From Bigelowiella natans CCMP2755 (Eukaryota; Protista; Cercozoa): a stretch of DNA of 64,000 nucleotides. This document shows positions 1 to 64,000 of the stretch, one piece after another. The stretch lies in the NCBI GenBank assembly GCA_000320545.1, contig ADNK01000029.1, forward strand, positions 1 to 64,000, written 5' to 3'. A program made the position numbers and the translations under genes. The notes beneath the pieces are model-generated. The model saw only the letters and a list, made by a program, of their open reading frames with translations, made no database searches and was not told where the DNA came from. How positions within the stretch are numbered: position 1 is the stretch's first letter; each line of letters opens with the position of its first letter.

Positions 1-469
1 CTTCTCTACTCTCTCTCTCTCTCTCTCCTTCTCTTTCCTTTCCCACCGCTCACAACAAACACTACTACCACTACTCCTAATCGCTGACGTCGGCACACAC
101 ACACACACACCGTTGTCCGGGTTACTGCAGATTGAGATGATTCCGCTCGAAAGAATAGAGAAAAATACCAATACCGACCCTTGGTGATGTGGCAATAGAA
201 GAAAAGGAAGGGGAGGAGGAGGAGGAGGAGGAGGAGGAGGAGGAGGAGACAAGCGTACATTTATGTTTGTACAGTTTAATCACCAAAGGGGCTTCGAAGA
301 AGGCTGCTCTATACTACCACAACACCCGCAACAACAACAACTACTACTGCTACTACTACTACTACTACTACCACTACTAATAGTAGTGTTACCGATTGAT
401 AAGAGCGTGCGTCTCCCTACGACATCGATATAGTATATGGAAACCAACCTGCGATGTAGTCTACAGTGA

Positions 470-503
<34 letters not shown>

Positions 504-815
504 GGCGATGATGATGATAAGGAAGGAGGAGTCAGCAGCAGCAGCAAGACAGAAGAGAGAGAGCATAAACTCTCACTTATGGAACATGTGCGTTCCTCTA
601 TCATCCATGAAGCAGGATACTATCTATTTGTCTGCCTATCGATCTATGGTCTACTACTACCGAGCACACGCAGCGGATGATAAGTGCAATAGCAGCAGCA
701 GCAGCAGCAGAAGCAGCAACAACAACCCACGGATATACACTTTCTACAGGCACATTCATTCATGTACTCTTTTAACATACGTGGAGATAAAGTTCAGCGA
801 GCCGTTGGCGCCTAC

Positions 816-856
<41 letters not shown>

Positions 857-1352
857 ACAAACTCACATAAATCAGTCGCGATCACCACCAAATCCTCTCC
901 CTCAGTAACCATACTTTCAGGGAAAAACGACGCTCAAAATGAGAGCCGAGGCGCGCACATACAAATTGATCATCCACCCCAATCGTGTTGTTATTATGAT
1001 CATTATTATTTTCTACTGCGGGCAGATAACAAATCCCTCGAGTCACAGCAGCAGCAGCAGCAGCACCTTGGAAGTACAATCGAGCTTTAGGTCCCAGGCC
1101 GTACTGTTGGGTATCGATAATGATGGCGGTGGTGATGGTGATGATGATGACGACGACGATGATGACGATGATGATGATGATAATGTACACCCGAAAATGT
1201 TCTCACCCCTCCCCTCGAAAGGAAACATGATGATACCTCTCGTAGAAGCACTGGGGCATAGTACACGATTGCATTGATTCCCGTCAGTTGCTGCGCGATC
1301 TATTTTGATGGTAAAATAGACGAAGAAGACTCAGGTAGTGGAGCGAGAGAGC

Positions 1353-1402
<50 letters not shown>

Positions 1403-1526
1403 AGAGGCTGCTGATCATCTCCCTCTGCTCAGACAGTACATGGATGATAGCGCCTCTTTCAAAAGAGAGGGGGAGGGATAATAGAGCGATGCTCTCTACG
1501 AAGTACAATTACTAATACTCCCACTA

Positions 1527-1563
<37 letters not shown>

Positions 1564-2788
1564 GAAAAAGCAGCAGCAGCAGCAGCTAGAATGCTGCCAG
1601 TAACTACCTGCAGCATAACTCCGATTATAATTGGCTCTATACGTCGTCACCGTCGGTGTTACATAGGAGCAAGATTAGGCAGGACGATGAGCGGGAGAAG
1701 GAGGAGGAGGAGGAGGGGGACAAGGAGGAAGGAGCAATGAGAATAAGTCATCAAGATAGTTCAGTTCGTGCACAGTAGTAAAGTACATTCTAGGATATTT
1801 GGACTAGTACCGCTACTATGGCGGCTACAACAACAACAACTAACTACTACTAACTACTACTAACTTGGCTTCTCCCTCCAAAGATACTCCCCAGGTGTAT
1901 TCCTCCCGACAATTCTCCCGTGCGTCCATCTAAATGACCACATGACGATAATATATAGTAAACGCGGATCGGTCAGGGACCATTCCTTTCAGGGCCATCA
2001 GCCTGTGTTGCCACAAGGATTTTTGAGTAATCATTTCCATAAAGGCCATCATCATCATCATCATAATGGTGGTGGTGGTGGTTTTCTTTTAATCATGGAA
2101 TAACAACAACCCCACCTCCATCTCAAGAAACTCCTTTCTCCCCTGATGCAGAGAATACGGCAGAAATAACATGCACACACACACACACACACACACACGC
2201 GCGCGCGCGTGAGAAAGAGAGAGGGGGGGGGGGGGGGGGACATTATTTATTGCTATTATTTTAGATTGAAATTGAAAATAAGGGTGGTAGAACCATATAT
2301 CATGGATTCGCCACGTGCTTTGTTCCTTTTCCCCCCTTTCCTCTACTTTCTTCTTCTTCTTCTTCTACTTCTACTACTACTATGGTATATTTCGAATGAT
2401 AGCTGTATGTAAGGTCATCGTCAATAAAATAAGATGAAATGATGGACCCAAGGCGCTCTCGATCGTCGCAGCATCATCAAAGACTGTTCATTATCAATTC
2501 GAATGATGAGTGGGGGGGAGGGGGGGAGGGGGGGGGGGGGGGGAGGCAACGTATCTTTGGGGAAATAGATGAGGGAAAAGGAAAAAATTTCTTTTAGTAT
2601 TTTTTAGTGGGAATGGGAGCCGCAGTAGTGGCATGATGACCTGATCTGCGTTGTCCTCCTGGGCCGATAAAAAGGACCATCCACCATAATGGGGATGATG
2701 AAGATGATGATGATTATGATAATGATGTGAAAAAATATTGAAAGGGATGACAACAACAACAACAACAACAACAACTGCTGCTGCTGCA

Positions 2789-2820
<32 letters not shown>

Positions 2821-3258
2821 AAACAAATCACTACTACTGTCGCTGCTGCTGTTGGTAGTAATTCTTCTTCTTCTTACCTCGGAGTGTCAGACAATGTGAG
2901 CATTCCTACGCAGAGATGCAGCGCTGGTACCAGCTATGTGAGTGGGGTTGGGGGAAGAGTGCGAGAAGAGGTGGATGGAATAAGTGCATCGATGATCTCT
3001 CCATATTTTCGATATTACATCGTTGGTGTTCATCATGATGTATGTCGTGAGAAGCTATGGGCTGTTGTGATAAATACCGTTTTCCTCTCCTCTCCTTCCC
3101 TCCCTCTCCTCCCTCCCATATCATATCTCACATTCTTCGGTACAATATCACCTGCAATGCAATAGACCAGCGCCAATCGTAGCGCACACCTAAAAGCCAA
3201 CGAACAGTTAAAGACAGAGAGTATTACAAATATACATCTATATTTATATATGTAAATA

Positions 3259-3289
<31 letters not shown>

Positions 3290-3363
3290 TGCATATATTC
3301 GCATGATAGCGCGACAGCATATTAATTGTAAGTGTGTGCCTGATGATGTCAAACACAGTCTAT

Positions 3364-3403
<40 letters not shown>

Positions 3404-4300
3404 GTGTGTGTGTGTGTGTTGTAGTCGTCGCGACGAAATATTATCACCAATGAGGATTGAGTTCGTCCAGAAACTTAGCATGATTCCTAGTGCATGCAGT
3501 ATTATTGGGGTATGGATTACGATTCAACAGACAGCAGCTCCAAAGAACAATTCATTCCGCACGTTATTCATTATGATTCCTATCATTCCTCCATGCCCCT
3601 TTCTCCATCCATGTGTGTGTGAAATAAAGCGTGCGTTCGCAGAGGGCAAAAATGGGGGGAGGGGTTCTATGTGAGGTACCTATCGTGACCGCCAACTGCC
3701 AACTCATGCCTTGGAGGTGAAATCGAAGGAAGGGGAGGAAAGGGATTGCGGTTATCATTCCAGTAACTTTCATTGTCCGTCTACAATCAATTCTCTCTCC
3801 CTCTCTTTCCTCTCTCTCCCACCCTTCTCTTCCCAATAGTTTATTCTCTGCTCTATGCTCTCTGCTCTCTGCTTCTTCGGCTTCCAGGGGCTGACGACGA
3901 CTACGACTATTACAACTACTAGCTATATACCATACAACGACTATTCCTACCCAATGCGCCGCGTCGGCTTTTCGGTGCTATTTCTGTCTGGTAAACCGGC
4001 ACAACCTGCGTGTTGCGTGGTGAACAGATGCATACTCATCATCATCATCATCGTAAGCTATTATTCATCGCTAAGGTAAGTTACGAACGAAACTCCTCCT
4101 TTGATATATCTGCGAAGTGTATACTAGAATCATTGGAGCTGCACACCAAACATCTCCAAAGCATGTTGGTAATCTGGCATGTCAGGCTTCAATAATAGTA
4201 CCGCGCTGAGGCCACCGACACCAAAACCTACGAAGAAGATGAAGATGATAAGGGGTAGTACAGAAGAAGAAGAAGAAGAAGAATATCAAGTGCCTCCCGT
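1..4300. repeat. Dense intronic microsatellites ((CT)n, (CA)n, (TAC)n, (GAT)n, (GGA)n, (CAG)n, poly-G) in the sugar-porter gene
   Basis: The tracts are directly visible between exons. The same SSR classes fill the introns of the LRR, agmatinase, REP and oxygenase-like genes. Confidence 0.9.
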
Positions 4301-5711
4301 GCGGAAGTAAGCATGCAGAAGGCAGGGGAGGAGATACCAAGGGAGAGGGGTATTTTCTGATGTCTCAAAATAGAAATCTGGGACAAAACTATCTTAACTT
4401 GGATGGCAAGGAGTAATTGTGTGCGCGCGAGAAAGTGTGTGATAGCGAAACAGGCGGCAGAGAAACGGAGGTCGCTGGATGCTGACAGCCTCGAAAAATC
4501 GATTATTTTCTCTTTGATCATATCGATTGTCGCTCGTACCAGTGATAGCCTCCCCAGCATATATCATCCAAAGCTGCCCAGAAGGTGCGCTGAGTGTGAT
4601 GAGTGTCCTGCACAAGCGATCGATAAACCGTCGTCAGTGATTAGAGTACAATTGCGTTTGTAGCCGTGCGTGTTCGAAACCCACCGACATGCAGAAAACG
4701 AATAAACTTGTTGGAAAACGTCTGATTATGGTTTATCTCCAACAGAAGCCATAGAAAGCCCCCATCACGCCGTATCACAACAATCTGTGTTTCTGTAGTA
4801 CGTGTAGTCGCTTCTTATTGCAATCGCTCGCTCGATTCAATACTACCCGACAGCGTACAAAGCACCCGAAATTATGATGAGAGGTTTACGTCCCAGCTGG
4901 TCCCCAACCGAGCCTATTCGTCATATTGCATTATTACATCACGTTGGATACAGTCAGCATCAAGTAAATGTGCTTCTGATTACCTGCAAAGAGGATCGGA
5001 GCAAGACCGGCTGATGCGGTCAAGAACGTTGTAAATAAGCCCTCACTGGAGATTATGTTTGTGAAATGTTAGAAGAGGAGGTGAGTCAAATAAAGCATGT
5101 ACGACTACAGGCCCAGGAAAGTTGGTATAAATCGGTACCGTATTGTTCTCTATATACTATATCATATCGTCGTGATTATCATGCTAATCAGATGGCCATA
5201 CCAGCTGTCTGTGTAGTGGAAGTCTCTTCGGAAGGTGCCCATCTCCAGAATTCCAGAGAACACACCTGTAATGATGAGCACAGTAACGTCGTGAAGCAAT
5301 GATGATTGTGCACTTACGGCGGAAAAAGTAACGAGGCTGTTACTCGTCGTTCTTTACATATTGATTTGGAGGAACCTATAGCCTGGATCTTTGATTAATT
5401 ACATTGTTTGTTAATTATCTAGTGAGCTACCGGTTGAATATCCCATCATGATCCCAGCAAGAGATGTGAAGGTAGCGATCACCTTTGCAGATTATTTTCA
5501 ACAATGGGGTTAGCAGTCTCTAAGAGCTTGTTCTCTATCTCTTTCGCCCAATCCCTCCTTCCCATCTGATTTCCTCTAATTTCATTTAGGGATAGCTAGT
5601 AAGAAGCACCGAAACATGGCCTAGCCCGCTAATCTTCTCCTGCACTCCCAACGTCTCCCCTAGCGGATCGGCTCCTGGGTTGTGGCTCGGGAAGACATCT
5701 TCCGGCTTCAT
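1..5711 (-). CDS. MFS sugar porter family transporter, multi-exon; the 3' end runs off the left edge of the window
   Basis: Spliced minus-strand exons read MKPEDVFP (ATG 5711), VIATFTSLAGIMMGYSTG|VFSGIL, SVGDQLGRKPLII (~4850-4915), GFGVGGLSA|VVPVYQTEIAPKSRRGALG (exon 3951-4005), QLAVTIG, YDWRWSIALQ|LVPALHLCVGMLTLSDTPR, IIIGVMLQ|IAQQLTGINAIVYYAPVLLRE (exon 1237-1299), GANGSLNFIST and GRRTLLSIG. These are the diagnostic sugar-porter motifs in the correct order. Confidence 0.93.
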
Positions 5712-6274
5712 AGACACGTACACGCTGGATACGATTCACATGCAACGTGATGTCGGTGAGAGCAAAAATAGAATGACGAAAAGGTGGGGGCAGGAACAAC
5801 ACATCATCATATCTAGTGACTTCGCTCGCTCGCTCGAATATGACGCTCTAGGGTTGTCAGATCAGCCTCACAATAATACACCCACCTCATCGTGCTTTTC
5901 CAACGAGGAGACTAGCTTTGAAGTGCCAATCCTTCCTCCCGCTATCGAAGAGAGAGCAGGTGGCGCTCCTCCTCCTCTTCGCCCTCCTCTCCTGCCGTTA
6001 AAATCTATTTTCCGTCGTCCGTTCGAGTGTCGGCGAAGGACCAGAATCCGATATGATGGGGATTTTCACCTCGCGACATCCAAAAAGGCCATTGCTACTC
6101 AAAATTCCCAGGGCTCGAGTGGAGCACCGTGCACAAACTAAGTGCACGTGGATTGCGAAAAAGCGACACAGAAAAAAGGTTGTCGTTCATCGAATAAAAC
6201 GCCTTTCTTCTTCTCTGCACCCACTAGGCGTGGACCTACCCACGCGCTTGGACGCGAACTCACTGCACGCGCGA

Positions 6275-8833
6275 ATGGCTTTCCGCCGGGCTCTTAGGTC
6301 CCTGTCGTCACAGGCGAACCAGTTGAGACCAGCTACTGCTGGGGGAAGACGTGCATGGAAGAGAGAGGTAGATATTCGACTGTGTGACGCCATGCGTGCC
6401 CATCATATTCGACCGAAGCCGATCTTTTCAATCTACGACACTTAGGCGATAGAGGCGATGGGCCTGACTTTGTCAGAGTTCCGCGAAGAGATGAAGTTGG
6501 TAGGGCATAAGCCTTTTCGAGCAGATCAGGTACTTCTCGAAGCACGAAGTGCTTTTGTTCCGTTCAAGGGCGGTGTAAGACCGTCTACATCAACCTTAAC
6601 GTGCCGTTTTTCTAGATATGGAAATGGATCTATCAGAAAGGCGAGTACAACGTCAAGAATATGACCAATATCGCTTCCCGTGGTAAATTGCTTTGGAGAT
6701 AACTGATTGATTGCAACTGATTCTCCCACCCTACCCGTTTCGCAACAGACCATGATTCGCTTTCCGAGAGGTTCCGGTTGCATCCGGACATAATTCCGCA
6801 TCCTTTTGTGGTGGCTATTCTATCTTCCTCTCTACTCCTCCTTTTATTTTGAGTAGTCGTTGGACTACGTGCTATAATTTTTACCACGCGTGAAAATCTT
6901 GTGTGTAAGGCTATGTAGTTCGAAATGAGTCATTATTCCAATTGAAAACCGACATGAATCTACTCAGTCTGAAGATGGGACTCGAAAGTGGCGATTGGAA
7001 TTGGATGATGGAAAGGTATGTGATGATGATTGCTTATCCTATCCTACCCCTCCCCCCCCTCTTCCCCTAACCTCTGAGCATATTTACATGATGTTACATG
7101 CACAGTCGGTGGAGACGGTCTATATACCCGGTTGGGTCTTAGATGAGGAGGTAGTAGTATCAGTGTTCAATACAATTTAAAAGTCTTCCTCTATCTTGCT
7201 GCTACTACGGCGCGCTAACAGCAATCCTTTCATGCGGTAGGAGGGCAAAGCTAGGCGAGGAGCCGTTTGTGTGTCGTCACAGGTTTGTCGCTAATTCTCT
7301 TCCGCTTTCTTTCATCCTCAGAGTTGCGTGCTGCGCGAGGCACGTATCACTGTATAAGGCGATGGTATAGGGCGTATTATATGATATGTTACAATGTGAA
7401 ACCAGGTGGGATGCACGCTCAAATGCAAGTTCTGCCATACGGGTAGCATGGACAAAAAGGTAGATTTTCCTTGCCGGAGTAGTAGTAGTATTTCGTTGTC
7501 GCTGTTGTCGTCGTCCGTCATGGTAGCAGTAAAAAGAGCAAGAAAGAAGTGAAATGCAGTAGCAAGAAGTTAGCGATTGAGAGAGGGGCAACAACCGCAG
7601 CTTAAAGATTTCGAAACAAAGAAGAGTGAGAAGTGTTTAGTACCACTTGATTTCCCTAATTCTATTGCCTCTGCCAGTAACATTTCGTTCGTGCGCGCAT
7701 AATTAATATGTGGTGGCACGCTTAAGAATTTATAGAGATGTTGTTGCTAGCTCTCTTCTTTCACTGTGGTACTTGCGGTTTTGATGATTATTATTACTCA
7801 GATTCTGCGAAATCTGAGCGCCAGCGAAATCATCAGCCAAATTATGTGTGCAAAGTCTCATCTAGGTTGTCGCTTGCCGTCGGTGTAATCGTTATGTATC
7901 TATTGATACATTCATGTGGGGCGCAGGGTGGGGGAGGGGGCCAACAGCTACAGGGTGGTACTTGTAATCATCGTGAAAGCTGGACGAATTCTTTCTATCT
8001 CTTCCTCTTCTTCTTCTTCTTCTTCTTTTTCACCATTTTGCTTCTAGCTGTCTGCTTGGTATTGATGTTCTCTTCCCTTTGGGTGCTTGCTACTATTGTA
8101 CATGTATGCGTACACATCAGGTGATTGGGACCATGACGACGTGTATGCGGCGAACAGAAGCGTGACACACCTCGTCTTCATGGGCATGGGTTCTTCAAAC
8201 ATTGTTATATTCGCTTCTCTCTCTCTCTCTCTCTAGTTTCTCCCTCATCAACACGCCTCACCCATGATTGATCGATACCATGCTGTTACTGCTGGTGGGG
8301 GTGGTTTGACTACTCAGGAGAACCACTGTACAACTACCACAATGTACGTCAGGCAATTGGTATTCTCACGGAGAACGATGGCCTGCGCTTCTCAAAGCGC
8401 CGCATCACTCTCTCCACATCTGGAGTCGTACCCGGTGCGGAATTAGCAATGACAGCTCCAAGAGCATTAGCAGTATTATTAGTGTGATTCAGTATCTCAC
8501 ACAGACAGACTCTCATTTGGGAGTAGGCGGTGTCAAAAGACAGATAGATTTATGAATACTATATATGAATTGTGCATTTTGAAGGTACGAAGTACCTGAT
8601 TGCGGGAGAGATGATGAGGATGCTGCTGTTGTTTTGTCGTCGTTTTTTTCATTGTAAGGGAACATTTTGCTGTGTCCTCTTCATCCTCCTCGTCCTCCTC
8701 CCCCTCCTCCTACTAGACCCTTCTTATTGCTTATCTTGCGGTGAACAGGTATCGCAAACATGGCGCGCGACGGAGTTGATGTACTCTTAGCGGTAGGTGT
8801 CCACTAAAAAGGGGACAGGAAAGAAATAGAGAA

Positions 8834-8889
<56 letters not shown>

Positions 8890-10383
8890 TAGACCGTGAG
8901 ACTCCTTTCACACGAGTCAACCATTTCACATGATATGGAAAAATGTTAAAACACTTTGACTAGCAGTTTCGGCCATGCACACCCTTTCTCACTTCATCAT
9001 TACCACCACTGTTTAGAACTTCTCTATGCTATTAGTACTGTCACTTCTGTTCTTGCCGTCGCTGCAACTTCTTTCCACGGTGCTGTGTTGGAATCACTCA
9101 CTGCGGATTTGTTGCGAATTTGTTGCCATCAACTTTATTGTAGGTAAGCTTGCATGCGCCAGACAATGCTCTTCGATCATCGATCATGGACATAAACAGA
9201 ATGTTCCCGATTGAGGTTCGATGCCTTGTAACTGCTGCTACTGCTAAGTTTGTTATTGTTTTTTTTGTATATGTATCGATGCTCCTCCTCATACTACTTC
9301 GAATTTGCCGCTGCTGTCTCAAACGCGGTGATCAGGATCTGATGGCTGCATGCGTCGATTTTGGCTCCAAACCAGCAAAAAGGATAACATTCGAGTAGTG
9401 CGTCAATCGTCTAGTAGCACATACGGCACATGTCTCATTACGTCATATTCACACACACACACACACAAATATATATACACACACATACACATACAGAGCT
9501 GAGAACATCAACCCAGCCTTTCGTACTGTCAATAGCTAGAGGGGTGGGGGCTTGTTGCTGGTTGCGTGTGACTTGCATGCGTATGCTGCTGCAACCAACG
9601 TTTTGCTAGCTCTCTAGATATCATCATCAACATTGTTCTTACATCGTTTTTCTTCCTCCTCCTCCTCCTCCTCCTCCTCCTCCTCCTCCTCGTAATGCTA
9701 CTATTTGTGACTGCAGGTATGTAATGCTAGATGGGGTGAATGACTCGCTGGCGCATGCAGAACAGTTGGCTGAGCTGCTCCTCCGATACAAAGTACCATT
9801 CTGCTCCCCACCCCCTCCATTCTCCTCACAAGATGTGAAGAGAAAAAGATCTTGTTCCAAAGATCTGCCTCAAAATCGCCACCCCTTCTCGCGCCAACGC
9901 CCATCCATCCGTGTGCACGAGCGAGGAGCCACCGATATTGTAGTGTTACTTGTATTTATTGTTGTTGGTATGCTATGTTGTCAGATCCACGCATTTGTTA
10001 ACCTCATCCCATTCAACCCGTGGCCTGGCTCGCCTTACAAAACGTCCTCGAACAACAGAGTACACGCCTTCCTGAAGGTCTCGCAATTTCATCACCACTA
10101 AGAGATCACATCGGAGAAGAGACGATGGAAGTAGGGGGGGCGGGGGGATAGGGAGGAGTGGAGGCATGAGTACGGTCTGCAATATAAACAGAATATTCTT
10201 TTTATTCGTAAATAATGACGAGAACTATGGCACGCTGCATCAGTGTTGTTTACAGTAATTGATTCACCTGTACGAATTCAGGTGCTAGAGGGTTACAACG
10301 ATCCTTTGTTGCGGGCTGCTGTTCGTTGGCCCAAAGGAAGGGACATAGGTGCTGCTTGTGGACAGCTTGCAACGCCATCGTGA
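6275..10383 (+). CDS. rlmN: RlmN-family radical SAM RNA methyltransferase, probably mitochondrion-targeted, multi-exon
   Basis: Exons give KPFRADQ|[29 protein letters not shown]|[13 protein letters not shown] (CxxxCxxC at ~7412-7435), [14 protein letters not shown]|[23 protein letters not shown]|[20 protein letters not shown] and [11 protein letters not shown], with TGA at 10381-10383. The N-terminus [13 protein letters not shown] is Arg/Ser/Ala-rich and lacks acidic residues. Confidence 0.95.
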
Positions 10384-11243
10384 CCAGTACAATCAAACCA
10401 CTAGCTATAGATGTCACGACTGAGATTTGCTGTTAGTACATGGATCTGATTTGTTCAGAAAAACGTCAGAACTCGCCTGTGCAATTTTCAAATGCGATGC
10501 GTGCTTATCGCGTATTACAGCAAATATGAATATACTTCACATAATACGTATTTATGGTACGATACATTTAACATAAAAATTTCCATGCTCCGACAACGGA
10601 TGATGATGTATGTGACATCATCGATTAATGTTTGCAGTGCACGCGTGTGCTGCGCATGTAATCTGGATCATGTGTGTGTATAGCTACATAGAAGTGCGTC
10701 CGTGCGTGCGTGCACCTATGGATATTCGCATTGCATAGATCAACATGTTGCTGCGTAGATATACTACATGTGCGCAAGCAGCGTGCATGACAAGATAGCG
10801 CTTTTTGCAAGTCGGTAAGAATTAAGAATTGTGTGGTACAGTTGTACACTCAGACTGCGCGTGCTCCTACATGTTTGCTTAGAGTCCAAACATACACTTC
10901 ATCTCTTAGATTGTTGAAGGATCCGTTATTAGGAAAAGGTTAAGTTAACATCATAACCGACTGCCTGGATTATGAGCAACATATACCTAAGTATCTAATA
11001 TTTCACCAGAAATAGTTAAAGCTGAGATAGAATAAGCAGACGACGAGCTGAGTGCTAGATATATTAGGGCTATTTTGATGTACTTTTGAAGAAATATAAG
11101 CTCATTTCGTACCATTTGTAGCATTTTCAAGACCGATTCGAGTGGTATTCACGCGGACTCATGATTGCAATGTGTTCATGTGTTGGCTCCTATATACTAC
11201 CCAAGTAAGATCGGTATCTACCACCGTAAGCGCGCCTTTCTCT

Positions 11244-12526
11244 CTATTCATTGTTTATTTTCTCCAGGACCCAACAGTCCTCTGCGTGCTCGCCGTGGGG
11301 ATTGTGGATTCTATCCTGTACCATCCTCTGTGAGAAGTATGCTTGCTCGATCTGCGAACAACGAAATTCATCAATCAGGGTTCAGTTGCATGCGTTCGTA
11401 TTATAATCCAGTATCTAGAATTACATCTAGAGCTTTGTGACAATCAAGCATCTCTCCGTGCGTGTCTAGTGTCGCTGGCGCCCATATTCACATTCTACTC
11501 TGATGCGTGCATGACATATCTAGATGGTCTCCCATATCCCCCAAATCATTACTCGGAATTCCAGCAGATCGCCTGGTAAGATCTCCAAGGGTCGCCGGTC
11601 TTCATCAACATAAAGCTCATCTGGAGACGAAGGGTCCTGGCGAGAATCAAATGGAAACCAACCAAAGAAACAATGCATTCTCATTTGATGTTACAGCTAT
11701 TATTTACTATCCTAAACTTTACCCATTATATGCATTCTTATTCTTTTCGAAAAAAAAGAAAGTAATTTTTTGGTCATGTACCTTTGCAATGAGGGGCTGC
11801 ACTTTGAGGTCTTCAAGGACTAGACCCCTCTCTAATTTATCGCCATCTGTTCCTACTATAAAAATATTTAAACATAGTTGAAAATAAGACAATAGAAATG
11901 ATAAAGGATAAATTATTCGTCCTCTGGGAGCGACGACCTTCACGCGAAACTGTCTATACGTGAGAAAGCATCGTCTAATTTTGCATCGACTACTTCCAAA
12001 TTTATTATCCGTCATGGAGATCAAGAGGCGAGTTGGCTCATAATTTGCAGGGAGATCATAGTTTTTATTTCCATGCTCGTCTCTCTGTTCTTCTATATCC
12101 GTACGTTCGATACAACTGAAAATATGTATATCTACTGTTTCCCTACATTCTGTCTTCCACGCGATCACGTCTCCCTCTTCAAGCTGCACAGTCTCGATGT
12201 CGATGACGTGTGAATTGGTAGCCTTACAGAAAAGGGGAAGAGAAGTTGTGAATGGCCAACCTTAAGGAGGAATGACATCGAAAGGGAGGAGGAGAAGAGA
12301 CGTAGTTACATCGACGATGAACCTGTGTTGAAGAAAATCGCCTAAAAGGGCCCCCATGGAAGCTGTGCGATGGGACTAGTGGCAAGACCCGATTCGTTGC
12401 GATTTTAGACAAACGACCTTCAAGAAGAATAAGCCCGACGGGACGGAAACATGCGACTGAAGCGCCAATCAAGAGCAGGATGCGGGCGACAGTACGAGTA
12501 CGGTTATTATCACCCACGCGCAGCAT
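11244..12526 (-). CDS. Hypothetical protein with a C-terminal QRxxxDRxxNPHGEHAEDCW motif and a putative bipartite plastid-targeting leader
   Basis: Exon-like segments with GT-AG boundaries read MLRVGDNNRTRTVARILLLIGASVACF...RRFSSTQ|ATNSHVIDIETVQLEEGDVIAWK, LEDLKVQPLIAK, DPSSPDELYVDEDRRPLEI and IEQAYFSQRMVQDRIHNPHGEHAEDCWVLEKINNE*. A hydrophobic segment is followed by an S/R-rich segment. Internal exons and the stop are only partly resolved. Confidence 0.6.
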
Positions 12527-13295
12527 ACCACCTGAAGTGATAATTGGTTCCCTGAGCTACATTCCAATCCAAACTCATCATACTATGAGAACACTATGAA
12601 AATTTCGATGGAACGGTGGGGGTGGAGGGAGGTGGAGTGACCCTCGGCTGCTTCGGTGGCTCAGAAGAAAGACTCCTTTCTGGGCCGGCTCCATAAATGG
12701 CAACACGAAAACGCTTATTTTCCGATGTCGCACCCAGAGAATCCCCTGTCTACGCCGTCGTTCTTCCGATTGCGGACCACTGTGCTGTCTCGACGAAGGG
12801 TTGCAATGGATTTCAGGCCGAATACGAGTCGTTGCTTCCGAGGATCCCAAAGTGTATACTGCGACAATAATATTGGTATTGTCGCAGGTATATTCCTCCC
12901 TCATCCTTTCAGTGCTGCTGGACCAGATATGTCGACACCCCGATTTATCTACTAACCTGCAGCATGGTGACTCCGTTTTGTGTGGAGAGTCTGATCGTCT
13001 GAGAGGGGTGGGTATCCATGGCCTGTTTTTCACTGTTTGTGCTCCGCAGGTGAGCTGGATGCCTCATTGGCGGCTGTAGCGTGGAAGGGAGTGGCAGCGC
13101 CAGGGAAGGTCAAATCAATGAATACACTTCACTCGTACATAAAAATGCACCCATATATTCTGCTCGTCCTTCCTGAAAAAAGGGGGTTAGGTGAGTGTGT
13201 ACATATGACGCGTGAATTTGCTAATACTTTGACATCCAGCAGCTCCAGGACTTTGATCTCATCACGAGCGGTCTTCGATCCTTCCCAAATACAGA

Positions 13296-13578
13296 ATGAA
13301 GCAGCTGTACATCGCATACCTTCTCTTCTGCATCATCTTAGAAGTCTCCCGCGCACAGTGTCCATACAATGCGAACATTTCCACCATATGTGCCAAGGAG
13401 GCTGCATGTCTGGATAAGCTGAAAGCTTCGAACCCACTCGTCCTTCAAAGCTGGCAAGGATGTCCATGCTCAGGGTAAAACAGCCTTCAAAAAGAGACAT
13501 AAAGAAGAAGACGACGACGAATAAGAAGGAGAGAGTCAGGCAACAAGGGTTGAGGGATCGAAGAGAGAAAAGAGAATG

Positions 13579-13614
<36 letters not shown>

Positions 13615-14759
13615 GGAGGGGGGGGGGGGTGCATAAATAAGTATGCAACGAAAAGATGGGCGCAACGAGACATTCTTCCAAAGATTAAACGGAAATCTTA
13701 TGATCTGTATGCTCTCGAATAAATCAGGAACAGTACGCAATCCTCATGGCTTGGCGTAGAGTGCATGGATTATGGTGGCTGCTGGCACGTATCTAACCTG
13801 TCCCTCGTGGGGCTGAAGCTCGAGGGGACTCTTCCTGGTTGCGTCTTCAACGGGAGTCTGGGCGGACTAAAAGCCTTAAATCTAAGAAACAACAGTATCT
13901 CGGGCACACTTCCTACAGAGATCGACTCCAATTCTTATCTCCGACAGATGCAGGCGGGAATTAATCGTATCTCAGGCTGGCTGCCTCACGGGTTCTTGGA
14001 CAATGGGATTCTCCTGAGCCTCCGGCTCCAGAATAACTCTATAAGCGGATCCCTGCCCTCCCAGGTCATTAATGCTCTCCCACCATTTGAACCCTTCATC
14101 ATATATCGTACAAGAGACAGAAACAACGATCCACCTGGTGGTAGAGAATATTCACGTGCCCCCCCCTTCCTTCTCCTTCACTCCTTCTGTCCTGGCCATA
14201 GGCAAACAACTGCTCAATAAGTCATTTGGAACTAAGCGGAAATCGGCTGAGCGGAAGGGTTCCAGGTTGGCTGTTTACAAAGGTGAATAATTCTATCGCC
14301 CTCTCCAGGAATAACTTTTCCGGCGAGCTGCCCTTCAGTGACCAGTCCGAGGCTATCAACACTACCACCCTGTCGCATATTCTGCTTATTCACAATATGC
14401 TAAGTGGCACGCTACCGCCCTGGATCGCGACAGGTTCTCATTGTTTCAATTTCAAAAAGAGAGGAGGAGGGGCAACAATGTCAAGGAAGTCTCGTGAAGA
14501 TTTTCCAGTAGTAGTAGCAAAGGGTGTTTAATCGTGCGTGCAATCAGCTCCTGTACGCTCATCGATCGGCCACTGTCCGTCGCATGTACATATACATTTA
14601 GGCTCTGTGGAGAAACTCCTTCTCGAAAACAATAGTTTCTCTGGATATATGCCTAGTTTTGGTGGCAATCTGGAGATGCTCGAGTAATCATCATGTTGCC
14701 GTCGTTGTACTGCTACTACTAACTACTACTACTACTACTACTACTATTACTACTACATC

Positions 14760-14793
<34 letters not shown>

Positions 14794-14984
14794 AGTGGTG
14801 GTGGTAGTAGAGTATCAGTAGTAATAACAGTATCCTTTTATTTCCATGGGGTAGATCTCTCCTCTCTACCTGGTCTTCTGATTTCTCCTGCTCGATCAAC
14901 ACTGTTTTCGTGCTTTCATGAGAAAGAACTCTACGCATAAAATCCATCCCAAACGCGCAGCATACACATAACGAAGGGGGGGGG

Positions 14985-15031
<47 letters not shown>

Positions 15032-15918
15032 TGTATGGATACTCGCATATGATATTCAAATGTCACGTTAATGAGCTGTAATTTCAGTCTCTCCCAAAAC
15101 GTCTTGAGCGGATATATTCCAGAGAGCCTATGTAAGCCGAGATGAGAGAGGGGAAAAAAGGGGGGGGGAGTGAATCTAAGGATGGCAGATGGATGCATAC
15201 GCACACACAAACACACACACCCACACACCCACACACAGTGCTTTTGGGTGTGCCTAGCATGACACACAAATAATATATACGAATACCATGCCGCACACAT
15301 TTCACCAGTGCTTTCTTGTTATTTGCAACAACAACAATAACAACAACAACATCTCAACTGGGGGTAGGTGGTTCGAGCTTGATCAAATCGCTTCGCTTCA
15401 GCAAAAACAGAGTCTCTGGCACTCTGCCGCCTTGTCTCCTCCAGGTTCATCATATATGTGTTATTTGTTGATAGGTGTGTAGCATGATGCAGCTGTTCCG
15501 TGTGCCAGCCTGCTCTGATATTTTCTTCTATCCTCTCCCCCAAACGCACAGAATGTATCGTCGCTGCAGGGCCCATACAACAAAATCAGTGGGTATTTCC
15601 CGTCGTCTTCTTCGTTGAATGTGGAGCAAGCTGCGAGGAACCTGCAGCAGGTTGCTGCCTCCACTTAAATTTCTTCATTTTTCCATCCAACACGTATTGA
15701 TTGATTTGATGGCCGTCACACTCCTCAATCAACAACACACATCCCATGTAAACTTCAACAACCAAGAGCCGCTTGCGCGTATTTCCGTTCTGATTCGCTA
15801 TGGCGACGTTAGTTGTGTGTGAATGTATGTTTTCCTTTGTCCTCCTCCTCGTCCTCCTCCTTCTTCCTTCACCGCCCTTTCTTGACTGATTGCTGCCGGA
15901 CAAACCGACCGATTGGTG

Positions 15919-15949
<31 letters not shown>

Positions 15950-16268
15950 GTTGTTAGGTTACTATGAATGATAACAAGATATCCGGAACGGTACCTTTGT
16001 GGATCAACCGCCTAAGCAATCTCAACTACTTGAAATCCGATAACAACAAGCTCTCAGGGTTGTTGCCTATTTGCCACCCAGTGCCTTTTGCTTCGACTCG
16101 CGACCGATTCTTACCCCACTTTCGCTGCGCGTCGTCGTCTATTGGATTTATTCTTGTTCTCCTCCTCCTCGCACGGTGGGGTCTTTGTTTGTCATCAGGA
16201 CATTGTCCCAGGATATTTGCCGCCCTGGACTCACGAGGCTGCTGGCCTTCTCCGGCAACTATCTCAGC

Positions 16269-16303
<35 letters not shown>

Positions 16304-17114
16304 TCTTCTTTCAACCTTATCATCCTTGTGAGATCCAAAATGAATGATTCCCCCCCCCCCCCCCCCCAAAGCGCGCTCCTCTAGTTCAAAACGTTTTCTT
16401 GGGGCGAGGGCATAAAGAGAAAGGAGAATGGGGAAAGACAAAAGGGCACGCGTGTTTGAGTTTTTGGTGCGTGCGTGTGCGTTCTTTTAGGATATCTTCC
16501 CGAGTGCCCTGGCGTGTTTTTACAGTACAGCCTTTACAACAATCGATTCTCTGGTAAGACAACACCATTCCTCTGTCGCGCTAGCATCTACTGTCTGAAA
16601 GAGCAAGAATTTGGCTGCTCACGTCGCCGTTGCCGTCGCCGTCGTTGGTTTTGTTATTGTGATTGCCATTATGTATGTTACTATTTCCGCGCAGGATATA
16701 TCCCTCCTGGTCTCAGCACCGTTACAAGCCTTTTAGTCGTTGCAATCAACAACAATCGCATATCAGGCAATAAATAACAGACATATCAATGAAGATGAAG
16801 AGGGTGGCATCACGTATTATTAATATAAAATAATGAGAGATAGGGGAGGACAACCGTGAGTGGCGTGAAATAACACGAGGGAGAGAGGAGGAGGAGGAGA
16901 GACGCAACGATTTGCTTTCGCACATTCATTCCCTGTGCAAAAAAATAGTGATGATGATATTATCAATTTTTCCAAATCATCGTCTCTGAACACTGTATTG
17001 ATGTGTAGCCTCCCCCCCCCTCCTCTGTTGTACTCAGGAACGCTTCCAAACCTTGTTTCTCCTATCCTCAATACGCTCTCGGTAGGAATAGAAGAAGAGA
17101 AAACAGTAGACGAG

Positions 17115-17161
<47 letters not shown>

Positions 17162-17297
17162 TATGCTCTGCACCATACTAACGTATACATTGTTTGATTC
17201 TCCTTTGAATTGTTTTTGTAGATCTTTTCCAATGAAATTTCTGGTACAATACCGAATGACCTGCTCGCAAAAAGGTTATCGATTTACTAAACTCTGA

Positions 17298-17352
<55 letters not shown>

Positions 17353-17899
17353 CTATTATGTTATATTATATGATGTAATATAATGCACATGTGCTAATCG
17401 GATATTCAAAAGATATTTGGAGCGAGTAGGAGCGCATGCGAACGCTCTTGTCGGTACATTTCCGGAAATACTTGGGCCCCGAATCGGGGTACTTCAATCA
17501 TTACGTGTGAACAGTAATCGTAGTAGTTTCTGTGTCTATATCTGTGTATGTGTGTGTGTGTGCGTGTGTGTGTGTGTGTGTATGTGGTCCTTTCTTTCAT
17601 ATCTATATGTACTTATTGTCTTCTGTATATTTGTAACATGAATGCATATTACTATACACGGCACTCAGGTTATTTCACTCGCGAACAACTCTCTGTCTGG
17701 CGAACTCCCTCAGTCAATATGCAGCGCATGTAAGAGGCTCTACGGGATGCTGCTGGAAAACAACAATGTGATAATAATAAAAATAAAAAATAAAAAAAAA
17801 AGTAATAATAATCCTTACATGACGCACGACGTCAATGTTCGCTCCAGATCTTGGCTCCTTGCCTTTGCACTTCCAAACACTCTCATAATCGATTCAGAA

Positions 17900-17942
<43 letters not shown>

Positions 17943-17951
17943 TCTGTCTCC

Positions 17952-17989
<38 letters not shown>

Positions 17990-18343
17990 AAAGGTGAGGG
18001 GCAATCTCGGCGGCTTTCGAAATTGCTCCCAATTGGAGTTTCTGCAGGTCCTGAGCTAGTTAGCAGCGCATAGCTTCTCTTCCCTCCTCAGCGTCCTTTG
18101 CCCCCCCTCTCCCCCCCTCGTTACAAATACCTGAGCAAGCGAGCATGAGGCTTACGCGTGCCGTAGGATTTGAGGATGATAATGATTATGATGAAAGGTT
18201 TCAAACAATAAGCTCACGGGCACTATCGGAGGATGGATTTCCCAGATGCCGAAGGTAAATTTGCTATCAATCCTTCATTGTTATATGCATATAAAAGCAC
18301 GTACACACTCACACACTCACACTCACACTCACACGCACGCATG

Positions 18344-18386
<43 letters not shown>

Positions 18387-20196
18387 TGTATGTATAATGC
18401 ACACATATCATGAGTAATCGTCGTGATTTGCTTCTGGCAGTTGCTGAAGCTATTTGTCGATCGAAATGATATATCGGGCACTGTGCCTCAAGGTATTATC
18501 AAGCTCAAGTGAATATATATATATATATATATACATATATAAAATAAATAAATATATATATATATATATAGATATAGATATATAGATGGGTGCGTGTGTG
18601 TGTGCGTGTGTATGTAGTTGTTCGTGTTTATATGTTAAAATTTAGGGGGAACAGGTGTGCGTGTTCCTCTGTGTGCGCGTGCAAGGGGATGCAGATGAGT
18701 GTTGCTCTGCTTGCATTTCTCACTCTGATACTTCCATCAGGGATCTCACAGCTGGCAAATCTTCACGACGTGCTGTTGTTTGATAACAAGTAACGATTTG
18801 CCCAATACAAAAAGAACGCACACACATTCACACTCACACTCACTCACTCACGCACTCACGCACTGACTCACTCACACACAAACAAACAAATATTGCATCA
18901 TGCGAAAGGTTTGAGGGCACGCTGCCGGAGATGCAGTCTCGGCTCGAAACTCTCAGCGTTCATAATGTAAGTAGCGGCAGCAGCAGGAAGATCGTCGTTG
19001 TGTGCCGTGTAGTAGTAGTTGCACACCGCAACACCCAGTGAAACACGTGCAGGCAGTACACCTCTGTGTGTGAGTGTGTGTGAGTGTGTGCGGGTATGTG
19101 CGAGTGTGTGCTTCGAAACACCATATAATACAACAACCCCCCCCCCCCCCTCCCATTTATCTCTCTTCTATCATTCTTCCTCAATGCAGAACCTCATATC
19201 TGGAACGCTGCCTACATCTTACTACAAGATGAAGGTGAAGATGGTGATGGTGATGATAATGACGATGACGACGACAACGACGACGACGACGACGCCTTTG
19301 ATTATCGTTCCGCTGTTATATCTATCTGCTGTTTACTCCTCGTTCTCCTTAGCACGTTTTGGAAGGCAAAGCTTACAAACCAAAAGACAGACATATTTAT
19401 ATATATATTATATATATATATTTATATATAAGGGAAACCACCACTATCCACCACTATTAAGCGTGCCTTCTTCCTTCTTCCCCACATAATAGAGCCTGGA
19501 GATCTTGACGATCCACTCGAACCTCATTTCGGGTTCTGTCGCGTCAATTGGGTACGCAATACAGCTATTTGTGTGTGTTAGTATGTATTGTATGTGTTGT
19601 GTGTGTTGTGTGTGTTGTGTGTGCGTGTGTGTGTGGCAAACCCTGAGCCAGCGTCCTTTGTGTGCGATTGGTCCTCTTCTTCTTACTCTTCTCCTCCTCC
19701 TTCTTCTTCTTCTTCTTCCAGGTCATCGAAACTGAGGCACGTTCACATGCACAACAACAAAATCAGCTGCCGGGTAGTAACTTCCACACGCACGCACTGT
19801 GTGTCTTTATGTTGTGAGTATTACACACTCGACGTACGACGTAATAATGCGTTCGGCTTGTCAGCTAAAATGCGCTGACGACGCTCCACGCTACTTCCTA
19901 CCTCTTCCTCTTCTTCTTCTTCTTCTTCTTCATCATCATCATCATCATCCTATTACTGCTGCTGCTACAAATATAATGTTTGGTGTGCAATAAAAGGTAC
20001 CGGGTATGGGCTTGCACAATGCCTCGACAAAGGGCACCATTCTAATGGGTAAGCAGTACTATATCTTGGTAGTAGCTGTCATCACCGTTGTTGTTGTCCT
20101 CGCCGCTCTCTCAATAATAATAATAATAATAATAATAATAATTATATTTACAATAATAATAAACTGCAGCATTATCATCATCATCATTGCGAGTTG

Positions 20197-20236
<40 letters not shown>

Positions 20237-20961
20237 TCTTCTTGTTCTTCTTCTTCTTCTCCTTCTCCTTCTTCTTCTTCTTTAGGAAATCGTATGGAAG
20301 CGCAAAATCGGGACGAGGTTCCTCAGTGGGTTTTCTCATCGACGAGTCAGTCAGTCAGTCAGTCAGTCAGTAGTGTGTATGTGTGTGTGTGTGTGTGTTG
20401 ATCATGAACGTACATGACGGCTAATGATGATGTTTCGAAAACAACTTTAGGAGATAACGAATTACTCTACACCAGTGGGGACGACTTCATGGTGATCATG
20501 ATCATATTCGGGTATCGCTGCCGTCTTCTCCTTAATCCACAGTTGTTGGAGTGGATTCTTACATGAAATGTTTGATGATTGCCTGCTTGTGTGTGTATGT
20601 GTATATGTGTGTGTGTATGTGTGTGTGTGCTCTCAGGACAACTGGTTTCGTATTTATCGTTTTTCTGGTTGCAGTTGTATATATCTTTGACACGAAAGAG
20701 GTGGTAGTAGTCGTAGTAATAAATAATGAAAATAATACATGCCAAGACATCAACACACACACACACACACACACACACAGTTGCTGTATCTATTTATATG
20801 TCACTCAGGTGCCCCTCGCTCTCAATTCCCTTCTGCAGGAGATTGGTGAAGAGGTGAGGAAAGTGGGGGATGGAGGGGAGGAGTGGGCACCCTAACGAAG
20901 AGATCCAGATTGTCTTCTCGTCATTTTATCTCCGACCCACACGCAAACACGCACACGTACG

Positions 20962-20993
<32 letters not shown>

Positions 20994-21190
20994 TACTACA
21001 TATGAATACATCAACGAAAAGAAATCATAAATCCTCCTCCTCCTCCTCCTCCTCCTCACCACCACCACTTGATCGCAGTCTGGATTCAATATCAATACAA
21101 CGAACTATTTCTCGTTGCACCGGAAGATCATCTTTGCCTGGTAGTGTGATGGTGGCTTTCGCTAACCCCCTTTATATTTATTGAAATAGC

Positions 21191-21233
<43 letters not shown>

Positions 21234-22547
21234 CATTTTATAAATGTGCATTATTACTTCAATACAAACATATCAGCTCAACAATCTCACTGGTGTTCGT
21301 CCCGAGCCTGATGTCGGTTTATGCCACGCACTCGAGCTTCTACGATTGCCTGGATCAGTTGGTGAGGAGGAAGAGGAGGAGGAGAAAAAGAAGAAGAAGA
21401 AGAAGATGATGATGATGATGAAAAAACAACGAGAAGATGATGATGTGTTAATCCACTCGCTGCCGCAAACGTTAAACTTAAAGGTGATATTAAGTGCTGC
21501 ATACTTCAAGGATCCAGACCTAGAGGTTAGTAGTACAGTGTCCGTATCAACAATTACAAATCATCGATATTTTACTCCATCTCGTGATCTTCTTCTTCTT
21601 CATCATGATGTATCTGCTCGATGTCCTGGATGCTTTGCCGATTAGGCTGTTGTGGTGGCTCTCCTCTTACTTTACACGGGTATCAATCAGTAGCAATACT
21701 AGTAGTAGCACAATAAATTCATACATTTATACTTACCAAAACGTACAAGTAAATATATCGTGGATTTACATGTGTAATATTTCTTCAAAATACCTGAAGT
21801 TACACACGCGCCCGCACACGTGCGTGTGTTGCTCACTCCTCGCCCCGTGAATAATATCCCCAATATTCAGTGGTCGCCACCGTCTGGGTCCTGGCGATCC
21901 AGAACGCCCTCGCACGCGTTCACCAAGAGACAAAGCTGCTGTACAAGAGGCGAATAGAAATCATCTCAAACCGTACAAAACCCCTCTTCACGGAGAGTAC
22001 CGGTGCGGCGACTAGGGATAGGCACGCGCACACACACACGCGCGCGTACACGTGCAAAACCTGATTGATATCTTTCTCTCTGCTCAGAAAACAAGGCGAT
22101 GCAGCCCTCGTTCCCACGATTCTCTGTCGGGGTGCAAGCCGTTGCAGTTGCGGACGTTCAGGTGAATGCCCGTGTATCCAGGAGCCCTGGAGGAAAGCGA
22201 AAAGAAGAAGAGGAGGGGGTGATAACGATGAGTGTCAACCCTATGCATCCCCAGGCTGCTCAAGCAGTAGATGGGGGAAGGAGATCGGGGTGTGACAGGA
22301 AGCTGCACGGAAACGAAGAAGAAGAAGAAGAAGAAGAAGAGAACGGCAACCCAGAAAGTCCTCCTTCAAATGCAGCACATAATGGGAATGGGAAAGCGTT
22401 GGCAGCTAGTGACAAGCCAGGAGTAGGAAATAAGCAGGGGGGGGCGGATAATGACAACAACGGCTCCGCAAAGAAAGTGCATTGCAAGCATTTCCTCAGG
22501 AAAACTGCCTTCTGGTACCGAGAACTCTCTTTCTCTCTATCTCTTTC

Positions 22548-22585
<38 letters not shown>

Positions 22586-22949
22586 CCCGGCTTTCTTCAT
22601 TGTTGCGAGTAGTGAGGGTTTTCTGAGCGGCGTTTTGTTTGCTTGTGTGCATGCACACTATGCGCTATCCATCTCCGCTCGATCGATCGGTCGCTCCCAG
22701 GGCGTTCACGGTATCGCTGTGGATGATTCCATGTTTCGTCCTCTCCATCCCCACGATTTCCTACGTCGCGGCAAGATCCCTCCCTTCAAACAACACATTT
22801 GGTGCGAGTGTCAATTCAGATTGGTACTGAGCTAACCGTAGTATTATAGTAGCAGAAGAAGCTGCAGTAGTAGTAGCAGCAGCGGCGATGGTATAGTGCC
22901 TTTCCTCCCTCGCCTACTTCTCCACGATTTACCCTTCTTTATATATATT

Positions 22950-23004
<55 letters not shown>

Positions 23005-23997
23005 TTATATTAATTTGTGGTCGGCGCACTGACAGCAGAGTTGAGTTATTGATTAAATACGAACAAAAAGGGCGATGCTGGGTTTTGCCACTCTGAGCGT
23101 CATCGTAAACTTGCTTCTCGCACCGAGGGCGGCGAGGATTACCGCGCGCTTTGTTGGTAAGAAGCGACTGATAGATATCCCTCTCTCTTCTTTTCTTCCG
23201 ATCGACATAAAATAATCGAGAGGCCATGGGCTGCTCTCTACCGATAGATGAGCTTGTGGAAGCTGGTAATAAATATGATGGTGCTCTCTTACTTACATCT
23301 CTGTGCGGTCGTGTCGTCGATTATAGGGGCGCCAACGCAAAGCTCGAGATTATTGCTGATATTGCAAGTAAGATGAGTAATAGGAGGAAGAAGAGGAGTA
23401 GCAGCAGCAAGAGAAAGAGAATGGGGGAGAACTGCCATGTGCATGTGCTTTGCTTCTAAATAAATACTAGGGAGAGCAACTTGAATCCCCCGAGAGCAGT
23501 AGATCTCATCCTCCTCAATATCCGTATAATCATCTTCGCAACAACAACAACAACAACAACGACAACATCAACATCGTCACCATCGTATCAGGCGTTCCAG
23601 ACTATCGTCCCTCTGATAGTCATGATCATACTAGATCAGGTAGTTCCTGCACCCACACACGCACGCACACATACTCACACTAAAAAAAAAATCGGTAATG
23701 CTCGGTTTGAGCTCTTGTGCCTGTCTTCTTCGGCGTCATCGTCACCGTCACTTGCTGCTACTCAGGGCTGCCTGCAGATGTACCTTAAGTTCTGGCGAAC
23801 TTGCGAAGATAAGGACTCTTTTTTGATCCAAAGACGGTGCTCTCCTCACACCTTTACCATGCTCCACACAATGCAACATCGCGCAACAGCATATGACGTA
23901 CATGCTGCAAAGATAGCGTGATTTCGTGCTGATTTTTTGAGTCTTTGGCGGCGGAAAGGCCCTCGTTGTCGTTGTTGCTGTTGTTATCGTTGTTGTT

Positions 23998-24029
<32 letters not shown>

Positions 24030-24192
24030 CTTGGCTGTGGTCGTTTTCGAAACACGTTCCTATGTTTCCAGGGAGAATCTGGACTTGCTAAAGGCCCGCG
24101 TTGCCGCACCCGATAACATAGACTTAGGATCGTTCTACACCACGTAGTCGCAGCTTTTATTCAAAAACCTTTTCCGATAACAAGAAGAAAAT

Positions 24193-24235
<43 letters not shown>

Positions 24236-24510
24236 AAAAATAAAGGAAGACTGCTTGCTTCGATCTGAAAACGAATATACTTCCGTGCATAACGCATGAA
24301 TATGCAAAAGGTATCTGACAACGGCGAGCGTGTGCAGCCCATCGTTCAGGTATGGGTTTTGCTCTCGCCGAGCAGTCGATGTCCTCGGGACATTTTATGC
24401 GTATAAATGGGTCTGCAAGGTCTTCGCACAGAGTATTGGCAGCCTCTATTTCTCGCTGGTGATCGATCCAACATCGACTTTACACATCTACCTTCAAATA
24501 TAATACACAC

Positions 24511-24550
<40 letters not shown>

Positions 24551-24604
24551 TACTTATTTAGCTATTCTTTACTATCGGACTATATTCCGAAAGACGCACA
24601 GATG

Positions 24605-24642
<38 letters not shown>

Positions 24643-25065
24643 CGGTTTTACGCGAAGATGTCTCCAGTAACCTCGGCAAGAATGCAAACTACTGAACTCC
24701 ATCGCTCTATAGACGAACATGCATGTTCCCTACCAAACAGTCAGAAGAGGAGGAGGAGGATGATGATACACTGTTGATATATATGTACTTCCCCCTCTTC
24801 CTCAGATGGTGGGGCCAATCTCGCACTACTTTTTCCAATGGTCGATGCATAGGACTGTGGACTTTGACGTCTTCTACGCGGACGTTGTCGGATCGTTGGT
24901 GGAAATAGTAAGCGCCGTCACACTGACTCTTGTTACCCGTAAAATAAAAAGATTTTGCTTGGGATTTTCAGTGAGCAGTATGTCGTTTGTGCGTATTGTG
25001 CTTATTGCGCAGGTGTCGCTTGGGCCGTTCGTGCCGATTATCTTTCTCTTTGGTCAAAACAACAA

Positions 25066-25103
<38 letters not shown>

Positions 25104-26151
25104 GTGTGCACATTATATTTACACATATATGACGATCTTTGCCTATCTCCGGATACAAAGGAACGCTTTCCCTGGCCATGGAGTACATCACACAGTAATA
25201 GACATTCTCTCTCTCTCTATTTACCCCCCCCCCCCCCTACACGCCCCCTCCCTCCTTGATTTCCATCATACCCCGTCCTCACCCTCAAACGCACGGCAGC
25301 AACTCATATTAGAAATTCTCGAGGATTCATTGTCCATTCCTTACGATTCCTTCCGTCGGCAGGTACTTAATTTTCAAGATCGGGATATATTCAAACGTGA
25401 TGAAGAAGAAGAAGAAGAGCTCAGCAAAGGACGATAGGAAGGACGACAGCAGCGGCGCGCACTCAGAGGACACCGCGATCGAGAACTTCGTTCGGCTTCC
25501 AAAGTTCCAGGTGATGAGTAATGTGCTCTGCTCCGTCCTCATGATCATCAACGACGTCCGTGTACTAACACTCTGCTGCTGCAGATCCACATGGGAACGA
25601 TGCTCTTTTGCGTGTTGGCGATACTGTTCTGGTTTGAAAACGGCTTACAAGGCCGTTTCGCGCTCTTGTACACCATCGTCGTCATCACTCTCGCGGGGCT
25701 CGTTGCCGCTGTCTCAATCAACGCGTACGTGCATCAGAGCGAATCGAATACGCACATGCGCAAACTCCTCAAAACACTTAAGGATAGAACGTGTTGCTAC
25801 GTCTGGGGTCGTCCGCCGTGCAATAACTAATGAAGCTCTTTCTCATCAGATGGATAGCTTGTTGCGGGTGCCATCGATCTATGGACGATGACAAGAACGG
25901 GGAAGAAGAATTGGATGCTTGCGACGATAACGACGAGATTGAGGTTTAAATCACACCCTCCTCTAGCGAAAGACTTAATCTGTGAATTTGATCTTATAAG
26001 TAAATACCTGCACGCTCACTCATATTTATTTTCAAAAACATTACCACAGATGGACGACGTAGTATATGATAGAACCGATGGTCTGCGAGAGTTGACCCCT
26101 CGTCCTATCTCAGAAGATAGCCGTAGACCGATCAATCGCGTTCTAATTTAA
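13296..26151 (+). CDS. Signal peptide + long plant-type LRR ectodomain + about 10-11 TM membrane domain, no kinase; dozens of small exons
   Basis: MKQLYIAYLLFCIILEVSRA is a signal peptide, followed by a Cys cap (SWQGCPC) and many LxxLxLxxNxxSGxLP repeats from 13760 to ~19770 (LKALNLRNNSISGTLP, LELSGNRLSGRVP, LKSDNNKLSG, LANNSLSGELP). Hydrophobic exons occupy ~20640-25730 (TGFVFIVFLVAVVYIF; AVVVALLLLYT; SLWMIPCFVLSIPTISYV; RLLLILQ|AFQTIVPLIVMIILDQ; VSLGPFVPIIFLF; MLFCVLAILFW; FALLYTIVVITLAGLVAAV). An acidic tail ends ...RPINRVLI* at 26151. Confidence 0.85.
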
Positions 26152-26848
26152 ATGAAAAGAGTGTCACTACACATTCGGTGTGAATATCTGCGAGATGTGT
26201 GACAGCCCGCGCCGATTGTTCGCGCGGAGGTGCATAAACACGTACAAACTATGTCGCGTGTTTACGATACGTCTAGACGTGTGTACCTGTGAATTATGAA
26301 TTCATTACATTCCAATGCACGTTAAAGCAACAAAGTACACCAAACTATACGATTGTCATGCTAGCTAGCTAGCTAGCATGCACGAAAAGTTATAACACCT
26401 AAAATTAGAAAATGCACGTAATCATCGCAAATTGTTGCTGCGCAATACGTTATCGATTTGCACCAATGAGCAGGTTCATTGTTGTTGCAAAACATGACAA
26501 GCTAGCACGCGACGTTACACTTATTACGCATCATCACGCACCGCTGCCCGGCTAGCCGGGTAGACTGCTAGACTGGAAGTGATGCGTTACAACGTTCATG
26601 ATAATCGTTGGTGCATGCTTTGCGCGCATGCTATGCATGTATCGTATGGACTTGCCTCAGCCATAGATGTGTTCGTTGCTGCTGCAACACGTACCAACCG
26701 CCTCATTCTACACTCTCGTTTTCAGAAAGGGCATTTAGCAGTTGATAAGCTTAGCATAATAGACGTGGTTATAGCTGATATTCGCATGCACGTGTAGCAT
26801 GCTACATCTTGATGAATTGATGTTGTGTATGCGCTCATTGTATTAGAT

Positions 26849-29800
26849 TCAAACCTTCATTGGATTCCTAATGGCGCTTTCAATAACGAAGAAGTTGGCC
26901 TCATCGTCACTATCAATTTGCTTCAGGTTATCGTCATCGCCATCGTCGCTCAGGTAGGTCTCGCCCTCGAAACGGTTTGCTCTGCTACCAGGCCAATAAT
27001 CTGTTCGGCGTGTACTGCTCTCTCCAAACTGAGGGATCTGTTTTACTGTTGCTATGAAAACAATTTTCTCCTTTCCAGGGTTTTCGTCTCGAGAATACAC
27101 AATCATCGTGTGCGGCCTGTCCACCTAAGTATTTTCCCAAAATGGCACTAAATACGTTGATGCGAACTGATGAAGGACAATGCTTGTTTCAGTATGCGCG
27201 ATCATTGCTGGACCATGAACTGGCGTAAAAGGTGCTGCTCTCCGTCTTTGAGATCATCGTTTCCAGGTTTGTCGCCGCTTCTTTCCGCCTTTGTGGCTCC
27301 CATCTTCAACACTATCTAAAGAAGTAGTTGTGGAGAAGAATGTATGAATCATCGCCGAGCAATGTTCAAGAGCTACTACTACTCGCAGCAGCGTCGTTGT
27401 GCCCTTACTTTGTGGATCATATTATCCAAGGTGGAGGATGGCTCTATGGCCTTTTCCCATTCTATACCCCGTGAAGAAATACCTGTCGTATCACATCGAA
27501 AGTGGTGATGAGAGGGAGAGGATTATCCGCCGTCGCCGTCGTCGTCGCATGAAGAAGAGGAATCGAAGTGTTACCGAGCCGTTCCAGCATCGTGGACACA
27601 CTTCCGCTCCACTCAAGATTCATCTCGGGCATAACAATCTGCACAGAGGACGCATCATCGTGGACTTCACGACGTTTCGCATTTAATCTTTCTTTCCGCA
27701 TTGAACATTGAACATTTCACGCGTGATCTTGAATGTAGGCTAGAAGGCACTCGGATACCTACCTCCACGCGCCTTTGGATTCTTGATTCGGAAGAAATCT
27801 TCTCGACGAGTTCCGGCAGACTCTTGCTGCCTTTGAAAAGCTCATCCCACGTCGGAGCCTCGTAAAGACTCTTTCTGGAGAAGGCGAGGAGAAGCCTATT
27901 ACGCACACCAGCGGCCGCCGGCATGATCAGTTTCAGGTCAAAACAAGACATGGGGAGGTTTTCGTCCGCTTCTCCTTCTTCATCTCCTCCTTCCGTTTCT
28001 CCTTCTTCTTCTTCTTCTTCTTATCGCTCTTTTATGCGAGAGAAAGCTGTGTGTCAGCCACCTGATGCTGGGCTCGAGCATTTCGATATCCAAGGCCAGG
28101 AGGCTTTTTGTTTTTAGGAAACCCACGTCTTGGGGCTCCATTTTGAAGAATTCGCACGGGATCATGGAATCACGTTCCACTCGAAACTGGCCTTTAAATC
28201 TAGCAGCGTGTGTATCAGCAGAACAACGATGGGTTGATGGTGATTTGGCGAGGAAATCATCGTATCATCCATCGATCAGGCACAATAACGAACTCAGAAT
28301 TACTATCTCACTTTCGAGTCCATCGTGCTTTCAGACCACCCCCAAAGTAAAGTACTGTCAATGGAACGACGATCGGCGCACCAGCAGGTTGAGTAGAAAT
28401 TCCCTATGGTAAGTCAATAATGATGGAAAACAGTGATGATAGCTCCGATTAGCGATGTTGCGTTTTATCCAATTATTGACTTGCAGAGGGAGATTACTTC
28501 GTCCAACAGCCTTGTAACGCGCCGGCAAGTTTTTACCGAGCACCATTCATTTAGATATTGCCTTGTCTTTGCGTGCTAGTTATTGAGGAGATCTTCTTTC
28601 ATGACAAGTGGGTATGTTCGCAGTCCTCCTACTACTACAACTGCGGGGGCATTCGTACTACCGATTGAGGGGGGGAGCCATTTAGACAGCCTTCCTCTTC
28701 GAGAAACCCTAGAATCTGACATGAGTTATTCTAATGTGTATTTTCCACACCTCAGTGAAGTGGTGAAACCATAGACAGCCAGCCCCCCCACCTGGGCGTC
28801 CATGATATCTTCCATCGTCGTCTTCAAGCGCCGCATCATCCCCGCTGCGTCTTTCTCCGACCTCGAGCTGCTATTACCCGTGCGGCGGTGGGAGCAGTAC
28901 AGCGCGTTGGCAAGCTGCACATCCATACCTTTTGTGTGAATAAATGCATTGTTGGATGGCACGTTGTTGATCTGTTATCAAGAAGAGACAGCCGACTAAT
29001 ATAAACCTCCTTTAGCATCAGCTGGCTTTGCATGAGACGCCCTTCGCAGCTTACGGAGATCGACGTAACGGAGCGCTCTCGCAATTCCATGGCCGCTCTT
29101 GCATCGTTTGGACACTGCGAGCTTTAGCATGAGCATCGTCATATACACTGGGAATAATGAAGAGGGAGGAGAGGAGTCTCTCTTAGCTGCTACCACTATG
29201 GCTGGTAGTAGAGATGATAGTCTTTTAAAGATGTAACTATCACACTAAAGCACCTAATGCTGGACAAAACACGGCGTTGGAAGACCTCTTGATCTGCTCG
29301 AGCCTGCAAATTGGCAGAGAATCTAATCGTGGGGCTCGAATCAAGGGAACTCGATGCAAAGTAGCATCGTTTTCTCTGAATACCTTGCCTGGGCACTGAA
29401 CAGATCGCGTGTAAATGAGTTCCAATCATCGGTTTTCACGGAACCCATGATCTGAGCGATTTGATCTAACGCGCTAATGGCCTGATGTGGATTCTCGAGT
29501 CAATGCTTTCATCATCATCATCATCATCATCTTCTTCTTCTTCTTCATGTCAACATCGCGTGGAACATCGATTTTGTCTGTCTTGCGAACGAGGAGCTAG
29601 ACCTCATAGTCCCGTGTGATAAATCTGAAGTAGGATTCTGCATCATGGAAGAGAGTCCCCTTCTTCTTTATCCTCTGCAGACCTTTTCAACAAAGCCACA
29701 TGCTCCAGCTCATTTTGTAGTTTTTGGAGGACACACACGCACGCTGAATTAAACGTTGATCTTTTCGGTATACTTTGTAGCTTTTTCTGGTCGTACTGAG

Positions 29801-31029
29801 GTTTCAGAGCGTCGTCTGGTATAAAATTCACTTTCACCAACACGATAAGGTAGCATTATTGCGCACATTCCGGACCTGTGACCGTGGCAATCATGACAAG
29901 CGATTTAAATTGGAACTCTGCCTGTGTAGCAACAATTACTGGAACGAAGACAGAATTCGACGTAGTGGATGGAAGCTTTATATTTTCACGGTTTCTCTCA
30001 TTATTCTTATGTACCAATCTGAATTCAGGTGGCCTAGCAAGGTTGTTAGCAAGTATTCGGAGAATGTAGCTCTTGAAGGCTTGGCCCCTTACCTTTTCAC
30101 TGCCGTTGTTGAATTGGGTTATGTCTGTCGCAATAACCTTGATGATATCATCCTATTTGTACGGATTTGTATCATAATCTGGTGTATTACATCTTCACTC
30201 GAACCAGCATGAAGGATCTATGGGACTATATGACCTGAAAGGTTCTGCTTAACGAAGGGTACTGACTCCCAAGCATGCAATCTACTACAAGAGCAGCATC
30301 ATCTGGATGGATGTAGTCGATTTTTGAATCCTCTGGGAGCAAATCAAGGAATATGGTCTCCTATTTGATTAAAAGTCGTAGCAAATGTTAAAGGAGATAG
30401 GTTTAGTTGTAAGATTCCTAGGTGAGATTTTGGGATAGTTGACCAGAAGGTTGTAAATAAAGTCCTCAAATTCCTCGAAGCTGCGATAAGTGCGCAAAGA
30501 GACACAATCAAATGCCATCTATTGGATGACAAACGTTTATTGTTGATTTCTCGACCTGACTCTTCCGTCTTTGTAGGTATCCTATGCGGTAATTTACATA
30601 AGAACGGTGTATTGGTTATGTCTCATTTCATTCTGTTTACCAAAGACTTCCACAGATTCCTCTGAAAGCCTGAGTGATTTTTCAAGAAGGCTACCAAACA
30701 GAGATGTGTTACATAGAAATTGAAATTTGCTACATTTCGCATACACCTTTGATTTCTTCCAGCTCTGATCGTCCAGAGTCGTCGCGATCCGTCCATTGGA
30801 ATATGCGTCTAACGTTTCTCGCATCCAGGATACGTTGCTCAGATTCGTCTTTTAACAACTGCTTATTTCCGTTGCTGCCCAACATCAAAATCAAACTGCG
30901 AATAAATTATTACATCTATGATATCAGAACGTCAGGGAACAACCAAAACCATCTGAGCCCCTCACCGACGAGCCTTAGGATGGGCTAAGACCTGGTTCGA
31001 ACGTAACACGAAGAAGCAGCGGCACCCAT
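26849..31029 (-). CDS. Putative N-myristoylated EF-hand protein with a C-terminal divergent serpin-like domain (possibly two genes)
   Basis: The first exon MGAAASSCYVRT (ATG 31029) splices in frame to IFQWTDRDDSGRSELEEIK|AFLK...SL|DTYKDGRVS|FEEFEDF, giving two EF-hand loops. Exons at ~29300-27030 follow serpin motif order: FPVYMTMLML, DVQLANALY, YLNEWCS, LTVLYFGGGLKARW, LKLIMP, VQIVMPEMNLE...LERLGI, MIHK|IVLKM, DRPHTMIV...IVFIATV. The linker exons at 29450-30250 and the exact stop are unresolved. Confidence 0.6.
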
Positions 31030-31431
31030 TGGGTATCTGAGGAATTATGTTCAACGCCGACAAGATATTTTTCTTCCACACTGAAGATTACGTTATTATC
31101 AGCCTGTCGTTCCCTTGAATTACCCTTGTTATCGGGCTTGTCCGAAAGATGATGAAAACCTGCCTATTTTGGAGGTCTACGACAACGGTCGAACCCGATG
31201 GAGAGAAATAAACGCCCTGGGTTGATAAGTATCTGAGCCCCACAGTCCCCCCCTACGTAACTTGCTCTTTCAGGAGGCCGTCAGACCATCGCTGCGACAG
31301 ACGAGCCCTTATTTCAAATTCTGGTGCGTAAGATTGAAAGAGAACGACACATCGCCAGCCTTATAATCCAGAATGAGAGAGAAATGCGTGTACTCACAGA
31401 TTATTCGTCGAGTGCCATATCTTCCACAAGC

Positions 31432-32630
31432 ATGCAAGCTTTTGCACGGTGGTGCACATCCTCCACTGCTGCCCCGTCCTCGATGAGGCTCTCCTCCGTA
31501 ATGAAATTTATCGGGGGCACAAATTCGAGGAGAAATTCCCTGCAACGGTCCAGGAAGTTTCAGACGAATTCGTACGGCGAGCAGAGCCCCGAGCTTGCCT
31601 ATGTCAATCGAGGTGATGATGTTTTTGCGCAGCCACTACGGTAACACATGGATCGTTCGATCGACACAATGCCCTTATCATGGCGCAGGTCCAAGATATG
31701 GAAGTGGACCCTGTACGTTTTTCCGGCTCCCATTCGTTCCACCAGATCAGATAGAAAGGTGGCCAAAACGTGTATATATGCACTGTTCTTCGTCGCACGC
31801 ACGGCCTTGATGGGCGGGTAGTGGGTGGGAGGGTAGGTGTCCGTACAGTCATTCTCGTGATGTTTTAAACTTAGGGATGGATTCAAAGGCATTGATGTGG
31901 CTCTCGTTGGAGTACCGTACGATGGAGGAACCACCAACCGCCCAGGCATGTGTTATCGTTTATTTCATAGGAGAGCGACGATCGTTACCCGCTACATGTG
32001 CTTGGATTTTTACAAATTTGCACCGATGCAGAAATCTCGCTTTCCCTTCTCCCCCCCCCCGGTTTGCCGCCCTCTTTGTTGCTTGTAATTTTTGACAAGA
32101 TGGCCACCACTGCTGATTCGCAGTCTTCTACGACGTATGATACTGTACGATGATACTCCAGGTGCTCGATACGGCCCTAAAGGAGTAAGAGAGGCCAGCT
32201 CCGATCACTTGAGAGCGGTGAGTGTAACATGAACCCATGGCACACGTTCTATTTGAAGATGTGGTGGAGGCGACAGACAGAAGACCCCCCCTCCTATACC
32301 ACCTGAATTCAAATCGAACACAGCAAAAGTGCTGCTTCCAATGCATCGAAATCATTATCATAATCATCTTCTTCTTCTTCCTTTTCTTCTACAATTGGTC
32401 TCTCCTTCGTATTGCCATAACGGTACGTTATAAGGTGAACCAAGCGACAGGGGTCTCGCCTCTAGAGCTCGGATTATGCATTCGTGACGTCGGGGATTTT
32501 AATGTGAGCGCACCATGGTCCCTTGAGGTAGTAGTAGTAGTAGTAATAGTAGTAGTAATAGAGAAGTAGTTACTTTCTCCCGCCTACGTGCCTCCCTATC
32601 GGTATGATATTATACATATATATATTTATA

Positions 32631-32673
<43 letters not shown>

Positions 32674-34778
32674 GTATATTGCTTAATGTCGCGCCACAAT
32701 GTGGCCGCAGTCTCTTCTCTTCCCGCGTTAGTGTCTTGGTGTGTCGTTAAATGTACGTGCAATACGCTGAATCATCCATCCCCAAACTCTCACCAGAGCA
32801 GCCATGATGAGATCGAGAAAAAGTTCGCTAATATGCTTTCGCATGGCGCAATAACACCGCTGTCGGTGGGCGGCGACCATTCAATCACCTTGCCGATTCT
32901 TCGGGCGTTACGAAAGAAAGTTGAAGAGTATGGAGACAACAACTGAAGACACGTAGAGGAGAAGGGAGTGGGGGGGGGGGGGGAGGGAGAAGAGTGGGGC
33001 GTGAAAAAGAAGTCTTCATCGTACTGTCTAATCCAACTTCACTACCATTTAAAATCCCCATCTTGATAAAAACAAGGCCTCTTGCTCTCATTCACATTGA
33101 CGCACATGCTGACACTGGAGATGCGTATCTAGGCTCCCGATTTCATCATGGTACTACTACCTGCCAGTTCTGCTGGAAGCTTTTCCTCTCTTCCATCATG
33201 TGGATGTGGAGGGAGGTTGTTCGTGTCCTTTTTCAGTGTTTTTAGATACCGTAAGACTCTTCCCAGAGCCTGATTCTTCAGGATAAATCGTCATCACCAT
33301 TATCCTCATTATCGTCATCACCAATCAACCAATCAGTATCCTAATCAATCATAATTATCTGCACAATCTATCATCGATCTACTCCCAGGTGCACCGTTCA
33401 AAGTAGCTACAGACGAAGGACTTATCGACCCGAAACGTGCGAATCCACCACCATCATCACCACCAGCAATGATGCAACTCACGCAAGCACACACACACAC
33501 ACACACGCACGCACGCACACACACACGCACATACACACGCATGCAGATACGCATACACATACTGCACACACAAATGATGACGTTTATTGACTACTGCTAT
33601 TCAGGAACGATCCAAATCGGCATTCGCGGGTCCTTGGCACATCCAGAACAGGTTTCGTAGCCATAGTTTGATATGTAGGATGACGATTCTGCTACTGCAG
33701 CATGACTATGATGATGCCAACGATAGTGATGATGAAGAGGATAATAATCACGTTTGCCTGCCCTTCTTCATCTTCTCCTCCTCTCTGATCCACCACTTGT
33801 CATCGTGATAACTTGTGGTTCTTGCTGCAACCCCAGTGGCAGTTCTCCAAGGATAGCGGAATGAAGGTTATTTCTATGGAAGAGGTAGGTTGAAGTCACC
33901 AACCATTTGAAAGAACCAGCAGCTCATAAGCTTTCCCCCTCGCGTCCAATTGCGAACGTGGAGCATTGGGAAGAAGATTTTAGGGTCATTGGTAGCGATG
34001 GCTGGCGTTGATGGTGTCTTTGCTGCTGCTTGCACACACGCACATTGCATTCTCACGCATCACGTCCTTCATCACCTTAACCTCAAAGCCATTGCTATTC
34101 CGCGCAGGTTGAAACTATTGGAGTAAAAGGGGTGTTGGCTGAGATCAAAGGCCTTCTGGGGGGGGGTAAGACGGGCAGCGGGAAGGTGTACATATCGTTC
34201 GATATAGATGCGCTAGACCCAGCTTTCGCACCAGGAACCGGTAAAGAGAGAAAGGGAAAAGAGGGAGAGAGAGAAAGATCTCGCTATTCTTGTCTTGTTT
34301 CTGTTCTACCCATTGATGAAAGTAACAGCACTCCTGAATGGAGGGCGTCACCTTATATCGTACCGTACACAACTGAGAGGGAGAGAAAGTGAATCTAACG
34401 CGCGTCTAAATAAATGCAGGAACCCCCGAAATTGGTGGTTTCACCAGCAGAGAAGCGCAGGCCCTTTTGCGTGGAATTGGGAAGCTGGACCTCAATATAG
34501 CGGGAGCCGATGTAGTCGAGGTCGTACATGCATCCATGATGGTTTGTTGTCATTCACGCAATCCCCGCATTACTACTACTACTACTACTACGTGGAAATT
34601 GTTAGTTGTAGTAATAAATCCGGCATTCTTCTTCGTGGTACGCGGTGCACGATGTGTGCTTTATATACAGGTCTCGCCACCCTTTGATGCTGGAGGTGTC
34701 ACCTCGTTGGCAGGCGCAAACGTGATGCACGAGCTGCTGTGCCTGGTCGCAGAATCTGCAAATCGGAGAGAGGAATAG
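31432..34778 (+). CDS. AGMAT: Agmatinase / guanidino-acid ureohydrolase (arginase superfamily), probably mitochondrial
   Basis: Exons give [31 protein letters not shown]|[34 protein letters not shown]|[28 protein letters not shown]|TPEIGG and GADVVE|VSPPFD, with a stop at 34778. All Mn ligands are present. An alternative upstream ATG lies at 31384. Substrate (agmatine versus guanidinobutyrate/propionate) cannot be fixed from motifs. Confidence 0.93.
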
Positions 34779-35933
34779 AGACATATGCCAAGATAATACG
34801 CGTGTGTACCAGACGCAGCGTGTCTGTGTGATATCTGAACGTGCGTGTAGTTATCAGCGACGAGAACTCCGGGAAACCAGTCGTACTACGTGCACGCACT
34901 ATCGCATTGGTGACTTGTAGGACGATGTCATTTTGGCGTCGCTTGATGCACACAATTCCGTGCGATCGGCAAGGCTAGAAGGACGCAAGCGCCATAAAAG
35001 CTATAGACGCTCTTGACGCATGCTAAAACACACACGTTGTATGACAAGCTTACTACATATTACACCTGTCTCGTATGCTATTATGCAATTTAAGCGCTGC
35101 AGCCGCAGTTTTGCATAGCTGCATTGGGATGAAAATTGGAAAGCTTTAACAAGTTAATTACGATACATCCGGCTCACACGGCTAACTAAATATATTACAT
35201 GCTAACATGTACAGTCTGGCTGGTGCATACTAGCATATATTGTCATGTCGGCCTTCCTGTAGCTATCGGCTATGATCCAGGCTAGCTAGCTAGCAGGCCC
35301 AGTTAGCTATCCCGCCTGCAGCATTTTAACGAAACATCTAAAACATGCACATTAGTAACCATCTGCCCTAACAAATATCTGTCTGGATAATTCTAGAATT
35401 GTGCGACTTGCGTGCATATGTGGGATGGGTGTAACGAACTATTTACGCTTTTGCATTGTCATCCGAATGTAGCTATGTAATATGTGCATGTGCTGTATGT
35501 TTGTGTGCCTCTAGTACTTGCTAGTATGCTGCAGCAGCAAGGTATATTGTTGTACAGCAAAGGTATCGCATGGGGACTACGAGCATACATCTACACATAG
35601 CATCAGCGCAGCCCGCCCTGTCGTATGCGCATCTTTTAAGTTATCTTAAGCCATTCTATAGTGGAAGCTGTCTCAAGCGGAAACCGCGCAAGCTAAATGA
35701 TAGCTCTTAGCTTGATCAGCATGTAATTTTTACCAAGAAAAGGTATGGATACTCAGCCTGTCCAATTGTCTTCTGGATAGGTCCAAAGCCAACAAGTTAG
35801 AGAGCTGGGTCTTGTAATTGGTGCAGTATAACCAATATATTACCGGAAGATTGACTAAAAATAACGTTCTTACTGAGTAAGGCCATAAGGTACAGTCCCT
35901 GTTCCTTCTTTCCCCTCAGCAGTTGCTGCATTG

Positions 35934-36987
35934 TTATTCGCTGGCAGCTTGCTCTTTGACCTTAGCAGCCTGCATGACGATTGGAGCCCAAAACAGCTGT
36001 GCGTGCGGGTTCATCTTCACTTCACCGTCCAGAGCATCAGCATCGAAGTCCATGAGAGCGTCTAGGCCCTCCTTGTCTTCCCCTGTTTTGAGCTCATTTC
36101 GTCCTGGCAGAAAATCGGACTCGGGACAAAATCTCTTGAACGCAGTTTCAGCCTGCTCCACAACTCCTTCAAAGTTACCCCCATAAGCTGCGTCAGGACG
36201 ACGAACGATGAGCATCGAAGAGGGCCCAGAGCGCAAGCAGGGTGGAGGGACCAGCAGCCGCGGAATATGAGAAAAACAGAAGCAGTGAGAAACTGTCACA
36301 CGCAATACATGCGGACAAAACGATTTACAAAAGAACTAACACGCAAGCACACACTTTACTACCACGCTTGAATACTACAACAACAACTACTACTACTACT
36401 ACTACTACTTCTATTTATCCCCTTGTGCAACAACAATGATAATAATAATAACAACAATAACAATAATAATTCGTGTACCAAGGTCCTCTGCGATGATGAC
36501 ATTCTCTACAGGAGGCAGAAGCAGGTTTCCTTCTCCTTGCGAAGGAGGGGGAGGGGATGGTGGCCCTCTGACGTGCTGCTTATAATACGCGCTGCCTAGT
36601 AGCATGGGGTGTGGGTCTTTTTCATCCACGAGATCAGGGTTCTTCGCCGTGCGCACAAGGCATGAAACAACAGGCTCTGAGATGGACAATTTCAATAGTA
36701 AGGAAGGAGTCACCGTAATGCCTTCGCTTTCCCCATGTATATGTGAAAAAATGACGAAAATAACATCGCAGCTCATCACGATATTTATTGTCTAATTATC
36801 TCTCTGCGGTCTACGTGTCATTCCTCATTACTACCTAGATCCTTCCGCGCATTCCCAGAGCCTAGGCGGGAGGGTAGTAGGGGAGCATATGAGGTGGTGA
36901 GGATTGTGTGTTTCTTTTGAATACAGATAATAACAAGAAACGAGTGTGAGCAGTCGAGAGCATGGAGACATAATCACATCGCATATA

Positions 36988-37018
<31 letters not shown>

Positions 37019-37241
37019 ATTCATATCTTCTTTGTGGGCTACACTAATGACTCTCGGTCGCTCGAAACCACCATTGCAGCTGAGATATACGATAAAGCAG
37101 CCCTGTGGACATGCATAGGAGACATGATCCAATTGCATCATCCGAACTGGCCAAGGATTGCCGTTCAGTGTACCCGGTGGGGCAACTGCAATGCACATCT
37201 TGTGTCCTGCTGAAGGATAAATATATATATATATATAAACA

Positions 37242-37274
<33 letters not shown>

Positions 37275-38301
37275 AGTCATCAATATAAGTTAGAATCATT
37301 GCCCTCCTCCTCCTATATCATTCATATCTCACCTGCAGTCTTGGCCGTAGGATTAGCAAGAGTAGTGCCACTGAGAGGCCCGTCAGTGATCAACACGCAC
37401 CGAGAAATCGTCGTTGTTGTCGTTGTTTGAGCTGGAGTAGCTTGTTTATCAGAGAGCAAAGAAGGCGGTAACGAGCCACGACTCCCAACTGCGGGTGATT
37501 GTTAATGGAGAGTTAAAAGAAAGAGAGACAGAGGGGGGGGGGGGGAGAGAGGAGAAGACACAGGAAGAATGGATCGACGCACGCTGCAGAGCATAGCGAT
37601 CCTCACAGTACACGCAGGTTCATACAGGTTGAGAGTTGTGTCGGTTCCTCCCACTCCTCCTCCGACTGAGGTGGTGGGTGGTGGTGTCGTGGATCATCAT
37701 CCGTGCTTTGCTATTATACACTATCGCTTCCCCTTACTGAGAATGTCTGCCGAGATGTACTGGTTGCTTGGAGTGATGATGCCTCTGAAGTGCTTCTTCC
37801 TCACTCTCTTCTCCTTAGCAGCCTGTTTTGCAGGAGCAGCTGCTCCCGGTAGTACTGTTGTAGGGTTCTTCTTTCCCTCCCCCCCCCTCTCCTGCTCCTC
37901 ACCATCATCATTTTCCAACACTAACACGGTAGGTTTGAATCGCAACAGGTAGATCCCGCCGTGTACAGCACATAATCTCGTGAACGCCTACAGAGGAGAA
38001 GGAGGAGGAGGAGGGGGACGATGGATATTCGAAGGAGGAGGAGGGGGAGGAGAGAGAGAAGAGGAGGAGAGATGTCAAACATTGCCGGCCCCTTACTTCC
38101 CATGCTATTGCTCTGCAATGAAGACTACTACTACTACAACAACGACGACGACTACTACTGCTACCACTATTACTGGAGACTGCTACTATGTGTATCTGTA
38201 TATTGCCTCTCTGCTAATGGAAATGAATCTACCTGAGGAACCTCGCCGGTGCCATACGAGGGGTATAGGTACGCTCCTAGAGAGGGAGAGAAAACGTGTG
38301 A

Positions 38302-38347
<46 letters not shown>

Positions 38348-40815
38348 CTTGCTTTTCAAACATGCCACTGCGGGACAGCACAGGAGGTGAAAGAAACACA
38401 GCAACTAATTTCATTCGCTATCTCTCCACGGTGATGTTGCGTTACTACTTCCGAGCACTGAACAAGCAATCACACGCGCATGCACGTACGCACACAAAAA
38501 GTGGTAGACAGCGCCTACTACCCGGCCCATATCTGCCCAGAGAAGAGAGCAGCAGCTTCAGCCGCGTTATCGCCGTGCGAGTGAGGAGGAGACTACTTTC
38601 TGTTGTTGATACGAGAAAGGAGAACATATTTTCATCAAATAACCGCGTTTCTATCGTATAGAAGAAGATGAAGAAGAGGAAAAAGGGATAATATCTTCAC
38701 TGGAAATCGATGGATAAAGGGATTGTTGCTATATTTTACGGAGTGAACATATTATATTAATATATTATATAACATCTGCCAGGCGCATAATATTTATGTG
38801 TGCAAGCATGCAACCCATTTAGTGTCGTTATAACTGTTAATCACGTAAAGGAGGAATGAGTGCAATGGTTACTACTGGATCGGTTAGTTCGCTGCTCGAA
38901 TTGCTCTTTGTCAGCTCCAACGAGCGAGTACATAATCATGGACTGAAGTCGGTGCGGCGCCTTACAGAACCATATTAGCACAAACAACCGAAGTCCGATT
39001 ATCATACCAAAGCAAACGAAACATGCACCATCATCGTCTCCATATCATCATCGTCATCGCTGCCGACGTCATCCAGCACCGTATCACTTCATTTTGACAA
39101 TCGTATCGTTATCGTCACAAACCATCAGCAATGTATCAGTGCGAATGTTGTTTCGCGCCAAAATAGATTGCAGAGGCGCGCTCGAGCTTACTTTGACGGC
39201 GGTTAGATAGTCTTTGAATGGCTTGTCCATGTGTTGCTCTAGAACACTCGCCGTCTCTTTCCTCTTCTACTTCAACGAGAAGAAGAATAAGGAACAAACA
39301 ATCAGAAGACAACTTTGTGAATCTTGATGTTTTGGCAGCACTACTATTACTACTACTACTACTTCTACTACTACAACAACTACCACTGAGCACATACTGA
39401 AGAATACAGTGATGCTTTAACTCACTGTGACTCATCCGTTTTTTTGGGCAGAAGACATGAAAAAGAGAGAATATAAAGTTCCCATTGGAAACCTGCTCAC
39501 TGGTAGCTCGCTCTTTCCCCTGAATTGCCTGCATTAGTCTCATCAAGACCCTTTTGTCGGAGAGAGATAACGAGGGATCTTTGAACACGATCGATCTTGA
39601 GACGGGCACCGTCCACATCGAGTAGCACTTGGAAGTCGGCGAAGATGATGTGGTGGTAGTTTTGCTATCCTTTCTCCTCGCCGATGATGATGATGATGAT
39701 GATACTGTGAACATCGATGGTATGCCTCGAAACTCTAAATACCTCCCTACCTGTTATCATTAAGGTAATGGTGGTGTGGGAGGATAGTAGCTGTTTGTCG
39801 TATGTCATTCAGGTGACACTTGCAAAGGTGTACGACATCTTTGCAGCACACACGCGTACATGTCATTCTATTCATCCTAACTGCAACGAAGAAGTGTGAG
39901 GGAGCTGCTAGGGTTGCGGAAGATGGGGATTTTGATCTAGATATTTGGTACGTACGTCCATGCGAATGAGAAGATCAACGAGGGAACCTCGAGACAGCAT
40001 CAACCTTTGGTCGGAGAAAATAAAACAAGTAGGAGAAGAAGAGGACACGCACAATTCGTTTACGAAAGTAAATGGAAAACAATAACAACGACAAGTAGTA
40101 AATTAAATGTAATGCTGAGAAGGTCATTCTAAACTTCTTTGTTGCAAACAAATTCATGAATGGAAACGAATATAATCTCTCCCCACACCCCCTCCCCCTC
40201 CTTATATTGGGAAAGATGATGTACTGAATTGAGTGCCCACACACCTTGGGTCCAAATCTATGCAAAAGCGATGTTTCTTCTTTTTGAAAGCATTTCTTGC
40301 AGCTTCCGTCGGGAGTGGAGACGTTTTAACATCAGACTCTTCAGACGTTTGGGCATCATCACGATTCTTACTACCATCCGCCGTGTTCGGATTCATCGTT
40401 GGAGAAGAATCTCCTACGGCTGGTACAACGTTGTCGGCCTTACCTGCAGACTGTGTTTGCGGTATCGTTTCCTCCGAAACATGTTTCTTCTTGGTGTCGC
40501 CTTGGTCGCTACTGCTATTCTTCTTCTTCTTCACTTTGCTTTCGACGCTTAAGTATTCTTCCTCCAAGAAGCATTCTCCTTCAAAACAGGACCTCGATAG
40601 CCCTAGAGCGACGAACTTTACAGTGTTTCCTCCATTTGGAATCTTAGCGTACTGCTTCACTTTCGCAGCGTTCTCCGCAGGGAATGAATTTTTGGTGGTT
40701 GAAGGATCAGATGAATCATTTTCAGCAGTCGCCGCTCTAGCTGCCTCGGCTTCTTTGCTCGTCCAAGTTGCAGCATAAACAGCATAAGATGCATTGCTTC
40801 CGTCAGTGCGATATC

Positions 40816-40857
<42 letters not shown>

Positions 40858-41315
40858 GACAGACAGACAGACAAACTCACCGTTCCTGGCTTCCTCTATG
40901 GCCTTTTCGAACATGGCAAGCTCTTCGGTTCGGTTGCTGCTGTTGACCGATGACCTATCGTTGGTGCCATTATCATCCTTGCCATTGATGAGTTCTTGCA
41001 GCATCGGGATCGAAAGAGTCGCATGATCACCGCCGTAATAATCCTGAGACAAACCATTTCTTACTTCAGGGATGCTTCTGAGAAATCGGGGGGGGGATCG
41101 CTTCGGAGGATGACTTCTGACCCACCTTCTCGTCCATGTGCAGAACCGTTTTTCCAGCTCTAGCGAAAGCGCTAGCTAGAATGCATTGTCCTAAAGATGT
41201 GCCGAGTACGATCACATCGTAGTGACTTGATGGCAGCCTGAGGAAGAAACACCACTGATCGCAAGACTCCGTGACACATGTAAAATTCTTAAACGAACCT
41301 AATTTCGTCGCTCAT
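35934..41315 (-). CDS. CHM: Rab escort protein (REP/CHM; GDI-REP superfamily), multi-exon
   Basis: MSDEIR|LPSSHYDVIVLGTSLGQCILASAFARAGKTVLHMD..|DYYGGDHATL is followed by a long low-complexity insert (typical of REP rather than GDI), then RFCIDLDPR, VGRYLEF, VPVSRSIVF..LSLSDKRVLMRLM, SLGRYG, LYPSYGTGEVPQ|AFTRLCAVHGGIYLL and AETAFKRFCPESDFLP. Confidence 0.9.
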
Positions 41316-41644
41316 GTTCAGAGGAGCCCGTGACCTTCAAATCAAATATCCCCCTTTGCTCGCAGCCTCTTTCTTCCTCGCTTCCCTCTCTCCGCTGGCC
41401 TTTGTCCAGTATTCCACTGATCGCTTCGTGGAAGGTGGGGAACTTTCTCGTGGTGCTCACAGTGGATGACGACAGCAGCAACGATCCATGCACGACAGAT
41501 CTCCACGATACTTTCCGCATAATAAATTGACTATTTCTTGCACCCCTGGAGACCCTTGGTAGTAAGAAAGCCAACAAATACACCGGAAAGAGAAAGGAGC
41601 GACATTGATCTCTTCATGTCTTAAACGCTTTCTTTCCTACTCGT

Positions 41645-41716
41645 AGGATTTCAGGATTTCCACTCTGGATTTCTCGAGATTTCCTAAGATTTCCTAGGAT
41701 TTCCTAGGATTTCCTG
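41645..41716. repeat. Degenerate 10-bp tandem repeat (unit GATTTCCTAG), about 7 units
   Basis: The sequence reads aggatttc aggatttcca..ggatttctcga gatttcctaa gatttcctag gatttcctag gatttcctg. It lies between the REP start and the pseudogene copy. Confidence 0.75.
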
Positions 41717-41821
41717 CGAATAACGCACGTGTTGTTTGTAATACACCTACGACATGATTGGTGAGAGGTATCTGCGGGAAAATGCCGAACATTTTTTAAT
41801 CGGCACGCACCAACTATGCCA

Positions 41822-42232
41822 GTGCCTAAAAACCCAATGCTAGAATGGTCTAGGTCTACATGCACCCAAAAGTGTGCCCACATCTCAAGCAATCATCATG
41901 GCGGGAATTCATGAAGTACCTACGTGACAAAGGCAGCGGAGCTGCGAGAACTTTCCGGGCGAGACGTCTCTTCGTGAGTTCTGGGGCACCCATCGGCAAC
42001 CCTAGAATCGCAAATCAAAGCGACTCACAGCAGTCAGGAGACTTCACATGTTGATGACATTTCGAATCAAGCATTGGAACTGCTTCATTCATGCACACCC
42101 TGAAGGCAGAAAATGCATCTTCAATGCCTTCCTGGGCACCATGAAGATGCTAAAGATACCAAAGGGGAGCGAGAGTTCCAGCTAGCAGCTAGCCAGAGCT
42201 AGCAGAGACTGGCTAGCTAGCTAGCTGTGCAC
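41822..42232 (+). pseudogene. Decayed partial duplicate of the 5' region of the gene at 44968 (homologous to 44901-45228)
   Basis: Shared collinear blocks are gtgcctaaaaacccaa, atcatcatgg, ggcacccatcggcaacc, cgcaaatcaaagcgactc-cagcagtcaggaga, ctgaaggcagaaaa, tcttcaatgccttcctgggcac and ctagctgtgcaca. Insertions and frameshifts interrupt them. Confidence 0.85.
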
Positions 42233-42777
42233 AACAGTCCAGGTGTGCTTCAATGAACACGCTAGCTAGCTAGCTAGTGTCACACTAACTGTGAGACTTG
42301 AACTGAACCCGCACATGGCATGTCAAATTTCATCAGCACGCACGCTAGCACGGCGCACAGCGCAACCCAACTAGCCAACTAGCCAACCTGAAATTTCACT
42401 GCAGTTGCATCCACATGTGTCATCATGGCCTAGCTTGTCCTAGCTAGCTAGCAAGATTTGCTAGCGCTAGAGCGGTGTTAGATGTGTCCACAGATTTTTG
42501 CATCGCCTCGTAATTTTTGACACGCAAATAGTTGTAGCCTTGCGCAATGCATCCATCAGTAGCAACACAACTAGACGTACAAGAAGAAGGCCTTTGTAGA
42601 TGCGCTCGACTACTAGAAGCAAGCGCTGATCAAGCATGATATTGTGGTCTGCTCTGCCGTGCACGCAGACGTGAAACAGGCTAGCAGGTCAGGCAACGTT
42701 GCGACATTTGCGGCCAATCCATGGATTCGTCAAGATATCATCACTAGATGACCTAGCTTGCTAATTCACAGTCTTCC

Positions 42778-44323
42778 CTACTTTTTGGGGGGTTGTGATG
42801 CTGCGGTTTTGGGCTTGTCGCGACAGGACAATGAAGTTCGAGCAAGTTTACAAGCTCCGCCTGTATCTAGTCCCACGAACCGCCCTACAATACTGAGCCA
42901 ACATGGCAGATAATTCATTTCCTTAAACAAGTCATCTCGTGATACTTCTTTCCCTGAAGTCTCCTCGGCAGCAGAGAAAGCAATAGACAATAGCTTGTTG
43001 AGTTGACACACCTACGTTGTTTGATATACTTCGTCCAAAATCTACTGCTCTACATCTAAGCAATGCGAAGATAATTGTAAGGAAAATATCGATTCTACCT
43101 TCATAGCAAGAACTGGGCAGCCCTCTACTGGATGATCCTATCGGTAACAAGGTTTTGAGTACTTGTGCACCTCTCGTGTTAATCTAGATAGTCTGTTTCC
43201 CACCTGCTGTATCAGGTAACACTTCGCCTCTGGGACAGGAAGGGTCGATTCTTTCCTCTGCCTGTATCACACATTCTTTAAGTCGGAAGTTGAGGAATTA
43301 GGAGGCGCAAAGTGTGTGGTGATCCTAGATGCGTACCAATATTTCAAAATTTCATTGGCCCTCTCCAGACCGACAGGACTCCCATCTGCTTTCCCGGCCG
43401 AATAGCATACACAAAGAAACATTTTACAATAACCATTAGACATGATCGTGTTGAGTATTGTAAGTATTCGACCTGGATTGCTCGCTTTTAAGATCATTAG
43501 AGGGACTTCATAAGCTGTTTGATAGAGAACTTCATGCCGAATTCCTACGAGCGTGGATCCTGTTTCCCCGTCACCAAGTCTATCAACACTGCAGTCAGTG
43601 TAGGTACATCCCTGGTCCCTCTTCGTATAGTCCCCGTTGATGTGGCTAACACTTTGGTGCGAGGATAATGGTGTGCTCCCAGTTGACTTTGTGTCTGATT
43701 TTTCTCCACTCGCCTTAATGACACCATCATCATTGGGTTCTGCTTAGTTAGAGGATTGATTAGCGCTTGTCTGAGCGATATATCAAGAGTTATAGTAGTA
43801 CCCAAGTCGGGGAATGTCGCGAGAAGTTCATCGTCGCCGTGAGAAGCGACGTCTTTGTCGCAGTTATGTTTGTCAACGCTTCGTTTATGTGTCACATGTG
43901 GAGTTGAGGGGGGGGGGGCTGGCAAAAATATCTCCCGTCCAGAGAGATATATGTGACCTGGGACTCCTGCCTGGGATGTACAAACTTTTAGTTGTTGGGT
44001 ATGCACGAATATATTTACTCGCACAAGTGCCAATGAAACGGGCGTTTGAAATTAAGTATTGGTGGATGAAAATTTGAAATGCTTCTTGAAAATAAATTAT
44101 AATGATTCAATACCAGTAGTGAATTTGGGGATGGCTTCCGTAGACTCCAGAATTCACCCGACGATAACGACTACATAAGTTCTCGTAAGAAGGCAGCAGG
44201 CCAAAATATTATGTAATACCTCAGCAGCACGACAGAATGCCTTGTAGCTGATGGTGCCGGGATGGCGACCTGTATCCTGTGTGCGTCAGCACGATTCCAG
44301 TTAAGAGGAAGAAGGAGTGGGTC

Positions 44324-44378
<55 letters not shown>

Positions 44379-44438
44379 GGAGAGGGAGAGGGAGAGGGAG
44401 GGAGCAAGCATCACCTTCACTTTAGATTCCAAGGACAT
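42778..44438 (-). CDS. ATG10: ATG10, E2-like autophagy conjugating enzyme, multi-exon
   Basis: The spliced product is MSLESKVK|DTGRHPGTISYKAFCRAAE|...IRHEVLYQTAYEVPLMILKASNP|DGSPVGLE..|YLIQQ|DHPVEGCPVLAMK|VCQLNKLL...NYLPCWLSIVGRFVGL. This matches the Atg10 pattern YxxxYxVPxLxFxA..DG.P / ITQxEHP..G.P...HPC / NY..SWLS.VG..VGL. Confidence 0.85.
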
Positions 44439-44967
44439 AGATGGTGCATCGTATTTCGTCGGCTAATATCACGCCTAAAATTTAGGATGGGAACAATTTC
44501 TGAACCCGAAGTAGATCTAGAACGTTGGGTGACACCACGTTTTTCAGCCAAATATAGTTTCGATTCTTTTTATCCTATCTCTCCATGAAACTAACGTGCT
44601 TTCTTCCGTATCGTGCCGGTGGGTGACCCATCACGATGCTCTGATCGCAAGTTGTAATCAGAACAAATCAAAAGCGAAAAACGATTACGACAAGTAGGTC
44701 AAGACGAGATTGCTGTAAAAATAACCGGTTTCTCTTTCTACAAAATAGATTAGTCTTCGGACAAGAAACTTCTGAGGACGGGGAAGCACTTCCTGCGGTC
44801 AAAGGGAAATGTCTTCCTTTTGTAGGGAGCGACAACACTGGGTTCATGTCGCAATAAGTAAAGATGTGTTTAGAATGGGCTTAAGGGCAGGTCTTCTCTC
44901 GTGCCTAAAAACCCAAATAACCCATGAGTATGCCCGCCCCACAACTCAAGTATTTCATCTAATCATC

Positions 44968-45957
44968 ATGGCAAGAGGAATTCATAAAGGCACCAAAGCA
45001 TCTAAGGCGGTGGACCTACGAAGAACAACCAAGCTCAAACAGCGAAGACGCGAACTTGCTTACGTCCCTTCGTGGGTTCTGGCGGCACCCATCGGCAACC
45101 GCAAATCAAAGCGACTCGCAGCAGTCAGGAGATTTCTTGCTCTGAAGGCAGAAAAGGCGTCTTCAATGCCTTCCTGGGCACTGAAGATACCAAACGGGGA
45201 GCGAAAGTCCCAGAGACTAGCTGTGCACAGAGTGAAGCTCGCACTTGAAGCAACAGACAACCTGTGGGGAATCCACGAGGAACATCCCAACGTGATGTTG
45301 ATGGAATCATCGGAAGAGAATACAAAGGTAGTGGAAAGGAAAAACACAAGACCTATGGATTCCAAAAATAGGCAGAATGCAGAGGCAACAGATAAATTTG
45401 GAGAAAGCGATGGAGCGCGGGTTATGGAATGCCCGAACAGAGGAGCAAAGTCTTGCAAGGATGCAGAGAATGAGGAGGAAGAAAATTTTACCATGAAAGA
45501 TGCTGACTCTGTGGACACTCACTCAGTGGACACGGCCATCAGCAATGTTAATCCAGATTTTGATGACCAGAAAAAGATTGTGCCTACGGACATGCGCTCA
45601 AAAGATTCAATAGAATTCAAAAATAATTCTTTTAAGTCCGTTGACTCAATCATGCAATCTTGTGAAATGTCACATGTCCTTCTAGGAGACAATCACTTGG
45701 ACTTTCCAAAAACACCCAGACTTGCAGAGCGAAAGCAAAAGAAAATATTTCGGGATTTTTCCTCAAATTCGGACAAAATATCCAGAAGCGCATTCAAGAA
45801 AGCACTGTCGAAAGCTGGAAGACGTCCGAAAGCAAATTTGCTCAACTCAGTTTTCTGTAGCCTTGACATTAACAAAAATGGATCAATCGAATTTGAAGAA
45901 TTCCAGAGAGGGCTTCACCAACTTTCCCAACTTTCTCAACCTAATGTGCTAGTGTGA
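44968..45957 (+). CDS. Intronless protein: basic N-terminus with two 34-aa repeats, acidic linker, C-terminal EF-hand pair
   Basis: The ORF is uninterrupted (open from 44809; probable ATG 44968, MARGIHK). Repeats are PSWVLAAPIGNRKSKRLA (45067) and PSWALKIPNGERKSQRLA (45169). A canonical EF loop DINKNGSIEFEE (45865-45900) is preceded by a degenerate one (FSSNSDKISRSAF). Confidence 0.75.
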   Translation: MARGIHKGTKASKAVDLRRTTKLKQRRRELAYVPSWVLAAPIGNRKSKRLAAVRRFLALKAEKASSMPSWALKIPNGERKSQRLAVHRVKLALEATDNLWGIHEEHPNVMLMESSEENTKVVERKNTRPMDSKNRQNAEATDKFGESDGARVMECPNRGAKSCKDAENEEEENFTMKDADSVDTHSVDTAISNVNPDFDDQKKIVPTDMRSKDSIEFKNNSFKSVDSIMQSCEMSHVLLGDNHLDFPKTPRLAERKQKKIFRDFSSNSDKISRSAFKKALSKAGRRPKANLLNSVFCSLDINKNGSIEFEEFQRGLHQLSQLSQPNVLV

Positions 45958-46816
45958 TTTTGAAACCATGAAATTCAATTGCTAAAAAATGAAAATTAAA
46001 CCACAAACTTTTCGTATATTCGCGTGCACAGCCATGTAAAAGTACATCACTAGATCAGCACGATGCGCAGCGCAGCATGACGCGACGGTTTGTAGCGATC
46101 ATGGCGATTGCATCCTAGCAATACTAGAATAGCTGAAAATCCTCACCGTGTCCATCAATCACTTAGTAGTCATAGCTAGGTATACTCTAGTACTGCTCCT
46201 TAGTACTAGCTAAATCAAGCATGATCGCGATGATTGTTGTTGCTTATTTCTGCTTTGCTAGTTTGCATGCCAGCTAGCCATCTAGCCATGCTAGCATGCA
46301 CGTAAATGTGAAAAGAGGGCAACGCTAGCAACGCTAGAACGAACCACATCAATCTCTAGATCTAGACGTTGCTAGGTTGGCGGTCACTAGCTAGCTAGTA
46401 AAATTGCGCAGCAGTCTAAGCACGCTAGCACGCATGCTAGTATACTTGTAGGAGATAGGAGAGATAGACACGGGACACATTGAAGTTCATGCAGCCCTGG
46501 TGCAGGCGCGGTGCATGGTACACATAACTTCAGCATGAAACTTAACGAGTTTCGCTTGGTCATACAATCTAGACTATCTCCACATTTTCCGATTTTTTCT
46601 TTAATTGAATGAATGATATACTTGCAAAAATTTAGGTATCTATGGACAACTAGTATGTGTTACCAACCATATACGCATTTGTCCGACATATATGCGCGTC
46701 TATCTAGCTATGTGGCCAATCTCTAGATCACCAAATATTGATACATTAGTGCAAATATCCAAATTCTCTCATATTTCCCTAGAATTTAAGGAATTTTCTA
46801 CAATTTTTTTGCGACA

Positions 46817-48529
46817 TTATTTTTCCTTTTTCGGCAGAGAGAATCGGCCTTCATTATCCAGCATCTTAAACTTGTTACCACGCACAACCATCACCTCTTT
46901 GGGTAGCTTAACTCTTTTATTCGCGGTGGAATGGTCAGCGAACCTAAGAGAGGGAGTCCGAAAGTCGTCTTGTCATTTTTATGTAAGGTAGAAGTATCAT
47001 CCCTCACTACACGAACACAATTACATTATGGCTGATGCACACACGCACAAGTAAATGTGAAGGAAACAATTGTACTACCAGACGGAGATGTTGGGGCCGA
47101 CAAGCCTGAAAAACTGCCGTGGTGTGGGTTTATCCTTCTGCTTAAGATTTTTGTTTGTGGTTGAGGGTTGTTTTGAAGATTTTTGAAAGATTCTCTGAAC
47201 GAAAGATTTAACCCCACGACTCTTAATCCCACCGTGGTGAGTCGTCTTATTTATAGGTAGAGATTCATGCGGAGTCCTATCCGTCTGCCACATCAATAGC
47301 ACACACAATAACGCGCGCACACACACACGAACATGCATACACGGGTCAGAATTGATGTTCATCCTCGTTGGAATCATATATTTCAATATATTGTTTCAAT
47401 CAGAAACATCACTACTGCTATAATCGCCTACGTTCTCCTCTCATTAATGCTAGTTCGCGGCCTTTGTTAGTCATACAATATAGTGCTGATGGTGGCACTG
47501 CTACACTACTACCATACCATCCATATGAGCTCGCCTTCCTTCAGCTTTCTTTCCGTGCCTTCAAGCAGGGGTCGCATGTGCTCAATGTCGCCAAATGCGT
47601 GGACCTAGACAATGAGGAAAAGAGTAAAAGAGACAGAGAGAGATTTAGGGAAGAATAAAAGAAAAAATGAACGACTTTTTGTGTTATTCGGTATCTGCTC
47701 TAGTATAGCTGCAACGAGCCCCTCCCCCCCCCCTCCTCTCAAGTGTTCGCAAGCACACTTCCTTCGTGATGAATTAGTGCTAATCGGGCATACATCTTCT
47801 GGTGAGTTGAGTATAGCTGGATAGACTGCGCACGAGTCGCTAACGTTCGACGCCATCCAGATGCCTGTGAATACTTGAAGCAATCAGTTGCTAAACCAGC
47901 ACCAGCACCAGTAACAACGCTAGCGGTAGCGGATATACCGAACACATGCATACAATATTCATTGCACGCAGACTCGACCTCCATCAAATACGCCCTGTCT
48001 GAATGTGCCAAGTCCCCAACCATGCCACACGCGGTAAGACCTTTTCGAGGGATTCTGAGGGGGGTTAAAAAGAGAAGCACCAATCGTCATCACCCGTCCT
48101 TCTTGCTTTTCCTCCCCTCCGGTGGTTTAGAGGAATATGTCCCCAAAAAGTCACTGTGAATCCGCTGATACAATCGGGTGAATGCACCAGCTGTAGAAAC
48201 AGCCCTTTTCTTTCATAAAACGGAGGTCGTCTGTCTTCGGCAGCCAAGACGCACAAAATTATCACCAAAACGAAACAAAAAGAAAAGAAGTCTCATGACA
48301 TGCCCTCCCAATGTGTAGATCCGAACTCTCTTCCTACATTCTCCTCAACTCTTCCAAAGGCACAACACATACCCATAGGCTTTGTGGGCTGAATCCGGGC
48401 GATTCGACGTGCAAACCAGGCCTCCGTTGCGACCATCCCTTTTTCACTTCAGACTCATGTATTGTGAGGTAGAACACCTGCGGAACGAAAAGGAGTGCAG
48501 GAACAAATCGATATATGTATAAATATATA

Positions 48530-48577
<48 letters not shown>

Positions 48578-48858
48578 GTGTGCGCCATCTCTAGGGCTGG
48601 ATGATAACGACGTGCATGAGGAAGGAGAGGGGGAAGAAATTATGTACTGCACACCTTTCCAATTGCATCTGTCGCCGTGTCGACGAGACAACGGTCTATC
48701 ATCGGCACATACTGGTGCATTTTTTTCTACGGGAGAACGGGGAGGGATGATAAAGGGAGGAGGGGGGGGGGGATGATTTAGCTTATATGCAGGACATTGA
48801 ATCAGTAGTGAGAACATATAAGTGCACACACAAAGATGCATAGAATGTATTTATACGC

Positions 48859-48899
<41 letters not shown>

Positions 48900-50114
48900 T
48901 GTATATTTATATGGTAGAAGTGTATGTATGGGAGGCAAGGATAGACAGATCCATTCGAAAAATCTTCCTCCTGCTTACAAATGAAGACATACATACATAC
49001 GCACGCACGCACGCACACGGTAATGCGTGTGTATGCGTTGTGACTGAGACAGGCATGGAGGATCTCTCTACCTACCTACCGGCAGTGTTGCTTTGTCTAC
49101 GACAGGGATCTTTTGAACCCTAAGGGTTGTCGCTCCAATCCTTATCGGCATCATGTTAATGTTAATGCCGCTCGGCTCCGGAAAGTCAACCTTTTCATCC
49201 AAGATTAGAGCAGATTATGCCATTGTCAAAGTGGCGTATATTTGACCAACGACAAGGAGGGGGGGGTGAAGGAAGGCCAACAATACTGCTGTGGACGACA
49301 AAGCAGATCTCGAGATAAACAGATTATAATAATAACACAAGGAACTTGCATCGGCATCATTGATGATGGAACTCTGTGTTGCTTCAATATGACTATTTTG
49401 ATGTAATTGGACGGACGGGCGGTCAATTTTGCCTAAGTTCCGGAGATGTTTGGTTACCTTGCATATCATCGCATATGGTACTCTCTGCTTACTTTTGACC
49501 AGCTCGTCGGGGTTGAATATGGGGCTGTGCCCGATTTCAACGTCACATGCCCACATGTCCAACTACGTTTGTATATTTATCAGAAGCAGAGCAGTGAGGA
49601 GAGAATGGCGTGAGGCCAAATCCGCTTTTTTCTTCTTCATCATGCGAATAGTCTCATTATTTAAGAGATTTGTTTGTTTTGGTTCTCGACAATTCTCCGT
49701 TGTCGTAGCACGCTGCTATTGGTGATACTCTTCCCACCACTAATGCTTCATCACATTCAGAAATGCTGCTGCTAAGCAGCGCACCACCACAGTTATTTTA
49801 TTATCGTATCGAAGAATGCTTTTGCTTTGTTATGAAGGCGAAACCATCTCATCTTGCTCTTCACTTCCCCCCCCCACCTCGATCATTGTTACCAGATATT
49901 GCCATATTTTTTTCAGTAAGACAGATTGCCCTCTCAGCCTGTTCAAATTGCTTTTCGGGTCATGGAGACCGCAGATGAAAGCGTGGAGTATCTCGGGATA
50001 TGGACTATAAGTTAAAATGTGTATCGTCAGTTGTATCGACCATTGCGACTATTATTCAAGTTAGGGAGAGAGGGGAGAGGAGGGGAGAGGAGAGAGGGAG
50101 AGAGAGAGAGAGAG

Positions 50115-50160
<46 letters not shown>

Positions 50161-50631
50161 GAGAGAGGAAAGAGAGAGAGAGAGAGAAAGTGAAAGAAGT
50201 CTCATTTTCCTCCTCTTACCGGATCCGAGAGTACATACGATAATTCTTCTGCTTCTCACACAATTTCTCCTCCACCATAACTGCATCCTTGATGCGCTGA
50301 AATTGGTCTGAGAAACCACCATTACCATGTAAAAGAAGGAACACTAGAGCATGAAGAGTTTTATTGATGACAGTATTGCAATCACCATCACCACCACCAC
50401 CACTATCAGTCTACTATATCAATATATCACCACGTGAAACATTCCCTTGCACCGAGGTGTCTACTACAAACATCGGCATTGTGGATCGTTGTTCTGAATC
50501 CTTTTGCTGAAGTGATTCTCGGAATAATATCAGCTCCTTCTCGAATAGCTTTATGGTAGTCTCTTCCAAGCCATACCTACACATTGAGATGCAGATCATA
50601 CTTCCCTCTTCTTCTTTCTCTCTTGCACAGA

Positions 50632-50674
<43 letters not shown>

Positions 50675-50856
50675 GCATAAAAGTCTTGGAGTCTCACTTT
50701 TCCGCGTTCAGACGCAACTTTGAAATGATCCACTGCCCCGGAAATATGAACGAATGTTCATAATTGCTGCAAAGCACGTAGTGATTTTCACCACCACTTG
50801 CTCTCCATCCCCTTCTGCAAGGCGAATTAGTTATTTACCCCACGTCACAATTTAAC

Positions 50857-50911
<55 letters not shown>

Positions 50912-51190
50912 TAACTCTCCCACTCCTATTTGCTCCATATTCTTCCTGCCTGCCTGTCTATCTATCCCTACCTCATCTTCCTTTGATAGTGTTGGAATCG
51001 TGTGAGCACGGGAAATGTGCTGTAGAAACACGGGCATTTTACGTATTTTCCCAACAGAATGGACAGTTTTTGAGAGAAAATGTCCTGAATTTGGCTTAGA
51101 TCTACCTCCTCCTTTCTCTGCCGCCGCCTTACCGGCACTACGACAACGCGATGTTGTTCCTCGCTGGTGCTCAAATGCCGGACTCAACTT
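46817..51190 (-). CDS. Multi-exon protein with a C-terminal putative 2OG-Fe(II) oxygenase-like (DSBH) domain; 5' end uncertain
   Basis: Exons give FPEPSGININMMPI, VFYLTIHESEVKKGWSQRRPGLHVESP, GIWMASNVSDSCAVY, FGDIEHMR, GELIW|MTDRTPHESLP and RQFFRLVGPNISVW|FADHSTAN...GNKF...*, with TAA at 46817-46819. Upstream exons at 49400-51190 have no recognisable domain. Confidence 0.7.
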
Positions 51191-51317
51191 TTCATTCTCT
51201 GCAGCAGGTCATCTGTGTCAGCGCTCGTGGCCGGTGGATGTGAAACAAACCCTCGCTCTTTCTTTGGTGGTTCTTGTTGGGGGAGGACGTGGATGAGTTA
51301 GCACTGTCTCATGATCC

Positions 51318-51354
51318 TTTCGAATCAAGCATTGCAACCACTTCGTTCACACTC
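51318..51354 (+). repeat. Short dispersed repeat, also present as an insertion at 42060-42096
   Basis: A 17-bp identity, tttcgaatcaagcattg, is followed by a 20-bp extension whose mismatches are mostly at inferred CpG sites. Confidence 0.7.
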
Positions 51355-52268
51355 CAATTCAGGAAAAGAGGAAGACAGCCTGCGCACATCACTGAGGGGA
51401 TGACAAGAAGGAAGGGAGAGCTCCCAATTGTCCCACACGCCAGCGTTCACTCGCATCTTTAGCTCGCATCTGACGTCGCATTGTGGTCAGTTGCAAATTT
51501 TGACAATGAGGTCTAGAAGGTCCAGACTGGCCAGAGCGAGGTGTGCAATGCTAGAATGGCGGTGTGCGCAAGATGAGTGCCAAGCTTAGTGAGCGACATG
51601 CCATGTTGTCATGCAAACTGAATTTAGGAACATCTTCGCACAATCTAGCTACATCATGGTGTCACAATGTGTCGTCTGCATTTGATGTGCACACGTCTAG
51701 ACGTGTCCACGCTGCTGTGCTCGAGAGATTGATGTGGCTGTCATCTCCATGTCACAGCATGCAGATGTCACATTGCGGCGCGCACATGTGTATGCATCCT
51801 GTTAGCATATATATCATGCTAGCATGCACATGTCAAACATTTGCACATGTTGTGCTACCTGCTGCTAGCGAACAATGATGTAGCGACAACATCGAGCAGC
51901 ACACATGTAGTTTTTCCAAGTTTGGAGCAGGCTAGCAGGCTTGTTCAAGTTTGGTTGCTTAATTTCACGGAACACGAAAAAAGTGTGTCGTTTTGTAAAT
52001 GTCGCATCCATGTTCGCCTCGTTTGGGTTTCGCTGTACATTCATACATGAGCAAAAGTGATATTGCTATCCTGTGAATCGATGTGCACTTTTGAAGGCAG
52101 CTTGTGAACATCCAATGTTCGGCCTTCATTATTTTCTTTCTCATAGGATATTCCACTAATCTACCTGTCTTTCAGCTCACAGGCATACAATGAAGGGTTC
52201 ATTCAATTTAAGCAGCATGCACAATTAATATGTCACTAAAACAAAAAAGTAGCCGATCCACTCAACAC

Positions 52269-54764
52269 CTAATTTTTCCATCTGCTTTGATGAAAGAATA
52301 TAAAAGCCAGCGCTTGCCCGGACAACCCGCCCAGAACCACAGCAAATTGCAGCACTATCATTAGTAGCTTGGATATCAAGCCTGAACTTCTTTGAGCTCC
52401 CTCATTAAAAGTAAGGGGGGCTTGTTGGCCACTAAACTGGCGGTGTAGGGGGGGGGCGCTTCCTCCATCATGCAGCTCGTTATATGGATGTTGATGATAG
52501 GGGCTATCATTCTCTTGTAGGTACAGCAGGTGTTGTCGCTGTTTATGGAAACTACGTTGCTCAACGTCAGATGTAATCACCTTCTTCTTCGTCGATTCCG
52601 GAGGCAGTTCTGCCTGATCATTGTTACTTGTTGTCATGCATTTGGAGGGACTCTCGGAGTAGCATACTGGTGCAGGTGACGCTGAAGTCGAGGATGATGA
52701 TAAGGACGATGATGACCACACCCGCGTTGTTTCGTTGGACGAGCTAAAATTAATGCTGGAACGAGCGTGGGCAGAGTGAACGAAAGCCTGCGTGGTGCCG
52801 AGTAACAAGTCTTAATTCTTATTGGCAAGAACGGAATAAGTGTTAGCATTACAATCTTAAGCGCACATGTGTGCGTGTTTATGCGTTTATGTGTGCGTAG
52901 AAACCCAAGTCTGCAGTGCCCCGTGTGATACTTGAAGAGAGACGACCAACGCTATGGCGATGCAGTCGGATACGATGTATCTCTGGCTGATATACCCAAA
53001 AAAGAGAGGCACCTACACATACATAGATAAGGGTCGACAGCAAGCTGAGATTCGAATTGGTGAGGAGGAATACATGGCACCCGAGTAGTAAGATACAGTA
53101 CCATCGAGATCATTGTACATTGGCCAAAAAAATTCGTGTTGTTTCGTGTTTGGTGATAGTCGTCTGTGCTGTGCTCCAGGAACTAAAGCGGAGCTACTAC
53201 TACTACTACTACTACTACTACCAGAATTATGAGTCTAGCATTGCTCATAAACACAAGTGTATTGCCAGTAGGACAAGGAACAAAAGCCGGTATAATCCTA
53301 TCAACAAAGCAGTCGGGGCAGGAGGGTGGTAAGGAGAGTTAGCGTGCCAGTAATAAGTATGATAGGGGAGGACAAAATTTGAGACCTAAGATGTCTCCAC
53401 TCTCTCTCTCTCTCTCTCCCTCTCTCTCGCTCTGCGTAGATGTGTGCGTGCGTGTGTGTATCAGAAGCGGGTTGGTTGGTTCGACCTGCCGACAAGATCT
53501 GACATCTGGTTGACGTACACCAAAAGAACGATCAGCCCCGAATTTCTGTCTGGAAAGCCTGAAATGGCCGACGATGGGGTGAACGGGTAGAACCTGAAAA
53601 AGTGAGGGGCAGCTTTTGAAAAACCGCTTTTCATGCTCAAGGGACGTTCTAAGATATCCCCAGTAGGTCTAACATACATCTACACATGGCCAACACATGC
53701 TCGCACGCACGCGTGCAAGAAAGCAGAGGGGGAGGATGCATGATGCTGTGACGGCTTATTTGCGTGTCCATGAGGAAGCAAGATGCGGTGTAACAACCCT
53801 GTGGTCAATGCCGTGATTGACGTAGTGACGACGAGGGTCCAGGCAGCAACTCGCAGAGGGCTGCACGTTATCACACGGATAGCTTCCATTGGGCTTGGAG
53901 GAGGCGAAGATGGCGGATAGCCAGAAGTTGCTCCTTCTTCTTGTTCTCTTATTCCCCCCAATGCTGCTGTGGCTGTGGCAGCCTTGATAGCAATGCCTAC
54001 GAGTGAGCTTCTCGTCGTAGTTGTAGAACCCCTATGAGATGACGATGGCGCTACGTGTCTACGGTAGTAGTGAGAACCTACATCGGCATTGAATTAACAA
54101 TCAAACTATCAAAACCGCATCATAACGAAGGTTGGGTTTCGAAACAATTCCCTCTCCTCCTAGCTTCCTATTTTCACATCTTGTTTTTCTAATTTCCGTA
54201 TCACCTAAATCAAGGGCCAATATTCCTATGAAGCCAAGGACGCAGAAACATGTTGTCACCAGCGTGAAATTCCACGCGAAATAAGTGGGATATCTGCTAG
54301 TAAGTTCTGGTAAAAGAAAGCTATTTGAGGCAACAGGTAGAGCAGACGATGATGACAACGTTGCCCCTGCCATCACCGCGGATGCTTCAATTGAAGATCT
54401 TTCCCCTCCAGCTACTAATGCCGATGAAGCTGGTGCGTACTTAGCGAGGTTTCCCTTTCCGAGAACGCTTAAACTAGTATGACCCGTAATTAGGCCAAAG
54501 AGCTGCCAGAGACGATAGGTGATAGAGAGAGAATAATACCAGTCGTGAGGGGTGAGGGGCGTGTCCGAGAAAAGAAGTCAATTGGAAATTCATGAGAACA
54601 ATATGGATGAAATCGGATACAGGAGACAACGATGGTGCTAGATTTGTTGCAGCGGTGGAATTAAGGATATGTCTATCTAATGTTAAGATGCCCACCCCTG
54701 TCAGAACTCCTCCAGCTTGTAAACCAATAGATAAGTACTGTATTGACTAAGATGCACCACACAT

Positions 54765-54803
<39 letters not shown>

Positions 54804-55866
54804 TTTCAGTGCATATGGATTAGGCCACACAAGAGCAATTATTCTGAGTATTATACATCGCATCCCCCTCCGAACACCATTGCATTTGACAATCGTATGG
54901 GCAAGCACACACCTTCGTTGAAGTCGGCATCTGCAAGCAAACCTCGTACGCAGTTCCAACACACGCGGCATTCGCAAAGCCCAGAACGCAGAAGATGAGC
55001 ACAAGAGAAACCTATTCATTTGTAAGATTGAAATGAAGATGATAATGAGGGTGATGATGATGATGCAGACGTTGCAAATCATAAATTATGTGATGTGGAA
55101 GTTACCGTGCTCCGAGCATTGGGGAGTATCGTGGGTAGGAAGGTCACATTCAAACAGATAGTCAACTGGATGAAAACACACAATCCAAAGTTGTCATCAT
55201 GGGCATTCTATGATGGAGGAAAGTAGTTTTTCACCATAAATCTACACAGCATCGCTCCTCGCCGACCGTAGGCCTGAAAATTTTAAGAGGTAGTATTACT
55301 AAGTACTCATTTAAGTTATCATCAGCTCAACATAGTCGCAATAGAACCCTATCAAACTTGTGGTCAAGGTAAAGTTGTCCAATAAGAGTGAGCAAGCCCA
55401 CAGGATAGAAAGTCACCAGCAGCATCTGAATACAATGATTAATTGCAAAATACTCAGCAAGTTGCTCAATGCCGCCGGTAAATTTCGCTGCTAGTTTTCA
55501 CCAGAACAACTCCATTCCCTTGACAGGCTTTTAGCCATCCTAGACAGTAAAGGATGTAATATACCTGAAGGTGCAAATAAATTAGCAATCACGCCCATAA
55601 ATCAGGAAAACAGCCAACTGTGAGATGATGCGGCCCACCGGAGCGGTAGCTGCAGCGCCTATACAACACACACAGAGGCGTTCGAGCCACGGCCTACTCT
55701 CCAAGAATCCTGAAAAGAACTTCTGATCTTTCTCAGCTTCCAGAAGAGGAACACTTGGACCAGCGATGCAGTCGACATTCCTTCTATTTGACCGTAGGCT
55801 TCCGACGAGCTCTTTTTCGCTATTATTCATTTCTGAGGATCTGGACGCATTGCATTTGCATTCCAT
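52269..55866 (-). CDS. Equilibrative nucleoside transporter-like (SLC29/ENT) multi-pass membrane protein
   Basis: Hydrophobic exons include LVTFYPVGLL, LIFCVLGFANAACVGTAY, IGLQAGGVL, NFTLVTTCFCVLGFIGIL, AWTLVVTTSITAL, LLVYVNQMSDLVGR (ENT NxxDLxGR motif), LVVSLQVSHG and terminal LLMIVLQFAVVLGGLSG. The family assignment rests mainly on one motif plus topology. Confidence 0.62.
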
Positions 55867-56253
55867 AGACTTGCCTTTATTTATGAACGTAGATTCGCTG
55901 GAAGAAGCCCGTTCTGCGGCTCAGACCGCCTTGGAAAGTCGTTAATAAAGGGGTGGGGAAATCGTTTACGTGGCGTAGGGGGAGGAAGTACGAGAAGTGT
56001 GCACCACAAGAAGTAGCTTCAGCATCGCGCCCATTCGTAACATGCGACAATGATCCGCCCAGTATATTTGATGTCGTTCTGGAAAATACACAAAAGTTTT
56101 GGGTGAAAAAAGTGTTGCAAAAACGTCTGAGGATAGTGTGCTACGACAACATATCTGGCCGCTGAAGTGCTGCCGTACTCTCAACCACGCTAACGCGCCG
56201 GAAGTCAGGAGGGCCGGACGAGGGGGCCGGAGGAGGAGGAGGATTGCCGATCG

Positions 56254-56642
56254 ATGGCAACCACCTTAAACGTGTTGGCATTTTGGTCGATGCTCAGTTT
56301 CGTGATACAAATAGCACCGAATATCGAAGATCCCCCTTTCTCCCTCCTCGCTCAAGGTGTCGGCCTAGCTAGTAGCCATTTAGAACAGGGTCAAAAAATA
56401 TATATTCATCATGTAACATACCTCAGGCAGCAGGAGCGACAGCGGCACTTGGATACATAGTACTAGTAGTACTTCCAGACAAAGACAAAGATGCAGACTC
56501 GATCCTGGCAAAAAGTTGAAGCGTGCTCAACGGCGCTATGTTATCGACGACGATGAGGGCACGGGGAGGAGACGCGACCAGGAAAATCGATATCGCGTTT
56601 TACGTATGTGTATTGTATGCATGGAAACAAATGCAAACTTGT

Positions 56643-56685
<43 letters not shown>

Positions 56686-59600
56686 ACACACACACACACT
56701 GTTTAATCTCTCATCCCTCTCTCTTTCTCTCAGTGTGTTTTCAATTTGTCGCATATCCTGATTAAAGACCAACACTCAGGGGGAGGTGAACGACTTGAAA
56801 GACTCGCTCCGTCGTCAAATAATGATTATGAGTATCGTAGTCATCATGGAACGCATAGGTCAGGGCAAAAACGGTCTCGACGGCGACAGCGATCATTGTC
56901 ACGACGTAGCAGAGGCCGCAACAATAACATCCCGAGCAAACGCCGATACTCCAACGACCGTTACAAAGGTTAATGGATTCTCTAACCACAACCCTAATAG
57001 TATTACCAAGACTGCAATAGCGACGACAACACTAATTATGACGAACACAACGATGATGCTGGAATACGTACTACACAGGAGCCTCATCACAACGACAGTC
57101 ATCTCCAAGGAGGGGAAGGAGCGATGTACTTACAGAGAAACCAAAACACCGGCAACAAGAAATGCGTATGAGAGGCAAGGCGAACATCAATGCCGATGGC
57201 GATGACAACGACGACGAATTTTCTGATTCTTCGAGCAGCGTAGACAACGACGGTCGTCGTTACTTCGTGATTCCGCCACCCGCAGAACTAAACGATGAAT
57301 TTGCAAAGGTGGAAGAAAAATCAACCAGAAAACTAGGCACAGCATGATTGTTGCATACAATTTGATTATAACAGACCCAGAAATATACCATTTTTTTGTT
57401 GTTCAATCTTTTGACAGAATTTCTCTTTTAGTACTTACGTCGCCTCATTGCGTATAAGAGCTTCGATGATCATGGTTTCTCTACTTTCCCCTCGCATTTC
57501 TGTACCTTTACAGGTAGCTGCTGGCAATGGCGAAAGCTCCGACGAATTGATCCGAGACGGGGCTGATGACATGCCGGATTACTTGCCCTCAAGAACATTC
57601 GCTGAGGAGTATTTACCTGGGTTGCTTTACTAACCGTGGAACTACTGTAGTGACATTGCTGAGTAGGAATGTTTAGTCCCCCGGCGGGTTATCGTAGTAT
57701 CTAGAAAAAAAAACAGACAGAAGCAGGAGTAACAGAAATAGTAGCAAAGATTGTTGTGGTGGCACATGGACAAATGACTGCGTGCTCATCAACATATGTA
57801 GTAAGCGGAGGGTGATGATCTGGGACCTCGATACGCTAACGGCTATGGACGCCCTTTCGGACAAGAAAAGAACACGAGCCCAGCGCTTGATCCATGAGGT
57901 TGCGAGACGGTTTATGCACGCAAAGGTAGGAGAAATTCGTGGAGAGATTACTCTTGTTGTTTCCTACATGCCCTCTTCCGTCGTCAACCCTCCTCCACTT
58001 AACGATTTGCGTTACATGATAGAAATTAGGTGATACATGTGCTGTAATGTACATTTATGGCAGTTCTGTGGAAACATATGTAAATAAATGCCCACTTAGA
58101 GTATATAGTAACGCGTCGTGCATACATTATTCTGTGTTGTCGTGGTTGGATGGTGTGTGTGTTTTCAGGAGGTAAATAGGACCGCTGTGGGCCGATTTGG
58201 AGACGTCCTCTCCCCCGAGGATAGGTAGCAGCAAGAAAGAGAATGATAATTGGTGGGAGGGGGATAAAATTCACGAACCTTGGACAGAGAGCCTCAAAAG
58301 AACCGCATAGAAACAGCAATTATTAGCTTTCGAAAATTGCGCTACGATGTCGTACCACAGCTTTCTACTGCGCCGACAATGGATTGTTCCGATGATCATT
58401 CGCAATGGTTTGATCGTCATCGTCACCGTTATGTGAGATCTGTAGCGAGGTTTAGCGTGTAAGTAACGCTACATGAATTATTTCGATAAAGTCTAATTGC
58501 CTGAATTCTTACTCAGTCAGCGCAATTTGGGCCCTGTGTATCGGCATTTCTCCCAGCGTTTCCGGCCTATCCGTGACTTTTATGCGAATCCAAAGATACC
58601 GCCAGCCCTGGAAGAGGAGGTAGTTAGGCTGAATAAAACAACGACGACAACAACAACAACAACAACACTCTCATATATGATTTCCAACGCCAACAACGGG
58701 TGCAGACGATAAAACTGCGATAAGCCGCATGACAGCATTGTACTAATTTAAACTTGTTTGTGCGTGAATACGGCATCACATATAGATTTGCGAGATGTGG
58801 GAAGACATCGACAGGTGGAAGGCCTTTGTAGTGGTAGCTGGTTGTACTGCGGAAGGGACGGCTCTATTGCATAACTGTCTTTATGTGTACCGCATCCTTA
58901 GTAGCTAGCCGACACGCCACATGCATGCATTTTTGTGGATGTTTGCTTAGTATTCGAATTTAGAAGCATGAAACAAATGCAAGCTTCGTTGAAGAAGACT
59001 TCGCAAAATAGTGTTATAAATAATCACCATCATCATCGTCGCTGTCGTGAATCTGGCATCCCATCCTAGGTCAACTGGTGGCTGGCTCACCAGCACTCAA
59101 GAAGTTCTCGTGGAAGTTGGAGGGACTCAAGGGAGAGGAGGAGGAGGAGGAGGAGGAGGAGGAGGAGGAGCGACATCAAGAGGATGGGACGGACTAGAAG
59201 GAACCAACAAAAGATGGAACAATTCTGTAGGAGTTGACCTGATATATCTAGAATAATGACGCATTGTTGCCACCAGTACCCTCCTCCTCCTTCTCTCATT
59301 CCATATTTGCTTAATTCTAGATTATCCCGTTTGTGGTGAGCCGCGACTGCCACCTGGTAAGCAGCATTCAGAGCATGCTCCACTGCTCTATACAACACCA
59401 GCACAAGCATCTGCTCTGGGCCTCCCCATCCAAATTATTATAAGGCTTCTTTTATTGTTATACAAAGGTCGAGCACCTCGCCACGCTTGTGGTCTTTAAC
59501 CTGAATTGTTACTTCCCACTCGATAGAGTATATGCCGCGGACGAAACCATGCACACTATGGTACGTGTGTGAAGTTTTGGTGTTTATTTATGTCTTTGTG

Positions 59601-60006
59601 CGCGCAAGTGAATGGGTATTGTTGAGGAATCTCACTGCAGAAAAAGCTCAACAGAGTGTAGAAATCCTGAGAGATTATCAGCTCGATAACTTGAGGAAGA
59701 TTTCATCAAACGCTCATTGTGGAACCCTCCGTGCATGCATGCTTACAGCCGACGACAATATGGAATATGAAGCGCAGATTCGACCGAGAGGTATTGATAG
59801 CATCCCTCAGAAATTAACGGAGAAAGCATCGTATGTAATTTCACATCTGTTCGTGTGTCATAATTATCCATTTTATACCGCGCAAAACAGAGCGCTACAT
59901 ATACTCTAATGGGCAATTCGTCGAAATGGAAGGAATTGGCTCAAAAAGAGGGATGCAGATATCAAGCTTTGAGCCATCTCAAGGTTATTACGTGTCAATG
60001 CTATGA
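56254..60006 (+). CDS. Hypothetical multi-exon protein of unknown function
   Basis: GT-AG-bounded open exons include YFVIPPPAELNDEFAK|VAAGNG..RTFAEEYLP, IWDLDTLTAMDALSDKKRTRAQRLIHEVARRFMHAK, RNLGPVYRHFSQRFRPIRDFYANPKIPPALEEE, IIPFVVSRDCHL|VEHLATLVVF and a final ERYIYSNG...YVSML*. Confidence 0.6.
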
Positions 60007-61042
60007 CAAAGGCGCGAGCTTATTATTCCGATTTATATTTTCCCTCGAAATCTCTCAAAAAAAATGAAGAATCTATGCATGTGTGTGGGAAAAAGGTGGG
60101 TCATTTGTTTTTGCGTGCTGATGGATTTTGTTTCCAACGTTGGACTTAGGATGTTCGGCGATTTCTGTCCGAACTACAAAGGAAGTAGAATTTTCAACAC
60201 ACAACGCGTAGTGTCTAGATTTGCGGTCTTTTATAGGATTCATCACGTCATGATCATGAGCGCCATCCGTCATCCGTCATCACCATGCATGCTTATGCAT
60301 GATGCATGAGCATGGCATGAATTGGGGTTGTTCCGTTTATTTGGGTTTGCCATGAGCTAGTGAGGATGCTCATAGCGTGGCAGCCAGCAGAGTGAGCGAG
60401 AAAATCATACAAAGATGATCGTGCGTGCACCATGCATTTCTTTGGAGCTCCAGACAACATGCGACACGTGCTTTGCTAGCGCAAGCGGCACACTGCGTGT
60501 CACGTGCATGTGCAAGTGGCAAACAACATGGATCGATCGACCGCCTGCGCAAGCGAGCCAATGCGATGCATCAATCGCTCGATCATTTTTGTGCGAGGCC
60601 GCTAGGTGGATGATGAAGGGACATCATCGGAACGTCATCACAACCACACCCATCAATGAATGAACGAACGGATGAATGAATGAAGCAGTTGCTCAGGAGC
60701 AATTGAGAGGATCATGAGCCACAATAATTCATCCGTGACCCAATCAACGAGACCTTCAGGGATGAAGCGGTTGAAGCGACCACGAGCGATGAGAGGAGCC
60801 CGAGAGCCAACACTGCATGGCCGCAGCAAAATGTGCGACATCCAATATATCTTGTCGCATATGCTCAAAGCGACCCCTCCGGCACAGCCGTCCACGTGTC
60901 CCCAAATCATAATTACATTCTGCGTCTTGATGACTTTAATGTCGCACAATCAAAATCGCACAGAATACTGAATCCTGTGCCGTTGTACATCTCCCTACCC
61001 TCAATTAATTTCCCCCGCTGCGGAGGAGTTCGCTGTCTGCAG

Positions 61043-61815
61043 ATGCTGCGCATGGCGATGCGCTGGGTTCGTGGTGATTCAGCCCGGCGTATGACCTCTC
61101 TACCTTCCCCTTTCGTATCACGCACCGTGCATAGTTGCATACCCGCAAGAGGACTCGAGGAATTCTTCAATACGGGATCTACAGCAGCGGGTTTGTTGAT
61201 TGGACAGTTCAGTATGTTTTGACTTTCTCGTTTCAATTTATTGCCGACAGACTCTAATGAAAAAAACTACTATACTTGATTTAAAGGTGATTCATGGACA
61301 CCCGATCTTCTTCGGAAGAAGTCAGTCGAAGACTTGCATAAGTTGTGGTTCGTGCTTCTGAAAGGTTGGTTAACATTACTATCGCAACTACAACAGAACT
61401 TATGCGGCTTCCATAATTTAGAGAGGAACATGCTTCATACGAGAAAACATGATTGTTCGAAGAGAAAGGTTCCAATGGATGGGGAAGATAGGATTAAGAA
61501 GGTAATCATCAATTTAAAGTTTTAGTTAGCATATCATTCACACCTTGTATTTCACAGGTGCAAAAATCGATGCGCTACATAAAAAAAGTTTTAGGTGAAC
61601 GGGAACGTGTGGCTAAAGAAATGGGTATGCTCCATACTCATCGTTTTCTGTTGAATTATTCTAATAAATGGATATTTTCAGTCGTTGATGACCTCGTAAA
61701 AGAACACAATTTGAAGACGCGTGCTGAAGCGGAAGAGATGCTTGCGATGAAGAAAGCGAAGAAATATCCGCATCCATATCCGAGTATACCAGAAACTTCA
61801 AAATATATTCATTAA
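61043..61815 (+). CDS. MRPL47: Mitochondrial ribosomal protein L47 (uL29m)
   Basis: A presequence MLRMAMRWVRG is followed by RGLEEFF, GDSWTPDLLRKKSVEDLHKLWFVLLK|ERNMLHT and DRIKK|VQKSMRYIKKVLGER, with TAA at 61813-61815. Confidence 0.93.
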
Positions 61816-62618
61816 CATAGCTGGTTTTCATTCTTATTTATCAAGATTGGAACTATGGTTACTTGAAAAAGCGCCGCTGCTTTACTGTACATGTACGCTA
61901 CTTCTAATGGCTTAAATATATAGACATGGTACATGCGCGCGCTACGTATCTACATGATGCTAGGACAGCAACTCTTATATGTGCACATGTTCTAAAAGAC
62001 ACAACATGAGCGCTGTAGCCGCTGCTTTGCATAGCCACATGAGGATGACCATTAAAAATATTTAATCACATCATTACATCCGTCTGACATGACATGTTCA
62101 AAAAACATTGCGGTGAACACATGATGCTGCATCTAGGCCTTGTTGTAAGACGGAAGTAATGATCAATTAAATTTGTTCAATGGTCATCCTTATGTAGCTA
62201 TGCCTTCTTGTTATTGTAGCGTACGTAATTGACTATTTATATTACATATGTGTGTGTGTGTGTGTGTGTGTGTGTACAATATGCGTGTGTAATGTATGGG
62301 AGAAGTAATGTAGCGTCATAGCACATGCTTGCTACAGCAGACACAACGTAATATGAGACGAAGCGTAATGAAATGATTACATCTTAAATGACATGCTAAC
62401 TTAATACATATGATATTACTGTGTCGATAGACACAATATTATACGATACACATATAATGCTACTGTGTCTGTAGTTACTGTGGGTAGTGTACTAGTACAT
62501 TCCAGCTTCGTTGTAGTAACGCTTGACATCGTAATGCACAACATGGCTGTTACAAAAGGATTGTATTAAATATAGCTTTTGAGGATTGGCTGCTCCTGAT
62601 ATAAATTTAAAACACACT

Positions 62619-63676
62619 TCAGGAAATATCTCCAGAAGTACGAATAGAAGGCAACCGTTGAAATTTCACGTTCATCATTCCCCCTTCCTCCGGGTTACTT
62701 GCATTCATGCCATCTGCGATTACCACTGCAGACTTTTTTCCTTCCTCTGATCTAAATTTTCTAACTTTTCTCAGATTCTCCATTCTCATTTTTCTAAGCT
62801 CTGATTTAGAGAGGTTGGATTCTGAGCTGGTTGACGGAGTATCTCCAGGTGCGAAGACTGAAGGCAAGCGTTGAAATTTTATGTTCATCATTCCCCCTTC
62901 CTGCGGGCTGCTTGAATCTAAATTTTCTGTTACAACCGACTTCAATTCTTTCGGTTTGGATTCCTTCACACTCCTCAAATTTTCCATTCTTATCTTCCTG
63001 ATTTCTGCCGCAGCAGCTTTTCTGATTTCATTTTCTACTGCATTCTCGAAGATTTCTCGTGCGTCTCTTTCGACAAAGTACGCTTTCACCTCGTCTTGAA
63101 TGGCCTCCTCAACTATGTCCTCAATCGAAGGTAAAATATGTTGATGAATTAATCCCTCAATTATTTTCTCCAACAATCCCAACTTTCTTTCGCTTCCTTG
63201 CCGATGTTTAGAAATTCGCAAGTAGTGCGAAACCATACTATCGACAACCTCTGTAGCGATTTCTTTACAAAAACCAGGAAGGTTCTCAAAGAGCAAACAT
63301 TCGTAGATGTGATATACAGCTCTCGCGCGTGGAGAATTAGGAGCCAGAGGAGCGTAAGGGCCCAATATAACTTCCTGAATCAGGACGGGGATCATCTCGG
63401 AACGCAGAAAGTCATCGATGAGAAGATCGACCTGGGTATAATAAAGGACGTTGTAACTAAGATGTAGAATGGAGGCCTAATCATTACTTTAAATGAATTT
63501 ACATAATAAATATTTCAATATCTCACCGCTTGACGAACAACTCTGATCTCGAGCTTAAGATAATCTCCCTTCTTTTGTTGTTTACGCCGCCACCATCGTT
63601 GAATGATGATCGCACTTCGATTTACGTGTTGCCAGGAGGAGGACCCATCTTTGTTTGACGATTTTGCTTCTAACAT
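62619..63676 (-). CDS. IQ-motif protein with a C-terminal internal duplication; may extend 5' beyond 63676
   Basis: The exon ...SAIIIQRWWRRKQQK...VVRQA (IQ-like) splices in phase to ASILHLS...DLLIDDFLRSEMIPVL, the 258-aa ORF. That ORF has two copies of E(I/L)RKxRMENLR...EGGMMNxKFQRLPS. Confidence 0.7.
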
Positions 63677-64000
63677 TCGCGGTCGTATTCAAGAAACTAG
63701 AATTTATGATACTGAGGAGCTCGAAGATGGCGAAGACGATGCGTAAACCGATTCGTTGAATAACAAAAGATGGGGAAAGTCTTTGTGTACCAGAATCTTT
63801 GATCTGCGTGAAGGATTTATTTGGAGCACGATAATTATAATGAGGCCTCTAAAGCTTTTTCCTACGGGTAATCTGTGTTGCACTGCTATTCCTATGCCTA
63901 TAAGAAAGAATGCAAATATCATACGGTGATTATTTTAATTGTCTACCGAATAACTCATCAAGACTACATTTTCAAACTCCACCCCCTTCTCTTCTACCCC

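What the first reader, a model, noticed from the sequence alone, without database searches (positions are those of the whole stretch)
13296..26151. LRR ectodomain fused to a ~10-TM domain resembling TMC/OSCA/TMEM16 channels: candidate ligand-gated receptor-channel
Seen: a signal peptide, a long run of plant-RLK-type LRRs (xLxxNxxSGxLP), then about 10-11 hydrophobic segments and no kinase domain. The segment at ~24349-25195 splices to FCSRRAVDVLGTFYAYKW...TVDFDVFYADVVGSLVEI|VSLGPFVPIIFLF|GTLSLAMEYIT. Known: the TMC domain runs from CWETxVGQExYKL to FDI...GxxFxPLLP, and OSCA/anoctamin pore-lining helices carry a similar Y...PL..F pattern. Classical LRR receptors are single-pass (RLK/RLP/TLR) or 7-TM (LGR). 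Inference: this may be an extracellular pattern sensor directly coupled to an ion channel or scramblase. The family match is by eye and weak.
Basis: partly seen in the sequence, partly recalled or inferred. Interest (0 to 1): 0.85.

Follow-up and report, generated by a model that had tools for sequence, protein, structure and literature searches.

The report
LRR receptor fused to OSCA/TMEM63-like channel
This alga (Bigelowiella natans) has one spliced gene that joins a plant-receptor-like leucine-rich-repeat arm outside the cell to an 11-helix membrane domain shaped like OSCA/TMEM63 stretch-activated ion channels; I found this combination described nowhere, and it may be a channel controlled directly from outside the cell.

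Summary
On the + strand, 13296-26151 is one intron-rich gene of Bigelowiella natans. It encodes a signal peptide, a Cys-rich cap, about 27 plant-type LRRs, a conserved stalk and 11 TM helices, with no kinase. Transcript contigs give GT..AG joints from 20.7 kb to the stop and one open frame. One contig carries the last stalk exon and TM0-TM2 and runs on upstream of the stretch laid.

The membrane domain is a very divergent relative of OSCA/TMEM63. Pfam's RSN1_7TM model misses it. A family profile finds only TMEM63/OSCA chains among solved structures (E = 2.4e-7). AlphaFold models of the intronless paralog and of a full-length homolog match TMEM63A at Z 26.5 and 30.8, above TMEM16F (19.4) and TMC-1 (18.0). 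The homolog's ectodomain matches plant MIK2, RGFR1 and BRI1 at Z 31-33.

All 18 long homologs tested carry LRRs, and two are single uninterrupted ORFs. The canonical cytosolic domain is replaced by a disordered linker. The best-conserved parts are extracellular loops with five near-invariant cysteines. Gating from outside, by ligand or by pull, is inferred, not shown.

The scan reached the same reading before on other DNA of this genome (notes s1-724822, s1-738981). The folds and profile searches used the paralog and homologs. The joined window protein was sent to no search or fold tool.

The parts
13296..13474 (+). Exon 1: start codon, signal-peptide-like hydrophobic N-terminus, Cys-rich N-terminal cap ending in GCPCS
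   Evidence: ORF; cap motif shared with P0001 and P0004. The donor GT at 13475 and the phase fit exon 2. Not read-verified.
13728..14064 (+). Exon 2: W.GV.C cap motif plus LRR units 1-4
   Evidence: Pfam LRR_1 25.3 bits (cut-off 20.6) and LRR_8; tblastn to P0001 and P0004 N-termini at E about 1e-9.
14202..19551 (+). Array of short LRR-coding exons (about 22 further LRR units, mostly one unit per exon). Exon borders here are approximate.
   Evidence: LRR HMM hits in + frames; Pfam LRR_1 28.8 bits on 14202-14432. The dynamic-programming exon chain has no read support, and several of its exons are doubtful.
19722..19773 (+). Last LRR exon, with the family-wide HNN.[IL]SC motif
   Evidence: aligned with P0001, P0002 and P0004.
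19997..20345 (+). Two stalk exons (19997-20048, 20286-20345) carrying GT[IV]LMGN...P.WV..STR, conserved in the family
   Evidence: Splice sites and frame; alignment. The reads tool masked 20200-20409 as repeat, so these rest on homology and frame only.
20451..20700 (+). TM0 (exons 20451-20511 and 20637-20700)
   Evidence: Joint 20700>20809 in transcript contigs; exon lengths fit the contig depth; mapped to paralog helix 2-30.
20809..21361 (+). Intracellular loop 1, TM1 and the first part of extracellular loop 1 with the near-invariant Cys (FYDC). Exons 20809-20853, 21079-21140, 21277-21361.
   Evidence: Joints; exon ends and frame. tblastn of the paralog places its VPIF..YYDC stretch at 21290-21361.
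21484..22002 (+). Rest of extracellular loop 1 and TM2 (exons 21484-21525, 21646-21679, 21871-22002)
   Evidence: Joints 21525>21646, 21679>21871 and 22002>22088; mapping.
22088..22514 (+). Large exon: about 170 aa of acidic, low-complexity cytosolic linker between TM2 and TM3 (in place of the PHM7_cyt domain) and the start of TM3. It contains the (GAA)n run at 22303-22352.
   Evidence: Contig pieces 22087-22303 and 22352-22513. Only one frame is open across it. No Pfam hit.
22701..23156 (+). TM3, extracellular loop 2 (LPSNNTFG, family motif LP.DNTLG) and TM4. Exons 22701-22823 and 23071-23156.
   Evidence: Joints; family profile A1 hits 22669-22893 at E = 1.5e-6; mapping.
23327..23639 (+). 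TM5 (exons 23327-23367 and 23592-23639)
23766..24458 (+). Cys-rich extracellular loop 3 (DQGC..W..C ... C.P....G.CSRR) and TM6a. Exons 23766-23836, 24072-24143, 24311-24458.
   Evidence: Joints; A1 profile hit 24300-24464 at E = 7.5e-10; tblastn to P0002 at 59% identity; the four near-invariant cysteines are present.
24806..25194 (+). TM6b, TVDFDV.YA motif, TM7 and TM8 with the G...P turn. Exons 24806-24907, 25013-25052, 25161-25194.
   Evidence: Joints; identical to P0018 and P0115. This is the stretch that aligns to TMEM63B 589-746 in the profile search.
25363..25724 (+). Lys- and acid-rich cytosolic loop, TM9 and TM10 (exons 25363-25510 and 25585-25724)
   Evidence: Joints; A1 profile hit 25576-25791 at E = 2.1e-6; P0018.
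25850..26151 (+). Acidic cytosolic C-terminal tail and stop codon (exons 25850-25943 and 26050-26151)
   Evidence: Joints, one of them also seen in a raw RNA-seq read of X21; P0018 is 204/206 identical.

Best explanation
The region is one gene for a protein of about 1,500 aa with three parts. Outside the cell sits a plant-RLK-type LRR solenoid. It is held by a conserved stalk directly on TM0 of an 11-helix domain with the OSCA/TMEM63 fold. That is the TMEM16/TMC/OSCA superfamily, in which each subunit carries its own pore or lipid groove. Shown here: the gene structure, its transcription and the single open frame. Also shown: the fold and the OSCA/TMEM63-like topology (N-terminus out, TM0 present), and that LRR plus channel domain is the fixed architecture of a family spread over several protist lineages. 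Inferred: the membrane domain still conducts, most likely as a non-selective cation channel like its relatives. Also inferred: its gate is driven from the extracellular side, where ligand binding to the LRR arm, or a pull on it, is passed through the stalk, TM0 and the disulfide-braced extracellular loops to the pore helices TM3-TM7. On this reading it does in one polypeptide what plants do in three steps (LRR receptor, then BIK1 kinase, then OSCA1.3).
For: Gene and transcript: 15 listed GT..AG joints, and pieces giving more, in transcript contigs of three studies; one open frame from 19722 to the stop at 26151. B. natans transcript-derived proteins P0018 and P0115 match it.

Homology to the paralog: local blastp of the spliced C-terminal model against P0001 gives E = 1.5e-99 over 767 columns, from the last LRR to TM10. 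Exon-by-exon hits to family profile A1 are collinear.

Fold: paralog AlphaFold model with pLDDT 81 and pTM 0.78. Foldseek's top 50 are all TMEM63, OSCA or TMEM16. VIA-align gives Z 26.5 to TMEM63A (398 aa, 4.4 A), 25.4 to TMEM63C and 25.3 to OSCA3.1, starting at chain residue 2. TMEM16F scores 19.4 and TMC-1 18.0, both lacking TM0. This was replicated on full-length homolog P0053: TMEM63A Z 30.8 and OSCA3.1 30.4 for residues 448-960; MIK2 33.3, RGFR1 33.1 and BRI1 31.5 for residues 25-447.

Sequence: profile A1 against PDB sequences returns 10 TMEM63/OSCA/CSC1 chains among its 11 hits at E up to 10, best E = 2.4e-7, with two collinear stretches; the eleventh is a designed helical protein at E = 0.39. 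The ESM Atlas top cluster is RSN1_7TM at 0.90.

Architecture is fixed: 18 of 18 homologs longer than 850 aa that I tested have N-terminal LRRs. P0002 and P0004 are uninterrupted ORFs on genomic contigs.

Coupling from outside: extracellular loops EL1 and EL2 are the most conserved regions (2.2 bits), against 1.3-1.8 bits for most TM helices (TM3 0.9) and 0.2-1.0 for cytosolic loops. Five near-invariant extracellular cysteines are joined by a sixth in the last LRR. The full-length model has pTM 0.79 and stalk pLDDT 86-95, so AlphaFold places the LRR arm and the channel in a defined mutual position.

Relatives conduct when stretched (PMC6235560). In plants OSCA1.3 is opened downstream of an LRR receptor (PMC9194748).
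Against: No function was measured. Sequence similarity to canonical OSCA is very remote. Pfam RSN1_7TM finds neither the window nor the paralog. hhalign against a small canonical alignment gives only a 48-column match at E = 0.0046 and probability 7.6%.

The canonical cytosolic PHM7_cyt domain is missing. In OSCA that domain carries the dimer contacts and the beam-like domain, so gating cannot simply be copied from OSCA.

The folds were made on the paralog and a homolog, not on the window protein. The window protein also lacks the near-invariant TM6 proline (Q/S in its place).

The pTM argument for a rigid LRR-channel contact rests on a model whose coordinates I could not inspect. Exons upstream of 19722 have no read support here. 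Raw RNA-seq depth is low (16 reads in about 6% of run X21).
Confidence: 0.55

Rival explanations
1. It is an ordinary membrane-tension-gated OSCA/TMEM63-type channel. The LRR arm does not gate it and serves only to place, cluster or anchor the channel, for example at filopodia, at cell-cell or cell-prey contacts, or on surface material.
For: All characterised relatives are inherently mechanosensitive (PMC6235560). The fold, including TM0 and the broken TM6, is kept. LRR domains often act as adhesion or scaffolding modules (general knowledge).
Against: The cytosolic domain of canonical channels is replaced by a disordered linker of variable length. The strongest family-specific conservation lies in extracellular loops and in the LRR-TM0 stalk. 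B. natans keeps canonical RSN1_7TM genes that could supply plain tension sensing.
Confidence: 0.25
2. The membrane domain works mainly as a lipid scramblase or membrane remodeller, switched on when the LRR arm meets its target, rather than as an ion channel.
For: The same fold supports scrambling in TMEM16, and mutated OSCA/TMEM63 can scramble (PMC11534332). TMEM16F and fungal TMEM16 scramblases are also good structural matches (Z 16-19).
Against: Matches to OSCA/TMEM63 are clearly better than to TMEM16 (Z 24-31 against 16-19) and include TM0. No Anoctamin Pfam hit was found. Wild-type OSCA/TMEM63 are described chiefly as channels.
Confidence: 0.1
3. The OSCA-like domain has lost transport and is only a multi-pass anchor or signalling scaffold for an LRR receptor.
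For: Great divergence from canonical OSCA. Loss of the cytosolic domain. The window copy lacks the conserved TM6 proline.
Against: TM4-TM9 are conserved across distant protists at 1.6-1.8 bits per column with near-invariant Pro, Gly, Arg and Lys positions. A mere anchor would not need this. The 11-helix fold is predicted with pLDDT above 90.
Confidence: 0.07
4. Gene-model artefact: an LRR gene and a separate channel gene merely lie head to tail.
For: Transcript assemblies break at the (GAA)n run at 22303-22352. The JGI catalogue holds only a 148-aa fragment for this locus. Upstream exons have no read support here.
Against: The break lies inside one exon whose only open frame runs through it. 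The upstream contig already carries TM0-TM2 and runs on upstream of the stretch laid. The paralog aligns without interruption from the last LRR to TM10. P0002 and P0004 are single ORFs. All 18 long homologs tested have both parts.
Confidence: 0.03

Closest known systems
OSCA / TMEM63 / CSC1 mechanically activated cation channels (TC 1.A.17.5; Pfam RSN1_TM + PHM7_cyt + RSN1_7TM)
   Same: Eleven TM helices with an extra N-terminal TM0 and the N-terminus outside. A long cytosolic insertion lies between TM2 and TM3. TM6 is broken and TM7-TM8 form a short hairpin with a G...P turn. These are the best structural matches (Z 24-31 over about 400 residues) and the only significant hits of the family profile among solved structures.
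   Different: A large extracellular LRR domain and stalk sit before TM0. The PHM7_cyt domain is absent and replaced by a disordered linker of variable length. A 65-residue loop between TM5 and TM6 carries four near-invariant cysteines, and the TM1-TM2 and TM3-TM4 loops are conserved. Pfam RSN1_7TM does not recognise it. Identity to solved channels is 10-16%.
TMEM16 (anoctamin) channels and scramblases, and TMC channels
   Same: The same ten-helix core fold (Z 16-19.4 for TMEM16, 18.0 for C. elegans TMC-1).
   Different: They lack TM0, so the alignments start near model residue 30, and they have cytosolic N-termini. No Anoctamin or TMC Pfam hit was found, and the TMC signature motif was not found. 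TMC is force-coupled through separate tip-link and partner proteins, not through a fused ectodomain (general knowledge).
Plant LRR receptor kinases and receptor-like proteins (MIK2, RGFR1, BRI1, HAESA, PEPR1, FLS2; the Symbiodinium homolog is auto-named 'GSO1')
   Same: The ectodomain of the family is a plant-specific-type 24-residue LRR solenoid with an N-terminal Cys cap. Z is 27-33 and sequence identity about 30% to these ectodomains.
   Different: Those receptors have one TM helix and a kinase or a short tail. Here the output module is an 11-TM channel-like domain and there is no kinase.
FLS2-BIK1-OSCA1.3 pathway of plant stomatal immunity
   Same: An LRR pattern receptor controls an OSCA-family Ca2+-permeable channel (PMC9194748).
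   Different: In plants the receptor, the kinase and the channel are three separate proteins, and control is by phosphorylation of a cytosolic loop. Here receptor and channel are one chain, and the cytosolic loops are the least conserved parts.
Polycystin-1 (PKD1) and LRRC8/VRAC
   Same: These are channel-related proteins that also carry LRRs. Polycystin-1 even has N-terminal extracellular LRRs followed by 11 TM helices (general knowledge; PMC12513491 for its N-terminus acting on the channel complex).
   Different: Polycystin-1 has a TRP-like channel core plus GPS, REJ and PLAT domains. LRRC8 has a pannexin-like 4-TM core and cytosolic C-terminal LRRs. Neither fold appeared among the listed best matches.

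Membership tests
OSCA/TMEM63/CSC1 | Pfam RSN1_7TM (PF02714) at or above its gathering score | tested here: not met
   No hit on window exons or on the paralog. The best hit in the family is P0007 at 22.1 bits, below the cut-off of 28.7. A genome-wide PF02714 search hits four other contigs (three of them above the cut-off), not this one.
OSCA/TMEM63/CSC1 | N-terminal three-helix module (RSN1_TM, PF13967): TM0 with the N-terminus outside, then a TM1-TM2 hairpin | tested here: inconclusive
   Pfam gives only 14.6-14.9 bits against a cut-off of 27. However, family profile positions 68-149 align to TMEM63B 138-230, and positions 65-148 to TMEM63A 71-217. Structural alignments also start at residues 2-4 of OSCA chains. 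The window has all three helices.
OSCA/TMEM63/CSC1 | Folded cytosolic domain between TM2 and TM3 (PHM7_cyt, PF14703) | tested here: not met
   No PF14703 hit in any of 23 family proteins or in the window linker exon. In the model, residues 202-304 have pLDDT below 50. The region has low occupancy and 0.2 bits of conservation.
OSCA/TMEM63/CSC1 | Eleven-helix fold superposable on solved OSCA/TMEM63 structures | tested here: met
   Z 26.5 (TMEM63A), 25.4 (TMEM63C), 25.3 (OSCA3.1) and 24.6 (OSCA1.2) for the paralog model. Z 30.8 and 30.4 for homolog P0053. This was tested on relatives of the window protein, which align to it end to end.
OSCA/TMEM63/CSC1 | Significant sequence-profile relationship | tested here: met
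   hmmsearch of A1 against PDB sequences gives TMEM63B E = 2.4e-7, TMEM63A 7.6e-5 and TMEM63C 8e-3; no other family scores below E = 0.39. The support is weak in hhalign against a shallow canonical alignment (E = 0.0046).
OSCA/TMEM63/CSC1 | Mechanically activated cation current | not testable with these tools
   Needs electrophysiology.
TMC | TMC domain (CWETxVGQExYKL signature) and a cytosolic N-terminus | tested here: not met
   No TMC Pfam hit. The N-terminus is extracellular, with TM0. TMC-1 scores Z 18.0, below OSCA/TMEM63.
TMEM16/anoctamin | Anoctamin domain (PF04547) and a ten-TM core without TM0 | tested here: not met
   No PF04547 hit. TMEM16 alignments omit TM0 and score Z 16-19. The Ca2+-site residues were not examined.
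Plant-type LRR receptor kinase / receptor-like protein | Extracellular plant-specific LRR solenoid with Cys caps | tested here: met
   Pfam LRR_1 and LRR_8 on window exons; about 27 units. The homolog ectodomain scores Z 27-33 with about 30% identity to MIK2, RGFR1, BRI1, HAESA and FLS2.
Plant-type LRR receptor kinase / receptor-like protein | Single TM helix followed by a kinase or a short tail | tested here: not met
   Eleven TM helices and no kinase hit.

The most novel reading that the evidence does not exclude
This would be an ionotropic LRR receptor: binding of an extracellular ligand to the LRR arm, or a pull on it, directly opens an OSCA/TMEM63-type pore. It would be the first ligand- or tether-gated member of the TMEM16/TMC/OSCA superfamily and the first channel gated by a fused LRR domain. 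It would also be a natural one-chain version of the plant LRR-receptor-to-OSCA route to a Ca2+ signal, and it is spread across Rhizaria, dinoflagellates, Telonemia and other marine protists.
Probability: 0.3. Interest if true: 0.9.

Novelty: new variant of a known kind. Interest (0 to 1): 0.72.

Why it matters
OSCA/TMEM63 channels are regarded as sensors of membrane tension, and how they are opened is still debated. A natural branch that has dropped the cytosolic domain and bolted a peptide-receptor-type LRR arm onto TM0 offers a new handle on gating. It shows which extracellular elements (stalk, TM0, Cys-braced loops) could move the pore.

It also suggests that the link between LRR receptors and OSCA channels, known in plant immunity as a kinase relay, has been hard-wired by gene fusion in other eukaryotes. 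That is a Rosetta-stone type argument for a functional link.

For protist biology it gives a candidate for fast surface sensing of prey, partners, mates or substrate in organisms without receptor kinases of the plant type.

In practice the family is invisible to Pfam's channel models. It is annotated only by its LRRs (for example as 'GSO1') or broken into fragments, so it is missed in ion-channel inventories.

Tried and rejected
- Pfam on ten post-LRR exons by reference found nothing useful.
- Searching the own genome with one exon found the paralog, and that opened the case.
- The search for homologous proteins with the paralog's TM region found only itself and P0002, because of the tool's word-index limit.
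- hhalign of family profile A1 against one canonical B. natans OSCA ORF was not significant: E = 0.082, probability 0.7%.
- hhalign of A1 against a nine-sequence canonical alignment A3 was also not significant: E = 0.0046, probability 7.6%, 48 columns at TM7-TM8. Profile-profile support is therefore weak; the case rests on the PDB profile search and on the folds.
- The first Foldseek call failed and was repeated.
- A codon-bias exon chainer for 13296-19773 produced junk exons in microsatellites. A second version with LRR-HMM bonuses and repeat masking is better but still wrong in places, for example it splits exon 1. The upstream exon borders are therefore given as approximate only.
- My first model read 21277-21525 as one exon through a Glu/Lys/Met run. 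Alignment to the paralog showed an extra intron there and a different frame for 21277-21361.
- I first took P0002 for the window's own protein. It is a homolog from another organism.
- Polycystin-like, GPCR and transporter readings were dropped after the fold searches.
- Literature searches for an LRR-OSCA/TMEM63 fusion found none. This is absence in the held library only.
- No dimer prediction was run. Two copies exceed the size limit, and the canonical dimer interface (the cytosolic domain) is absent.

Full report
**What is there.** The window is eukaryotic DNA (GC about 45%) with very many short exons and microsatellite-rich introns. Exact look-ups of matching database proteins name the organism as Bigelowiella natans, a chlorarachniophyte alga of the Rhizaria. 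The assembly has 91.4 Mb in 3,736 contigs, and the window is contig C3708.

**Transcripts and gene model.**
- Public runs of this species hold 25-29% of the sampled words of 20200-26151, which is the share expected for exons.
- I laid three of these contig sets and one raw RNA-seq run on that stretch. This gave 15 listed GT..AG joints, plus contig pieces that define further ones.
- After correcting for the tool's 'cut +N' offsets and fixing two unlisted joints from contig lengths, all exons from 21646 to 26151 join into one open frame ending at the stop at 26149-26151.
- My first reading of 21277-21525 as a single exon was wrong. Alignment to a paralog and the splice sites show exons 21277-21361 and 21484-21525.
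- Further upstream, splice sites, frame and homology give the exons 19722-19773, 19997-20048, 20286-20345, 20451-20511, 20637-20700, 20809-20853 and 21079-21140.
- Together these are 26 exons and 25 GT..AG introns of 74-347 nt. Sixteen of the introns carry a di- or trinucleotide repeat. The exons give 787 codons without a stop.
- The transcript assemblies break at a (GAA)n run at 22303-22352. This lies inside one exon (22088-22514) whose only open frame runs through the repeat.
- The upstream contig is 1,642 nt in one run and 3,000 nt in another. It carries TM0-TM2 and runs on upstream of the stretch laid, by its length far into the LRR region.
P0018 differs at 2 of 206 residues.
- The JGI catalogue has only a 148-aa fragment for this locus (Bigna1 125671).

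**The ectodomain.**
- The ORF at 13296 begins with a hydrophobic, signal-peptide-like segment. This is judged by eye; no predictor was run.
- It continues into a Cys-rich cap whose GCPCS motif, with W.GV.C on the next exon, is shared with the paralog and with P0004.
- Pfam LRR_1 is above its cut-off on the two largest exons.
- An LRR HMM that I built from homologs finds 31 hits, about 27 units, between 13816 and 19767, all in + frames.
- Two exon-chaining scripts give only an approximate model, of about 1,507 aa in total.

**A paralog that can be searched by reference.**
- Searching the genome with one TM exon found a second locus, on contig C1143. There the whole post-LRR part is one uninterrupted 934-codon exon, with LRR exons upstream on the same strand.
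- It is Bigna1 80454, a 1,670-aa model (P0001).
- The joined window protein was therefore sent to no search, family or fold tool.
- I joined it only inside local scripts, to check the frame, to run hydropathy and to align it to proteins the tools had returned.
- That local alignment gives E = 1.5e-99 and 30.6% identity over 767 columns against P0001, from the last LRR to TM10. It gives 38.7% identity against P0002 over TM3-TM10.
- Window exons searched by reference hit the family profile collinearly, with E from 7.5e-10 to 4.8e-6.

**What the membrane domain is.**
- Pfam gives nothing above threshold. The only traces are RSN1_TM at 14.6 bits on the paralog and RSN1_7TM at 22.1 bits on one homolog.
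- An exhaustive HMMER search with the paralog found 113 relatives. I aligned 59 of them as A1.
- The A1 profile, searched against all PDB sequences, returns 10 TMEM63B, TMEM63A, TMEM63C, CSC1 or OSCA chains among its 11 hits at E up to 10. The best is E = 2.4e-7. The eleventh hit is a designed helical protein at E = 0.39.
- For TMEM63B there are two collinear stretches: the TM1-TM2 hairpin, and TM7 onward.
- A template-free AlphaFold model of the paralog segment (pLDDT 81, pTM 0.78) has 11 membrane helices and a disordered stretch at residues 202-304.
- Foldseek's best 50 PDB matches are all TMEM63, OSCA or TMEM16.
- VIA-align gives Z 26.5 to TMEM63A (398 residues, 4.4 A), 25.4 to TMEM63C, 25.3 to OSCA3.1 and 24.6 to OSCA1.2. 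These alignments begin at the first residues of the OSCA chains, so TM0 is included.
- TMEM16F scores 19.4 and TMC-1 18.0, and both alignments start after TM0. All of these values lie far above the level the tool gives for chance helical matches (about 13).
- The ESM Atlas also puts RSN1_7TM and Anoctamin clusters first, at 0.90 and 0.89.
- Profile-profile comparison with a shallow alignment of canonical chlorarachniophyte OSCAs is weak (E = 0.0046, 48 columns). The sequence relationship is therefore remote, and the fold carries the case.
- B. natans also has canonical RSN1_7TM genes on other contigs. This is a separate, divergent branch, with two members in this genome at the sensitivity used.

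**Replication and architecture.**
- A second model, of the full-length homolog P0053 (996 aa, pLDDT 82.6, pTM 0.79), splits cleanly in the fold search.
- Its residues 25-447 match plant peptide and steroid receptor ectodomains: MIK2 Z 33.3, RGFR1 33.1, BRI1 31.5, HAESA 30.7 and FLS2 27.5, at about 30% identity.
- Its residues 448-960 match TMEM63A (30.8), OSCA3.1 (30.4) and TMEM63C (29.8).
- All 18 homologs longer than 850 aa that I tested have LRRs before the membrane domain, and one has a CUB domain as well.
- P0002 and P0004 are single uninterrupted ORFs on genomic or metagenomic contigs. The fusion is therefore not an artefact of exon joining.
- Named sources include Telonema subtile and Symbiodinium, where the protein is auto-named 'GSO1' after its LRRs.

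**Anatomy of the window protein.** In order, it consists of:
- the last LRR, with HNNKISC;
- a stalk (GTILMGN...PQWVFSSTR..ELLY);
- TM0, then a short cytosolic loop;
- TM1, then extracellular loop 1 with FYDC;
- TM2, then about 170 aa of acidic low-complexity linker;
- TM3, then extracellular loop 2 (LPSNNTFG);
- TM4 and TM5;
- a 66-residue extracellular loop with four cysteines (DQGC..W..C ... C.P....G.CSRR);
- a broken TM6, then the TVDFDV.YA motif;
- TM7, a G...P turn and TM8, then a Lys- and acid-rich cytosolic loop;
- TM9 and TM10, then an acidic tail.

Across the family, the extracellular loops EL1 and EL2 are the best-conserved regions, at 2.2 bits per column. Most TM helices have 1.3-1.8 bits (TM3 0.9) and the cytosolic loops 0.2-1.0. 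Five cysteines are near-invariant and all lie outside. With the cysteine of the last LRR they make six. The window copy keeps all of these, but it has Q/S where 93% of the family have the TM6 proline.

**How it most likely works.**
- Shown: one gene and one frame, transcription, an LRR ectodomain of the plant receptor type, an OSCA/TMEM63-type 11-helix fold with the N-terminus outside, absence of the canonical cytosolic domain, and a fixed architecture across lineages.
- From established knowledge: OSCA/TMEM63 proteins are pore-forming, mechanically activated cation channels with one pore per subunit (PMC6235560), and the fold can also move lipids (PMC11534332). In Arabidopsis, an LRR receptor complex opens OSCA1.3 through BIK1 phosphorylation (PMC9194748).
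- Inferred: the domain still conducts, and its gate is driven from outside, by ligand binding to the LRR arm or by a pull on it, through the stalk, TM0 and the braced loops.
- The pattern of conservation supports this inference. So does the high whole-chain pTM of the two-domain model, with stalk pLDDT of 86-95. I could not inspect coordinates or predicted aligned error, so this support is modest.
- I put the full statement at 0.55. The architecture and fold assignment alone I put above 0.9.
- The rivals are plain tension gating with the LRR arm used only for anchoring (0.25), a scramblase (0.10), a non-conducting scaffold (0.07) and a gene-model artefact (0.03).

**Comparison and novelty.**
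- It works like, and is folded like, OSCA/TMEM63, but it fails two of that family's Pfam-defined features (RSN1_7TM score and PHM7_cyt). It also adds an ectodomain and extracellular loops that no described member has.
- The survey of the anoctamin superfamily (PMC5868767), a 2026 TMEM63/OSCA review (PMC13494684) and a paper on OSCA evolution (PMC12806904) mention no such fusion. Full-text searches found none either. This shows absence only in the held library.
- I class it as a new variant of a known kind.

**Earlier notes of this scan.** Notes s1-724822 and s1-738981 describe an LRR receptor fused to an OSCA-like domain on other DNA of this genome and reach the same reading. I presume from their sizes that they concern the C1143 paralog, but I did not check. 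I tested that reading independently on the paralog. The present finding is the second copy in the genome.

**Limits.** There is no functional data. Both folds are of relatives, not of the window protein. The 5' two-thirds of the exon model has no read support here. The signal peptide is judged by eye. Expression in the one raw RNA-seq run is low. The taxonomic range rests on a few named sequences.

Noticed in passing
L003:6614-9418 (-) = G000:C1143, with LRR exons upstream in L004:~150-4400 (-): In the paralog (Bigna1 80454), all of TM0-TM10 and the tail lie in one 2.8-kb intronless exon, while its LRR part is split into many exons. The window copy splits the same region into at least 22 exons. 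This looks like 3'-biased intron loss, or intron gain in one copy.
   Followed up: partly
window 25363-26151: The JGI gene catalogue holds only a 148-aa fragment of this gene (Bigna1 125671, aug1.1_g379). The locus is badly under-annotated, probably because of its tiny exons and repeat-filled introns.
   Followed up: partly
window 25850-26151: Database protein P0018 (JGI/IMG contigs) differs from the window at two residues of 206 (N to D in the acidic tail, L to S near the end). Strain or allele differences are the likely cause.
   Followed up: no
window 19774-26049 (introns): Sixteen of 25 verified introns contain di- or trinucleotide repeats of six or more copies, including GA, CA and TA runs. 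The reads tool masked several of them, and the transcript assemblies break at a coding (GAA)n run at 22303-22352.
   Followed up: partly
G000:C1850:26412-27546, C800:10829-11293, C2544:17489-18162, C3201:1469-1597: Canonical RSN1_7TM (OSCA/CSC1-type) genes of B. natans. The one on C1850 has relatives carrying the full RSN1_TM + PHM7_cyt + RSN1_7TM set, including a hypothetical protein of Amorphochlora amoebiformis.
   Followed up: partly
P0016 (CAE7741147.1, Symbiodinium sp. CCMP2592): A family member is named 'GSO1' in GenBank, after a plant LRR receptor kinase, although it has the 11-TM domain and no kinase hit in Pfam. The name was transferred from the LRR part alone.
   Followed up: partly
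window 24311-24458 (TM6a): The window protein has Q/S where 93% of the family have a proline at the TM6 break (paralog position 521). This could change gating or mark a degenerating copy.
   Followed up: no
window 24739-24760 and 25402-25418: Unrelated transcript contigs touch these short purine-rich stretches (loose ends and 'letters between' in the reads table). They are low-complexity cross-matches, not alternative splicing of this gene.
   Followed up: no
window 26849-31029: An earlier first-stage note on this window reports an EF-hand-serpin fusion just downstream. I did not examine it.
   Followed up: no
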